Shown: in pieces, positions 1 through 64,000 of the stretch
Position numbering within the stretch: the stretch's first letter is position 1
Layout of the letters: each line of letters begins with the position of its first letter
NCBI RefSeq assembly: GCF_032191835.1
Contig: NC_083237.1
Span: forward strand, 17,980,001-18,044,000
Reading direction: 5' to 3'
Source of the DNA: Heteronotia binoei
Lineage: Eukaryota
DNA: 64,000 nucleotides
Notes under the pieces: generated by a model
The model's database searches: none
The model's input: the letters and a program-made list of their open reading frames with translations, nothing else
What the model was told of the DNA's origin: nothing
Program-made: the position numbers and the translations under genes

Positions 1-222
1 TTTCATTAGGACTGTATGTGTGTTGTGTGATTTTATATCCTTGTATGTTTGCTTTATTCCATAATAAACCTTTTTATATTATATTATATTGTCTTGTTAT
101 TGGGTAAGTTCCAAAGCAGACACCTTCTCTATAAACAAGTTTTTGATCTTGCTAAAAGGCAGATTGCCCTCCACTATAAATTCCCCAAAATCCTATTTTT
201 AGGGCTATTTGCTTAACAACAC

Positions 223-505
223 TAGAAGCCCTCCCACTATTCCTCCCCCACCACACACACACACAAGCACCAAAAATACAGAGCATCACTTGCCCCAGAC
301 AGTGAGTTCCATCAATATGCTGCGGCTAACAGCCACTGATGGATCTCTGCTCCATAGGTTTATCCAATCCCCTCTTGAAGCTGTCTATGTTTGTAGCTGC
401 CACCACATCCTGTGGCAGTGAATTCCATTGGTTATTCACCCTTTGGGTGAAGAAGTACCTCCTTTTATCCATTCTAACCGGAGTGCTCAGCAATTTCATT
501 GAATT
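223..505 (-). mobile_element. CR1 LINE 3' fragment
   Basis: Minus-strand translation DKRRYFFTQRVNNQWNSLPQDVVAATNIDSFKRGLDK is the typical CR1 ORF2 C-terminus. Similar copies occur elsewhere in the window. Confidence 0.85.
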
Positions 506-675
506 TGATTGTGCTTGCTTCATACTGTTTGCTAGGTCCTCAGTCACTGATTTAACGTTACGAAAGTCAATTCGTGTATTGCAGAACGACTGAGATTCTG
601 AAAGATTTGAGTCCAGTAACACCCTAGAGAAGAACATGTGTTTCAGCTCAAAGCTCCCTTTGTGAATGGAGATCT

Positions 676-945
676 CTGAGACTGATTTCACATTATGCTT
701 GTTCTGGGGTGGAGAGCCCTTTTGCTACCAGGGCTTTGCTCCGTTTTCACACAAGTTGCCCCAGAGGAGCAAGTTGGCACGCCGCTATTCCGCAGCAAGC
801 GGGATACGCTGACAAGTGGTTTCCACTTGCTGCAGAATAGCGGCATGACAAATCGTAGCTCTGGGGCAGCTTGTGTGAAAATGGAGCGAAGTCCCGGTAG
901 CAAAAGGGCTCTCCATCCCAGAACAAGCGTAGTGCGAAATCGGTC
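676..945. mobile_element. Palindromic MITE (PIF/Harbinger-like)
   Basis: About 676-775 is the reverse complement of about 858-945 with a few mismatches (ggagagcccttttgctacc... / ...ggtagcaaaagggctctcc). Ends resemble the MITE at 20905. Confidence 0.7.
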
Positions 946-1216
946 TGAGTCTTTTTATCTCAGTCAAAGGGGAGCTGCAAAGAATGCCGTTTAACAGATC
1001 CTATGGGATAATGCATACTGTAGTCAGCCTGATTAGAGCAGAGAGAAAATGCTCAGGGGCAGAAAAAGAGGAAACACAACAAGATAAGAATCCTCTGCAA
1101 GATAAGGACCCTCTGTCCCTCTTTGGCCTGGTGGGTCCCTTGTTCAGAACTTGTGAATGAACTCAGGTTCTCTTCTGCAAGTTTGCTTCCATTACTCGAT
1201 ACCGGAATGCTGCAAA

Positions 1217-1410
1217 CAGTGTTCCCTCTCCGCTGAGTTAGTGTGAGCCAGCTCACGGTTTTTTAGCCTGTGGCTCACACATTTTTGTCGTAGCTCAGGA
1301 AAAATGCCCCCAAAGCAAACTCATTGACGCAGCAGCTCACAATTTTAACGACAGGAGCTCACAAATTAGAATTTTTGCTCACAAGACTCCACAGCTTAGA
1401 GGGAGTGTTG
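1217..1410. mobile_element. MITE (cagtgttccctct terminus); inverted second copy at 31076-31269
   Basis: Two reverse-complementary copies in the window; short imperfect terminal inverted repeats (TIRs). Confidence 0.6.
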
Positions 1411-2331
1411 GTTGCAAGCTGCCATTGTTCGTGGCTTTTTTTTTTTCTGGTCTTGCCTATATGTATTATTTTTTTGGTTGGCATTTATCATAACAGGTGC
1501 ATGAGACGCCGCCTCGGTATTGATGGACATCTCTCTCTTTTTGCCATCAAGTCACAGCTGACTTACATGGACCCCCATAAGGTTTTCAAGGCAAAAGACC
1601 TCCAAAGGCTGCTTCCTATTGCCTTCCTCTGCATCGCAATCTTGGACTCTTTGGAAGGTCTCCCATCTAAGCACTAAGTAGGGCTGACCCCATGTAGCCC
1701 CTGAAATCTGACAAGGTCAAGCTAGCCTGGGCCACCCAGGCCAAGGCACACATGCCTGTGGTGGTGAAAATTGCCCACAAGTCACAGCCAATTGGGGGTT
1801 TTCAAGGCAGGTGACCTTCAGAGGTGGCTTACCGTTGCCTGCCTCTGTGCAGTGACCCTGAACTTCCTTGGCAGCCTCCCACCCCAATTTCCATCAGGGC
1901 TGATCCTGTTTAACTTCTGAGATCTGATGAGGCTCATCTGGACATCTAAACTCTTTAAAACGTGGATGTGACTGAAAAGTAAGCTTATGCCAAGGATTTT
2001 AGTTGGGTTTGAATTGTATCGTACAGGGTGACATCATAAAGAGTGCAAAGTTCCTGGTAACACTGGAGGTCTCCCAAAGAGGAAAACAGAAAATGTTAGT
2101 GTTGGGAGGAGTTCAGCCTTGGTGGTTATGCATCCCCCAACATTGCCTGGGATAATTTGCAGGCTCCATCTCTGAGCCTGATTAACATATCTCAGGGATC
2201 TCAGTGTAGATGCAGCACTGAATTGGTACACAACAGCTTCAGATGCACGAACGTAGTTTTTGGAGCCAGCCTGAAAACAGGAAGGAGACTGAGAGAGAGT
2301 GGACTGAGCAAACCATGTGAAGGGAAAGGTG

Positions 2332-2640
2332 AAGAACACAAGAAAAGCCCTGCTGGATCAGACCAATGGTCCACCTAGTCCAGCATCCCATCTCACACAG
2401 TGGCCAACCAGTTCCTCTGGACGGCCAACAACAGGGCATAGAGGTTGAGCCTTTTGGCTCTGGGATTCAAAGGATTAGTACGTCTGCATGTGGAGGTTCC
2501 CCTCAGTCACTATGGCTAGTAGCCATTGACAGACTTATTCTCCATGATTCTGACTCACCCCCTTTTAAAACTGTTTTAAATTCCTGAGGCCATCACTACA
2601 TCCTCTGGCAGCAAAATCTACAACTCTGTGAAGAGTAGTA
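2332..2640 (-). mobile_element. CR1 3' end fragment (degenerate)
   Basis: Contains the ctggatcagaccaatggtccacctagtccagc tail motif shared with the CR1 copies at 15552 and 63120. Confidence 0.65.
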
Positions 2641-3494
2641 TTTCCCTTCTGTTCTTCCCAGGTTCTCCTAGCAAGGGGGAAGAGACTAGGGAAGATCAGT
2701 GGAGGAGGAAGGAGAGGGAAGAGAAAAAGAGGCCAGGGGAGAGGGGCAACAGTCACTTACCTGTTGTAGCCTTCAAATGACTGGCAGAGCCTTCTAGCAA
2801 AAGAAGACCTCTTGAGCTTCCTTGCTATATTGCCTCTGGCCCTTGGAGAGCCTGGGGTGAGGACCCAGAGGTCCCTGGTGATCAGCTCCTTCTATCAATC
2901 TCCAAGGCTCTTATTAAAAAGTTTGCATAAAACTAATTTTCCATTCCTCTTCAACTTTAAGGTTTTGATGAACAACATGGGATGAGCAAACCCATTTTGC
3001 ATTTGATTTCCTGTGTGCTTGTGGGAGAGTCCTCTCCAACTCCATCCCAGATGCTGGGGACATCAAGGAGGGAGGTTTCTATCCTGGAGGGTCTGGCAGA
3101 GAAAGAAGGTCAAGCTACCTCCAGCTCCATGGAATGTATTATTTTTAATTGTAACTTGGTTGGATTTTAACTTGGTTATATTATTATTGCAAGGTCACAT
3201 CTTTATTTTATTTTGAGAGATAATGAGACATGTTCAGTCTCCAGTATCTCCAGTTAAAAAACCAGGCAGTAGGTGATGTGAACAGACCTCTGCTTGAGAC
3301 TGTGGAGAGCCGCTGCCAGTCTGAGTAGACAATACTGACCTTGAGAGACCAAGGGTGTGATTCAGCATAAGGCAGCTTCATGTGTTCAATAACAACGCAT
3401 GAACAAGGTCCCATCCAACTGGCAATTCTGTAGTCAATATGATGGTGTCACAGTGTCATGTAGCCAGCAGATTTGTCTACATGCTGCTCCTTCA

Positions 3495-3643
3495 AAGTCC
3501 ATTCAGAGTGAGGACAGTGCTTCATGCCCTCACACTGAGTGGGAGATAAGTCCATTGAGTGAGGGCAGTGCTTCATGCCCGCACACCGAGTAGGACACAA
3601 GTCCATTCAAAGTGAGGGCAATGCTTTATGCCAACACACTGAG
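3495..3643. repeat. Minisatellite, 3 copies of a ~51-53 bp unit
   Basis: aagtccattc..agtgagg.cagtgcttcatgccc.cacac.gagt is repeated three times. Confidence 0.85.
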
Positions 3644-5131
3644 TTGTCAGATTTATATATGTGATAACACCATGGCACCAATAGCAGAACCTATATACAT
3701 TTGCCTTTTTCAGTGTCCCCAAAAGACAACTGCCTGGCATGCCTATCCTGCCCCTGACGCCACAGGATGTCCCTGAGTGTGTGTGATGTTTTGAGGCAAT
3801 GGACAAAACAGAAAACATTCTGTAGACAGTCACTATCTCTCCAAAAATCTAGGAAATCTAGGAAATGATTGTGTGACTTGGGCCTAACTATGCTGGATTT
3901 TTTACAAATGTTTTACTCATCTCTTCTCCTTCATCTAGAGAGGGGTCAATCCCGCCCCCCAGTCAAAATATTCTCTGGTTCCTCCCAATTGTAGTTTCTC
4001 CGCCCTGTGCCCTGGAATTTGTCCTGCTATAGAGAAGTTCCAGGCAGCTGAGGCAGAGACACCCTCCTGCCATCTGTCTTCCTCAGGGGACCTCATTAAG
4101 AACCCAGGGTTCAGCGCTCAGTGCAGACAACCAGTCAGTGCAGACGACCTCTGGAGGCAGACAGGAGACAGAGAGAGGGAAGGCCTCGAGCTGGACCCAA
4201 ATCCAGAAGGAAGCGATCCCCAGACGAAGCAAGAGAGATGCTACTTCACTTCAGGGCCCCTCCAGGCAGAGGGGTTTGGAAGCATCAGTGGAATGGCTTT
4301 GGCACCCTTGCTAGCAACATGGGGATTGGGATGGATGCAGGGCTTTTTTTTGAGCAGGAATGCACAGGAACGCAGTTCCGGCTAGCTTAGTGTCAGGGGG
4401 TGTGGCCTAATATGCAAATGAGTTCCTGCTGGGCCTTTTCTACAAAAAAAGCCCTGGATGGATGATCCCACACACAGAGCTGTCCATCCAAAAGGGTGAA
4501 ATCAGAGCTGTAGCTCTGTTCCCCCAGCCAGCTGTGCCAATCACCACCCCTGCTTCAAAGTCTCTTTCCCTTTTTTTTTTTTTCATTTCTAGTTTGCAAA
4601 TCCAAATCGACCACAGGGGGAAATCTGCCACTAAGAGACCAATGTCTGTAAAACAAGAAATACATCTCTTACATGGCAAATGCTTAGTCGAAATGGCACA
4701 GAGTCAAGTACAAGTTCCCTTCTCTTTTCTCCTTAGACACATTCCCCTTATGGACCCTTCTCCTCCTGAGGGACAAGCATCACTGAAGGCTGTTTCAGCA
4801 GCTGCTGATTTTGAAGTATTATCCTAACCAGGGTTTTTTTTAGCAGGAACACACAGAAACACAGTTCTGACTGGCTTGGCATCAAGGGTGTGGCCTAATA
4901 TGCAAATGAGTTCCTGCTGGACTTTTCTACAAAAAGCCCCATCTGAAACCATGGTGACAGCAGTGGGTGTGGCCTAATATGTAAATGAGTTCCTGCTGGG
5001 CTTTTCCTACAAAAAGAAGCCCTGTAAACCAACAGCTAAGGTTTCTATTTGCAAGGAAAGCCAGGCTGTTGGGTCACATTCCATGCAGCCCAGCTGAGAG
5101 TTGTTGTCGTTGGGCTGATTTTCAGCTGTTA

Positions 5132-5617
5132 TTGTTGTTGTTGTTCAATTACACAGTCGAGTCTGACTCTTTGTGACCCCATGGACCAAGTCATGCCAGG
5201 CCCTTTTGTCTTCCACCATCCTCCAAAGTCCATTCAAATTCATGTTAGTTACATCAGTAATGCTGTCCAGTCATCTCCTCTTTTGCCGTCCCCTTTTTCT
5301 TTTGCCTTCTGTCTTTCCCAGCATCAGCATCTTCTCCAGGGAGTGCTCCCTTCTCATTTGGTGGTCAAAGTATTTGAGCTTCAGCTTCAGCATCTGACCT
5401 TCCAGTGAACAGTCTGGGTTGATTTCCCTTAGGACTGACTGATTTGATCTTCTTGCAGTCCAAGGGACTCTCAAGATTCTTCTCGAGCATCACATCTCAA
5501 AAGCATCTATTCTTCTGCGCTCGGCCTTCCTTGTCCAGCTCTCACATCCATACATTACTACTGGGGATACCATCGCTTTGACTATAAGGACTTTTGTTGG
5601 CATGGTGATGTCTCTAC
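5132..5617 (-). mobile_element. BovB (RTE) LINE 3' fragment
   Basis: Translation MRVPWTARRSNQSVLREINPDCSLEGQMLKLKLKYFDHQMRREHSLEKMLMLGKTEGKRKRGRQ is the BovB/RTE ORF end; (CAA)n tail at about 5132-5145. Confidence 0.9.
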
Positions 5618-5824
5618 ATTTTTTTTTTTTAAACCTTGATTTTCAGACCCAACACCAAATCTATGCTTTGTTTCCTCACCAATATCACAACCCTTCAATC
5701 CTATCCCAAGTGGGGTGGAACTTGGAGACAGTCATGTAGGACTAGTTGGCACAGACTAAGACATACCAAGATGAACTAATTGCCATGTTCTGTGGCCTGT
5801 CAGATACACATCACCCTCATTTGT

Positions 5825-6030
5825 GTCATATCTGGGGGAACCAGGTTCAATTCCCCACTCCTCCACTTGCAGCTGCTGGAATGGCCTTGAGTAAGCCATA
5901 GCTCTCGCAAAGTTGTCCTTGAAAGGGCAGCTTCTGTGAGAGCTCTCTCAGCCCCATCTACCGCACAGGGTGTCTGTTGTGGGGGTGGGGAGGTAAAGGA
6001 GATTGTAAGCCACTCTGAGACTCTGAGGGT
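5825..6030 (+). mobile_element. Squam3-like SINE (partial)
   Basis: ttccccactcctccacttgcagctgctggaatgg...cagccccatctaccgcacagggtgtctgttgtgggg body shared with at least 8 other copies. Confidence 0.75.
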
Positions 6031-6559
6031 GGTTTCACAAAGGAGATTTGCCCCTCCCAACCCCCATCCCCCATTCGGATTAAAAGTGCATGATCACACC
6101 AGCACATCTGTCCTCCGAGCTGCACCCATACCCACCCTGTCTCCAGATGTCTCCTATCCGCATCAAAAAGCTACCTGGATTTTCCCGGTACCATATCCCT
6201 GAATTGGACGTAGGTCACATAATCGGCTGCTGTTTAAATGCTCTGGGGCGACTCATAAGCGGAAGAGCTGTGTGATCGCGCCAAGCTGTTTCCAGCAAAG
6301 TCAGGGGTTTCCCCTCCAACTCCTCTCAGATGTGCACTTGTGCACTTCTCCGATTAAGTGCACACATAGGGGCCTTTTTTTTTTAAAGACAACCCTTTAA
6401 ACCATAGATTTCTGGATGAATCCTAGAGCAGTGTGCCAACATGATGAAAACCACTTCCCAGCTTTGCACTGGGAATAATGTTGCATATCGGTGTGACACT
6501 AAAGAGCTCCTCCTATTTTTTCCACTGTTGAGTAGTGATGGAGAATGAGGCCTAGGTCA

Positions 6560-7280
6560 TAAGGCTGCCAATCCCCAGTTGGGGGCAGGAGATCTCTCAG
6601 TTTGGAGGCCCTCCCCCCACTTCAGGGTCATCAGAAAGCAGGGTGGGGGGAGGGAAATGTCTGCTGGGCACTCCATGATTCCCTTTGGAGACCAATTCCC
6701 TTAGGGTATAATGGATAATTGATCTGTGGATATCTGGGGCTCTGAGGGGCTGTTTTTTGAGTTTGAGGCACCAGAGTTTCAGCATAGTATCCAATGCTTC
6801 TCCCCAAAATACTCCTCAAGTTTCAAAAAAATTGGACCAGGGGATCCAATTCTATGAGCTCCCCTCCCCCCAAAAAGTGCCCCTATCCTTCATTCTCTGG
6901 AGCACTCCCTAGAGAAGATCCTGATGCTTGGAAAGACAGAAGGCAAAAGAAGAAGGGGATGGCAAAAGATGAGATGGCTGGACAGTATTACTGATGTAAC
7001 AAACACGAATTTGAGCAGACTTCGGAGGATGGTAGAAGACAGGAGGGCCTGGGGTGACTTTGTCCACGAGGTTGCAAAGAGTCAGACTCAACTGTGCGAC
7101 TGAACAATAACAAAATCCTTCATTATTTCCAATGGAAGAAAGGGATTAAAAAGGTGTGTGGTCCCTTTAAATGTGATGGCCAGAACTCCCTTTGGAGTTC
7201 AACTGTGCTTGTCACAACCTTGCTTCTGGCTCCAGCCCTAAAGTCCCCAGATATTTCTAGAATTGGACTTGGCAACCCTA
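6560..7280. mobile_element. hAT-like MITE (tagggttgcca-type TIR) interrupted by BovB
   Basis: Termini taaggctgcca...tggcaacccta; the internal sequence matches the copies at 11864, 25561 and 34788. Confidence 0.7.
6895..7114 (+). mobile_element. BovB 3' end, 5'-truncated, with 10-bp TSD
   Basis: Reads ccctagagaagatcctgatgcttggaaagacagaaggc...gactgaacaataacaaa, flanked by ATCCTTCATT at 6885-6894 and 7115-7124. Confidence 0.85.
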
Positions 7281-7714
7281 TTGAGGACCTGAAAATGGGA
7301 AAGAAATATGTAAGAACATGTCCACTGCTATTCCTTGTCAGCACAGAAACCTGGGATTGGTTAGATCATGACAGGACTCCTCTGCCAGTAGAATGGCACT
7401 TGTAGTTCAAACCATGCTCAAGATTCCCATGGAACCTCAGTCACCAAAGTCTTCTGTGCAGACCAGCAGGACAGCTTTAGAAATGTGTTTTGCAAGCCCA
7501 ACATGTCAGATGTGGGCAGAATAGCTATTCTGCAGACAGGTGATCAGTACACCTGTTCACTTCTTTGACTGCTTCATGTGGAAGATGGTAGAAATGTTCG
7601 GCCTAATGACTTTACTTTATACCATTTTTCTTCTTCAGTTTAACAAGGCAACATTTGCATGAGTGAAAAGTATGATTCTAGCATGCCTAGCTTGGTCAAC
7701 ATAGGGGCACATTA

Positions 7715-8556
7715 TAGGGTTACCAAGTCCAATTCAAGAAATATCTGGGAACTTTGGGGGTGGAGCCAGGAGACTTTGGGAGTGGAGCCAGGAGACACTG
7801 GGGCGGAGCCAGGAGCAAGGGTGTGACAAGCATAACTGAACTCCGAAGGGAGTTCTGGCCATCACATTTAAAGGGACGGCACACCTTTTCAATTCCTTCC
7901 TTCCGTAGGAAATAATGAAGGATAGGGGCACCTTCTTTTGGGGCGCGGCCGAAGGGGGCTCGGAGCCCAGCCCAGCCCAGATGCCCCCTCCTCTCCGCGG
8001 GAGCCACCGGAGGGGGGGGAGCAAGGCCAAAAGCGGCCAGCCCGGCCAGCCAGCCTGCCGCCCCACAGTGCCCCGCCGCCCCTGCCACTCACCGGGCCAT
8101 GTTCTCTCTGGCGGCACCACGACGCACACTGCCCACATCCCCTCCACCCTAGCCCCAGGCCAGCTGCTGCTGCCAGTCATTGGCCGCCCGCCCGCTCAGC
8201 CCCTCGGGGGGCCAGCCCAGCCCAGCCAGGCAGCATAGCAGCTGGCTTCAGAAAGTAGCATAGCAACTTCAGAAAGGGGGTGGCCAGGTCAGCCGCTGAA
8301 GGGGGCTTGGAGCCCAGCCCGGCCCAGACACCCCCTCCTCCCCGTGGGAACCGCTGAAGGGGGGGGAGCAAGGCCAAAAGCGACCAGAGGGCGGCCAGCC
8401 CGGGACAATCGCTGCGGTCCCGCCGCCCCTGCCACTTACCGGGCCACGCTCCTTGGCACCGTTTCCCCCTCCCCCCGCTTCCGTTTTTTTGGGGAGCGGG
8501 GGAAGAGGCTGGAAATCCTGGGGTCCCCCGCCAGGGCGGGAGGGTTGGGAAACCTA
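7715..8556. mobile_element. Non-autonomous hAT element with GC-rich core
   Basis: TIRs tagggttacca / tgggaaaccta; 8-bp TSD GCACATTA at 7707-7714 and 8557-8564. Confidence 0.85.
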
Positions 8557-8589
8557 GCACATTATCAGCTTCTGGTGCTATACTTAATG

Positions 8590-8990
8590 CTATGGGCAGG
8601 GGTTGTTTTTTTAGAAAGATAGGTGGTGGAGCTCATTAGCATAACTCATTAGTATATGCCACCACCACCCCAACAGCCCAAAGCAACCTGAAGCAAGAAA
8701 GGAGAGCCCCGGGTGAGTAAGGTCTGCTTGGACTGGCTAAAGATTCAGCTAGCCCAAGCAGGCCTCACTCACCTGAGGCTCTCCTTGGCTGCCCCCCCAG
8801 GTCAAAAGGCCAGCCCAAAATCACATAAGAAGGGCTGGCTGCCTACTCTTCAAATCCAGGGATTGTTATGCAGCTGCACCTACTATTCAATGGACAAAAT
8901 AGGTGAGAGGGAGGAGAGGGAACCCTCAGAAAGGTTCAGGAGCTGAGCTCCTGTGAGATCCTGCTGAATTCAAGGCCTGGCTATGGAGCT
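8590..8990. mobile_element. Interspersed repeat, likely a non-autonomous DNA transposon; inverted copy at ~63630-64000
   Basis: ggtgagtaaggtctgcttggactggct...gaaaggttcaggagctg matches the reverse complement of the window end. Confidence 0.55.
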
Positions 8991-9502
8991 TCTTCACAGA
9001 TTACACATGAAAGTTCCTAACAAAATGGCTCATAGGATTGAACGGAACAGCATTAACTTTCCTGTTGTATTGTGTGAGTTTACTATAAATACTCTTCATT
9101 GTTAGGAGCTTGTGGGGTATATTCTATATCTCTGCTTACATTGGTAAAGATTTAAGGCAAGTTGTGTTGAATAAAGAGAAGTGAAGTACAGGTGATTTAA
9201 GAACTCACCATCCTTGATAATGGATGACTTAGCAAGTTACCACAGAGAAACTACAGCATTGCAATCTCATTAGTCTAACAGACGACTTTGGATCATTTGG
9301 ATTTCTTTTCCCCCATTATATAGGTTAAATTCTTCCAAGTCCTTATGAGTTGAAGGCATGTGATTGATCTATCTAGCCCTAAAGTTCTATGAAATAAAAA
9401 GTTACTACAGAATTATTTATAATTTACTTCAGTACTAAACAGTCCACAAAATTATACAATAAACCAAACCATCATAATATATTACTGCCTCTGATTTTAT
9501 TT

Positions 9503-10438
9503 TCACTTGTTCCTCCTAAGTTTATATTTCCTGAGCATTCTGAACATAGCAACTTTGACCTCCTTGTTCCTCAAGGTGTAGATCATGGGATTCATCAAGG
9601 GAAAGACCACAGTGTGGAAGAATCCCACCAACTTGTCAAAGGGGAAGTCCCAGAAAGGATGACAGTAAATGTAAATGGCAGGACAGAACATGATGAAGAC
9701 GATGATAATGTGGGTGACGCAAGTGGAGGCAGCTTTGCTCTTCCCTTGGCTGGAGCCCATCTTCACCTTGATAAGCAGGGCACCATAGGAGATGAGGAGG
9801 AGAATGAAGCACGCGGTGGTGACCAGGCCACTGTTAATAAACATGGCATACTCCAAGGAGTAGGTGTTGATACAGGCTAACCTGATAATCTGGGTAACAT
9901 CACAGAAGAAGTTATCCAATTCATTTGGACCACAGAACGGAAGTTGGAGGATGAGAGCAATCTGGATCATAGAGTGTATGAAGCCTCCACACCATGCACA
10001 TAATACCAACACCCAGCAGACGGCTCTGGTCACCATGGTTGCATAGTGTAAAGGGTGGCAGATGGCCACATACCGGTCAATAGCCATAGCTATGAGTAGG
10101 AAAAACTCAGCCCCGCCCAGGAAATGGATGAAAAACATCTGAGCCATGCAGCCTTGATAGGAGATAGTTTTTTGTTCATTGAAGAGGTTGGCCATCATGT
10201 TTGGAGGGGTAACAGCGCTGTAGCAAATATCCATGATGGCCAAATTGGCCAAGAAGAAAAACATGGGGGACTCTAAGTGGACATCAGTCCTAATTGTTAC
10301 AATGATGAGGATATTCCCAGGTAAGATGATGACATATAATATTAGGAGGAGAGCAGACATGAACAGCTGCAGTTCCCAGTTCCATGCTAATGCCCGGAGA
10401 ACGAACTCGTTTACCACAGTGAAATTCTTGTGTTCCAT
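9503..10438 (-). CDS. OR4N-like: Olfactory receptor, family 4 (OR4N-like), 311 aa
   Basis: Seven TM segments; motifs N-x-T, GN, MAIDRYVAICHPLHY, LPFCGPNELDNFFCD, KAASTC..H, PLMNPMIYTLRNKEV. IILPGNILII and FHTVVFP resemble the recalled OR4N sequences. Confidence 0.93.
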   Translation of the reverse strand: MEHKNFTVVNEFVLRALAWNWELQLFMSALLLILYVIILPGNILIIVTIRTDVHLESPMFFFLANLAIMDICYSAVTPPNMMANLFNEQKTISYQGCMAQMFFIHFLGGAEFFLLIAMAIDRYVAICHPLHYATMVTRAVCWVLVLCAWCGGFIHSMIQIALILQLPFCGPNELDNFFCDVTQIIRLACINTYSLEYAMFINSGLVTTACFILLLISYGALLIKVKMGSSQGKSKAASTCVTHIIIVFIMFCPAIYIYCHPFWDFPFDKLVGFFHTVVFPLMNPMIYTLRNKEVKVAMFRMLRKYKLRRNK

Positions 10439-10595
10439 CTTGGACTGAGTAGCCTTGCAACTAAATAATACCAGAGCTGTAAAGTATTAAGAAATCTTTT
10501 CTTCTCTGTTGACACATCGTTATATAGCCAATGAAAGGATAAATAACCCAGAAAAGAGTGATTGAATGGTGTCAGCTTAGATTGATGGTTTAAGA

Positions 10596-10932
10596 TGGGG
10601 GTGTCAAACATGCAGCCCGTGGGATGGATCAGGCCTCCAGAGGGGTCCTATCAGGCCCACGAGTACATTAAAAGTAGGTTTGCAACTTATGGATACAAAC
10701 ATGAACAACACCTGAACAGCATACTCAGGATTGCTATAGCACAGAAACAGTCTCCAGTTTTTGATGCAGTAATTCAGAACAAGAGGTGCCACTTATCACA
10801 GACCATTAAATAAACAAAATATTGCAAGAGTGCTAATGGCCCGGCCCAACAAGGTCTCAATTATGTCAGTCTGACCCTCATAACAAATTATGTCAGATCT
10901 GGCCCTCGTAACAAATGAGTGTGGCACCCCTG
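10596..10932. mobile_element. hAT-Charlie-like MITE
   Basis: Termini tgggggtgtcaaac...gtggcacccctg; 8-bp TSD GTTTAAGA at 10588-10595 and 10933-10940. Confidence 0.85.
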
Positions 10933-11863
10933 GTTTAAGATATCTCTGGACCAACTAAGCTTACCTTTGTTGGTGGAAAAGTCCATGAAGTCCACCTGAC
11001 TTATAGCAACCCCATGGGTTTTTCAAGACAAGAGACAGACGTGGTGGCTTGCCATTGCTTGCCTCTGCCTGGCAGCCCTGGACTTCTTTGGCGGTTTCCC
11101 ATCCAAATACTAACCAGGACCAACCCTGCTTAGTTTCTGAGATCTGACAAGATTGGGCTACCCTGAGCAGTCAAGAACAGGCTGGATTTATCGCTATCAT
11201 TTACGAAATGTTTCATACCTAGTGGCTGAAGTCGGGACCTCTTTGTGTGAACTAGTTTTGATATTCCAGAACGTCAGCTTCTGCAAAGGCTCTTTAAAGG
11301 TGGTCCGTTCACCCCAAATCATAGGCCTGACTATGAATCCAGAATTGAACCTAGATTTATGGAATGGAATAGAAAACATGAATCACACATAGTGGTTACA
11401 TTTCACAGTACATAATAGATCTACTTGAATTATAACTCATCGCTAGGCCACACAAACCAGTTCCCATGGAAAAAATGGATGCTTTAGAGGGTGGATGCTA
11501 CAGCACTGAAGCCCGTCCCATCCCTAAACCTCACCTTCCACAGGCTTCAGATCTCCAGGAATTTCTCAACCCATAGTTGGCAACCGTATTCCAGGACCAT
11601 GAGCTTGGCAACCAACTCTTAAGAGAAGCCGAGCACAGAAAGTTTGCTATATTCAGTTTTTGAAATGCTTATCGCAAGCACAGACAGATCAGTCAAGGAA
11701 TTATGAAAGGGAAATACAGATTAGAAATAAAGGCAAAGTTTATTTTCTAACTAACTAAAAAACTGGCAAAGATGCTCTGGTCTTTATGCCTTCCCTGCAA
11801 GGTAGGCCAAGCATCCTACAGCCCTTAGCCAAAGCTGATGAAGGTCCCTTTCTGGATGGTCCT

Positions 11864-12288
11864 TAGGATTGCCAGGTCCAATTCAAGAAATATTCAGGGA
11901 CTTTGGGGGTGGAGCCAGGAGAAACTGAGGATGGAGCCAAGAGCAAGGTTGTGACAAGCATAATTGAATTCTAAAGGGAGTTTGGGCATTTAAGGGACTG
12001 CACACCTTTTAAATGCCCTCCCTCCATTGGAAATAATGAAGGATAGGGGCACCTTCTTTGGGGGCTCATAGCGTTGGACTCCTTGGTCCAATCTTTTTGG
12101 AACTTGGAGGGTGCTTTGAGGAGAGGCACCAGATGCTATGCTGCACATTTGGTGCCTCTACCTCAAAAAACAGCCCCCACAACAGCCCCAAATACCCATG
12201 GATCAATTCTCCATTATACCCTATGGGAATCGGGGAGGGCCTCCAAACCAGGGGATCCCCTGCCCCCACCTAGGCATTGGCAACCCTA
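11864..12288. mobile_element. hAT-like MITE (tagggttgcca family)
   Basis: TIRs taggattgcca / tggcaacccta; homologous to 6560, 25561 and 34788. Confidence 0.75.
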
Positions 12289-12684
12289 CCAGTCCTTATT
12301 TCAGAGGCTCAGCAGGAAGGAGGACGTTAATCTTTGACCAGTTAGAAAGTGAGGGGCTTATGCAAATGTCCTCCCCCCACCCCAGAAAAAGATCCAAGGC
12401 AGTGAACTATGTCATCCAGCACTTTGAGACTGTGCACAGGCCAAGGAGCAGGCTGCAGAAGAGGTGCAGGGGCTGAGAAAGTCTGTTGGGCTTGTGCACC
12501 AGATGGGAAAATCTCATCAAGTATAGAGAGGTTTTCCAAGCCCCAGATCCCAAGAACTACCTGTCAGGCAGGCTATTTAGACAACATTTTGGGGGTCAGA
12601 TCCATGAAATTTAAGTGACTCGAGCCAGGTCCTTACATGGAAGAAATCTCAAAAGAGGACTGCTTTTCTTCTATGGTTGTCAAC

Positions 12685-12888
12685 TTGCAGGTAGGGCCTG
12701 GGGATCTCCTGGGATCACCAGACTTCAGAGATCAGTTCTTCTGGAGAAAACGGTTTCTTTGGATGATGGCCTCTCAGTCATCAAACGCCTGCTGAGTATT
12801 CCTCCCCTCCCCTCCCCAAACCCTTCCCTCCCCCAGCTCCACCCCCAAATCTCCAGAAATTTCTCAACACAAAGCTGGCAACCCTACT
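12685..12888. mobile_element. Short ~200-bp hAT-like MITE; related copies near 25368 and 55900
   Basis: gcctgggatctcctgggatcacc...gagatcagtt...ctggcaacccta. Confidence 0.65.
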
Positions 12889-13287
12889 GACACCGAACCA
12901 GAGGACTGCAATTAGAAGTTAAAACAATCCTGGGGAAAATGTACCAGATTAATCTCATGTGCATCTGGGATCAGATTGAAAAGTGAAGCCCAACAGATCA
13001 AAGGACACAGGATTGCAAGGTCCTGCGTGTTCATCTCCATTTCCCTCACATAGGTGTTTTTTAGAAATGAAATATTTATACACAAGGCTTTTTTTGTAGA
13101 AAGAGCCCAGCAGGAACTAATTTGCATATTAGGTCACACCCCTGGTGTCACCATTGTTTCACACAGGGCTTTTTTGAAGGAAAAGTCCAGCAGGAACTTA
13201 TTTGCATAATAAGCCACACCCTCTGGTGCCAAGCCAGCCGGAACTGCGTTCCTGTGCGTTCATGCTCAGAAAAAGTCATGTTTATAC

Positions 13288-13570
13288 AGAAGAAGAAGAT
13301 GATGATGAAATTGGAGCTATATCCGGCCCTCCACTTTGAATCTCAGAGTGGCTCACACTCTCCTCTACCCTCCTCCCCCACAACAGACACCCTGTGAGGT
13401 AGGTGGGGCTGAGAGAGGTCTCACAGAGTGAGCTCTTTCAAGGACAACTCCTTGAAAGCTATGGCTGATCCAAGGCCATTCCAGCAACTGCAAGTGGAGG
13501 AGTGGGGAATCAAACCTGGCTCTCCCAGATAAGAGGCTGCACAATTAACCACTGCATCAAACTGGCTCTC
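13288..13570 (-). mobile_element. Squam3-like SINE
   Basis: Reverse complement of the gagagccagtttg tRNA-like head through a (TTC)n tail. Confidence 0.85.
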
Positions 13571-14454
13571 AAACTTATTAAGTAATTGCAAGGGCTCTGC
13601 GGCAGAATCCATTTTAGCTGGTGTAACAACTCCTCCCCTTTCTTGAAAACTAACAGTTTTGTGGAACCACACGAACTACAGCACAAAACCAGATGTATTG
13701 TGGCATCGATAACTGCTGAATAAAGGCCTGCCCAATCAGGATTTAACAATAAATTGAATTGCATTAGCAATCTTTCCTCAATGATGTTGCAACTTTAATC
13801 ATTACATTAAAATTGTAAAAGGGGAGTTGAGAAACGAAGCATCTTAGAACATACTTTCTTTTTGTGTAATGTATTATATAATATGAATGTCCTCGATCAA
13901 TGTAATATTCTTACAAAATTATTTCCATTTCAATGCCCTATTATCCCCTCTTTTCCTGTTCGCTTATTAGTTCTCAAAATTAAAAAAAAAATTCTAAAAA
14001 GACTAACATTTTTTTCCTCTAGCAGGACTTGCATATACAGTATTCCTAAGCATTTGCTCTCCACCACCAGACAGGCTCTAAACCCAAAGGTGGGCTCTCA
14101 AAAGGTGAATTGAGACTGCAGGATTTGTTAGGAGCAGGTCTCTGCTTCTTCTCAGTGTTACAGCTCACAAAAATCAAGGGTGAGTGGGATTAGTTGGTGA
14201 ATGGGGGTGATAGGAAGCATTTCGAAAACTGAAGGAAGCATTTTGAATACGAAAAGTCTCTGAAAAGGCTAAGCGTTATTGAGTTGGACACATATGAACA
14301 CGTAAAGCCACCTTACACTGAAACAGAACTTCTGTCCATCAAAGTCAGTATTGTCAATTCAGACTGGCAGCAGAATCCTGCCTGATAGATTTTTTTGTTC
14401 ATTTGTTTTTAGTGAAGAGGTTTTTGTTCTGACTTTGAAAGTTTCAGAGGGTAG

Positions 14455-14655
14455 CTGTGTTCGTCGGTAGAAGAACAGCTAGACTTGAGACCAGTATCAC
14501 CTCAGAGACCAAGACGGGTTTTTTTTTTAGTATATGCTTTTGAGAATCAAGGTTCCCCTCCTCGGATACAAGTTGAAGAGAGCTCAGACTCTCAGAACCT
14601 TATACCCCAAAATCTTGTTGGTTTCTAAGGTGCTTTCTGGACTCGAATCTAGTTG
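14455..14655. mobile_element. Penelope-like terminal fragment in inverted head-to-head arrangement
   Basis: gagaccagtatcacctcagagaccaag...cttgttggtttctaaggtgct..ggactcgaatctag. Similar arrangement at about 22030-22190. Confidence 0.5.
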
Positions 14656-15551
14656 ACTTTAAAAGGAATCATTGGACGATTCACAAAACTGTGGAGGAGC
14701 CCCTCCACAGCCTATTTTTTTTCTCACCCCTTAAATACAACATCTATACTTTAAAAAAATCAAGAAACATTCCTTTATGAGGATGCAGGTTCAGATTCTT
14801 ACAAGTGGTTTTGCATTGAGCAGTTAAAGGCCTCACCACCCCTCTTGCTCTACTCACTCACTGGGTCTGAAGTTGCCTCCATGAATGCCTCTCCCCAGCC
14901 CTTCACATCGCGAAGCCCCAAGTTTTCTGGCATCCAGGTCTTGGACTCCCAAAATAAAACCAAACGGGCAAGTCAAGCTGTGAAAGATGATTCTTGATTT
15001 CTTGCTCTGGATGTTGGTAAGGGAAACTGGAGCTGATGGCAATAAGGGGGTGGAAATCTTGGTGGCCCAGAGGGAGTTATTCCACCCCCCCTCCAAACTT
15101 GTTGCTTTGACATTACCCAGGTTGCAAAGACAGAACACTCGGAGAACTAAGTTTCAAAACTTCATCAAATCACTCTCCCCACCACCCCCAAAAGACAACA
15201 GTCATTAGTTTTCCTTTGGGGAGGAGGAACGTGAAAGAGCGGGATCATTTGTCTCAGTTACTTGCTTGTTCATGTGGTTTAACAAAAAATTCAAGAAAGT
15301 TCTGAACAGAATTAAGAGGGCAGGGGGGAACCTCACAGTCCTAAGGAAGGTATTCACTATCTGACAGGGCGTTTTTTGTAGAAAAAGCCCAGCAGGGACT
15401 CATTGGCATATTAGGCCACACACCCCTGACACCAAGCCAGCCGGAACTGCGTTCCTGCTCAAAAAAAGCCCTGTCACCTATTAAGAAATGATGAAGGGTG
15501 ATACGCTGTATCAATATATGTTATTTTTTAAAACAGATTTCTGGTATATTC

Positions 15552-15630
15552 GTAAGAACATAAAAGAAGCCATGTTAGATCAGGCCAATGGCCCATCCAG
15601 TCCAACACTCTGTGTCACCCAGTGGCAAAA

Positions 15631-15689
<59 letters not shown>

Positions 15690-15965
15690 AACTGTGACTA
15701 ATAGCCACTGATGGATCTCTGCTCCATATTTTTATCTAAACCCCTCTTGAAGGTGGCTATGCTTGTGGCCGCCACCACCTCCTGTGGCAGTGAATTCCAC
15801 ATGTTAATCACCCTTTGGGTGAAGAAGTACTTCCTTTTATCCGTTTTAACCTGTCTGCTCAGCAATTTCATCGAATGCCCACGAGTTCTTGTATTGTAAG
15901 AAAGGGAGAAAAGTACTTCTTTCTCTACTTTCTCCATCCCATGCATTATCTTGTAGATAACCAAC
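15552..15965 (-). mobile_element. CR1 LINE 3' fragment containing a (TA)n/(CA)n microsatellite
   Basis: YKIMHGMEKVEKEVLFSLSYNTRTRGHSMKLL...WNSLPQEVV; (TA)n at about 15633-15675. Confidence 0.9.
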
Positions 15966-16860
15966 AGATATGAAAATGTCCCTTTGGTGACTGCCCAGAT
16001 GTTGTATGCTGTTTTGTATATTATTAAAAATCTCTATTTTTTTTAAATAAAGGATGAAGGGTATGGATTTACCCAGGGCAGTTGACACTCCCTCCCACTA
16101 CGGGTCTCCACACAAAGACTCCTTTTGTGCCCCACACCTCACACCAGCCCAATCCAATCCAGAAACAGACAAAATGCAAACCACATGCCTTGCCCAGCTC
16201 TGGGGACACCTGAGGTAACCATGGAGGATGGAGGAGCTGTGTTGCCCTAGGACCCCATTCTGAGTTGTTCTGAATTCAGCTCTCCATTTCCCAGTAGCTT
16301 AATTTTAAAAATAAAAGGAGGTGGGGCGCAAGTTGATCTGCAAGCCTACATCCTACATCCTTCCATTTCAAGAAGTGTGGTCATTCTACAGTGGTGAGCA
16401 AAAGGAAATCTGTTTAGGCTCAGGGGCCTTCAGCAAGCAGCTCACTTTCCCCATTATTTAAAGTATTCAGGGTTCTTTTTTAAAGCAGGAATGTAGTTCC
16501 AGCTGGTCTGGTGTCAGGGGCTGTGGTCTAATATGCAAATGAGTTCCTGTTGGGCTTTTTCTACAAAAAAGCCCTGTGTGGAATAATGGTGACATCAGGG
16601 GGTGTGGCCTAATATGAAAATAAGTTCCTGCTGGGCTTTTTCTACAAAAAATCCCCTGAAAGTCTGCATAATCATGGCCAAAGCCCTGACCTGGATAGCC
16701 CATGCTAGCCTGATCTCATCCAGGACTCAAGTGTGGGTCCTCACATCACCCGCTGCGGGATTTTTCTCAACTGATAATGCTGAAGATTGAACCTGGGACC
16801 TTCTGAATGCCAATCAGATGCTCTGCCTGTGAGCTGCAGCCTCACCCAAATGCTACTTCT

Positions 16861-17647
16861 GGGGTGCGGCCACACCTCACATTAAAAGCGGGTGTGTAGC
16901 GCTCAAATTTGAACCGTTGAATATTGATTCGATGCAGGGCTGTTCAGACGAGCATCCAAGAATGCGACTCATTCTGTTGTTGAGCGATCACACTTCCAAA
17001 ACTATCACGCTCTTTTCTTGGAGCATGCGTGATCAGATGTTGATTTCTGGGAGGGGGGGGGTCCATTGAACATGCGCCCAACTGTTTGGAGGTGGGAAAT
17101 CAAACAATGCTTCAGAGGCAGGGGAGAAGGGGGGAAATTTCCGGAATTAACATTGCGGTTTCAAACCAGGGAACTGCCAGGAATTAATTTCCTAGAAATT
17201 GGCAGTGACGATGATATCTGGAAATCCTCCACATTGAAAAAAAAAAATTTTTTCCCCTGTTCTGAAGAGTGGGATAACATTCCCCTCCCCCTCCGATCCT
17301 GTGTTGATTGGAGAAGCAGAAGCGTCACCTCAGATTCCCAGATGATCTGGCAATGAGCATGTCTGCTGCGGCTTTTTTTTTTTTTAAAGGGTGGGAGTGG
17401 CGGTAAACATTCCAAGGGGCAGTATCGTGCGTGAGCTGTCCAAACAGGAAAAAGCCGATTTTGTGCCGCTGTTTTGAAAAAGGGCTGGACTTTCTGCGCT
17501 GTCAAATTAATGTGGCGCTGATCCGCAGCAAGTCGGAATGACCCTGGATGATGCTCGATTGCCAGATGTGGATGTCTGAACAAACACATTTAATCCGTCA
17601 GCGAGACAGAGCTGTGTCGCCACTAATGGTACGTCTGGCTGCACCCC
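16861..17647. mobile_element. Possible PIF/Harbinger-like non-autonomous element, perhaps with a second nested copy
   Basis: Outer TIRs ggggtgcggccacac / gtctggctgcacccc; inner gggctgttcagac (~16937) and gtctgaacaaac (~17585). No clear TSD. Confidence 0.45.
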
Positions 17648-17889
17648 CGGTTCTGGTTAGATAAGAAATGATTTTTCTGGAGCTTGGTGTTTGTTCTCAT
17701 GAGCTTTTTCCTCCTTAGTTATCCTCACACACATTCAAGACATACAATTTTTTTGTTGTGAATGCCTTTAACTCAAAAGCAAACATTGTTAGAACCAGCC
17801 AAAATGTTGTCCTCCTGGTTAATTTTATTATTCTCCATACTGTGGTAAAGAACTGGAAGGGGCAATTTTTTCTGAGCTTGGCTGCTGAC

Positions 17890-18433
17890 TGTCATGAGCC
17901 CTGACGAGGAGGAGCTGGAAGGATTAACAGACCTGGAAGAGTTGCCAGCCAGTTCCTCAGCTGAACAAACAGCAGCTGGCCCATCAATCAGTCTCCAGGC
18001 ACCAGTGTCAACTGTTGACCATCAATCTCCTCCAAGCTTTCCTCCTCCCATCTCATGAGTTTGAAGCAGGCTCCGGAAAGAACTTTCCGAGTGAAAACAT
18101 GAGGCACGCCAATGCTTCAGATCTCTCAGCCTTGAGTTCTAGCAGAGTCACTGTCACCCAGGGAGCAGGCTGATTGAGACTCCCATATAGCTCCCACCCA
18201 GGACCTGGTAACCTTGTGGAAGCAACAAGTCTATTCTCTGGCTTGCATCCACGCTCCTTCCTGATCCTGACCTGCTTGATTTCCTTGGCACCCTGACCTT
18301 TTGGCTTTTGGCCATTGACTTCTGATTCCGGTTTGTGATTCTGCATTGGTGACTTGGCTCCTGCTTGACTTCCTGGACTTTGACCTTGGACTGGCTTTGG
18401 ACTCCTGCCTGCCTGTGCCCTGAGAACGTCACA
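17890..18433. mobile_element. Solo LTR (544 bp)
   Basis: Termini TGTCATG...CGTCACA; 5-bp TSD CTGAC at 17885-17889 and 18434-18438. Confidence 0.8.
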
Positions 18434-19097
18434 CTGACAGACATGAAGAGAATTCTGTAATACTTCAACAAGAACTGGACAATTGATTCTGGGTTTTATT
18501 GCTGGACATTCAAAAAACATAAAGAGTTTGGACTTCATACTACTGAATGTTTACATCATACAGAAGCTGAGATTTCCACAGCTACGGACTATGAAATATG
18601 ACAGGAATTGGAGAATCTTGTTTAGATGCCTTTGATTTCTACAAAGGAAGTAAGACTGATTAAAAGTTTAATAAATAAATATAATTATTGAAGAATATCT
18701 CCACCGTCTTCTCATTACAAGTCCTTATCTCACCAAGAAAGAAATTGTGACAAAGTACACAAGAAATAAGTTATAATCAGTTTTACAATGAAAAACAATT
18801 ATAGCAAATTGACATTTCTTCATAATTCTTTTGTCATCTTCTATTTTTACAAATGGGAATCCAGCTGATGCAGTCAAAATACCACCATAGATAATTTAAC
18901 CAATAAAAACTATCACACCCAAGATAGTTGGATTTTTGTTTCACAGCATGAATAAGAACTGAAGAATGATTAACAGTACCTCCTACTGACATCTTTGTTA
19001 CCCAAACCAATTGTGTTTGTTAACTCTTGGTCATTGGAGTTCACTGCTGAGTTGGTCCTAAAATGAAGAATCCAAGATGGCTGCCATTCTTTCAGCC

Positions 19098-20099
19098 TTA
19101 GTTTTTCTTACAGAGGAAGTACCTATGGACCACTTTCTTCATGGCCGTGGTGATCTCCTTGTTCCTCAGAGTGTAAATAATGGGGTTCAGGAGGGGGAAG
19201 ATGATTGTGTGAAAAACAGAGACTATCTTGTCAGGGGCATATTCATCAAAGGGCCGGGCATAGATGTAGATGGCAGGGCCAAACATGAAAATGACTATGG
19301 TGATGTGAGAATAGCAAGTGGACAAAGCCTTGCTGGCCAATTCGCCAGAGTTCTTCTTCAGCACAGTGAGCAAAAAGGCATAGGAAACCAAGAGGGCCAC
19401 AAAGCAGACCACAGAAATGAGGCCACTGCTAAAGATCATCACCAACTCCTCAGCAAAGGTGTTGGCACAGGTGATCCTCAACACTTGGGTGATGTCGCAG
19501 AAGTAGTTGTCCAGCTCGTTGGGCCCACAGAACGGGAGTCGAAGAATCAACACGACTTGGATGGTGGAATGGACAAAGCCCCCCAACCAAGAAAACAGCA
19601 CCAGGATGATGCACAGACGACGGGGCATCATGTTTGTATAGTGCAGGGGTCGGCATATGGCGGCATAGCGGTCATAAGCCATGACAGTGAGCAGGAACAT
19701 CTCAGAGGCCCCCACAAAATGGAGGAAGAAGAGCTGAGCGATGCATCCCCAGAAGGAAATTATCTTGCGTTCAGCAAAGAAGTCAACCAGCATCTTGGGA
19801 GCGGTGATGGAAGAGTACCAGATGTCCAAGAAAGCGAGATTGGCCAACAGGAAGTACATGGGTGAGCTGAGATGGGGTTCACTGCGGATGGTGATGATGA
19901 TTAGGATGTTGCTGGGCAAGACAATCAGGTAGAAAGTGAGGAAAACGGCAAAGAGGAAGAGCTGGACTCCACGCTGATGGGACAGTCCTGTCAGGATGAA
20001 TTCTGTCACTTCACTGCTGTTTCTCATCCCTTCAGGGTGTCTGGGAAGGGGAGGTGATTCTACCATCATAACTACGGCCACTCCACTACCATTCTCCAT
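19098..20099 (-). CDS. OR4M1-like: Olfactory receptor OR4M-like; start probably Met at 20099 (333 aa) or 20027 (309 aa)
   Basis: LDIWYSSITAPKML.DFF.ERKIISF.GCIAQLFFLHFVGASEMFLLTVMAYDRYAAICRPLHY and EELVMI.SSGLISVVCF match the recalled human OR4M1 closely. A polypyrimidine tract and CAG precede the ATG at 20099. Confidence 0.95.
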   Translation of the reverse strand: MENGSGVAVVMMVESPPLPRHPEGMRNSSEVTEFILTGLSHQRGVQLFLFAVFLTFYLIVLPSNILIIITIRSEPHLSSPMYFLLANLAFLDIWYSSITAPKMLVDFFAERKIISFWGCIAQLFFLHFVGASEMFLLTVMAYDRYAAICRPLHYTNMMPRRLCIILVLFSWLGGFVHSTIQVVLILRLPFCGPNELDNYFCDITQVLRITCANTFAEELVMIFSSGLISVVCFVALLVSYAFLLTVLKKNSGELASKALSTCYSHITIVIFMFGPAIYIYARPFDEYAPDKIVSVFHTIIFPLLNPIIYTLRNKEITTAMKKVVHRYFLCKKN

Positions 20100-20529
20100 T
20101 CTGTGGAGATCTGAGCAGGGGGCACCTGGATAGGAAAGGAAGGCTGAGAGAAAGAAGAGAGGAATGATGGGAAAGAGGAGATCAGGAATTCTCTTTGTCA
20201 TCAGATTAACAGTGAGAATAGTGACCCTGAGCCAGGCACATCCATTTACTCATCTAGACTTGCTTATCCATCCTGTAATAGAAAAACAAGATCGTTTCAG
20301 GGGATAGCCATGCTGATTTGCAATAGAATAATTAAATCTGGTGCTTTCACATATGCTAAATAATGCAGCTTCAATCCACTTCAGTGATCACCGGCAAGTG
20401 GATTTTGCCATTTCATATGGTAAACTCCAGTTGCAAAGTGCATTGAGAGTGGATTGAAAGTGCATTATTTAACATGTGTGAAGCTGGAAAGGGCCGTCCA
20501 GTCCAACTCAATGCAGGATCGGCCTAGAG

Positions 20530-20791
20530 CAGGGGTGGCCAAACTTGCTTAACATAAGAGCCACACAGAAGAAACATCAGATGTTTGAGACAAGGAAGGA
20601 AGGTAGAATGAAAGCAACTTTAATTTTAAATGCATTTTCCAAGCTGCCAGCTGGCTTGGCTTGGGAAAGTGGTTTAAAGAGAGAAATGCCTTCTCCAAGC
20701 TGGCCAATGGGGCAGTGGGGGGCTTCGAGAGTCACACAATAGGTGTGATAGAGCCACATGTGGGCAGCTCCCGAGCCACAGGAAAAGGCTG
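20530..20791. mobile_element. hAT-like MITE (right TIR degraded)
   Basis: Starts caggggtggccaaac; GCCTAGAG occurs at 20522-20529 and 20792-20799. Confidence 0.65.
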
Positions 20792-20904
20792 GCCTAGAGC
20801 ATCCTTGACAACTGTTCATTCATTCAGCTGCTGCTTGAAGATGGCTGGGAAAGGGGAACTCATCATCCTTCTAGACGGCTGACTCCACTGCTGACCTACT
20901 CTTA

Positions 20905-21190
20905 GGGCGTTTTCGCACTTACCTTACGGCGGAGCGACGTCCCTCTTCACCGCGCAGCGTTTGCATAGATTTCGCACTAATTGCTCCGCAGAACCCGGAA
21001 GAGCCGCAAAGTCCCGCGGCTTTTGCGTCACAAATGTAAACTGGTTTTTGGCGGTTTACATTTGCGACGCAAAAGCCGCGGGACTTTGCGGCTCTTCCAG
21101 GTTCTGCGGAGCAATTAGTGCGAAATCCACGCAGACGCTGCGCGGTGAAGAGGGACGTCGCTCCGGCGTAAGGTAAGTGCGAAAACGCCC
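20905..21190. mobile_element. PIF/Harbinger MITE, near-perfect 286-bp palindrome
   Basis: gggcgttttcgcacttacctt...aaggtaagtgcgaaaacgccc; TTA TSD at 20902-20904 and 21191-21193. Confidence 0.9.
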
Positions 21191-21310
21191 TTACTGTTAA
21201 AAAAAAAAAATCCTAATATCCAGCCGGCAACTTTCTGCCCATAATTTAAGTTCATTGTTGAAAGTCCCGTCCTCTACTGCTAGCAGGAACAGCTCCCTGC
21301 CTTCCTCTAA

Positions 21311-21893
21311 GGGTGTTTTTACATTCAGTTTGATCCAGAGTTTTAGATTCTTCAAATCGCCTGCCACCGTTCTGCTTTAATTATTTTCCTTTTACATTTT
21401 TGGATTTGCTGCGTTCATTTTTGCATAGCCAAACTTCTATATTTCCTGCTGAAAGCATTTCAATTTTTTTGGGGGGGAGGTGTCTCTTATCAGAGGGCAG
21501 CCAGAATACCAGTGCTTTGTTAAATGTATACGATAGCTTGGAGATGGTGTCAACACTGCAAAAACAATACACATGTAAATTGCAAGATGAGGCAAGCAAT
21601 GATATGTAAAAATTTCAAGTGCTGTCAGTTCTCACGCAAATTACTGCACCTTGTGGTGGCTTTTGGAGGAGTCTTTTAAAACGCATGAAAACTTTTACAA
21701 TACAAGTTTGAAACGCTTGTAGAGAAATGACCGGATCAAAACTAGTTTTGAGAAAACATTGCAGCAGCAGCACCAGAACTCATCTCTCCTAAACAAATGT
21801 AGGTGCAAAACAGTTGTGAGAACGTTAGGTAATGTAAAAGGTGAGTTTCCAATGCGGTGATAGTGAGTCCAAACTGTCAGTGTAAAAACACCC
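21311..21893. mobile_element. PIF/Harbinger non-autonomous element (583 bp)
   Basis: 13-bp TIR gggtgtttttaca / tgtaaaaacaccc; TAA TSD on both sides. Confidence 0.85.
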
Positions 21894-22967
21894 TAAGTGC
21901 CAGTGACAGCCTTTCAAAGACTTAAGAGTAATCCTAACCCACCCCCACACACACACACTTCCTCTTCTCCAGAATGAATGTCACCAGTTCCCTCAGTCTT
22001 TCCTCATAAGGCTTCATCTCCAAGTGGAACAGATTGATTCAAATTCAGCAGCTCCTTAAAGACCAGTGAGATTCTGGGTGTCTGAATTTTCAAGAGTCAA
22101 GGCTCCTTTCGTTGTATCTGATTAAGGGACAGACTCAGAAAATGTTGTTGGTCCCTTAAAGTGCTCCTCAATTTGAATCTAGCAGTTCCAGAAAAACAAG
22201 AGAGAACCATGAAGACGAGAGGGCAAAACAGAGAGGAAAGCAGAAGGGGGGGGGGGGGGAGAGGCATCTTCTAACTTGATTTTGATTTCCCCAAAAATCT
22301 TCATCTCATAATATTGTCCTAAACAGGGGTGGCATTCTATCAGGAGCTCCTTTGCATATTAGTCCACACATCCCTGAGGTAGCCAATCCTCTAAGAGCTT
22401 GTAAGGCTCTTTTTAATGCAAAATATGCAAAGGAGTTCCTGCTAGAATTCCACCCCTGATCCTAAACTAAATATTCTCATTTATGGATACCGTTAGGCTT
22501 AGGTGGAGTATTTCCCATCACTGCTTCTCTACGGCAGCAAAAGCTGCACATGGTGGGTTAGTTTCTATAGGATACAAGACTATTATAGGTGCAGATCTGT
22601 GCATAAAAAGGGAGTAGCAGAATCTTTAGACTTCTCAATATATATGCTATTGTTGGGAAAGCATGAGATGAAGATGATGAGATGGAAACAGAGAAGCAAG
22701 AAAAGCAGCATACAGGCATCCATGGTGTGGCCGTCAAATAGATTTTGAGGATAGCTGAAAAATTAGCCAGCGGGTTGAAGCCAGTTTGCTTTTTTCTGGA
22801 GGTAGGAATGGGACAAACAGAAGAATTAATGTATACACACAGCCTTTGGGAAGGCACAGTTACCTTATGGAATTCACTGCCCCAAGATGTGGGGATTGCC
22901 TCTACCTTAGGCGGCTTTTCTTTTGTATTGATTTATATCCCGTTGTTCTTCCCAACAGGGAGCCAAG

Positions 22968-23250
22968 GAAGAAGAAGAAGATGACCGTAGTTTTATACCC
23001 CACCCTTCTCTCTGAATCAGAGTCTCAGAGGGCCTTACAATCTTCTTTAGCTTCCTCTCCCACAACAGACACCCTGTGAAGTGGGTGGGGCTGAGAGAGC
23101 TCTCACAGCAGCTGCCCTTTCAAGGACAACTCTTGTGAGAGCTATGGCTGACCCAAGGCCATTCCAGCAGCTGCAAGTGGAGAGGTGGGGAATCAAACCT
23201 GGCTTTCCCAGATAAGAGTCTGCGCACTTAACCACTACAGCAAACTGGCT
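22968..23250 (-). mobile_element. Squam3-like SINE
   Basis: Full head-to-tail match to the other copies. Confidence 0.85.
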
Positions 23251-23605
23251 GGAAGTTTACAAAACTTCCACCTCCATTTTATCCTCCCAACAATGCTCTG
23301 AGGTAGATTATGATGTCAAAGAGAGTCAGAGAGCCGCCCTGAGTCTGTTTCAGCGGGGAGGGCGGGATATAAATTTTAAAAATATATATTATTATTATGA
23401 GAGAGAGAGACTAATTCAAGATCAACCCACAAGCTTTTATGGCAAAATGGGGATTCAGACCGGAGAATCCTAATCTGACACTCTAAGAATTACACCAGAC
23501 TGGGCTGGGCAATTTCATGGAAGGCAAACCACCTCTTGAAAACCCTCTGGGGTTACCATAGATCAGCTGCAACTCGACAGTACTTTAGACCCAGTTTTGT
23601 GTAAT

Positions 23606-23838
23606 GATTAAAAGCAATGCGCTGTAATCTGGAGAACAGGGTCAGATTCCCTCCTCCTCCACCTGCAGCTGCTGGGTGACCTTGGCTCAGTCACAGTTCT
23701 CTCAGAGATGTTGTCTCGAGCTCTCTCCACCCCACCTATCTCACAAGGTGCCTGTTGTGGGGAGAGGAAGGGAAGGAGATTGTAAACTGCTCTGAGACTC
23801 CGAGTAAAGGGAAGGTATAAATCCAATCTCCTCCTCTT
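23606..23838 (+). mobile_element. Squam3-like SINE (older copy)
   Basis: ctcctccacctgcagctgctgggtgacc...gtataaatccaatctcctcctctt. Confidence 0.7.
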
Positions 23839-25077
23839 AAACACACTCTAATGATTTAGAGCTTAATTAATTCCTACAATTCACTGGTTTTCTTCCTGAA
23901 AAGCTTTCTATGGGAAAATATGGCCTGCCCATAAAGAAACAACCTGCTTACATCATTCATGTTCTTTACCCAAGATTGACTTACTCTCTCTAAATAGGCT
24001 GAAACATGAAGAAACGTTCTTAGACACAAAACTATTTTGGAAAATGGCACAGCTATTTTGGAAAATGGGTGAAATGGGATCACACCACAAAATCTTTCCA
24101 ATTTGCCTATAAATTACAGAACATTTTAAATCAGTGTTGGCCTCCCTTTATTATTACTTTTTTGTTTTGTTTTTTTAAAAACCTGTTATTATTTATGTGA
24201 TATATTTCCATCACAATTAAAGTATTTATCTTGTACAAACAAATCATGTCTCTAGCTGTCCATCTTGAAACACACACATCATTTTTGTAAAGTTATTGGA
24301 GGACATCATTTTTTGATATACTTCAATCAGAATGATTGCAATACTGACAGCCTTTACTCACAGCTTGCTCACACTTTACTCTTACAATACTCACTCTTTA
24401 GCCAAACATTTTTTTTTGTTCTTCCTTAGGTAAAGTTTCTGCTACTGAATAAATGCATTAAATTACAAGTTATAAAATTATCCTAGGAAGAGACTGTAGA
24501 AGCACAGCACAAATTGTGCTGTAGAAAGAGAGCGCTGAAAACAAAAGAGAAATATTATAGTCTGCGATGAAAGGGACACCTTGAAAAAGCAAACATCTTG
24601 GAAGTCTTTCTAGGGCATTTCTATCTCAGAACTTATGTTACTGACTGTGGACTAGCAAGGTTTGTGTCAACACCTACCAGCTACAGGGAGGTTGTGGAGA
24701 GGAATTGACCTCCCTCCTGCAAAGGGTTTCTTCTGCCCAGCAGAACATCTTCTTGGGAACATATAACTCAGTCTACAAGAGAGAAGCATCTTAAGGGGCT
24801 CAGAAGTTCTGGAGCAGGCAGGCCCAAGAGAGCTTCAGAGACAGACAGGCGGCACACACCTGACCCAAGGGGAGTTATTAAAAGTGCAACTTGGGGTTCC
24901 CATGAGACTGCAGAACAGAGAACTTTTTGTTGGCAAAGTGTAGCTATGCAGTAACGTAGAGCATAAGCTGCTTCAAGAATAAAGTCAGCTTATTAAGAAG
25001 AGAACAAACAAAGAGAACAAGAAGAGGAGACAGAAGTCTTGCTGTCTTACTAGCTAGGAAAGAGTCAGTAAACTGTT

Positions 25078-25221
25078 NNNNNNNNNNNNNNNNNNNNNNN
25101 NNNNNNNNNNNNNNNNNNNNNNNNNNNNNNNNNNNNNNNNNNNNNNNNNNNNNNNNNNNNNNNNNNNNNNNNNNNNNNNNNNNNNNNNNNNNNNNNNNNN
25201 NNNNNNNNNNNNNNNNNNNNN
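25078..25221. other. Assembly gap
   Basis: Run of N. Confidence 1.
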
Positions 25222-25367
25222 TGTAACACATTTGCACATTAAAAATTCAAGGCGTATAATAAACCAGATTTTAAAAATTTAAAATTAAGATCTAATTACA
25301 GTATAGCTTCCAGGACCTAAAAATCACCAAACAGAATCTAGCTGCTTTATGAGTAATCTCGGCATTA

Positions 25368-26059
25368 CAGGGTTGTCAAGTCTTCGTTGGAAAATCCCTG
25401 GAGACTTTGGGGGTGGATTCTGGAGAGGGCAGGGCTTGGGGAGGGGAGGGGCCTCAGCCTGGTACAAGGCCACAGAGTCCACCCTTCAAAGCAGCCATTT
25501 TCTGCAGGGCAGCTGATCTCTAATAGCTGGAGATCAGTTGTGAATGTGGGAGATATCCAGTAGGGTTGCCAATCCCCAGGTGGGGGCAGGGGATCCCTGG
25601 GTTGGAGGCCTTCCTTCCGCTTCAGGGTAATCAGAAAGTGGTGGGGAGGGAGGAGGGAAATGTCTGCTGGGCACTTCATTATTCCCATGGAGACCGATTC
25701 CCATAGTGTACAATGAAGAATTTATCTGCGGATATCAGAGGCTCAGAGGGGGCTGTTTTTTGAGGTAGAAGCACCAAATTGTCAGGATCGATGCCTCTCC
25801 TCAAAAGACCCTCCAAGTTTAAAAAAAATTGGACCGGGGGGTCCAGTTCTATGAGCCCCAAAAGAAGGTGCCCCCCTCCTTCATTATTTCCAGTGGAGGG
25901 AAGGCATTTTAAAGGCGTGCGATCCCTTTGGAGTTCAATTATGCTTTTCACACCCTTGCTCCTGGCTCCACCCCCAAAGTCTTCTGGCTCCACCCCCGAA
26001 GTCCCCAAATATTTCTTGAATTGGACTTGGCAACCCTAACCTGGAGGCTACCAACCCTA
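25368..26059. mobile_element. Short hAT-like MITE interrupted by a 478-bp related element (25561-26038)
   Basis: Inner TIRs tagggttgcca / tggcaacccta; the outer element resumes at 26039 (acctggaggctaccaacccta). Confidence 0.7.
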
Positions 26060-27055
26060 TGAGAAGATAATCAAGTTTGACTTTTTCAGTGAGACTCGAG
26101 ATTTTGACTAACAATCTCATCACGTGCTTCCTTACAGTATGGGCAGCTAACAAAAAAAGAGCTTTATGGTTTCAACCTCTCTTAGCAGACAGGGATCTTA
26201 GCAGGGGCAGGAAGGAACCCTAACTGAGCCAGCCAGGAGACGATTTGAAAATAGTAGGAAGGCCTACTCGATACTAACTAATTGTCCTTTCTGCTGCCCC
26301 CTGTAGGGCATTCTTGTCATTTTCTATATGCAACGTAAACATTGAGTATTCCAAAACTTTTTGCCTTTATCATCTAACAGTTATAACAACTGTGAGGGTT
26401 TTAGGAAACCCAAAGTTGCACCCCTGCAAAAGAAAACATGGCCATAGGGGTACGCTCTAGAGCAAAAAGGTTGAGACGGGAAACGCTGTTCACACCCAGC
26501 TCTGCCTTTCAATGGGGTGAAAGGGTCTCCTTCAGGCAGAAGATTTTGGCGGGGTGAAGGGGAAATGCTGTGGTCCCTAGTCTGTAGAAGTCTCTCTTTT
26601 GTCCAGCCAAAGACCAACTTTGGCATACTCTGAGGTGGAGCATCTACTAAGGCCCATTGTTGTTGATGTCCCCCACACACTCACTGATTAGAGCTCCACC
26701 CTCCATGCGCCCCCCTGCAACAAGCGCTACCCAGGAACACTGGGGAAAGGGCTGCAGGCAATTGTGAGCACGAGTGAGAATGGCAGTAAAGGTGGAGTAA
26801 AGGTGGACAATTGAAACCTGCCCATTCCCAAGTGGAGATCAAAAGCAGCTTCCAACATCATTCTGCCCTCCTCCATCTTATCCTTACAAGAACCCTGTGA
26901 ACTAAATTAGGATGAGCGAAAGAGTGACTGGCGCAAGGGCACCCACCAAGCTTCCATGCTGGAGATCTCATCCTTGAATCTCCCCAGTCCCATTCCAATG
27001 TGCTAGTCACTACACCACACTAGCTCTCATCATGAATTTAAGCAAGAACCTAGCT

Positions 27056-27831
27056 CGGGGTGTCAAACATGCAGCCTAAGGGCAGAATCAGGCCCCTGGA
27101 GGGTTCCTATCAGGCCCCTGAGCAACTGGCTGTCATCTGCTTCATTCTCCCTCCCTTTCGCTTCCTTCTGCATCACAGCTTGCTTTGCCAGGCTTGCTCA
27201 ATCGCACAGCAGAGCTACTGAGCCAAGCCTCTCTTCCTTCTATTGGCTGAGGATCCTTCCTCTCCTCGTCCCCTGGGGAAGGAAGGAAAGAGCCAGTTTG
27301 GTGTGGAGAACAAGTTTGGTGTAGTGGTGTAGTGCGGACTCTTTTCCGAGAGAACCGGGTTTGATCCCCCACTCCTCCACCTGCACCTGCTGAAATGGCC
27401 TTGGGTTAGCCATAGCTCTGGCAGAGGTTGTCCTTGAAAGGGCAGCTGCTGTGAGAGCCCTCTCAGCTCCACCCACCTACAGGGTGTCTGTTGTGGGGGG
27501 GGAGAAGATATAGGAGATCGTAAGCCACTCTGAGTCTCTGATGCAGAGAGAAGGGCGGGGTATAAATCTGCAATTCTTCTTCTTCCTTTGCCCAGTTCCC
27601 TGGATTGCACAGGAAGGATACAAAGAAAGCACCATTAAGACCAACAAGTGCTCATGTTTTAAGCATGTTTTATTTTAAGTTTTTAAAAAAATCTTTGTGT
27701 TTTTTTTCTGTGTCCTTTATAAAATTTATATCTCTGCTACCTGGCATGACATTTTATGACACCCACGGCTTGACCCAACGTCTCATTTATGTCAGATCCG
27801 GCCTGCATAACAGGTGAGTTCAACAGCCCTG
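27056..27831. mobile_element. hAT-Charlie-like MITE with a nested Squam3-like SINE (27289-27584)
   Basis: Termini cggggtgtcaaac...gttcaacagccctg; TSD ACCTAGCT / ATCTAGCT (7 of 8 match). Confidence 0.8.
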
Positions 27832-27833
27832 AT

Positions 27834-28784
27834 CTAGCTTGTCGCCGGGTAGAAAGGACTTAATTTCTGCTTCCTTCCTTTGAGCTTCTCCAGGGCGCTT
27901 TTGAAATCTTTGTTCCTCAGTGTGTAAATGAAAGGGTTCAGGACAGGCGTGATGAGAGTGTAGAGAACAGCAACGGCTTTATCCATTGGGAAGCTACGAA
28001 AGGGACGGGCATAAATATAGATGCAGGGCCCAAAAATCAGGGTCACCACAGTGATGTGAGAGGCACAAGTAGAAACAGCCTTGCTCCGCCCTGGTGCAGA
28101 ACCTGCTCTCAGCTTGGCTAGTAGGATGGAGTACGATACCAGTAGCACCACAAAGCACATCAAGGTCACCAGGCCATTGTTGGACACCATAAGCAGCTCC
28201 ACCACAAATGTGTTGGTACAAGCCAGTTTGACCACCTGGGGGACATCGCAGTAGAAATTATCCAAAATGTTGGGACCGCAAAAGGGCAGCTGGACAATGA
28301 TGGCCACTTGAACGATGGAGTGGACAAAGCCACCCACCCAAGAGGCCCATACCAGCCCACCAAAGATGGTCCCGTTCATGATGGCCATGTAGCGCAAGGG
28401 GTAGAAGATGGCGACGTAGCGATCGTAGGCCATGATGGTCAAGAGAAAGATCTTGATGCCTCCGACAAAGTGGAAGAAGAAGATCTGGGAAACGCAGCCT
28501 CCGTAGGTGATGGTATTCGTCTTCTTTAGGGAGCCTACCAGCATCTTGGGAGCTGTGATAGTGGAATAGCAGAAATCCAGGAAAGAGAGGTTTCCCAGCA
28601 GGTAGTACATAGGAGTGTGGAGGCTGGGTTCCAAAACCGCTAGGCTTACAATCAAAAGATTGCCTGTCACGGTGACGGCATACACGGTTAAGAAGATAGC
28701 AAACAGCAGAAGCTTCATCTCTTGATTGGTGGCCAGCCCCAGAAGGATAAACTCTGTCACTGTGGTGTGGTTCTTCCCTTCCAT
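27834..28784 (-). CDS. OR4D5-like: Olfactory receptor OR4D-like, 316 aa
   Basis: FFFHFVGGIKIFLLTIMAYDRY, ELLMVSNNGLVTLMCF and RPFR.FPMDKAV match the recalled human OR4D5. Acceptor-like ctcctccctcccag lies ~30 nt upstream of the ATG. Confidence 0.94.
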   Translation of the reverse strand: MEGKNHTTVTEFILLGLATNQEMKLLLFAIFLTVYAVTVTGNLLIVSLAVLEPSLHTPMYYLLGNLSFLDFCYSTITAPKMLVGSLKKTNTITYGGCVSQIFFFHFVGGIKIFLLTIMAYDRYVAIFYPLRYMAIMNGTIFGGLVWASWVGGFVHSIVQVAIIVQLPFCGPNILDNFYCDVPQVVKLACTNTFVVELLMVSNNGLVTLMCFVVLLVSYSILLAKLRAGSAPGRSKAVSTCASHITVVTLIFGPCIYIYARPFRSFPMDKAVAVLYTLITPVLNPFIYTLRNKDFKSALEKLKGRKQKLSPFYPATS

Positions 28785-29970
28785 CTGGTCAGCTCAGCCT
28801 CTACTGATGGACACTGGGGAGGGAGGAGAGAACAGAGGTTAAAGGAAAATGCATTGCTGTGTGCATGTGAGTGTTAAAGAGGCCATTTTTTAAAAAAAAA
28901 ATCATGTGACAGAAAAGTCTTACAAGCCCCATTCCCTCTTTAGTCCAGGATCAGTAAAGCCGCACTGCTGTCTCATGGCTCCACCTGCTGAGGCAATGCT
29001 TTCCTTTACTCCTCGAAGTTATCAGTGACTCTCTGAGAAGGAAGGAGGATGGAAGGGAGGGTGGGAGGGAGGGAAAGAAGGAAGGAAGGACTGATCTACA
29101 CTCACTGATCATATATTCACTGTGGCCACTGATTCAATATGAAGTGTAATGGTTTAGGACTGCACTGGTATTAGAGATGTAGCTGAGCAGAGGATCAGAC
29201 TGAAGTAGACACACATCTTTCCCCAGAATTAAAACAGAATAATTGTGGGGTAGTAGTCTCCTGTAAATACTTTGTTTCTTATGAAAACTTACTTATGAAT
29301 GTTCCTTAGGAATATGCAAGACCTTCTTGGTGGTAGCACCAAAATGATGGAATTCTTTCTTCCCTGAAATTTGCCTGAAGTCTTCCTTGATTGTTTTTAG
29401 GCACCAGGTGAAAATGTGGTTATTTCATTTGGGCTTTGACTGAATAATTGGTCTGAGCCCTGATTTTATTTGTCTTTAATCACTTGCCTTGGAAGCCCTA
29501 TTTTTTTTTGGGGGGGGGGAGGGTAGCCCTGACTTGGTGGCATTTAACAACACAGAGAATTCCCTCCTCCCTTCTCAACCAGGAGAAAAGTCGGTTGAAT
29601 CAAACCCATTATATATTTGTGGCAAATGTAGATTCTGGTACATTTTGCTGGATTTCATTATGACCCTGGAAATACTGGGCAAAAGTTGGGTGTCTTCATT
29701 GTTCGTTTGGGCTTCCAAGGAAGCTCCCCTCCCCTACCCAACTCCTCTTTAACATTCTCTGGGATCACAAAGCAGCTGTTGGATTGCATGTAAAGGCTCC
29801 CTGGACCTAATCTTCAAAGCACAGTTTGGACCTCAGAATCCGTGATCCTGTTGAGGGGATCTGTTTATCTAAGGAGGCTTCCTGGTTTCCCTCTGAAGAC
29901 GCAGTCTGTTCTATACAACGCTGCTCCTTGTAATGGGAAATGCAAGGCAAAGTGAATTTGAATGCATGCA

Positions 29971-30251
29971 GAGTCCGCCAGTTTGGTGTAGTGGTTAAGT
30001 GTGCGGACTCTTATCCAGGAGAAGAGTTTGATTCCCCACTCCTCCACTTGCACCTGCTGGCATGGCCTTGGGTTAGCCATAGCTCTGGCAGAGGTTGTCC
30101 TTGAAAGGGCAGCTGCTGTGAGAGCCTTCTCAGCCCCACCCACCTCACAGGGTGTCTGTTGTGGGGGGAGAAGATAGAGGAGATTGTAAGCCGCTCTGAG
30201 TCTCTGATTCAGAGAGAAGGGCAGGGTATAAATCTGCAGTCTTCTTCTTCT
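29971..30251 (+). mobile_element. Squam3-like SINE
   Basis: ccagtttggtgtagtggttaagtgtgcggactc head (Pol III A/B-box-like); (TTC)n tail. Confidence 0.88.
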
Positions 30252-30410
30252 TAACCATTATGTCAAACTGCATGAAAAGTACAAGTGTGTGTGTGCATGT
30301 GCTAATAATAACTGTACTTTCTAACCATGACTGACTTTTTCTTTTTGTGGTCATTCCTTTTAAGGTTCTGGACCCATTCAAATTTAATCTCATGCTATTT
30401 AACCAGTTAA

Positions 30411-30713
30411 GAGGTCCGTGGCACAGAGTGTTAAAGCTGCAGTACTGCAGTCCTAAGCTCTGCTCATGACTTGAGTTCGATCCCCGGTGGAAGCTGAGTT
30501 TTCAGGTAGCCGGCTCGAGGTTGACTCAGCCTTCCATCCTTCCGAGGTCGGTAAAATGAGTACCCAGCTTGCTGGGGGGGGGGGAGCGTAGATGACTGGA
30601 GAAGGCAATGGCAAACCACCCCGTAAAAAAGTCTGCCGTGAAAACGTTGTGAAAGCAACGTCACCCCAGAGTCGGAAACGACTGGTGCTTGCACAGGGGA
30701 CCTTTCCTTTTTC
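30411..30713 (+). mobile_element. Sauria SINE (Squam1)
   Basis: gttgactcagccttccatccttccgaggtcggtaaaatgagtacccagc core; ctggagaaggcaatggcaaaccac; ends gcacaggggacctttcctttt. Confidence 0.85.
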
Positions 30714-31671
30714 CATTTAGACAGTTAATCTGTTGAAAGGCAGATTTCAGCAGTAGAAACCTAGTATGTTCATTGCTCCCAGTGGCAACTAAGAGACCAA
30801 TTCTTAGCAGGTCAACTCAGAATCCTATTACAGCCTAGGCAATGGGGTTGATTCCCAGGAAAATATTGTCAGGGTTGCATTGCAAGCTTTATACACAGGT
30901 ACCAAAGCAAGGGTCATTTTGTAGAAAAAGAGGCGCTGGGTTTCATTAGGCACAACTCATTTGCAGAACTCATTTACATATACCACACACTGGAAGGTAT
31001 ACTAAATATCAGCCCAGCATGGACCTGAAAATGCTTCTGGAATTATAATTGTCATAATAAAACTTTACTTCCATCCAATGCTCCCTCTAAGCTGTGGAGT
31101 CTTGTGAGCAAAAATTCTACTTTGTGAGCTGCTGGCATGGAAGTTGAGAGCTGCTGCATCAATCAGTGTGCTCTGGGGCCATTTTCCCTGCGCTAAGACC
31201 AAAATGTGTGAGCCAGAGGCTAACAGACTGTGAGCTGGCTCACATTCATTCAGCTTAGAGGGAACACTAATGGAGTCCCATCATACTTTTAAAAATGATT
31301 TTCTCCTATGTGGCTACAACGGCATGATGAACATTTCCAACTGTCTGCGTTAGATGTTTTGGTTATTTTCACATTTTTTTTTGGTGGGGAAAAAATATTA
31401 GAAAGTTTGTCATCTCTTAGAGCTCATCAAAATTCTCACAAGGGGGGGGGGCTGAACAATCGAGACCAGAAGCAATTATTTGGGAGAGGGGGGGGGATAA
31501 GAAAGAGCACAGTAAAATTTAGAGGTTCTGGAGCTGCACTCCTGCGAGCTCATGCCCAAAATGAGGCCTGCACCAAAGTGACATAAAGATATGTCAGCGC
31601 CATGCCAGGATCAGTGATGCACAGACATTCAAAGGGTTAGGATTTCTCTTTCATCTGATTACCATCTAGAC

Positions 31672-32026
31672 CAGGGGTCCTCAAACTTTTTAAATAGGGG
31701 GCCAGTTCAGTGTCCCTCAGACTGTTGGAGGGCCGGACTGTTGTGGTGGCTGCCGTTACTGTACAAGGCCGCGGGCCATCAGTTCTCCGTTTTCTGCATC
31801 TCAATCCCTTCCCCACACCACACACCCCAGCGTGGGAACTCACCTCACCTTGGTATCGCCTCACACTCTGTCTCTGCCGCCTCAGCCCAGTGCCAGAAGT
31901 GTGCATTGCTAACGCGAGTTTAGGTCAAACGTCACTTCCGGTCTGATTTTGCCATAACCCGGCGGGCCGCATAAACGTCCTCAGCGGGCCACATCTGGCC
32001 CGCGGGCCGTAGTTTGAGGACCCCTG
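31672..32026. mobile_element. hAT-Charlie-like MITE (355 bp)
   Basis: TIRs caggggtcctcaaact / agtttgaggacccctg; 8-bp TSD ATCTAGAC. Confidence 0.92.
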
Positions 32027-33204
32027 ATCTAGACGGACAGACAAGACATGCAGCTCATATAGCTTTACATGGTGCTCAGGAGGAAAAAGTTCTCTGTCTA
32101 GAGCATCGTTTTGTTGAAACCTTTACAACAGTTTTGCAAGGTAGGCCAGTATTATTCCTCCAATATTTCAGATAGTTGAGACTGAGATAAGGAGGTTTGC
32201 CTAACGTCGCCTACGGGCAAGATGTGAATGGGAGTCCTCACAGACCCCAGCTCCTTTTCTTAGCCATGGTATTATGTCTACTACTTCGGTTCTGTCCCCC
32301 CTGCCTCTCCTCTCAGTCTGTCCATCATCCAGTTATCTTTTTGCCTTTCAAAAGAGACACAGAACATCTGCACTCCTTTCCATTTGGAACTCTGTATGTG
32401 AGAAACAGCAGTTCTGATTCTATAACTTAGTAGCTTTGATTAATTTCAACCTTACCGTTTGCAAATGTCCATTTCCTTACTTCAAGGGTTCGGTTTTACA
32501 CAGTCTGCTGGGCTCCTCATGATTCTCCAGATGTCTTTTATTCATATTTACTAAGTAAGAATGCAGATTCAGTTTCTGCTACCATCTTGGTTAGAATAAT
32601 TCGTGTTGAGTGACCCTGAGTAGGAGTTCTTGTTGAAGAACGCAAGGAGATCTTGCTGAAGAACACTAAATCCGATCAAGGTCCTCCACACTGACCTTTT
32701 GAGGGCAAGAGCATCAGCAACTAAAAAGGTCTATCAGAAACTGTCCAGTGGGTCATTCCGAGACTTTCTGCCTTCTGGCTTCCACAGTTCTTGTGGGTTT
32801 CAGTCTAACTTACACAGCCTAATAGAGAATCACAAAGCTACCCGATTTCCCAAGGTTTCATCCAGTCCAGCACAAAACAGAATCCATCAGGTGTATGTTC
32901 TGCTGTGGACCATCAGAGGCAGAGAAAGAGCAGGCACAAGGAACAATGTTCAGCAGATGGATTAGATGTTCAGGAGGAGTTGATGATGTGATGTTCAGAG
33001 GTTTTGCTGAGAAGAGAATTATTAAAATGTGACTCTCAGCTGCTCTTTTGTAGCCTGGAAGTGGGAGTGAGAATTCACATAAGGGTCCTCCAGGGAACAG
33101 AGAAGGAAAGTTTACTTTCTTGCATAGAAGGCAAGACATATTTGGATGATAGGAAGTGGTGGAGTCAAGGCTGCAAACTATTTTCAAACTTAAATCCAAG
33201 CGGG

Positions 33205-33335
33205 CAGCTGTGTTGGTCTGAAGCAGCTGAACAAAGCAGGAGTCAAGTGGCACCTTTAAGACCAACCAATTTTTATTTAGAACGTAAGCTCTCATGTGCT
33301 CTTAAGCACACTTCATCAGACAAGGAATCCAGCAC
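33205..33335. mobile_element. Penelope-like terminal fragment with a degenerate hammerhead motif; similar copy at ~36675-36795
   Basis: gtggcacctttaagaccaac motif; the minus strand reads CTGATGA-hairpin-GAGA/GAAA-GCT. Confidence 0.55.
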
Positions 33336-34787
33336 AGTGAGCAAAGCCATACATAGCTGAGCAGAGCCATACATAGCTGGGAGGCAGTGGCCCAGAATGC
33401 AACATGGTACAGATTTAAGAACCAATGACAGTGAAGTAAAATTATCTGGTAGGTAGTGGTTTAGAATGTAAAATGGTACAATGACAGAATAGCAAAATTA
33501 ACAAATTGAGCAAACCTTTGCTCTGAGTAGCATGAGCATGCGAAAGCAACAAAACAGTAGTATGTCAAAATGTGAGATTCTCTGTCAATGACAATGGGAG
33601 ATGGGTTCAATATATGTAATGGGATAAGCAACCAAAGTCCCTGTTTGAGTGTGTCAATACAGCTGAAAGAGAAATACATTGGATAGTGATATTCTTGTCT
33701 ACCTAATTACTTTTTAACATGTCAACATCATCCCAAGCAAAGAACTCTGGGAGTTTCAGCTCTGTAAAAACAGAGAATGGCTCATTATCAACAACAACAA
33801 TAGCCATTACAAAATCTTCCCGCTACTACAGTTCCCAGGGCTCACTGCCTGAGGCCTCAGCTATTTATCTTATTTATTTATTTCTGTTGATTTATACCCT
33901 GCTCTTCCGACGAATGGCTCTGATTTTATTCTGGGTGAGATGTCTCATTTGACTGAATCCATTTAATCCGATGGCCTTTGCAGAAAAGGGGGGAGACAAA
34001 CCATGTCAAAATGATGTAGCAAGACCAAAGACCATGCCCAAAGCAACCTTTTTTTCCAGCAAGGCTTTGTGTGTAAAAACTCGATATACATAAATAAAGT
34101 TGCCAGCCTCCAGGTAGGGCCTGGAGATCTCCTGGAATTACAACTGATCTCCAGCAGAAACGAGCAAGAAAAGTAGCACCTTCAGAATCCAGAGAGTGCC
34201 CCGGCAAAGGCATGTTCTAACTGCCCAGTATGGCACTACCAGCATTCTTGCTCCCCCCTCGAAGTCAGCTCTCCCCGGTAGATTTCCCTGGGAGTAGGCA
34301 TCAGGGCTGGCCTTACCACTAGGCAAACTAGGCAATTACCTAGGGTGCCAGCCTTCTGGGGGCTCTGAATTAGGTGCCCCTGCTCACCTGTTGGTGCATG
34401 GTCATGCCTCCAGGTTCAGGCTTCTGAGATGGGCTGCCTACAAAGGTTGTGAAAGGAGACACCTTAGCCAGACAATGTGGGCTTTGCTCTCCCTCTTGGG
34501 AATAAGTGTCAAGTCCTCCATCAGCAGAATTAAGGCCTCTCTTTGTACCTCTCCCCCCCACCCCAAGTGCAATGCTGAGTGCTCTAAAAGTGCAAGGCGG
34601 AGAATGCTGAGACACAGTCCTGTGCCATGCACCAGACCTACCGAATGCTGGGCAGCAGGGCTTTTTTGAGCAGGAATCACTTTGCATATTAGGCCACACC
34701 CCTGCTGATGTAGCCAATCCTCCTGGAGCTTACAGTAGGCCCTGTACTAAGAGCTCTGTAAGCTCTTAGAGGATTGGCTACATCAGT

Positions 34788-35298
34788 AAGGTTGCCAAGT
34801 ACAATTCAAGGAATATCTGGGAACTTTGGGGGTAGAGGCTGGAGGCTTTGGGGGTGAAGCCAGGAGCGAAGGTGCAGCAAGCATAATTGAACCCCAAAGG
34901 GAGTTCTGGCCATCATGTTTAAAGGGGCTGCACACCTTTTAAATAAATGCCTTCCTTCCATTAGAAATAATGAAGGATAGGGGCACCTTCTTTTGGGGCT
35001 CATAGAATTGGACTCCCTTTTCCAATCCTTTTGAAATTTGGAGGGTATGTTGGGGAGAGGGACTGGATGCCATGCTGAAAATTTGGTTCCTTTATCTCTG
35101 GGTGCCCCCCAGAGCCGCAGATACCCATGGATCAATTCTCCATTATACCCTATGGGAATCAGTCTCCATAAAGAATAATGGAGTGCCCAGCAGACATTTC
35201 TCTCCCCCCTCCCGGCTTTCTGATGACCCTGAAGTTGGGGGGAGGAGGGCCTCCAAACTGGGAAATCCCCTGCCCCCACCTGGAAATTGGCAACCTTA
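34788..35298. mobile_element. hAT-like MITE (tagggttgcca family)
   Basis: taaggttgccaagtacaattcaagg...attggcaacctta. Confidence 0.7.
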
Positions 35299-37411
35299 TT
35301 GGATGGGAGACCACCCAGGAAAACTGTGCAGAGGCAGGCAGGGACAAACCACCTCTGCTTTTAATCAATTTTCTTTTTAAACCCTATGAAGTCCCTATAA
35401 GTTGGCTGCAACTGGATGGCAATAAATAATAATAAATAATTTTTAATAATAATTAATAACAACAACAATGAATTTGGGGAGGATCATTCTCAACATTCAT
35501 TTCAGCTCCAAATTAAAAAAATATATATCTTGGGAGATTATTTTTAAGGTAGCTTTAAAATCCAGTTCGAAATAAACAAGATCCACTAGGACCTGGTATT
35601 CAGTGGTGACGCCCCAAGGGAAAAGTCATCTAGTTGCATTGGCTCCACGTGGATTGTGACAAGCCCTTTTGGTGCTGACATATTTCCAAAAGCTCCTTAG
35701 AATATTTTAATCACTCTCCAGTGGTACCATGCTGGAGGTGATGGTCCTCCAGAGATCAAAGACCTTCCTTACCAAGGTTCAGAAAAGGCCTGGGGGCAGC
35801 TCAGAGAAGATGAGAAAATCACACACACCTGCGATGCAGAGCTCTCATCCGAACTGATGCAAAGGGAAGTTCCAGGGATGACTTCATCTCTTCTTCAAGG
35901 GCTGGAAGCAAAAGGAGGGAGACTTCCTCAGGAGTCCCCACCTGGGCACCTCTGATTTCCTGGCACACAGAGAGCTCCTTTACTATGGTTGGTAGTAACA
36001 ACATACACTTGTGTTTAGGTGTGTAGTTAAGTCACATAGAATGGGGGGGCTGGTGGAAAATGTGTGTGTGTGAAGTGCGATCAAGTCACAGTCGGCTTCT
36101 GATGACCCCAGCAAGTAGCTTGCCAGGTGAGTGCGTAGCAGAAGTGGCCTGCTATCGTTTTCCTTTGCAGAGTCTTCCCTGGTGGTCCCCCATCCAAGTA
36201 CTGGCCCTGCTTAGCTTCCAAGATTTGATCAGGCTACACTAAGCTGCCTTCCCCCATGCTGGGAAATACATCTACATAATTTTTAAAATGCTGACACCTC
36301 CATGCTTACTCAGAGATAAGTGTCATGAATTTCATCCAAATCTTCAATGAAAAACAAGCACTTGGGTTACATGTATCGTCTTCCCTGAGTGAGGGCAGAG
36401 AATGTAAGCGCCAGGGATGCTGGTGCTGATTTCAGCCACTAACTGTACTGAACCTTCCAGGACTGCAACGAAAATTCCACGGCACTGGACCAAGGGATTC
36501 CAACTTCTGGTCTTAGTTCCATTCAGTTTAGTTTTCAGGTTCTGTTGGGTAGTTTTAGAGCTGAATGGGACTCTGATCAGGGATGATTTTAAAAAGCCCT
36601 CTGTTGCAAGTCAAAAACTAGGATATCAAGGAGCAGGTAATAGGAAAGCCTGAACTATGATGGATTCAGGTGAGTAGCTGTGTTGGTCTGAAGCAACAGA
36701 GCAAAGTTTGGGTCTAGTGGCACCTTTAAGACCACCTATGTTTTATTCATGAGATCAGCTTTCATGTGCATGCACACTTCATCAGATACATTGAAACAAG
36801 ACTTCCTCAACCATTACATACAGATAGAGAAGGAGTGGGGGATTATCAATGATGATTATTATATTCAGGGAGCTTTTTGTGTAGGAGGAGATTTTAAAAG
36901 ATGATTCCCCACCGACAGGGTCTGAAGTGGCGCACAATCTTTTCTAACACCTCAGCCTTTCAGTTTATATTAGCCCAGGATTTCATAGGCAATCCACGGC
37001 TTGTTATTTCAGAACATCAGTCCCCCAAAAGCTTGAATTTTGGGACATGTCCAAAAGATATGTTTGAAAATGTGATCTATTGGCATAGCAACTTCCTTCT
37101 AGGTTTTTTCAATTTTTATTTCTAAGGACCAGCAGTCTAAGCTATCCAATACAGGAAATCCATAGCCAGGGCATCTCTGATAGATAGCTGTCCTGTTTCC
37201 TCTGCCCCTAGATAATTGGACCCACTGTTGAACCCTGTTGTTATTTCTCCTTATAGTCAACTGAAATTCACCCTCCTGTTTCTTAAATCCCTTAGATCCA
37301 GTCTTGCTCCTTGAATTTACATAGAAGAATCTTTCACCCCATTCCTTGTGTCTACCTACCGCTTAGCTAAAGAATGCCAGCTAGCCTTTAGTTTCACTTT
37401 TCTGATTTTTC

Positions 37412-37899
37412 TTTGTTTTAAACAATTTATTGATAACATATAGTTACAGTATCTAATTATATTCTTGCTATCTCTAACCCATATGATATTTTCAATCCCC
37501 CCTCCCTCCGTTACTAGACTCCCGCTGAGGTTATATATTTAAATTCAATTATAAAGGTACCCTTAACCAATCAAAGTTCAATGTCTTTCTTTTCCCACAT
37601 TCGTATTAAAAAATTGTCCAATGTCTTTTTACATTCCACTCTTGCTCTATATATCCTCTAAATTTCTTCCACTCCTTTTTAAACACATCCAAATCATAGT
37701 CTCTTAAAGTTCTTGTTAATTTATCCATCTCACTTCATGATAAAGCTTTCACGATCCAGTCCCATTTTCCTGGTATTTTTTCTTTCTTCCACAACTGCAC
37801 ATACAATGTCCTAGCAGCTGAGAGCAAATACCAAATTAAAGTCCTATCTTCTTTTGGAAATTTTTCCATTTGTAGTCCTAGCAGAAAAGTCTCTGCAAC
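37412..37899 (-). mobile_element. L1-type LINE 3' fragment with a 17-bp TSD
   Basis: Minus translation ...LIWYLLSAARTLYVQLWKKEKIPGKWDW...KEWKKFRGY... resembles the L1/Tx1 ORF2 end. CACTTTTCTGATTTTTC occurs at 37395-37411 and 37900-37916. Confidence 0.8.
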
Positions 37900-39055
37900 C
37901 ACTTTTCTGATTTTTCAAAGTGTTTCCTTTCTCACTGCCTTTTAGAAATGAATGCACGGCAGGCTGTTTGCTGCAAGAAGTTAACATAAAGGCAAAATGT
38001 AGGAGGTGGGTTGGGACACAATCCTAACAGGAGACAGCAGTAAAATACAGGTTCAAGCTTGTGATTTTGTTGAGGGCACGAGGATGAATCACAAATTTGG
38101 CCAGAATCCAAACTGTCCTCTTGGGGAAAACCCATTCAGCCAGAGGAAGGTTCTGTGTTACCTGTTCCCACCATTCACATGTCCAGAGGCAAGCAGAGAT
38201 ATGGACATGTTACCTGGATGGAGAGAAAGCAGATGAGCTTGGAAAGGTTCACAGTCAGGAAACCTGAGAACAGCTAAGCCAGAAACAGAAAGGTTTCCTC
38301 TCAGTTGAGAGATCCTTGGGGGAAAGTAAAGGGATGGGTCAAGGGGAAAAGGAGATGGGGAAACAAAACAAGCCAGTGTGAGGATACAGGCTGAAAAAGA
38401 CATTGCTGAGGAATTCCAAGAACAGAATACAAAAATATGCCCGAGGAGAACATGGTGCCTAGTCCACCCTAGAAGCGTTCAGTGCCAGGAAACAGGTAGC
38501 CAGGGCTTGGTAGAAGCCTTACCCTCTCTGAGCTTGAGGTATGATCAAGAGGGCAACAAGGCTCCATATCCTATCTGGGGTTAGTGCTTTAAAGATACAG
38601 TAGGTGAACTGGGGTTATGAGATGTAATTAAACAAAACCTTCTTAGCTCTTGAGACACCCAGCCACAACCCAAACAACAAGCCTGGATGTAACATATGTT
38701 GGGATCAGCATGTTGGGAGTGTATGTCACTGAGAGATAAATAATTTAATAAAGGGAGCTTTACAGACACTAACTGGGTCACTCTGTAATAAAAACGAACA
38801 GATTAGTCAAGGCAGATATTGATAAGGGCACGCCCAAACCAAGAACAGTGTGTGAATTCTGCTGCTGGTCTTGGGAGGGCCTTCAAGTGCTGATGAGTAG
38901 CATCTTAATGAGAATAACCTGGAACCTCTGGGGCAGAACTGGTGCCCAGATCCACAGGGTTGCTGTTGTTTTTTTCCTTTTGGAAGGACATCTATAGAAA
39001 ACAAGACAGACAACAAGTGTGTCCCCTCCTCTCCTCCAGCTTCATTACAATATGG

Positions 39056-40518
39056 CAGGGGTGGCCAATGGTAGCTCTCCACATGTTTTTTGCCTACAAC
39101 TCATCCGCCTAAACTTGCAGGCCGAGCGGTCCCCTTATTACTTTATGCCGATGACACTACCATCCTCTCTTGTACAAGAGTGGGCCTGCAAAGGTATTTG
39201 AATGCCTTTTATGACTACTGTAATTGTAATTCACTTACTATCAATTACACCAAATCTAAAGTAGTTGTCTTTTCAAACTGCTGGCGCCCACAGAGATGGT
39301 TTATTGGCAATTCAACAATCGAGCAAACAAAAAAATTTAAATACTTGGGGATCACTTTTAACCACAAGTTAAGCTGGGTTTCACATCGTAACAACACCGT
39401 CAACTTGGCTAAATGTTCAGCTGCTCAAATTAAACAGTTTTTCTTTGCAAGGGGCAACCAATTAGTTCCAGCAGCTATTAAAGTGTTCAAAGCCAAAACG
39501 CTTGCCCAAATCCTCTATGGTATCCCTATTTGGATCTCAGCTTTTACCAGGAAAGTGGAGGGCATTCAAGCCTCATTCTTTAGACAAATTCTTGGTTTGC
39601 CAAAATGTGTGTCCTACTTTGCTCTCTGCTCTGAAGTGGGTCAGTCTTTGGTGGAGACAAAAGCCTGGATTGCAGTGTTTAAATTCTGGCTCAAAATTCA
39701 TTTTAGAACAGATCCCAACAGCCTTCTTGATTGTATGAAAAGAGACCCATATATTTCATCCTGGACAGCAGTGCTTCTGTCTAAACTCAATCAATTGGGG
39801 TTAGAGGTAGATGATTTTTCTACCGCTGATGAGTCATATATCTTCAGATGTATTAAACTGAGACTATGGGAATCGGAGGATACGAAATTACGGCCAACTG
39901 ACCCTTATATTTGCTCTCCGGCTTCCTTAGGTCTTTATGCTTTTTGTGGCAAAATGCCCAATTATCTATCAGACCTAACCACTCCAAGTCATCGCAGGGC
40001 GTTTATGTTGGCTAGACTAAACGCGTTTCCCTCCAAAGTTTTACAAGGGAGATATCAGCGAGTCCCTTTAGCCGACAGACTTTGCTCCTGTGGAGCAAAT
40101 ACCCCTGACTCAATCCAGCATATATTGCTTGATTGTTCTTTATAACATAACCTCCGTAAAGATTTATTTGGCAAGCTTTCTTTTTCTCCAGATTTGTCCA
40201 TTCTGCCACCCTGTTATTATTTATTGAGTGATACAGAGGGGGTGGTTAGTGAGGCTGTGGCAAAATTTCTGGCTGACATCCTTAAATTTAATTCTGACCA
40301 TGTTTGAATGCATCTGTAAGCTCGGTTTTATCTTGATTTTATCTCCAATGTTTAAATTTTTATATTCTGCGTATTTTTATCTGAATCTATTATGCCATTA
40401 AAGGTTTGGTATGGTATGGCCTACAACTCCCATCAGCCCCAGCCATTGGCCATGCTGGCTGGGGCTGATGTGAGTTGTAGGCAAAAAACATCTGGAGAGC
40501 TACCGTTGGCCACCCCTG
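39056..40518. mobile_element. hAT-like MITE split by a LINE insertion
   Basis: TIRs caggggtggcca / tggccacccctg; 8-bp TSD CAATATGG at 39048-39055 and 40519-40526. Confidence 0.9.
39103..40418 (+). mobile_element. 5'-truncated non-LTR retrotransposon (RT C-terminal half plus Cys/His knuckle; RTE-X-like, clade uncertain)
   Basis: LLYADD, FKYLG, RLCSCG...IQHILLDC; tail ggtttggtatggtatgg; 11-bp TSD GCCTACAACTC at 39092-39102 and 40419-40429. Confidence 0.85.
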
Positions 40519-41525
40519 CAATATGGTGCTGTTTTAACTTGAAAGAGAACCATGGAATGTCTTAAGGCTCACAAGCAAGCTGCAAGGAGCAAAAGGACAC
40601 TGACCAAGCAGGGCACATTCTAAAAAGGCTGTGAGTGTTCATGTGTGTATGCAACAGAGTTAAGGAAACTGCCTTTGTGGAATAACCCTACTGCAAGAAA
40701 CAGGACATGCCAACACGTATCTCGTACCAAAATGAAGTCAAGGTGGAGAAGATGATAATTCTGAAAAAGGAAAAAAGAGAGCGTACCCTCTTAGGCCTTG
40801 ATCTGCTTGCAACAGAAATGTACAGCTAGCAGCATTTGGGAGGTGCAAACAGCTAATGAAGTTTGGCTGTAGTTTGGCTGAGGAATGGGCCCAGCGAGGA
40901 AACAGATGAGGGTCCATATATTGGCTGACTGACCTTCCCAGCTGACTGGCCACATCTCCCTCATGCTGCTTGGACTAGGATGTTGGAAGAAGGCCCCAAC
41001 ACTGATGGAGAATGAGGAAACTTAGCCCATTCAAAGTGGCCTGGGTGGGGTGGGGGTAGGTGGTGTTAATGGTGTGGCTGCTCTTCAGCCTGGCCTTCTC
41101 CCCCACCAGCCAACCTCCACTCCCACTTTGTTTCCATACTCAGCTGGCCCATGGCAGTCCCAAAGGCTGGATTGAGGGCTTCACCAATGAGGAATTCCAA
41201 GGAGAAGACCAGCCTGCCATTTTTGCCTCTTCCTGCTTCCTTTGCTAAGGCTGGAGAAAAATGCCAAGGAGAGTTAAGAGGTCAGTGGTGATTTTACATT
41301 CCAAGACAGGGCAAAACTGAACAATGGTTCTTCATGGTTGTTTGGGCTTCCAAGGAAGCACCCCTCCCCAACTCCTCTTTAACATTCTCATTTGCATATT
41401 AAGCCACACCCCAATGCTAAGGCAGCTGGAACAGTGTTCCTGTGCGTTCCTGCTCAAAAAAAGCCGTGGTTCTTGATATGGTGTCCCTTTCTCCCCCCCC
41501 CCCCCCCCCAGGTCCCAGGCTCGCC

Positions 41526-42464
41526 ATGAATGGATCCATCATTTCCGAGTTCATTTTGCTGGGATTTTCCTGCTCTCGCACTTTCCAGCTCACCCTGTTG
41601 ACCTGGGTCTTGGCCTGCTATGCCACTGTCCTGTTGGGCAACTTCCTCATTATGGTGACCGTCCGCGCAGAACGCCACCTCCTCCGTTCCCCCATGTATT
41701 TCTTCCTGTCCAATCTTTCTTTTATTGATATGTCCTTGGGTTCGGTGGCTGGGCCTAAGATGATAGCCAATCTGGTGATCTGCGGCCATGCCATTTCCTA
41801 TGGGGGCTGCATGGCCCAGCTCTTCTTCCTCCATTTCTTCGGCGGTGCAGAGATGCTCCTCCTCACCGTCATGGCCTACGACCGCTACGTGGCCATCTGC
41901 CACCCTTTGAGGTACATGGCCATCATGGACCGGCAGCGCTGTTTCAAGCTCCTTATGGTTTGCTGGGCAGGAGGCCTCCTTCATTCCACAATCCAAATGG
42001 TGGTGGTTGCCCAGCTACCATTCTGTGGGCCCAACATGCTGGACAATTTCTACTGTGACATTCCACAGGTCATCCGGTTGGCCTGTACAGAGACCTCCAT
42101 CATTGATTTACTCATGGTGGCCAACAGCAGCCTCCTCTCCCTGCCCTGTTTCTTAATCTTGCTGATCTCCTATGCTGTGATCTTGGCCACCCTAAAAGGA
42201 CGCTTCAGGAAAGGGGGTGGGAAGGCTCTCTCCACCTGCAGCTCCCACCTTATTGTAGTCAGCCTCATCTATGTGCCGTGCATCTTTGTGTATCTCAAGC
42301 CTTTCTCCAGTTCCTGGGTGGACAAAATAGCCTCCATGTTCTACACAGTTGTCACACCTGCCCTCAACCCAATTGTCTACACCTTGAGGAACCAAGAAGT
42401 GATAGATGCTATGGGGAAGCTGAGGAACAGGTGTATATTGTTTCCTCTTCGAGTAAAGGGATAA
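41526..42464 (+). CDS. OR4Q3-like: Olfactory receptor OR4Q-like, copy 1, 312 aa
   Basis: MNGS start follows a poly-C acceptor tract. HLLRSPMY has the one-residue insertion recalled for OR4Q3 (HLLQSPMY). MAYDRYVAIC, KALSTC, PALNPIVYTLRN are present. Confidence 0.92.
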   Translation: MNGSIISEFILLGFSCSRTFQLTLLTWVLACYATVLLGNFLIMVTVRAERHLLRSPMYFFLSNLSFIDMSLGSVAGPKMIANLVICGHAISYGGCMAQLFFLHFFGGAEMLLLTVMAYDRYVAICHPLRYMAIMDRQRCFKLLMVCWAGGLLHSTIQMVVVAQLPFCGPNMLDNFYCDIPQVIRLACTETSIIDLLMVANSSLLSLPCFLILLISYAVILATLKGRFRKGGGKALSTCSSHLIVVSLIYVPCIFVYLKPFSSSWVDKIASMFYTVVTPALNPIVYTLRNQEVIDAMGKLRNRCILFPLRVKG

Positions 42465-42497
42465 CATGCATGAATTGGCTTTTGCTGGAATTTGCTG

Positions 42498-42782
42498 GAG
42501 AGCCATTTTGGTGTAGTAGTTAAATGCATGGACTCTTATCTGGGAGAACCGGGTTTGATTCCCCACTCCTCCATATACACTTGCTGATGTGACCTTGGGT
42601 CAGCCACAAGTTTTCTCAGAGCTGTTCTGCTCAAGAGCAGTTCTGGGAGAGCTCTCTCAGCCCCACCTACCTCACAGGGTGTCTGTTGTGGGGAGGGGAA
42701 GGGAAAGGAGATTGTAAACCACTCTGAGACTCTAATGGCTAGTGAAGGGTGGGGTATAAATCCAATCTCTTCTTCTTCTTCC
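42498..42782 (+). mobile_element. Squam3-like SINE starting 34 bp after the OR stop codon
   Basis: gagagccattttggtgtagtag head through a (TTC)n tail. Confidence 0.85.
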
Positions 42783-43132
42783 TTGAGAAACTTTGGCAAA
42801 TGCTTATTTCAGATACATTTACATAGCTCAGTGATGGGGTATCTGCTTTGTATGTGGAGGTTCTGACCCCCAGCATCTCCAGTTGAAAGAACCAGGTAAT
42901 GAAAGACCCTGAGACCATGGAAGATTGCTGCCAGTCTGAGTAAACAATACTGACCTAGATAGGCCAATGTCTAACTCAGTATAAGGTAGCTTTGTATGTT
43001 TATATGTACCTCTTACATTTTCAGAATTCAAGAAGGAAGGCATCAGTGAGGGTCATGTGTTTGTTTGACCCTTGCTTACAGATGTGAGTTGGACCACAGC
43101 TCAGTGCCACAGCATGTGCAGAAAGTTGTACA

Positions 43133-43313
43133 TAGGGCCTTTTTTTGTAGCAGGAACTCCTTCGCATATTAAGCCACACCCCTGTTGCAGCCAATCCACC
43201 AAGAGCTTACAGGGCTCTTCTTACAGGGCCTACTGTAAGCTCCAGGAGGACCAGCTACATCAGGGTTGTGTGGCCTAATATGCAAAGGAGTTCCTGCTAC
43301 CAAAAAAGCCCTG
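43133..43313. mobile_element. Palindromic hAT-like MITE (cagggcttttt family, about 11 copies in the window)
   Basis: 8-bp TSD GTTGTACA at 43125-43132 and 43314-43321. Related copies near 4338, 4826, 13067, 15367, 16475, 22325, 34657, 41385 and 58330. Confidence 0.85.
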
Positions 43314-43589
43314 GTTGTACAATAGATCTCCACTATTTCCTTTTTTTAAAAAAAGAGGGGGATCCCAAATAGTAGGGCTGGGAAAGACCCGTGTCTAAAG
43401 CTTTGGAGAGCTGCAGCCAATCAAACTAGACAAGTCTGGGCTAGCAATGGGCTGTGTCAGTGTGAGGTCATTTCCTATGTCCATATAATCAGTCAGTTTT
43501 TTGTGTTCTTCCCATTGTCTGTGATGGCCAGAGGTGGGGGATGGAAGAATCCATCTGAACCTTTTAAATCAAGCACGGAATTCCCTTTC

Positions 43590-43810
43590 NNNNNNNNNNN
43601 NNNNNNNNNNNNNNNNNNNNNNNNNNNNNNNNNNNNNNNNNNNNNNNNNNNNNNNNNNNNNNNNNNNNNNNNNNNNNNNNNNNNNNNNNNNNNNNNNNNN
43701 NNNNNNNNNNNNNNNNNNNNNNNNNNNNNNNNNNNNNNNNNNNNNNNNNNNNNNNNNNNNNNNNNNNNNNNNNNNNNNNNNNNNNNNNNNNNNNNNNNNN
43801 NNNNNNNNNN
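43590..43810. other. Assembly gap
   Basis: Run of N; probably hides the L2 3' tail. Confidence 1.
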
Positions 43811-43969
43811 TCCCCGCCGGAGCAGGCTCAGGGCGGCTAACAACATCATTCAGTTATACAAAAAACAAAGTTACATTTAACATTAAAATTCTGATAAATT
43901 TAAAATTAATTAATTAATTAAGTGATAAAAGTGCTAATGCTATTTGTTCTTTTATGATGGCGGTAATCA

Positions 43970-46953
43970 TTAGCAATTACTTTCTTCGTCAGCGAAAGCC
44001 AGTCGGAAGAGGAAGGTCTTGCAGGCCCTGCGGAACTGTTCAAGGTCCCGCAGGGCCCGCATTTCCTCTGGAAGTTGGTTCCATAGGTTCGGGGCTACAG
44101 AGGAGAAGGCCCGATTGCGGGTGCATTGCAGCTTCACCTCTCTCGGTCCGGGGGTGGTCAACAAGTTTTTTCCAGCTGACCTCAGTGCTCTCTGCGGTTC
44201 ATATGGGGAAGGACGGTCCATAAGGTAGACAGGTCCTCGACCATATAGGGCTTTAAAGGTAATGACCAGCACTTTGTAACGAACCCGGTATATAACTGGC
44301 AGCCAGTGCAGCTCGCGCAGTCCAGGCTGTATGTGCTCCCATTTAGGGAGCCCCAGCAACAGTCTGGCCGCTGCATTCTGCACCAGCTGCAGCTTCCGGG
44401 TTCGGTACAGAGGCAGCCCCATGTAGAGGGCATTACAGTAATCCAGTCTCGAGGTGACCGTTGCGTGAAGTACTGTTGCCAGATCTTGGCGCTCTAGGAA
44501 GTGAGCCAGCTGCCTTGCCCGCCTCAGGTGGAAAAAGGCTGACTTGGCAGTGGCTGCAATCTGGGCCTCCATTGATAATGAAGGCTCCAGTAGAACTCCC
44601 AGACTCCTAACCCGGTGCGCCACTTTCAGTGGTGCCCCGTCGAAGACCGGAAGAGGTATTTCCCTTTCCCGGGCGCCCCGACCCAGGCAAAGGACTTCTG
44701 TCTTCGCTGGATTCAGTTTCAGCCCGCTCCCCCTCAACCACGTTGCCATATCCTGCAAGGCCCGGTCTAAATTCTCAGGGACGCAGTCAGGCCGGCCGTC
44801 CATCAGCAGATAGAGTTGGGTGTCATCTGCATATTGATGGCACCCAAGTCCATATCTCCTGGCAATCTGGGCAAGAGGGCGCATATAGATATTGAATAAC
44901 ATTGGTGAGAGAACTGCCCCCTGAGGCACTCCACAATCCAGTGTGCGCCTCCGGGACCACTCGCCACCAATTGCCACCCTTTGTCCCCGATCCTCGAGGA
45001 AGGAGGAGAGCCATTGTAAGGCAGACCCCCTCACCCCTATATCGGCGAGGCGGCGGGTCAGTAGCTGATGGTCGACCATGTCGAACGCGGCCGACAGATC
45101 TAACAACATCAGCACCGCCACACTGCCCCGATCCAGGTGCCGTTGGAGATCATCTACCAGGGCGACCAGTACTGTCTCCGTCCCATAACCCGGGCGAAAG
45201 CCGGACTGGCAAGGGTCTAGGATGGAAGCGTCATCCAGAAAGCTCTGCAACTGCGACGCCACTGCCCTCTCTATTATTTTACCTAAAAACGGTAAATTAG
45301 AGACCGGTCGGTAGTTTGCCAATTCGGCCGGATCTGCTGTACTTTTTTTCAAGAGGGGTCGGACCAAGGCCCCTTTCAGGGGTGATGGAAAGCGCCCCTC
45401 TGAGAGGGATCTATTTATAATGTCCCGTAGAGGACATTCAAGCTCCCTCAGGCAGGATTTAGTTAGCCAGGAGGGGCATGGGTCCAGGTCGCAAGTTGTA
45501 GGGCGCACAGAGGAGAGAATTCCGTCAACTTCCTCCAGGCTGAGCGGGTCGAAATGATCCAGAGTTAAATCAGAAGACAGGCATAGGGCCTCGGGCTCAT
45601 GTACTGTATCTAAGGTGATGGGCAGGTCCTGGCGGAACAACGTGATTTTGTCTGCAAAAAATTTCGCAAAAGCCTCACAGCCTATTTCTAATTCTCTAAC
45701 GTTTGGTCTGCCCTGGGGCAGTGTAGTTAAATGTCCAATTATTTTAAACAATTGTGCCGGGCGCGAATTTGCAGACGCAATCTTGGCTGCGAAGTACTTC
45801 TTCTTCACGGCCTTGACTGCCATCTCATATGACCTCATAAACGTTCTGTAGGATGTTCTCGCCGCTTCACCACGAGTGCGCCGCCACTGCCTCTCTAGTC
45901 GCCGGAGTCCTTGTTTCAACCGGCGTAGCTCCAGGGTATACCAAGGAGCCAGCCTTGAACGAGGGCGCAGAGGACGTCGGGGTGCGATCTCATTGATTGC
46001 CCCAGATAGCCGGTCTTGCCAGGCATCAACCAGGGCATCAAGGGAATCGCAAGGGGGCCAAGGATCCCAAAGAGCCGTTTGGAACTGTTCCGGGTCCATC
46101 AGGCTCTGCGGGTGAGCCAAAATAGGCTCTCCACCCTTACAGGGTTGTGGTAGCGTCTCCATACGAGCCTTGAGGGCTAAGTGATCCGACCATGGTATCG
46201 CCTCCGTTGCGATTTCGTTCACTTTAATCCCAGCCGCAAAGGTCAGATCTAATGTGTGCCCAGCCTGATGTGTGGGAGTCGTAACAAATTGGGAGAGTCC
46301 CAGTGTCGCCATGGAAGACACTAGGTCCATCGCCTGAGTGGAAGCCGCGTCATCGGCGTGGACATTGAAGTCACCCAGGACCAGAAGCCCTGGGTACTCC
46401 AACGCCCAGCCGGACACCGCCTCCATCAGGGATGGTAAGGCGCTGGCCGGTGCGTTAGGCGGACGGTACACCAGCCAGATCGCCAACCTCTCCCCGACAT
46501 CTAACGCAAGGCCGACACATTCAACACCGTCGATCTTTGGGGCCGGGAGGGCCCGGAAGGAGTAAGCCTCCCATATGAATACCGCCCCCCCCCCGCCCCC
46601 CCAATCCGCGACTGGTGGAAGACCGAGTAACCCGGGGGAGTCATCTGGGAGAGTGCCATTGTCTCTCCCTCTTGAACCCAGGTCTTGGTCACGCAAGCCA
46701 GGTCTGCATCCTGCCGAAGCAGGAAGTCCCTAATGGTCTCGATCTTATTATTTATAGACCTGGCGTTGCATAACACCAGTGTCGGACGCGGGCAATTTCT
46801 CTTGGCCCCCCTTCTTGTCACCGTTGGGATGGGAAGTAGACTAGAAGGGGGCTGAGCACTGTTTTGTCTCTGTCTCCTTCTCTCATATCTCCGTCCATTC
46901 CCACCGTCATATCTTCCCCTCCCCAGGAGCACTGGAATCCCCTGACCAGTCAT
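43970..46953 (-). pseudogene. L2 ORF2 (endonuclease plus reverse transcriptase) with one frameshift in a G-run at ~46585-46602
   Basis: LCNARSINNK...VTKTW, GDFNVH, GHTLDL, SDH, NYRPVSNLPFLGK, QSGFR, LDLSAAFD, YADDTQLY, RLDYCN, LQLVQNAAARL. Confidence 0.9.
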
Positions 46954-47349
46954 CCCAAGCCTATTCTTTGATGGTTATATTAAGTTCGGCTGACTAGTTT
47001 ACATGCACAGCACAGATCCCCGGCCCACCCCTGTCCTCAGTTCCCAATTGTCTAGTTCACCAAAATCTTTCCTAATTGATTAGTAAATAAAGAATTCTTA
47101 CTTAGCACAGTACTAAAACCTAATTCTTAAAATTTTTAAAGTGCTAACATGAATAAATAATCAATTAATTAATTAATCCTATATGCATTTAAATACATAA
47201 AATACACAATAATAATCCGATTTCTAATCAATTTAAAATTTCTAATCCAATTTCTAATCAATTTAAAATTAATTCATTGTTAATAATTCTAATAGGTGAC
47301 CAATAGTTAATTAGGCAACAAAGATGAAATTAAGGAGGTGAGGTAGGGT

Positions 47350-47755
47350 TGTCGGTGCGGGTGCTAGCAGAGAGAGCTGTGAGATGTGCCCGACACTGAG
47401 CTCCAGGAAAGAAATCAGCCAGACACCTGCAGCTAGTGCCAAAGTAGTGTATTTACAGTATATACAACTCGTGCTCACTAGTGCAGTCCAATATATTAAT
47501 CACAGGAACAAAATGCTTTGCCAGCACGTCCACTCTCAAAGAGAGACCTGTGCATTACAGACACAGTCCACTTATAGTTCAGTCAGCCAATCCTGGCAGT
47601 CCACTCTCATGCTGACTCAGCAGGTTCCTTCACTTGTCTTCAGCCGGCTCAAACCAGCCTGTTGATAAGGTCACTGTGACCTAGCCTGCCGGCTAGATCA
47701 CCAGCTGTCATTACAGAGCTGTCAACCTGGGTTAAGATAGATTCCTTAACCAACA
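47350..47755 (-). mobile_element. Solo LTR (406 bp) of a copia family related to the element at 59393
   Basis: Termini TGTCGG...CCAACA; 5-bp TSD AGGGT at 47345-47349 and 47756-47760; colinear similarity with 59393-59790. Confidence 0.92.
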
Positions 47756-48764
47756 AGGGTGTAGTTCTTAAAGTGCTGTTAGTTGGTGTAAAAATTTTTA
47801 GAAACGAATGTCCAGGTTTTAGGCGTCTTCGGCGCTTTGTGGCGGCTTTAAAGTGCAGGTGCTGTTTTCTGGTATAGAGACAGTTTTTGGGTGCTGTTCT
47901 TAGTATAATTTTTTGAAGCATGGATGGAAGAGCTTCTTGGCTGATGGCCCTGCCTCGGGTGAGGGGGGTGTGGGGGCGGAAGAATACGGGAGCGGGGGGG
48001 GGGGCTAGAGGGGAGCAAGGAGGAAGAGCAAGAAGAAGAAAGGGGGGGCGAGGACAGAGACCGGGGTGTCCACCGAGACCTACGTCCCGGGGCAGTCCAT
48101 TCCTCCGCTCGCTCACACCCTCTCAGCTCCGTCACCCTCCACAGCTACCCCACTCACTCGACTCACCCCTCTCCCTCCTCGTTGTGTCAGTTCCGCACCC
48201 CAGTCCTCTTGCGAAGGGCTGCTCCAGCTGTTCGCCTATGGCCGCACCCACTCCTTCCCAATCTCGGCGTCGCCGGCGGTAGCGATGTTTTCAGCAGCTC
48301 GGAACAGCCACGCTCCTTTCCTGCACTCAGTAGAACCAAGCAAGCAGAAGCCCCGCCATGACCTCCGTCGGCTCCACATTCCGTTCTCTTTGCGCCTCTG
48401 CGTTCTCCTCACCGGCACCGGCTCAGTCCTTCCCGGTTTCCGCTGGACGCCAGCCCACGGCTGTGTCCCGGCCCTGTCTCAGTGGACCCCTGCAGCCCGC
48501 CGCTCACGCCTCCAACTCCGCCAACAGCCGACAGCCGCCGCCTGGACCTCGGTTCTATGGTGATTTGTTGTTTTTAGTTCGCTCGTTGTTGTTGTTAGTA
48601 GTTGCTATAGTTATAACAGCTATTGTAACAGCTGTTATAGTTAAGTTGTTATCAGTCTGCGGGAGCCCTAGCACAAGGCTTCTACCGCCGCCATTACAAT
48701 CTAAGTATTGTGTATAGGCATTATGAAAATGAATTTGGGGTGACTTTGGAAGGTTGAGGGTTCA

Positions 48765-49270
48765 ATGGGCATCATGTTTCACAAGAGTATGCATGAGATG
48801 GAGAAAGTAGAGAAAGAAGTACTTTTCACCCTTTCTCACAATACAAGAACTCGCTGGCACTCAATGAAATTGCTGAGCAGTCAGGTTAAAATGGATAAAA
48901 GTAAGTACTTCTTCACCCAAAGGGTGATTTAACATGTGGAATTCACTGCCACAGGAGGTGGTGGCGGCTGCAAGCATAGCCAGCTTTAAGAGGGAATTGG
49001 ATAAAAATATGGAGCAGAGGTCCATNNNNNNNNNNNNNNNNNNNNNNNNNNNNNNNNNNNNNNNNNNNNNNNNNNNNNNNNNNNNNNNNNNNNNNNNNNN
49101 NNNNNNNNNNNNNNNNNNNNNNNNNNNNNNNNNNNNNNNNNNNNNNNNNNNNNNNNNNNNNNNNNNNNNNNNNNNNNNNNNNNNNNNNNNNNNNNNNNNN
49201 NNNNNCACAGAGTGTTGGACTGGATGGGCCATTGGCCTAATCCAGCACGGCTTCTCTTATGTTCTTATGG
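48765..49270 (+). mobile_element. CR1 3' fragment spanning an assembly gap (N at 49026-49205)
   Basis: WNSLPQEVVAAASIASFKRELDKNMEQRS; tail ttctcttatgttcttatg. Confidence 0.85.
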
Positions 49271-49482
49271 TGATTCCTTTAGATGGATGTTGAGCTTGCA
49301 AATTTGCAAGATTTTTTAATACTGTTCTATTTTTTTAAAGTTAATATTTTATTTTCCAATGTTATTATACTGCTTTTAGAGTTCTGACAGCCTAAATAAA
49401 CAAAACTCAAAATGCATTCTTCTTTTCTTTCTTTCTTTTTAAAATAATCCATGTAATTCAAAACTATCTTTCCTCCTCGGCT

Positions 49483-50905
49483 TATTTATTTATTTATTTT
49501 AGAATTTATATCCCGCCCTTCCCACAAGTGGCTCAGGGCGGCTTCCAACAATAAATCCGACACAAAAATTAAACAATATTTAAACATGTAAGGAATTAAA
49601 CATTTAAAAACAGATAAAACCTTAAAAATTAATAAATATTCCAAATATATAAAAGAAATCTGGCAACTTGCATTAAATTCTCAAGCTAGGTGTAAGCTAG
49701 CCGGAAGAGGGTCGTCTTACAGGCCCTGCGGAACTGAACAAGGTCCCGCAGGGCCCTCACCTACTCCGGCAGCTGATTCCACCATGTAGGGGCCATAACA
49801 GAGAAGGCCCTTTCTCTGGTGGATTTCAAGCGGGCTTCTTTTGGCCCAGGGATAGTAAGGAGATTTTGTGTTCCCGACCTCAGTACTCTCTGGGGAACAT
49901 GTGGGGAAAGACGGTCCTCCAGATAGACAGGTCCCCAGCCATATAGGGCTTTAAAGGTGATAACCAGCACCTTGTACCAGACTCGGTATATCACTGGGAG
50001 CCAGTGCAGGGTCCGGAGACCTGGCTGAATGTGTCCCCACTTTGGGAGACCCAGTAACAGCCGGGCCGCGGCATTCTGCACCAGCTGCAATTTCCGAGTT
50101 TGGGACAGGGGCAGCCCCATGTAGAGGGCATTACAGTAGTCCAACCTCGAGGTGACCGTAGCATGGATCACTGTTGCTAGGTCGTCGCGCTCCAGGAAGG
50201 GGGGCAACTGCCTTGCCCGCCTAAGGTGAAAAAACGCAGACTTGGCAGCGGCTGCTATCTGAGCCTCCATCTTTAAGGAAGGCTCCAATAGCACCCCCAA
50301 GCTCCTGACCCTGTCCGCCGCTATCAGCGGCGCACCGTCAAAGACTGCTAGGGGGATTCCCCCTCCCGGGCCACGGCGACCCAGGCAAAGGACCTCTGTC
50401 TTCGCAGGATTAAGCTTCAGCCCGCTCAGTCTGAGCCACTCAGCCACGGCATGTAATGCCCGATCTAGATTTTCCGGGACGCAGGTTGGCTGGCCGTCCA
50501 TCAATAGATAGAGCTGGGTGTCATCAGCGTACTGGTGACACCCTAGCCCATACCTTCGGGCAATCTGGGCAAGAGGCCGCATATAGATGTTAAATAACAT
50601 CGGGGAGAGAACCGCCCTTGGGGCACACCACAATCGAGTGTGCACCTCCGGGATAGCTCCCCCCCAACTGCGACCCTTTGTCCCCAACCTTCCAGGAAAG
50701 AGGAAAGCCACTGTAAGGCCAACCCCTGAATCCCCGCGTCGGCGAGGCGACCCTTCAGTAGCCGATGGTCGACCGTGTTGAACGCAGCCGACAGGTCTAA
50801 CAGCATCAGCACTGCCGAGCCACCCCGATCCAGATGCCGTTGAAGGTCATCTACTAGGGCAACCAGCACCGTCTCCATCCCATGTCCCGGGCAAAAGCCA
50901 GACTG
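49483..50905 (-). mobile_element. 5'-truncated L2 (RT 3' half, frameshifted)
   Basis: LLDLSAAF, YADDTQLY, RLDYCNALY; (ATTT)n tail at about 49483-49500. Confidence 0.9.
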
Positions 50906-51033
50906 AAAAAAAGAACATTGTGAAAGAAGCAGAACATTGCCAAGAAAGCACATGCTGTGTATCTGACTTCCCCTAGACCTGCACATAAATAGAATTTTCT
51001 GGGCCATAGACTTGATCTTACTGCATTGGGAAG

Positions 51034-51245
51034 GGATGGTGGCTCAGTGTTGGTAGAGCATCTGCTTGGTATGCAGAAGGTCCCAGGTTCAATTACTGGC
51101 ATTTCCAACTAAAAAAGGGCCAGGCAAATAGGCATGAAAAACCTCAGCTTGAGACCCTGGAGAGCCGCTGCCAGTCTGAGTAGACAAGACTGACTTTGAG
51201 GGACCGAGGGTCTGATTCAGTAAAAGGCAGCTTCATATGTTCATA
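51034..51245 (+). mobile_element. tRNA-head SINE with a CR1-like tail; copies at ~3240, 42826, 54540 and 57597
   Basis: ggctcagtg.tggtagagcatctgcttgg...ggttcaa head; gacaagactgactttga..gaccgagggtctgattcag tail. Confidence 0.75.
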
Positions 51246-51685
51246 GTCCAGGAAGCCACAACTAGTCAATTTCACTGAAGTCAATCCACTGTTACCAGGA
51301 GTCAAGACGGTAGTTGGATTTTACCACCACATCGAGAGGAGGAGCAGTTATGTTTGTTTAGTGATCTGCTGTATTTATTTCTGTCAGTCTATATGATCCT
51401 TATTCTGCCTTCCCTCGCAGTGGCTACCCTCATCCATTTAACCTTCCAAACTAGAAGCAGACAAGGCTGAGTAAAAACAACTAGTCTAAGGGAGCTTAGT
51501 GGCTGAGCAAGGATATGAGAGTGGCTCAACTTTGTCCTCATTCAGTGCTCTAACCCCAGGCTGGCTGTTTTCCAAAAAGCCATGCAAATAGAAAACTAGC
51601 ACCTCAGGGGATCAGAAACATTGTCCTTGATGTGCTGGTTTTCTCCTTGTGGGGATATATACTCGAAGAGTGTTGGGGGAAAGAG

Positions 51686-52165
51686 TATTATATGGCCGAG
51701 GACCCACCTACCTGAGGGACCGTCTTTCCCCATACGAACCCCAGAGAGCACTGAGGTCAGTCGGGAAAAATCTGATGACCATCCCCGGGCCGAAGGAGAT
51801 TAAACATCAGAGCACCAGAGTACGGGCATTCTCGAGTGCGGCTCCTACTCTGTGGAACCGACTCCCCGAGGAGGTGCGGGCCCTGCGGAACCTTGAGCAG
51901 TTCCGCAGGGCCTGCAAGACCGTCCTTTTTAAACTGGCACATCCGGACTGTTAGGAAGATCAAGAATTAAGGAGCCGCCAATGCGGTCTGAAGATTCACA
52001 CCGCAGAATAATTATATCATTGAACTGGTTTTTAATGTTAGTAGTTTTATTGTTGATGTTTTATATTGTTGGATTTAAATGTTTTTATAATATCACTGTA
52101 TGTTTTGTAATATGCTGTTAGCCGCCCTGAGCCCGCTAAGGTGGGGAGGGCGGGATAGAAATAAA

Positions 52166-52228
<63 letters not shown>
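51686..52228 (+). mobile_element. L2 3' fragment with a long (TTA)n tail
   Basis: LYGRGPTYLRDRLSPYEPQRALRS...RRACKTVLF; ttagccgccctgagccc...gggcgggatagaaat followed by (TTA)n. Confidence 0.9.
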
Positions 52229-52230
<2 letters not shown>

Positions 52231-52769
52231 CTTGAGAGCCAATGTGGTGTAGATATCAACTGTGTCAGACTCCTGGGAAATCAAATCCCAGGATCAAATC
52301 CCCACTCTTCTATGGAAGCCTACTGGGTGACCTTGGGCCAGTCAACACCCTCTCAGCCTAACCTACCTCACAGGATTGTTGTAAGGTTAAAATGGAGGAT
52401 GCATAAAATGCATAATTTCATAGACCTCTATCAACAGGTTTTGTGGTTGTGGTTCAAGGGTTATAGAAAGTACTGAACATGTTCTCCTGAATTGTACATT
52501 TTACTGTGATATTTGTGCCATTTACTTAGCTCCTCTTCTTCAGAATCATGAGGGACAATCTGATGGTGGTAAGACTCTCTTCCTATTGTCCTCTCATAAC
52601 CCTGAGATTATTGAGACTGTGGCTAAACATCTGTGCTGTGCTTCTAAGAGGAGAGGAATGTCTCAAATGTTGGGGTAAAATATGTTTTCTCCCTTGCTGA
52701 TTGTGCACATCTATGCTGTTATGCCAATAAAAGTGGTGGTGGTGGTGGTGGTTGTTCTATCATGTCTCC

Positions 52770-53330
52770 CCTTGCTCTCCTTTTTTTCTAAGCTAAGCAG
52801 CTCTAAATATTTTAACTGGTCTTCATAGGACAGTTACTCTAGCCCCTGATCATTTTAGTTGCTCCTGTCTGCACTGTTTCAGGCTCTGTAATACCTTTTT
52901 CAGGTGTGGTGACCAGAACTGTAGACAGTATTCCAAGTGTGGCCTTACCATAGTTTCGTATATGGCACTAACCTCTGCTGGCATAGGCCTTTCTTTCTGA
53001 GAAAGAAAATTCCCTTCCTCCCTGATGACGCATGGGCCTTTGCAAAGATCCCTTGCCACGTAAAACAAGTTCAGAACCCCTTTGGATTGATATAATCCCC
53101 ATTTGAGACAGAACAGCAGCTGGTGCTCTCCAAGGTCCTGAAACCCTTGTGAACACAAGACAAACAGCCGTAGGCTTTGTTTGCCAAGGCTGGGATCCAC
53201 GAGCATTTGATGCAGAAGTCATATAAAGTGGAACAGCAAGGTTTGCCCCCTCTTGGCTTCAAGAGAAGCTGAGGGGAACTAGGTGGGGAAGAGGATGAAG
53301 TGTCCAAGCGAACTCAATTCTCATCTCTGC
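52770..53330 (-). mobile_element. Degenerate CR1 fragment
   Basis: YETMVRPHLEYCLQFWSPHLKK is a CR1 RT C-terminal motif. Confidence 0.8.
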
Positions 53331-54915
53331 ACAGAGAACCTATTCACACAAGCTATCTGTTTTCATTTTTTCTCAAGGATAACTGGATCACAGCCTGCCT
53401 ATATTTCTCCTTTTGCTGATCTGGATTTTTTTTCCTCTCCTTTTCCCACTTTTGCTTGACTTTTCTGAAAGATCCTAAAGCCTGAATGATGCAGGGTTGT
53501 CTTGGAAGGGCATTTCAGTAGCCTGAGATTCAAGGTACCAGTCAAGAATCAGCTTTATATTGACTAGAACAGTTACTTCTATGAATGGCTCTTTAATCTC
53601 CATTCCCCCTAGCACTGTATTCCTTTTTCTTGCAAATTTCCTAGTTATTTTAAGATCAAAATCTGCAACAATTAGTCATGATTCAGATCAGTGTAGATGA
53701 AATTGCTGTAGCAAGCATTTCTAAAAGCCGAGCCACTTTTCAGTGAGCACCCCGTGTGAAGTACAACCAAGTCAAAACTGAATATAAAACACCACAATTA
53801 ATTAAAATTGTTAAAACAAAGAAGTCAATCAGCAAAGGACAGCAAGATATCATTTGCTCACTAGTAACTCCTTAAAATCCAGAAATCACTTAAAAAATAG
53901 TTTTAATCCGCCTCTGAAAGTCTACCAGTTAGAAGATGCCAGGCGGGAAGGCATGTTATTCTTCTGCCAGTTGCTGTGAAATACCCACATTTCATAAGAA
54001 TTTCAGCCTAGGCACAGAATTCAGCTCCTGGATAAACTTTTCCTTAAAAACAAAAGCAAGTCTCTTGTCCTTACGGTTATGGAGAGATTTGAAATGCTTA
54101 CTGAAATCTCAGGAGCTGCAGTTGGAAAGGATGTAGCCGGGGTGCGATGCTTCTGTACTCTGCCCTGCCTCCTCTCCTTTATAATTAGGTGAACCATAAA
54201 AGTAGCTCAATAAAAACTGTGTGAAATGAAATTGCCTGATCTATACAGCTCGTTAACACAGGAGGTGGGTTCCCCCAGAAACATTTACTTGTAGAAAGAA
54301 ACATGGGAGAGCAGATTGGAGCGAGCTCTACAATTTAACAGAATAAAATGAAGGAGAAAACTCTTGGATTCCATTCACAGCTCCCCGAGGTTAAAGTAGC
54401 ATAAGGATGTAATATTGTCAAGTTGCAACTGATATGGCAACCCCTCAAGGGGCTTTCAAGGCAAGCAATAAGCAGAGGTGGTTTGCCTTCTTCCACATAG
54501 CAATGCTGGTCTTCCTTGGTGGCCTCCCATGCAAGTACGGTGGCTCAGTGGTAGAGCATCTGCTTGGTAAGCAGAAGGTCCCAGGTTCAATCCCCGGCAT
54601 CTCCAACTACAAAGGGTGCAGGCAAGCAGGCATGAAAAACCTCAGCTTGAGACCTTGGAGAGCCGCTGCCAGTCTGAGTAGACAATACTGACTTTGATGG
54701 ACGCAGGATCTGATTCACTATAAGGCAGCTTCATATGTTCATATGTACTCATGATGGCCAACCCTGTATAGCTTCCAAGTTCCGGCAACCTGGACTCATC
54801 TGGGCTCTTCAGACTGTTGAATGTAGAACGTAGTATACTAGGATAGAAGAGCAGGCCTGAGGGAAAATTAAACACTATCCCTACTCTTTTTCTCCTGCCA
54901 GAACCAGCCATCATC

Positions 54916-55863
54916 ATGAATGGATCCGCCATTTCAGAGTTCATTCTGCTGGGCTTCTCCTGCTCCGGCATTTCTCACTTCTTCCTTTCCTCTTTGGTCT
55001 TGGTCTGCTGCATCACCATTCTTCTGGGCAACTTCCTGATCATGGTGACGGTGCGATCCGAGCCCCGGCTCCTCCACTGCCCCATGTATTTCTTCCTAGC
55101 CAACCTGTCTCTCCTAGATGTGTCCTTGGGTTCAGTGGCTGCTCCAAAGTTAGCAGTTGACTTGTTAAACTGCGGCCACACCATTTCCTATGGGGGTTGC
55201 ATGGCCCAGCTTTTCTTCCTCCACTTCTTTGGGGGTGCTGAGATGCTCCTCCTCACGCTCATGGCCTACGACCGCTACGTGGCCATCTGCCACCCACTGA
55301 GGTACATGGCCATCATGGACCGGCAACTCTGCTTCAGGCTCCTCCTGCTTTGCTGGGCAGGAGGCCTCCTTCATTCCACCATTCAGATGGTGGCAGTTGC
55401 CCAGTTACCATTCTGTGGGCCCAACGTGCTGGACAATTTCTACTGTGACATCCCACAAATGATCGCACTAGCTTGTACGGAGACTTCCGCTGTTGAGATT
55501 CTCATGGTGGTCAATAGCAGCCTGTTAACTCTGCCCTGTTTCCTGGCCTTGTTGGTTTCCTATGCCACAATCTTGGTCGCCTTCTGTGGCCGCTTTGGGA
55601 AGGCAGGCAGGAAGGCTTTTTCCACTTGCATCTCCCACTTGATGGTGGTCAGCCTCTTCTACGTGCCTTGTGTCTTTGTGTACCTGAAGCCCTCCTCCAG
55701 CTCCCAGGTGGACAAGATAGCCTCCGTGTTCTACATGGTGGGCACCCCTGCCCTCAATCCCCTTATCTATGCTCTGAGGAACCAAGAGATTAAGGAGGCC
55801 ATGGGGAAATGGAAGAGCAAGCAAAAACTATTCCCGATTGCTGCAAATAGAGTACATGTGTGA
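54916..55863 (+). CDS. OR4Q3-like: Olfactory receptor OR4Q-like, copy 2, 315 aa
   Basis: Colinear paralogue of 41526-42464 with full OR motifs; acceptor-like ctctttttctcctgccag just upstream. Confidence 0.92.
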   Translation: MNGSAISEFILLGFSCSGISHFFLSSLVLVCCITILLGNFLIMVTVRSEPRLLHCPMYFFLANLSLLDVSLGSVAAPKLAVDLLNCGHTISYGGCMAQLFFLHFFGGAEMLLLTLMAYDRYVAICHPLRYMAIMDRQLCFRLLLLCWAGGLLHSTIQMVAVAQLPFCGPNVLDNFYCDIPQMIALACTETSAVEILMVVNSSLLTLPCFLALLVSYATILVAFCGRFGKAGRKAFSTCISHLMVVSLFYVPCVFVYLKPSSSSQVDKIASVFYMVGTPALNPLIYALRNQEIKEAMGKWKSKQKLFPIAANRVHV

Positions 55864-56655
55864 CATTTCTTCCAATGTCAAAATTGTTGTTCGTATGGAT
55901 GGCAGCCACCAGGTGGGGCCTAGGGATCCCAAGAATTACAGCTCATTTCCAGACTACAAAAATCAGTTCCTCTGGGGGAAAAGGCTACTTTGGAGGGTGG
56001 ACTCTATGGCACTGTGCCTCACTGAAGTCCTTGTCCTCCCTGAGTTCAATCCCCAAATCTCCAGGAGTTTGCCAACCTGAATCAGGCAATCCTAGGAGAT
56101 TTCTAAGTTCATGGACAAGATGCCAGAGCCCTTTAAGCATCTTGAATGTACTGTCCATATATTTGGCAAGTGAGTTCAGTAGCATCAGACTGAATGGCTT
56201 CCATGGATGAAAACTTTGTTTCCACTGAGTGTGTGATGGACATGAATACGACAGTCAGAAATTGCTGGCCCTCACCACAAGAGCCAGAGCAGTATAGCCG
56301 TTAGAGAGCTGGAGCTAGGAAATCTGGGCTCACTATACTGAATGATTTTGGACCCGTTGCTTTTGTTTAGCCTTACCTATCTTGCAGGACTATGGTGAGG
56401 ATAAAACGGAGAAAGAACAAAGCATGCGGCTCCAGGCTACTTGAAGGGAAGCCAGGATAAAATATATATTAGCAGTTGTGGTACATAAATGTCTGTAAAA
56501 AAAAGAATGTTGGACATCAGATTTTGGGTCTGTTGTTGTTCATTTAATTTATAAACCACTCTCCCTTGAAGACTCAAAGCGGTGTACCCCATTAAGTACA
56601 TAACTATAATCCTGTTTTATACATAATCTTCTCTTGAATGAAGGACAAGGACTTC

Positions 56656-56935
56656 AGAGGCAGTTTGGTGTAGTGGTTAAGTGTGCGGACTCTGATCTGG
56701 GAGAATTGGATTTGATTCCCCACTCCTCCACTTGCAGCTCCTGGAATGACGTTGGGTCAGCCATAGCTCTGGCAGGAGTTGTTCTTGAAAGGGCAGCTTC
56801 TGTGAGAGCTCTCTCAGCCCCACCTACCTCACAGGGTGTCTGTTGTGGGAGGGGGAGGTAGAGGAGATTGTAACCGCTCTGAGATGCTGAGATTCAGAGT
56901 ATATGGTGGGATATAAATCCAACATCTTCTTCTCT
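56656..56935 (+). mobile_element. Squam3-like SINE
   Basis: Full head, body and tail. Confidence 0.85.
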
Positions 56936-59644
56936 TATGTTCCCTCACAACAAAGTCAAAGAACTTTCTATCTATATAATGGTGCTTCAAGTGCATATGG
57001 CTATGAACAGGAGGCCGTTCTTGATGCAGGTTCCGCAACATAAAAGTTACAAAGATATTATTCACTTGTGGAATTCAGTTCCCAAAGACGTGGGACAACT
57101 TGGGCACCCTTGTGGGGAAAGGTCAACTGTAGCTATGAAACCTCAATATTCAGAGCGGGTTACCTCAAATTGCAAGATTCTGGGATGTAAGAAGGGCTTG
57201 TCCTCAACACCCTCCCCAAATGAAGACACAAGACCACCATACATGAGTTTAATTGGTTTATTTAAACAGATGGTTTACATCAGAAGCTATTAGCCAAATT
57301 AACGACACAATGTGCTAGGTAGCCTACTGCTAATGGCAATCTTCCCCTTCCCTAGCCTGCTGCACACACAATGAAAGATCTGGTTGATGCTGCTCAGCAC
57401 CAAGGTTGTTCCAGCCTGTCCCACTGTACAATGAATGATGGTCTGTTACACAAATGGACCATTATTGTGTGATGCCTCAAGGTGATCTCTGATTCACCCT
57501 ACCTATAATGAGCATCTTATCCTATTCTCACCATCCTAATTATGGTCTAACCATTCCAAGGACCAAGCTAATTTATCCCAACCTCCCTTAGATAGGTGAG
57601 GGGCTGTTGCTTTGCATGCAAAAGGTTCCAGGTTCAATCCCTAGCACCTCCAATTAAAAGGACCAAGTAGTAGATCATGTGACCCTGAAAAACCAATCTG
57701 AGTACACATTTCTGACCCCGATGGCCCAGCTATCTTCTTAAATGTAAGGCAGCTTGTGTGTGTTCATTTGTGACAACACGAAGCAGGTGAGAAGCAGTTT
57801 CCTAAATTCCCAATTCTTTGGGGGAATTTTGGGTCTTCATTTTTTGTTTTTGAAATCTGGCTTTTTATGTGTATGATAAATCTCCTTCATTAATTTCAAA
57901 GTCATATAATTAAGCCCAAGGCTCTGGCCAAACATGTTTAAAACAATTCTTCCCCAGAGTTCCCTCAAAGTGTTTGGGAATCAGATTCCAGCGGCAAGAA
58001 CCCCAAAGGCTGATGGGCATTTTTCATAGGGAACGAACAGAGCTCGGGAAAGATTTGTAGCACTGAGAAAGAGCACACAACAAAAAGCTCCTGGTCCAGT
58101 TTCACTGGTTACTTCACTGGCTTCTGTGCCATAATATGGACATAGAACTCAACTGAGTGATTCAAATTTAAATAAATGCAAAAGTCAGTTCTTCTGATAT
58201 ACGTGAGGTCCAAATAAGCCAAAAGTAGGCTGTGGGGTGGGTGGTGGTGAAAACATTTTAGAAAGGATTTGAGCCAAAACCAAACTTTGGCCTGAACATA
58301 AATCTGAAGCACCTCATGGGAGGAGACAGCAGGTCTTTTTTGTAGCAGGAACTCCTTTGCATATTAGGCCACACCCCCATGATGTAGCCAATCTTCCTGG
58401 AGCTTACAGTAGGCCCCATACTAAGAGCCCTGCAAGCTCCAGGAGGACTGGCTCCATCACGGGGGTGTGGCCTAATATGCAAAGGAGTTCCTGCTACATA
58501 AAAAGCTCTGCGAGACAGCATCCTTTGGGGTTTATCTGGTTCCAGTTGAGAAAACTGGTCTGAAGCTGGATAAAAACCAAACGTTACATCATTAAAACTC
58601 AACATAATTTGGGCAGAGGACAAGAACAACACACTAAACTGTAGCAGCCCCAAGAAAGATTAGCCCGCCACTGCAAAAGCACTCGAGAGCAATTCCACTT
58701 TAAGTAATATCCATTGAATTAAAAGATTTGAGCCTGGTAGCACCTGACCAGCAAGATGTTCAGCGTAGAGGCTTTTGAGAATCAGAGTTTTGACTCTTAG
58801 AATCATAAAGTTGGAAGGGACCTCCAGGGTCATCTAGTCCAACCCCCTGCACAATGTAGGAAACTCACAAACACCTCCCCCTAAATTTACAGGATCCTCA
58901 TTGCTGTCAGATGGCCATCCAGCCTCTGTTTAAAAACCTTCAAGGAAGGAGAGCCCACCACCTCCCGAGGAAGCCTGTTCCACTGAGGAACCGAAAGCGT
59001 TTGTCCTGGAAATCTTGTAGTTATTTATGGTGCTACTTGCTGTTCTACTGCAGACCAAGAAGGCTATCCACCTGAAAGTATCTTCAGTGGGATAAGGTGT
59101 GTGATAGGAGGCGACCCAAAAGATGGATCTTTGTCTCCAGTGATGCTCAAGTATAAATGGAAGGTGAATACAGCTTAGAAAATTCACACTAGCTTCATAA
59201 TCTTCTTTTCAGATGGGTCACTCCAACACCAAACCTACATGTTCATTATGTTACTGCCAGCTTTGGGGGGATCGTGTGCAAAAAAAGCCCCCAAAGGTCT
59301 TCTCCCCTTCTCTGTCCACCAACAGCCTCCAACTTACAGCATTCTTCCTACCCACCTACTTTCATGCCCTGCCTCTGAATTCTTCCTCTGCTTGTCGGAG
59401 CGGGAGTAGCAGAGTGAGGGAGATGACTTGCCCGACACAGGGCTTCAGGAAAGAAAATCAGGCAGACACGTGCAACTAGTGCCAAAAGGTGTATTAACAT
59501 ATATACACGACAAGTGCTCTCTTGTGCAGTCTATACAATATCACCTCCACGGACAAAGTGCTTCGCCTAACCACCATCTCACAGGGAGAGACCTGTGTGA
59601 TGCACACACAGATCATATATAGTCCAAGCAGCCAATCCTGGCCG

Positions 59645-59657
59645 TGCTGACTCAGCA
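59645..59657. promoter_or_regulatory. Consensus T-MARE (Maf/AP-1) site in the LTR; also at 62966-62978 and 47610-47622
   Basis: TGCTGACTCAGCA exact match. Motif match only. Confidence 0.7.
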
Positions 59658-59702
59658 GATTGCATCACTTGGCTTCTGCCGGCTCAAGCCGGTCTGCTGA
59701 TC

Positions 59703-59717
59703 AGGTCACTGTGACCT
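59703..59717. promoter_or_regulatory. Consensus estrogen response element in the LTR; also at 63024-63038 and 47668-47682
   Basis: AGGTCActgTGACCT equals the AGGTCAnnnTGACCT consensus. This is a motif match only; function is untested. Confidence 0.7.
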
Positions 59718-59875
59718 AGCCTGGCAGCTAGATCACCAGCTGTCATACTGTAGCTGTCGGACTGGGTTTATGTAGATTCTTGCTCCAACACACCTCCTAA
59801 TCTATTTAAACCCAGTGCACCAAAACACTTTACACAGTTTACATACATGTCCACCAGCAACATTACAGTTCATAT

Positions 59876-62536
59876 TTACGTAGCTCGGAACCCTTTCCGG
59901 AATTCGTTCAGGAACTCATCATGATTGTAAAACACATCATCGTGTTCCTGTTCAGCCAGCTCTTTCAGACGCTTGGCTTCAGCCTCCTTCTCCCTTGCCT
60001 CGCACTCTGCCACCCAGGCTTTCCATTTCTTAGCCTTTTCTTTTAACATTTCCTCAAATCCGGGTGGGTCTGGATTGACAGTCAGAGTGACATAGGGACA
60101 CTTGTACCTAGCGGGACGTTGGCCTTTGGTGGACCTGGCAGACACCCGTGGCCCTGTGCTTGGACCAGCTTTGTCTTCTTCGGGTTGCTCTGTTCCCACC
60201 TCCTGGGCTGGTTGCTCTGCCCCTGTAATTGGGTGTTGAACCTCCTGACTCTCACACTTTACCTCCAGTTCCTGCATTTGAGGCTCTGCCTCCTGACTCT
60301 GCTCGTCAGGCTCTGTGCCAGCATTCGGCTCACCTTCTCCAGCCCCACTGGGTGCCACCTCCTGGGCTGGAGTTCTGGGCTGCGCTCCAACATCGTTATC
60401 GCTACTTGGCAGCAGGACAAATTGTTTCTGCAAGGAGTGCAACCTTGGCCAGCTGCTTTCTTCATTGAACTGGGCACTCTTACTAAGTGTTATCTTGCTT
60501 TTGCTATTGCAGAAACGATAACACCTGGCCCTTGGCTTGTAGCCCAGAAAAATTAGGCTCTCTGCCCGGACATCCCCCTCCCCGCTACTCGTGGAGTGGA
60601 TGCCAACCCGAGCCCGTGACCCAAAGACTTTTGAAGAACTCAAATCTGGGGTCTTGTTCAACAGTAACCTGTAAGGCACATTTTTCACAGTATTACACCA
60701 AACCCTATTTTGTAAAAAAACAGCTGCATGTATGGTTTCTGCCCAATAGGTCATTGGCAGTTGTGCATCCTCTAACATGCAATACATCACATTCTGCAAT
60801 ACAGCCCCATGCCCATTTTCTCGGGGCGTTGCCGGGTTCGTCAGACGGTGGGCAATGCCCTTGTTCTCCAGCCAACGTTTCATCTGGTTAGATAAGAATT
60901 CCCCCCCTCTGTCGGTTTGTACAGCTAGGAGATTAACCCCTAATTGTCTCTCCACTGCTTTGACCCACTTGGTGAATGTCTTATACACCTCAGACTTATG
61001 CACCATGGTGAAAACCCACGCGTACCTCGTGTGGTCGTCGGTGGCCACCAAGCAGTATCTCCTCCCCGACAGACTCTTTGGCAATGGGCCAATAACGTCT
61101 AAATGGACTAGTTCCAGGGCTCGTGTGCTTTCCCTTGAGCTTTCTTTAGCAACAGCACACGCCTTGCTTTTGGTCTTCTTGCAGACCTGGCAATCCAAGT
61201 AACATTTGCAAGGATTTACTTTCCAACTAGGCACAAGCTCCAGGGTTTTCTTTAACGCCCTAAATCCGCAGTGCCCAAGTCTCCTATGGAGCAAATGTAT
61301 ACAATTATTGTGCACAGGCTCATTCGACACCTGAGCCACCTGGGCACAATCACTCTGGACCACATACAGTTTACCTTCCCTCTTTCCTGTCACAAGCAAC
61401 TTTCCCCCACCTCCCAGGATTTTGCAGCAGGTTTTCTCAAATCTCACCTGGTATCCCTGGTCAAACAGTGTGCTAACACTCAACAGGTTAGACTGCAGTG
61501 AGGGTACATACAACACATTTTGCAACATACATTTCAGTGCAGGAAATTCCACATTGCCGGAGCAAACAGAATTGGCAGTGGTCCCATCAGCCAATCTCAC
61601 ATACTTATGCTCAGGACTGTCAATGTTTTTCAACAACTCCTTCTCGCAGCAGAGATGGCTCGTTGCCCCGGAGTCTAAAATCCAAGCAGACCCTGTGCTC
61701 TCTACTGCAGACGTGACCAGCCGGGTTGCTTCCTCACACGGGCTGGCGGTCCTCCGCTCTCGCCGCACACGCCCCCGCCTCTTCTCCCTCTCAGGGCAAG
61801 CTCGGAGCAGGTGCTGCGACGACCCGCATCCATAGCAGCGACGGACTGCAAACGCAGTCGGCTCCACTTCCTCCACCTTCGGACGCCTGCCAGCAGCAAA
61901 AGCTGGCTCATTCTTGGCTGTCTTCCCGGACACACCGATAACAGCACGCTGCCCGGCCGACACCCCCGGACAGCTCACGGCCGCAATTCTCTCTTGGAAG
62001 TCAAGCAGGTGGGCACAGACGTATTCCATGGTCAGGGTCGCTACGTCCACCGTCTCCAGAGAAGTTATCAGGGGAGTGTACTCAGGTGGCAACGACGACA
62101 GCAAAATGTACACTCTGTCGTCTGGAGCTACAGTCTTGCCTCTTGCCTCCAGCTCAACGAAACAGTCCGTTAGCCGTTTGATGTGATCTTTCACACACCC
62201 TCCAGCCGGCATAACGGTGCGGAACATCCTCCTTGTCAAGGCCACGAGGGAACCAGCAGTGGTGCTAACATGCACCGCACTCAACGCGTCCCAGGCAGCC
62301 TTGGGAGTGTCCTTCCCTCGCACATAAACCAGCTGGTCATCTCCTATAGACAGCACTATGTTGGCCAGTGCCTTATCCGATAACACAGTCTCGGCAGGAG
62401 ATAAGTCAGCAGGGGGGTTACTCACGAACAGCCATTGCCCTTCACGCTTGAGGTAGTGTTGCATTCTCAGGCTCCACACCGCGTAGTTGGCTGAGGTGAG
62501 CTTCTCAACGGCTACTCCAAGCTGTTGCTGAGCCAT
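59876..62536 (-). CDS. Copia Gag-protease-integrase polyprotein, 886 aa
   Basis: KLTSANYAVW (copia Gag), CYGCGSSQHLLRAC (CCHC), WILDSGATSH (protease), HRRLGH...CQVC, VHLDVIGP, QTDRGGEF. No YVDD RT motif. Confidence 0.92.
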   Translation of the reverse strand: MAQQQLGVAVEKLTSANYAVWSLRMQHYLKREGQWLFVSNPPADLSPAETVLSDKALANIVLSIGDDQLVYVRGKDTPKAAWDALSAVHVSTTAGSLVALTRRMFRTVMPAGGCVKDHIKRLTDCFVELEARGKTVAPDDRVYILLSSLPPEYTPLITSLETVDVATLTMEYVCAHLLDFQERIAAVSCPGVSAGQRAVIGVSGKTAKNEPAFAAGRRPKVEEVEPTAFAVRRCYGCGSSQHLLRACPEREKRRGRVRRERRTASPCEEATRLVTSAVESTGSAWILDSGATSHLCCEKELLKNIDSPEHKYVRLADGTTANSVCSGNVEFPALKCMLQNVLYVPSLQSNLLSVSTLFDQGYQVRFEKTCCKILGGGGKLLVTGKREGKLYVVQSDCAQVAQVSNEPVHNNCIHLLHRRLGHCGFRALKKTLELVPSWKVNPCKCYLDCQVCKKTKSKACAVAKESSRESTRALELVHLDVIGPLPKSLSGRRYCLVATDDHTRYAWVFTMVHKSEVYKTFTKWVKAVERQLGVNLLAVQTDRGGEFLSNQMKRWLENKGIAHRLTNPATPRENGHGAVLQNVMYCMLEDAQLPMTYWAETIHAAVFLQNRVWCNTVKNVPYRLLLNKTPDLSSSKVFGSRARVGIHSTSSGEGDVRAESLIFLGYKPRARCYRFCNSKSKITLSKSAQFNEESSWPRLHSLQKQFVLLPSSDNDVGAQPRTPAQEVAPSGAGEGEPNAGTEPDEQSQEAEPQMQELEVKCESQEVQHPITGAEQPAQEVGTEQPEEDKAGPSTGPRVSARSTKGQRPARYKCPYVTLTVNPDPPGFEEMLKEKAKKWKAWVAECEAREKEAEAKRLKELAEQEHDDVFYNHDEFLNEFRKGFRAT

Positions 62537-62682
62537 CGTGCCGACTCCTCCTCACGGCCGGCTGCCGACGTCCCTCTGGCTCTCAAACAGAGAACGGTGG
62601 TGCTTCTGTGTCCTTCACCGGCGTTCCTCGCCTCCGGCTCTTTCCAAACTCACAGTCAGCTCAACTCTCAACTCTCTCCTCC

Positions 62683-62713
62683 GCGCAGCGGAAGCGCCCT
62701 GGGCCCATAACCC
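62683..62713 (-). promoter_or_regulatory. Extended primer-binding site complementary to the 5' half of initiator tRNA-Met
   Basis: The + strand gcgcagcggaagcgccctgggcccataaccc matches the recalled tRNAi-Met nt 10-40 at 29 of 31 positions. Confidence 0.88.
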
Positions 62714-63119
62714 TGTCGGAGCGGGAGTAGCAGAGTGAGGGAGATGACTTGCCCGACACAGGGCTTCAGGAAAGAAAATCAGGCAGACACGTGCAACTAG
62801 TGCCAAAAGGTGTATTAACATATATACACGACAAGTGCTCTCTTGTGCAGTCTATACAATATCACCTCCACGGACAAAGTGCTTCGCCTAACCACCATCT
62901 CACAGGGAGAGACCTGTGTGATGCACACACAGATCATATATAGTCCAAGCAGCCAATCCTGGCCGTGCTGACTCAGCAGATTGCATCACTTGGCTTCTGC
63001 CGGCTCAAGCCGGTCTGCTGATCAGGTCACTGTGACCTAGCCTGGCAGCTAGATCACCAGCTGTCATACTGTAGCTGTCGGACTGGGTTTATGTAGATTC
63101 TTGCTCCAACACTGCTTAC

Positions 63120-63430
63120 TAAGGACATCAGTGAAGCCGTGTTGGATCAGGCCAATGGCCCATGCAGTCCAACGGTCTGTGTCACATGATGGCCAAAAAA
63201 CCAGGTGCCATCAGGAGGTCCATTAGTGGGGCCAAGATACTAGAAGCCCTCCCATTGTTGCCCCCCAGCACCAAAAATACAGAGCATCACTTGCCCCAGA
63301 CAGAGAGTTCCACCAGTAGCCACTGATGGACCTCTGCTCCATATGTTGATCCAATCCCCTCTTGAAGCTGTCTATGCATGTAGCTGCCATCACCTCCTGT
63401 GGCAGTGAATTCCATGTGTTAATCACAACC
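63120..63430 (-). mobile_element. CR1 3' fragment
   Basis: NTWNSLPQEVMAATCIDSFKRGLDQHMEQRSISG. Confidence 0.85.
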
Positions 63431-64000
63431 CCTCCCACTGTGCCTGTTCACAGCTGCCCGGAGTCCCTTTTCCCAATGGTGCAAAGCAATGCATGACTAG
63501 GATTGCCACCGCTGTGGCTGCCCAACGCATAACCCCATGTGCCATTTGTGTGACCTTCTCCAACAGCACTGGGAAGTACATGCAGCCAAGAGCAGGGGAA
63601 ATCTAAGTGGATGGGGAAATGTGTACTGATAGGCAGGTCTCAAATTCAGCAGGAGTTCACAGAAGCACAGCTCCTGAACCTTTCTGACGGTTCTCCCTCA
63701 TCCTCCCTGCCTACCGACCTTGTCCATTGAATAGTAGGTGCAGCTGCATAACAATCCCTGGATGAGGAGAGCGGGTAGCCAACCAGCCACCTGGGGCTTT
63801 GCCACGCCCCCAGCAGCCCTCATTAACCCCTGGAGAAGCCTGCACAACCCTTTCTCCACTTCTTATGTGATTTTGGGCAGCGGGTGGCTTGCTGATCCTT
63901 TGACTGAGGGGGGCAACCCACAAGAGTCCCAGGTGAGTGAGGCCTGCTTTGGCTGCCTGAATTTCTAGCCAGCCCAAGCAGACCTTGCTAACTTGGGGCT

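What the first reader, a model, noticed from the sequence alone, without database searches (positions are those of the whole stretch)
59393..63111. Young Ty1/copia element with an open Gag-PR-IN ORF but no reverse transcriptase or RNase H
Seen: LTRs that read identical over 398 bp, a perfect 5-bp TSD, an intact PBS and PPT, and one stop-free 886-aa ORF filling the 2,923-bp interior. After the integrase and an acidic linker, the protein reaches the usual pre-RT segment (RVSARSTKGQRPARY...DPPGFEEMLKEKAKKWK). It then ends in about 45 charged residues instead of RT, and the PPT follows about 85 bp later. Established: LTRs are identical at insertion, autonomous copia elements need RT-RNase H, and copia is scarce in amniotes. 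Inference: this is a recently mobile non-autonomous lineage that makes its own capsid and protease and borrows RT from a helper, analogous to plant TR-GAG elements. An in-frame new C-terminus suggests selection rather than random decay.
Basis: partly seen in the sequence, partly recalled or inferred. Interest (0 to 1): 0.8.

Follow-up and report, generated by a model that had tools for sequence, protein, structure and literature searches.

The report
Young defective copia retrotransposon in gecko
This is a recently inserted copia-type jumping gene in a gecko-like lizard genome that has lost its reverse transcriptase and a key integrase residue, so other elements must have moved it; this kind of defective element is already known, and one window cannot show whether it belongs to a family.

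Summary
The element has two identical 398-bp LTRs, a perfect CTGCT target-site duplication, a PBS, a short PPT and a 2,923-bp interior. One 886-aa ORF fills that interior and carries copia Gag, protease and integrase domains but no RT or RNase H.

- The PBS pairs with the 5' half of initiator tRNA-Met, as in Drosophila copia.
- The integrase lacks its catalytic glutamate through a clean 4-residue in-frame deletion. Integrase as well as RT must therefore have come from another element.
- The host is a gecko-like squamate, and squamates hold record copia numbers, so "scarce in amniotes" adds no surprise here.

The non-autonomous, recently mobilised reading is well supported. The claims of an amplified RT-less lineage and of selection on the ORF could not be tested, because no other copy of this family is reachable with these tools. 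The "in-frame C-terminus" argument is weak because the origin of the tail is unresolved.

Two related elements were found elsewhere.
- An unidentified eukaryote assembly carries an independent RT-less copia family. At least five copies share one junction, and pN/pS is about 0.2.
- The closest relative with DNA, from Podarcis, is a full-length RT-bearing copia with the same PBS type.

Verdict: a new member of a known kind, of moderate-to-low interest.

The parts
59388..59392 (.). Target-site duplication, left copy (CTGCT)
   Evidence: Identical 5-mer at 63112-63116.
59393..59790 (-). 3' LTR in element orientation, 398 bp, TG..CA ends
   Evidence: 100% identical to 62714-63111. In element orientation it carries TGAGTCA, an inverted CCAAT box and a TATATA box at positions 137, 155 and 170. 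The first two are invariant in the related solo LTR.
59791..59800 (-). Short polypurine tract (TTAGGAGGTG in element orientation) abutting the 3' LTR
   Evidence: Read directly from the sequence. The Podarcis relative has AAGGAGGAG at the same place.
59801..59875 (-). 3' untranslated stretch of unresolved origin
   Evidence: No significant similarity to any part of two full-length relatives.
59876..59968 (-). Last ~30 codons plus the stop codon: charged C-terminal tail beyond the end of detectable homology
   Evidence: Homology to the closest full-length relative ends at residue ~856. The tail scores no better than shuffles against RNase H C-termini.
59969..60436 (-). Acidic linker and conserved pre-RT segment (residues ~701-856)
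   Evidence: Aligns to the segment just upstream of Pfam RVT_2 in P0001, P0007, P0102 and the Podarcis element.
60437..61411 (-). Integrase (HHCC finger, core, SH3-like domain), residues ~376-700
   Evidence: Pfam gag_pre-integrs, rve and SH3_retrovirus. HHCC and both catalytic Asp residues are present.
60809..60814 (-). Site of the 4-residue in-frame deletion in the integrase core that removed the catalytic Glu (between residues 575 and 576)
   Evidence: The gecko ORF reads ENG-HGAVLQ. Podarcis reads ENGVAESRGGVLQ, and 30 of 30 other relatives have NG.(A/S)ER. No acidic residue remains in that stretch.
61412..61726 (-). Aspartic protease, residues ~271-375, with the DSGA active site
   Evidence: Pfam Pol_BBD, 71 bits. 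None of 13 conserved columns is violated.
61727..62536 (-). Gag with CCHC zinc knuckle, residues 1-270
   Evidence: Pfam Retrotran_gag_2, 82 bits, plus DUF4219. One of 12 conserved columns is violated.
62683..62713 (-). Primer-binding site complementary to the 5' half of initiator tRNA-Met
   Evidence: 29 of 31 nt match tRNA positions 10-40, with 15 nt perfect at 62699-62713. The same PBS type occurs in Podarcis L008 and in L002-L006.
62714..63111 (-). 5' LTR in element orientation
63112..63116 (.). Target-site duplication, right copy (CTGCT)
47350..47755 (-). Solo LTR of a related family (406 bp, 76% identical to the element's LTR) with its own 5-bp TSD AGGGT
   Evidence: It shows that a second, older insertion of this LTR lineage lies in the same 64 kb.

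Best explanation
This is a young insertion of a doubly defective Ty1/copia retrotransposon in a gecko-like squamate genome. It keeps everything needed in cis: LTRs with promoter-like motifs, a PBS of the half-tRNAiMet type, and a PPT. It also keeps one continuous ORF for Gag, protease and a catalytically disabled integrase.

It has no reverse transcriptase or RNase H, and the integrase has lost its catalytic glutamate. Its RNA must therefore have been reverse-transcribed and integrated by enzymes supplied in trans by an RT-bearing relative. The integrase of that relative made the typical 5-bp duplication.

Shown: the anatomy, the two lesions, the youth of the insertion, and the presence of a related LTR family nearby.

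Inferred: both lesions predate the insertion. At least one was inherited from an already defective parent, which would make this a non-autonomous sublineage rather than a one-off. Gag and protease may still be made and used.
For: - Identical LTRs and a perfect TSD. At 1e-9 substitutions per site per year this gives a 95% upper age of about 4 My, or about 2-7.5 My across the rates tried.
- No RVT_2 or RNase H in the ORF or anywhere in the window.
- Homology stops where RT starts in the relatives.
- The integrase Glu is deleted, while all 30 aligned full-length relatives and the closest relatives (Podarcis P0101 and P0145, and P0102) keep it.
- Conserved positions of Gag (1 of 12 violated) and protease (0 of 13), the DSGA site, the CCHC knuckle and the HHCC finger are all intact.
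- There are two separate lesions in a copy with zero LTR divergence. This argues that it was already defective when it moved.
- The closest relative with DNA, from Podarcis lilfordi, is a full-length RT-bearing copia with the same PBS type. Squamates are rich in copia (PMC11889832). Helpers are therefore plausible.
- An independent RT-less copia family elsewhere shows that this architecture can persist and amplify under purifying selection.
Against: - Only one copy is in evidence. No helper, no second copy and no shared junction could be examined.
- An intact ORF in a very young copy is inherited from its parent and does not by itself show selection.
- The excess of integrase conserved-site changes (12 of 46) is mostly shared with the closest relatives and so clade-specific. 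Only the 4-residue deletion is a clear lesion.
- Both deletions could in principle have arisen in the single reverse-transcription event that made this copy.
Confidence: 0.6

Rival explanations
1. One-off, dead-on-arrival copy. An autonomous copia RNA suffered template-switch deletions during the reverse transcription that produced this insertion, so no RT-less lineage exists.
For: - Identical LTRs with an otherwise intact ORF are what a first-generation deletion derivative would look like.
- No other copy was found in the window or the databases.
- Internal deletions made during reverse transcription are common in retroelements (established knowledge).
Against: - It needs two independent in-frame deletions, about 1.4 kb and 12 nt, in one cycle.
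- Otherwise it needs an integrase-dead parent, which is already a non-autonomous lineage.
Confidence: 0.27
2. The element inserted as a full-length autonomous copia and lost RT-RH and the integrase residues by deletions in place afterwards.
For: Zero differences in 796 bp of LTR bounds the age but does not exclude a few post-insertion events.
Against: - The most likely post-insertion divergence is near zero.
- Two deletions, both leaving the long ORF open and one excising RT-RH almost exactly, are unlikely in that time.
Confidence: 0.07
3. Assembly artefact: the interior was collapsed or mis-joined, and the real locus holds a complete element.
For: - The window contains three N gaps elsewhere.
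- Repeats are prone to mis-assembly.
Against: - No gap lies in or next to the element.
- The reading frame runs smoothly across the junction.
- The LTRs, TSD, PBS and PPT are all in register.
- A collapse would not explain the 12-nt integrase deletion.
Confidence: 0.04

Closest known systems
Squamate Ty1/copia elements. Only the Mtanga clade has been reported in Lepidosauria (PMC11889832). The closest relative found here is a full-length element in Podarcis lilfordi, OX395139.1 at ~8.09 Mb (L008).
   Same: - Copia-type Gag, protease and integrase, 38-52% identical at the protein level.
- Half-tRNAiMet PBS directly after the LTR.
- Similar PPT and TGTTGG LTR start.
   Different: - The Podarcis element has RT-RNase H and the integrase Glu, is 4.6 kb long and has 265-bp LTRs.
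- The gecko element lacks both, is 3.7 kb long and has 398-bp LTRs with no detectable LTR similarity.
- Clade assignment rests on RT/RNase H, which is absent here.
Drosophila copia
   Same: - Domain order Gag-PR-IN.
- 5-bp TSD.
- Priming from the 5' half of initiator tRNA-Met (Kikuchi 1986, as cited in PMC10275265 and PMC5371799).
   Different: - Drosophila copia is autonomous.
- It is a distant lineage.
Semi-autonomous and non-autonomous plant LTR retrotransposons: TR-GAG, RLG_Sabrina_SA (GAG-Pro), and sugar-beet families with GAG/PROT or partial POL remnants
   Same: - LTR elements that keep part of the coding capacity.
- They are thought to rely on an autonomous partner for RT (PMC9744471; PMC13570524).
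   Different: - Those are plant families, shown to be multi-copy and co-evolving with partners.
- TR-GAG keeps only GAG.
- Here protease and a nearly whole integrase are kept, and only one copy is known.
RT-less copia family found in passing in ENA assembly ERZ26858995 (L002-L006)
   Same: - Same architecture: LTR, half-tRNAiMet PBS, one ~842-aa Gag-PR-IN ORF, no RT/RNase H, 5-bp TSDs, identical LTRs.
   Different: - Only ~32% identical to the gecko protein.
- Independent deletion with a different junction.
- The integrase Glu is retained.
- At least five copies share the junction, with pN/pS ~0.2.
- Host unknown.
Mouse IAP I-delta-1 and ETn/MusD pairs (from memory, not tested here)
   Same: Deleted or non-coding LTR elements that are mobilised in trans by full-length relatives and can be the most active members.
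   Different: - They are retrovirus-derived (Retroviridae-like) elements, not copia.
- Their deletions are of different regions.

Membership tests
Ty1/copia LTR retrotransposon (superfamily) | Copia-type Gag, aspartic protease and integrase, with integrase placed upstream of the RT position | tested here: met
   Pfam PF14223, PF22936, PF13976, PF00665 and PF25597 occur in that order. The conserved pre-RT segment follows the integrase.
Ty1/copia LTR retrotransposon (superfamily) | LTRs with TG..CA ends, a 5-bp target-site duplication, and a PBS and PPT next to the LTRs | tested here: met
Autonomous copia element | RVT_2 reverse transcriptase and RNase H encoded | tested here: not met
   No Pfam hit. 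No tblastn hit with the RT-RH of relatives.
Autonomous copia element | Integrase with a complete D,D,35E catalytic triad | tested here: not met
   Both Asp residues are present. The Glu was removed by a 4-residue deletion.
Mtanga clade of copia (the only clade reported in Lepidosauria) | Placement within the clade in an RT/RNase H phylogeny | not testable with these tools
   The RT/RNase H region is absent from the element, and no reference Mtanga sequences are at hand. The only indirect support is the squamate host and the closest relatives being Podarcis copia.
TR-GAG elements | Non-autonomous LTR element whose only retained ORF is GAG, with no enzymes | tested here: not met
   Protease and integrase domains are retained. 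Definition as given in PMC13570524.
Semi-autonomous LTR retrotransposon (sensu PMC9744471) | Intact ORF for some but not all replication proteins | tested here: met
   An open 886-aa Gag-PR-IN ORF with intact Gag and protease motifs.
Semi-autonomous LTR retrotransposon (sensu PMC9744471) | Multi-copy population that co-exists with an autonomous partner | not testable with these tools
   The host assembly cannot be searched. The protein databases hold no close relative.

The most novel reading that the evidence does not exclude
The gecko element is one member of a persistent, amplifying RT-less copia lineage whose Gag-protease (and open integrase) ORF is kept by selection. Lineages of this kind would recur in animals, as the independent family in ERZ26858995 shows. 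They would have gone unnoticed because metazoan copia surveys classify elements by their RT/RNase H domain.
Probability: 0.35. Interest if true: 0.55.

Novelty: new member of a known kind. Interest (0 to 1): 0.33.

Why it matters
If the gecko copy is one of many, squamate genomes would host 'semi-autonomous' copia parasites that supply their own capsid and protease but take RT and integrase from relatives. Squamates are already the richest known animal reservoir of copia.

That would extend a relationship documented mainly in plants to vertebrates. It would also mean that RT-based surveys undercount copia-derived DNA.

The element also implies that a working copia RT and integrase were active in this genome within the last few million years. 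As a single defective copy, it is an ordinary by-product of retrotransposition.

Tried and rejected
1. Looking for other copies.
- A blastn and tblastn comparison of the window against itself found only the element and one related solo LTR.
- Three word-indexed protein searches (whole ORF, tail piece, Gag-PR piece) and one exhaustive HMMER search found nothing closer than 43% identity.
- The exact protein is not on record.

2. Origin of the C-terminal tail. By eye it resembled the RNase H C-terminus (KHI..AD..TK..LGL).
- A profile of 37 C-termini scored it no better than shuffles.
- Local alignment to 115 relatives was not significant.
- Only the Podarcis C-terminus gave a marginal result, with 103 of 3000 shuffles scoring as well or better, and nothing once the last 9 residues were dropped.
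- A rival resemblance to the RT N-terminus was equally marginal: 16 nt at 94%, E 0.056.
- I therefore leave the breakpoints and the frame relation unresolved.

3. General integrase decay. The element violates 12 of 46 conserved integrase columns, against a mean of 2.5 in full-length elements. Most of these changes are shared with the closest relatives, so I do not claim general integrase decay.

4. Rfam search of the PBS region for a tRNA half found nothing useful. Folding it was uninformative.

5. Logan contig L001 (845-aa Gag-PR-IN ORF) has no recognisable LTR or PBS in its ends. It is not counted as a verified RT-less element.

6. Domesticated host gene: rejected because of the LTRs, TSD, PBS and PPT.
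Full report
**1. The observation**

The element occupies window 59393-63111 on the minus strand.
- The two LTRs (59393-59790 and 62714-63111) are 398 bp, identical at every position, and end in TG..CA.
- The pentamer CTGCT flanks both ends.
- The interior is 2,923 bp.
- One ATG-initiated ORF, 59876-62536(-), encodes 886 residues. With the ORF's own base composition, 886 stop-free codons have a chance probability of about 1e-19.
- Pfam finds, in order, copia-type Gag (PF14223, 82 bits), the Pol beta-barrel protease domain (71 bits), the GAG-pre-integrase domain, the integrase core (rve) and the SH3-like integrase C-terminal domain. It finds no RVT_2 and no RNase H.
- tblastn with the RT-RNase H parts of three full-length relatives finds nothing anywhere in the 64-kb window.
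- No N run lies in or beside the element.

**2. Where the protein stops resembling a complete copia polyprotein**

Four full-length relatives were compared: P0001, P0007, P0102 and the Podarcis element in L008. They align from Gag through the integrase, the acidic linker and the conserved pre-RT segment. The alignments end between residues 844 and 862 of the gecko protein.

In those relatives Pfam RVT_2 starts 3 to 8 residues after the aligned end. The whole RT catalytic domain and RNase H, roughly 450-480 residues, are missing. About 30 further codons, a stop and 85 nt lead to the PPT.

I could not establish where those last ~175 nt come from.
- They score no better than shuffles against a profile of RNase H C-termini and against 115 relatives.
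- They give only a marginal score against the Podarcis C-terminus, with 103 of 3000 shuffles as good or better.
- They give an equally marginal nucleotide match to the Podarcis RT N-terminus.

It would be weak even if true.

**3.

In an alignment with 30 full-length relatives, the gecko protein keeps these sites:
- the protease DSGA site;
- the CCHC knuckle;
- the integrase HHCC finger;
- both catalytic aspartates.

All 30 relatives have the motif NG.(A/S)ER, which carries the catalytic glutamate. The gecko protein is four residues shorter there and has no acidic residue.

The closest relatives (Podarcis P0101 and P0145, and P0102) make the gap clean. They read ENGVAE(S/C/R)..GVLQ and the gecko protein reads ENG-HGAVLQ, so V-A-E-S/R is missing. 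The D,D,35E glutamate is essential for retroviral-type integrases (established knowledge). This integrase should therefore be catalytically dead.

A count of conserved columns gave these violations:
- Gag: 1 of 12;
- protease: 0 of 13;
- integrase: 12 of 46, against a mean of 2.5 in full-length elements.

Most of the integrase changes are shared with the Podarcis relatives. I count only the deletion as a clear lesion.

**4. Cis elements**

The 31 nt abutting the 5' LTR are complementary at 29 positions to nucleotides 10-40 of initiator tRNA-Met as printed in PMC8216282 and PMC12775451. The 15 nt next to the LTR are perfect and end in the anticodon loop.

This is the half-tRNA priming described for Drosophila copia (Kikuchi 1986, cited in PMC10275265 and PMC5371799).

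The same PBS type directly follows the LTR in two other places:
- the Podarcis full-length element;
- the unrelated RT-less family described in section 7.

The PPT is short, AGGAGG(T)G. In element orientation the LTR carries an AP-1-like TGAGTCA, an inverted CCAAT box and a TATATA box within 40 nt. The first two are invariant in a 76%-identical solo LTR at 47350-47755, which has its own TSD, AGGGT. At least two related LTR families have therefore inserted in this 64 kb.

**5. Host and background**

The window is an olfactory-receptor cluster with LINE and SINE insertions. One of its receptor proteins clusters at 90% or more identity with a Gekko japonicus protein. The host is therefore a gecko or a close relative.

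A metazoan-wide survey reports the following (PMC11889832):
- no copia in birds, mammals, turtles or crocodilians;
- record numbers in Squamata, which held 66% of all copies found;
- only the Mtanga clade in Lepidosauria.

That survey classifies elements by RT/RNase H, so an element like this one would be invisible to it. A copia element in a gecko is not in itself surprising.

**6. How it most likely works**

Shown: the copy cannot make RT, RNase H or an active integrase. It nevertheless carries a fresh insertion signature of identical LTRs and a 5-bp TSD.

With zero differences in 796 bp, the 95% upper age is about 3.8 My at 1e-9 substitutions per site per year. The range is about 1.9 to 7.5 My for rates of 2e-9 to 5e-10.

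Inferred:
- The RNA was packaged, reverse-transcribed from a tRNAiMet half and integrated by proteins from an RT-bearing relative that was active in the same genome at that time.
- Two independent lesions sit in a copy with no LTR divergence. At least one was therefore probably inherited from an already defective parent, which points to a non-autonomous sublineage rather than a first-generation accident.
- Intact Gag and protease motifs are compatible with the element contributing its own capsid and protease. In so young a copy, however, they are also what simple inheritance predicts.

I put 0.6 on the sublineage reading. The alternatives are:
- a one-off dead-on-arrival copy, 0.27;
- deletions in place after insertion, 0.07;
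- mis-assembly, 0.04.

**7. Evidence from elsewhere**

No close relative of the gecko protein is reachable. The best hits were:
- 43% identity, to a Podarcis lilfordi protein;
- 36% identity, to a full-length element.

Searches with the tail piece and with the Gag-PR piece found nothing close.

Two loci are nevertheless informative.

First, the Podarcis locus (L008 5580-10195) is a 4.6-kb copia with these features:
- 265-bp LTRs that are 99% identical;
- the same PBS type;
- a full RT-RNase H;
- a pol ORF that ends about 18 nt before the 3' LTR.

This shows what a complete member of the clade looks like.

Second, an unidentified eukaryote assembly (ENA ERZ26858995) holds an independent RT-less copia family, with these features:
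- The family has 253-bp LTRs. Both LTRs are 100% identical in four of the five copies examined; for L004, cut by the contig end, only 141 nt could be compared. They are 98.8% identical in the fifth copy (L006).
- The four copies with both flanks available have different 5-bp TSDs.
- Each copy has the half-tRNAiMet PBS and one 841-842-aa Gag-PR-IN ORF that runs into the 3' LTR.
- None has RT, and all share one junction.
- Between copies, synonymous divergence is 6-9% and non-synonymous divergence 1-2.4%. The ratio is about 0.2 in each of Gag, protease and integrase.
- Each copy is young, so these differences arose while the RT-less lineage was replicating. Either its ORF is under purifying selection, or it keeps recombining with a selected helper.
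- Its integrase keeps the catalytic Glu.

It does not show that the gecko copy belongs to such a family.

**8. Comparison with what is known**

Non-autonomous and 'semi-autonomous' LTR retrotransposons that keep part of their coding capacity are well described in plants. Examples are TR-GAG, wheat RLG_Sabrina_SA with an intact GAG-Pro ORF, and many sugar-beet families (PMC13570524, PMC9744471).

The gecko element works like these. It is not a TR-GAG element, because it keeps protease and integrase. It is a copia by every testable structural criterion except the RT itself. Clade membership (Mtanga) cannot be tested without RT.

I file it as a new member of a known kind.

**9. Verdict**

- Interest is 0.33.
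- The most novel reading not excluded is a persistent, selected RT-less copia lineage in squamates, one of a recurrent and overlooked animal class. I give it a probability of 0.35 and an interest of 0.55 if true.

Noticed in passing
L002 5724-8773; L003 2224-5273; L004 1-2938; L005 2224-5270; L006 2223-5270 (ENA ERZ26858995, host unknown): An independent RT-less copia family. It has 253-bp LTRs (identical in 4 of 5 copies), distinct 5-bp TSDs, a half-tRNAiMet PBS, and an 841-842-aa Gag-PR-IN ORF with one shared junction and no RT/RNase H. Between copies pS is 6-9%, pN is 1-2.4% and pN/pS is ~0.2 in each domain. LTR divergence between copies is only 1.2-2.4%.
   Followed up: partly
L008 5580-10195 (Podarcis lilfordi OX395139.1, ~8.09 Mb): Closest relative with DNA. 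It is a 4.6-kb full-length copia with 99%-identical 265-bp LTRs, the same half-tRNAiMet PBS, and RT-RNase H present but interrupted by frame shifts.
   Followed up: partly
window 47350-47755: Solo LTR (406 bp) that is 76% identical to the element's LTR, with its own TSD AGGGT. The AP-1-like and CCAAT motifs are conserved between the two LTR families.
   Followed up: yes
window 43970-46696 (-): Open 908-aa LINE ORF2 (endonuclease plus RVT_1) next to an assembly gap (43590-43810). A related, more decayed copy lies at ~49694-50905.
   Followed up: no
window 9503-10438, 19098-20201, 27834-28784, 41442-42464, 54916-55863: Five open olfactory-receptor ORFs (7tm_4), so the window is an OR gene cluster. 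One receptor clusters at 90% or more identity with a Gekko japonicus protein.
   Followed up: partly
window 51033-51245 and 54540-54743; also 16775-16843: tRNA-headed SINE copies. Two of them are 90% identical over 195 nt.
   Followed up: no
P0088 (Pogona vitticeps 'contactin-associated protein-like 2'), residues 478-553: An annotated host protein ends in a copia protease (Pol_BBD) domain. This is probably a gene model that runs into a copia insertion.
   Followed up: no
L001 (Logan ERR14657248), ORF 298-2835: An 845-aa Gag-PR-IN ORF with no RT on a 3.15-kb contig; three further members of its 90% cluster are also 845 aa. No LTR or PBS is recognisable at the contig ends, so its RT-less status is unverified.
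   Followed up: partly

What the first reader, a model, noticed from the sequence alone, without database searches (positions are those of the whole stretch)
59630..59760. LTR promoter carries a perfect estrogen response element and a perfect Maf element, both kept in a diverged LTR relative
Seen: all three LTRs contain AGGTCActgTGACCT (59703, 63024, 47668) and TGCTGACTCAGCA (59645, 62966, 47610). They also share agccaatcctgg (CCAAT box) and cagctgtca (E-box/TGACAG). A TATA-like sequence follows in the element's sense. The solo LTR differs by many substitutions and indels elsewhere, yet these motifs are exact. Established: these are the full ERE and T-MARE consensus sequences. Twelve fixed bases occur at about 6e-8 per position under uniform composition. 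Inference: these copia lineages may tie transcription to estrogen (ovary/vitellogenesis) and Maf/CNC stress signalling. They also place EREs inside an OR cluster, 3.5 kb downstream of one OR4Q gene and between the two OR4Q paralogues.
Basis: partly seen in the sequence, partly recalled or inferred. Interest (0 to 1): 0.78.

Follow-up and report, generated by a model that had tools for sequence, protein, structure and literature searches.

The report
Gecko copia LTR with oestrogen-receptor site
The promoter region of a young jumping gene in a gecko genome carries textbook binding sites for the oestrogen receptor and for Maf/AP-1 factors. A diverged relative keeps both sites exactly, so they are probably real control elements, but hormone control itself is untested.

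Summary
AGGTCACTGTGACCT and TGCTGACTCAGCA each occur three times in the window, only inside LTRs. Two of the three LTRs belong to one element and are identical, so there are only two independent observations.

The element is a minus-strand Ty1/copia with 398-bp LTRs, a 5-bp target-site duplication (TSD), a tRNA-iMet-type primer-binding site (PBS) and a gag-PR-IN reading frame without reverse transcriptase. The third copy is a solo LTR with its own TSD, 76% identical to the pair.

In the element's sense the U3 order is E-box, ERE, MARE, inverted CCAAT, TATA. These motifs lie in the four longest exactly conserved blocks between the two lineages. ERE plus MARE show 0/28 mismatches against 25% elsewhere (Fisher p = 4e-4; 6e-3 within the U3 core).

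The ERE matches the Xenopus vitellogenin A2 ERE over 20 nt, spacer and one flank included. The host is a gekkonid, probably Heteronotia binoei.

Selected U3 transcription-factor sites are well supported. Oestrogen responsiveness, Maf versus AP-1, and any effect on the OR genes remain inference. No further family copies could be fetched. RNA-library contigs show roughly 95-97% relatives in three organisms but no transcription start site.

The scan noted the same motif pair on other DNA of this genome. This is a new member of a known kind: hormone-response elements carried by LTRs and other repeats.

The parts
62714..63111 (-). 5' LTR of the copia element (398 bp, TGTTGG...CCGACA in sense)
   Evidence: identical to 59393-59790. 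PBS follows at 62713 downwards.
59393..59790 (-). 3' LTR of the same element
   Evidence: 0 differences from the 5' LTR. A purine-rich tract (sense GATTAGGAGGTG) lies at 59791-59802, just upstream in sense.
59876..62536 (-). 886-aa gag-protease-integrase reading frame without RT/RNase H
   Evidence: Retrotran_gag_2, Pol_BBD, gag_pre-integrs, rve and SH3_retrovirus domains. No RVT_2 domain.
62683..62713 (-). Primer-binding site region (sense GGGTTATGGGCCC...), tRNA-iMet half type
   Evidence: sequence. One search lists another note on it. The tRNA match is from my own reading and was not tested here.
63112..63116 (.). Target-site duplication CTGCT (+ strand), partner at 59388-59392
   Evidence: flanks
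59388..59392 (.). Target-site duplication CTGCT (+ strand)
   Evidence: flanks
47350..47755 (-). Solo LTR of a diverged relative (406 bp), flanked by the 5-bp duplication AGGGT at 47345-47349 and 47756-47760
   Evidence: 76% identity to the pair over the full length
63024..63038 (.). Perfect IR3 oestrogen response element in the 5' LTR U3 (sense positions 74-88)
   Evidence: In sense, with its downstream flank, it reads AGGTCACAGTGACCTGATCA, the same as the Xenopus vitellogenin A2 ERE probe (PMC2577665).
59703..59717 (.). Same ERE in the 3' LTR
47668..47682 (.). Same ERE in the solo LTR
   Evidence: It lies in the longest exact block shared by the two lineages (21 nt).
62966..62978 (.). Perfect TRE-type Maf recognition element in the 5' LTR (sense 134-146), with embedded AP-1 core and ARE core
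   Evidence: The MARE and ARE definitions are in PMC3488259.
59645..59657 (.). Same MARE in the 3' LTR
47610..47622 (.). Same MARE in the solo LTR
   Evidence: It lies in a 14-nt exact block.
62953..62957 (-). Inverted CCAAT box (ATTGG in sense) in the 5' LTR. The 3' LTR copy is at 59632-59636.
   Evidence: 14-nt exact block shared with the solo LTR
62937..62942 (-). TATA box (TATATA, sense 170-175) in the 5' LTR. The 3' LTR copy is at 59616-59621. The solo LTR has CTATAAG.
63058..63063 (.). CAGCTG E-box overlapping TGACAG in the 5' LTR (sense 46-54). The 3' LTR copy is at 59737-59742.
   Evidence: it lies in the second-longest exact block (20 nt)

Best explanation
The stretch is the U3 enhancer-promoter of a gecko Ty1/copia LTR family.

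Read in the element's sense (minus strand), the first ~205 nt of the LTR carry, in order:
- a CAGCTG/TGACAG block;
- a perfect AGGTCA IR3 palindrome (ERE);
- a lineage-specific CCGG palindrome;
- a perfect TGCTGAGTCAGCA palindrome, which is a T-MARE holding an AP-1 core and an ARE core;
- an inverted CCAAT box;
- a TATA box about 30 nt ahead of the presumed start site.

The most likely mechanism is as follows. Dimeric host factors bind the two palindromes: a nuclear receptor of the ER/ERR type at the IR3, and a bZIP dimer (AP-1, Maf or CNC-small Maf) at the MARE. Together with NF-Y and TBP they drive transcription of the element's RNA. Element lineages that lost these sites stopped spreading, which is why the sites stay exact while the rest of the LTR diverged.

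The oestrogen receptor is the best single candidate for the IR3. The site equals the high-affinity vitellogenin A2 ERE over 20 nt and has the CAG/CTG spacer favoured at bound sites.

Shown: the anatomy, the motif identity, and the excess conservation in one lineage pair. Inferred: which factors bind, hormone dependence, the start site, and the tissue.
For: - Motifs occur only in LTRs.
- The element's structure and orientation place them upstream of CCAAT and TATA in sense.
- The four longest exact blocks between the two LTR lineages (21, 20, 14 and 14 nt) are the blocks holding the ERE, the E-box/TGACAG, the MARE and the CCAAT box.
- ERE plus MARE have 0/28 mismatches against 94/370 elsewhere: Fisher p = 3.9e-4 over the whole LTR and 5.8e-3 within U3 positions 46-190.
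- CpG decay does not explain this. The non-CpG mismatch rate is 0.246, so the chance that 28 positions stay intact is about 4e-4.
- Only 13/384 15-mers and 21/386 13-mers are fully conserved.
- The ERE-to-MARE spacing is identical in both lineages.
- The only indel in that part of U3, 10 bp, lies between the MARE and the CCAAT box.
- Of the six 6-nt-arm palindromes in the young LTR (0.74 expected), only the ERE and the MARE persist in the relative.
- The site is identical over 20 nt to the vitellogenin A2 ERE probe.
- The C(A/T)G spacer is enriched at bound EREs (PMC2853111).
- The identical LTRs and intact TSD show that the promoter belonged to a recently active lineage.
- Contigs of RNA libraries from three coded organisms cover the element and its LTR with 3-7% of letters differing, and none of the indels they list lies in U3.
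Against: - The conservation test rests on one pairwise comparison, because two of the three LTRs are one observation. No further family copies could be obtained.
- The motifs were picked after they were seen, so the p-values are optimistic.
- Where the RNA-library contigs differ inside the LTR was not listed, so those contigs do not test the motifs.
- The contigs cannot show a start site, and DNA carry-over cannot be excluded. The one raw-read run held no reads.
- A perfect ERE does not imply occupancy: 2.2% of perfect core EREs were bound at high confidence in MCF7 cells (PMC2853111).
- No data on sex, tissue or hormone were available.
Confidence: 0.55

Rival explanations
1. The IR3 is a real, selected site, but an oestrogen-related receptor (ESRRA/B/G) or another orphan nuclear receptor uses it in germ cells or early embryos. 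Transcription then does not depend on oestrogen. A retrotransposon needs germline or early-embryo expression to be inherited, and ERRs are known to bind palindromic EREs (my own knowledge, not tested here).
For: The same conservation evidence applies, because it does not tell one factor from another. The element was recently active and heritable, which needs germline expression.
Against: The extended ERR half-site TCAAGGTCA is absent: the flanks read GCTAGGTCA and ATCAGGTCA. Both half-sites and the 3-nt spacing are kept exactly, which fits a dimer of the ER type.
Confidence: 0.2
2. The motifs are inherited from a common ancestor and stayed intact by chance or by local mutational coldness. They are consensus look-alikes with no role in the element's transcription.
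For: There is only one independent comparison. The motifs hold no CpG. The whole stretch at sense 46-190 is less diverged (85%) than the rest (67-73%).
Against: Using the local rate, the chance of 28 intact positions is about 0.003-0.006. Excluding CpG positions changes nothing. Two separate 12-13-base full consensus palindromes placed correctly ahead of CCAAT and TATA are very unlikely by chance.
Confidence: 0.12
3. The palindromes act as nucleic-acid structures, for example hairpins in the 3' U3 of the genomic RNA or in the cDNA, rather than as protein-binding sites.
For: The young LTR is enriched for palindromes: 6 against 0.74 expected, with 0 of 1000 shuffles reaching 6.
Against: Four of the six palindromes are not kept in the relative. 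The two that are kept are conserved in sequence with no compensatory change, and they equal two well-known dimer consensus sites. Six-nt arms with 1-3-nt loops make weak hairpins.
Confidence: 0.05
4. The main consequence is for the host. The LTR-borne EREs have been co-opted as hormone-sensitive enhancers, or as antisense promoters, for the neighbouring OR4Q3-like genes.
For: Position only. The solo LTR lies between two ORs and the 3' LTR lies 3.5 kb past an OR. Both point towards OR genes on the opposite strand.
Against: The full element is a very recent insertion with identical LTRs, which leaves no time for co-option. There is no expression or conservation evidence. OR choice is not known to depend on oestrogen.
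Confidence: 0.03

Closest known systems
MMTV LTR hormone response elements (glucocorticoid/progestin response elements in U3)
   Same: Steroid-receptor palindromes sit in U3 upstream of the TATA box of an LTR, so that element transcription could follow a host hormone. This comparison is from established knowledge and was not tested here.
   Different: MMTV is a betaretrovirus of mammals, with AGAACA-type elements and proven hormone induction. Here the element is a Ty1/copia retrotransposon of a gecko with an AGGTCA IR3, and there are no functional data.
ER-alpha-bound EREs inside human repeats (Alu, LINE, LTR, DNA elements; PMC2853111)
   Same: Repeats carry and spread EREs, and some of them act as estradiol-dependent enhancers in reporter assays.
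   Different: Those are mostly imperfect EREs that arose in decaying copies and act on host genes. Here a perfect ERE is part of the element's own promoter and is kept between active lineages.
Xenopus vitellogenin A2 ERE
   Same: It is identical over 20 nt (AGGTCACAGTGACCTGATCA), including the spacer and one flank.
   Different: That ERE belongs to a host liver gene and has proven oestrogen control. The other flank differs here, and the context is a retrotransposon LTR.
Squamate Copia of the Mtanga clade (PMC11889832)
   Same: This is a Ty1/copia element in a squamate. All squamates examined, terrestrial ones and two sea snakes, carry Copia only of the Mtanga clade, which is very diverse there. 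The element shows the gag-PR-IN order, a 5-bp TSD and TG..CA LTR ends.
   Different: Clade membership is defined on RT/RNase H, which this copy lacks, so it could not be tested. The closest database proteins are only about 30% identical.
Stress-responsive LTR promoters with AP-1/bZIP-type sites (general class)
   Same: A TGA(C/G)TCA core lies in U3 ahead of the core promoter.
   Different: Here the site is the full 13-bp Maf palindrome rather than a bare 7-bp AP-1 site. Which bZIP dimer uses it is unknown.

Membership tests
Ty1/copia LTR retrotransposon | Direct LTRs ending TG...CA, flanked by a 5-bp target-site duplication | tested here: met
   398-bp LTRs with 0 differences and the TSD CTGCT (+ strand). 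The solo LTR has the TSD AGGGT.
Ty1/copia LTR retrotransposon | Domain order gag - protease - integrase - RT/RNase H, with copia-type gag and integrase | tested here: inconclusive
   Copia-type gag, Pol_BBD, the integrase core and the SH3-like domain are present in that order. RT/RNase H is absent. The copy is therefore a non-autonomous deletion derivative of a copia element.
Ty1/copia LTR retrotransposon | PBS next to the 5' LTR that matches initiator tRNA-Met, and a purine tract before the 3' LTR | tested here: inconclusive
   GGGTTATGGGCCC... follows the LTR and GATTAGGAGGTG precedes the 3' LTR. The tRNA match was judged from memory and was not aligned here.
Canonical oestrogen response element | Inverted repeat of AGGTCA half-sites with a 3-nt spacer | tested here: met
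   AGGTCActgTGACCT occurs three times. It equals the consensus ERE and the vitellogenin A2 ERE in PMC2577665. The spacer is of the C(A/T)G type.
Canonical oestrogen response element | Binding by ER and estradiol-dependent activation | not testable with these tools
   No ChIP, reporter or hormone-resolved RNA data could be reached. The run search gave only metatranscriptome contigs.
TRE-type Maf recognition element (T-MARE) | 13-bp palindrome TGCTGA(C/G)TCAGCA | tested here: met
   The definition is in PMC3488259. The ARE core TGACNNNGC and the AP-1 core are embedded in it.
TRE-type Maf recognition element (T-MARE) | Occupancy by Maf or CNC-small Maf dimers rather than AP-1 | not testable with these tools
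   No binding data.
Hormone-responsive LTR promoter (MMTV type) | Hormone response element in U3 upstream of TATA, in the element's sense | tested here: met
   The sense order is ERE (74-88), MARE (134-146), ATTGG (155-159), TATATA (170-175).
Hormone-responsive LTR promoter (MMTV type) | Transcription starts in the LTR and rises with the hormone | not tested
   Contigs cannot show starts and the raw-read run had no reads.

The most novel reading that the evidence does not exclude
A copia family of geckos times its own transcription to the female reproductive cycle through a vitellogenin-type ERE in U3, in combination with a bZIP stress site. Retrotransposition would then be biased towards oestrogen-rich tissues and seasons, such as the vitellogenic liver, ovary and oviduct. 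Each new insertion would also seed a strong ERE into host chromatin, including chemoreceptor clusters.
Probability: 0.15. Interest if true: 0.7.

Novelty: new member of a known kind. Interest (0 to 1): 0.4.

Why it matters
If the oestrogen receptor really drives this LTR, it would be a hormone-gated retrotransposon outside the retroviruses and outside mammals. It sits in a lineage where Copia elements are young and active. It would be a natural system for two questions: how a mobile element picks the tissue and season of its activity, and how perfect hormone response elements are scattered through a reptile genome. If not, it is still a clean example of selection keeping short transcription-factor sites in an otherwise fast-diverging LTR.

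Tried and rejected
1. More family copies through proteins. The exact ORF is not on record. The full ORF and the gag part alone find only relatives of 32% identity or less. No further LTRs could be fetched this way.

2. More copies through DNA patterns. The pattern of MARE, a 30-60-nt gap, then ERE found nothing in metagenome contigs or viral contigs. The bacterial genome collection was not scanned because it is irrelevant.

3. Reads. The single read-laying run showed contigs from three coded organisms that differ from the element at about 3-7% of letters, including a 413-nt contig across the whole LTR with 16 differences. The positions of the differences inside the LTR were among the 342 rows not shown, so the motifs could not be scored there. 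Raw-read run X7 laid nothing, so there is no start-site or strand evidence.

4. Other copies in the window. BLAST of both LTRs and of the internal part against the window found only the three known LTRs.

5. CpG decay as an explanation for motif survival. Rejected.

6. RNA or DNA hairpin reading of the palindromes. Judged unlikely.

The consensus line that the alignment tool printed was not used.

Full report
**Observation**

AGGTCANNNTGACCT matches three times in the 64-kb window, at 47668, 59703 and 63024, always as AGGTCACTGTGACCT. Shuffles give 0.02. TGCTGACTCAGCA matches at 47610, 59645 and 62966, and shuffles give 0. Both motifs occur only inside three related repeats.

**Anatomy**

- The repeats at 59393-59790 and 62714-63111 are 398 bp long with no differences. 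They are flanked by the 5-bp duplication CTGCT.
- Between them lies an 886-aa reading frame on the minus strand (59876-62536). It has copia-type gag, the Pol beta-barrel, the pre-integrase domain, the integrase core and the SH3-like domain, but no reverse transcriptase.
- A PBS-like GGGTTATGGGCCC... follows the minus-strand 5' LTR.
- This is therefore a very young, internally deleted, non-autonomous Ty1/copia element lying on the minus strand.
- The third repeat, 47350-47755, is a solo LTR with its own duplication, AGGGT. It is 76% identical to the pair over its full length.
- Because the two LTRs of one element are copied from one template, the three motif occurrences amount to two independent observations.

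**Host**

Five intact olfactory-receptor reading frames lie in the window. The one at 54916-55863 is 91% identical to a Gekko japonicus OR4Q3-like protein. It sits on a contig of the same length (68,086,271 nt) as a named Heteronotia binoei protein. The genome is therefore a gekkonid, probably H. binoei; this is an inference from the equal contig length. In a survey of Copia in metazoans, all squamates examined, terrestrial ones and two sea snakes, carried Copia only of the Mtanga clade, which is very diverse there (PMC11889832). This copy lacks the RT on which that clade is defined.

**Promoter layout**

| Feature (element's sense) | LTR positions |
|---|---|
| TGACAG/CAGCTG | 46-54 |
| ERE | 74-88 |
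| CCGG palindrome | 99-112 |
| MARE | 134-146 |
| ATTGG (inverted CCAAT) | 155-159 |
| TATATA | 170-175 |

The solo LTR has the same order and the same ERE-MARE spacing, with CTATAAG in place of TATATA. Its only indel in this part of U3 is a 10-bp insertion between the MARE and the CCAAT block.

**Are the motifs better kept than their surroundings?**

- In a global alignment of the two lineages, 304 of 398 positions match.
- The four longest exact blocks are 21 nt (holding the ERE), 20 nt (TGACAG/CAGCTG), 14 nt (MARE) and 14 nt (CCAAT).
- Only 13 of 384 15-mers and 21 of 386 13-mers are fully conserved.
- ERE plus MARE show 0/28 mismatches against 94/370 elsewhere: Fisher one-sided p = 3.9e-4. 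Against the better-kept U3 core alone (46-190; 22/117) the value is p = 5.8e-3.
- Leaving out CpG positions does not change this. The mismatch rate stays at 0.246.
- The young LTR has six palindromes with 6-nt arms, against 0.74 expected. Only the ERE and the MARE are kept in the relative.
- This supports selection on these two sites in the lineages that stayed active.
- The caveats are serious. There is one comparison only, and the motifs were chosen after being seen.

**What the sites are**

- The consensus ERE is AGGTCACAGTGACCT. The Xenopus vitellogenin A2 ERE probe reads ...AAAGTCAGGTCACAGTGACCTGATCAA... (PMC2577665). The same 20-mer is used as an ERE in two other papers. In sense the LTR reads AGGTCACAGTGACCTGATCA, identical over 20 nt.
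- The C(A/T)G spacer is the type enriched at ER-bound sites (PMC2853111).
- TGCTGACTCAGCA is the Maf recognition element. It embeds the ARE core TGACNNNGC (PMC3488259) and the AP-1 core.
- Sequence alone cannot tell ER from ERR-type receptors, or Maf and CNC-small Maf from AP-1.
- The same ER paper warns that only 2.2% of perfect core EREs in the human genome were occupied at high confidence in MCF7 cells.

**Expression and relatives**

The run search found only metatranscriptome libraries. Contigs from three coded organisms, in two studies, cover the element with about 3-7% of letters differing. In X1 the three longest pieces differ at 3.2-4.7%. They include a 413-nt contig over the whole LTR plus 15 nt of leader, with 16 differences. 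None of the indels listed in the LTR falls in U3.

The positions of the substitutions in the LTR were not listed. Contigs cannot show starts. DNA carry-over cannot be excluded. The one raw-read run laid nothing. This shows that close relatives exist in other samples and is compatible with transcription, but it tests neither the motifs nor hormone control.

All attempts to fetch more LTR copies failed.

**Earlier notes of this scan**

Unchecked notes report the same RT-less element elsewhere in this genome. They also report the same ERE plus Maf/AP-1 pair in another LTR, and a perfectly conserved ER site in the promoter of an intact 4.8-kb copia. These agree with a family-wide feature, but they are not independent tests.

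**Verdict**

- The reading "selected U3 transcription-factor sites" is well supported for a single comparison.
- The reading "oestrogen- and Maf-controlled" is a reasonable but untested hypothesis.
- The suggested effect on the OR genes has no support beyond position.
- The kind is known: hormone response elements in LTRs, as in MMTV, and EREs carried by repeats, as in PMC2853111. I found no paper describing a copia LTR with a vitellogenin-type ERE in a reptile.

Noticed in passing
window 63120-63300: The DNA just outside the copia 5' LTR is an extremely abundant repeat in the RNA-library contigs of all three organisms. Summed word depth is 1e4 to 2.5e5, against about 100 for the copia. It looks like a SINE-type repeat.
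   Followed up: no
window 51063-51114, 54561-54612, 57608-57659: Three copies of a tRNA-like SINE head (GGTCCCAGGTTCAAT...), 81-88% alike. A 195-nt duplication (51051-51245 and 54549-54743, 90% alike) lies upstream of the OR at 54916.
   Followed up: no
window 59876-62536 (-): The copia reading frame stops after the integrase SH3-like domain, with about 190 further residues that match no Pfam family. RT/RNase H is missing, yet the LTRs are identical, so the copy must have been mobilised in trans. Other notes of the scan report 3719-3720-nt copies of the same form elsewhere in the genome.
   Followed up: partly
window 62714-63111 against 47350-47755: The differences between the two LTR lineages are 43 transitions and 47 transversions, an unusually low ratio for neutral decay in a vertebrate. 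The 10-bp insertion between the MARE and the CCAAT box in the solo LTR equals one helical turn.
   Followed up: no
window 62900-62931 (sense LTR positions 181-211): Overlapping palindromes (TGTGTGCATCACACA and CACAGGTCTCTCCCTGTG) sit where the transcription start is expected. They are present only in the young LTR, and this is where the contigs of organism C show small indels.
   Followed up: no
window 43970-46696 (-), 39090-40145 (+), 49761-50711 (-): LINE-type reading frames lie between the OR genes: endonuclease plus RT in one 908-aa frame, and RT fragments in the others.
   Followed up: no
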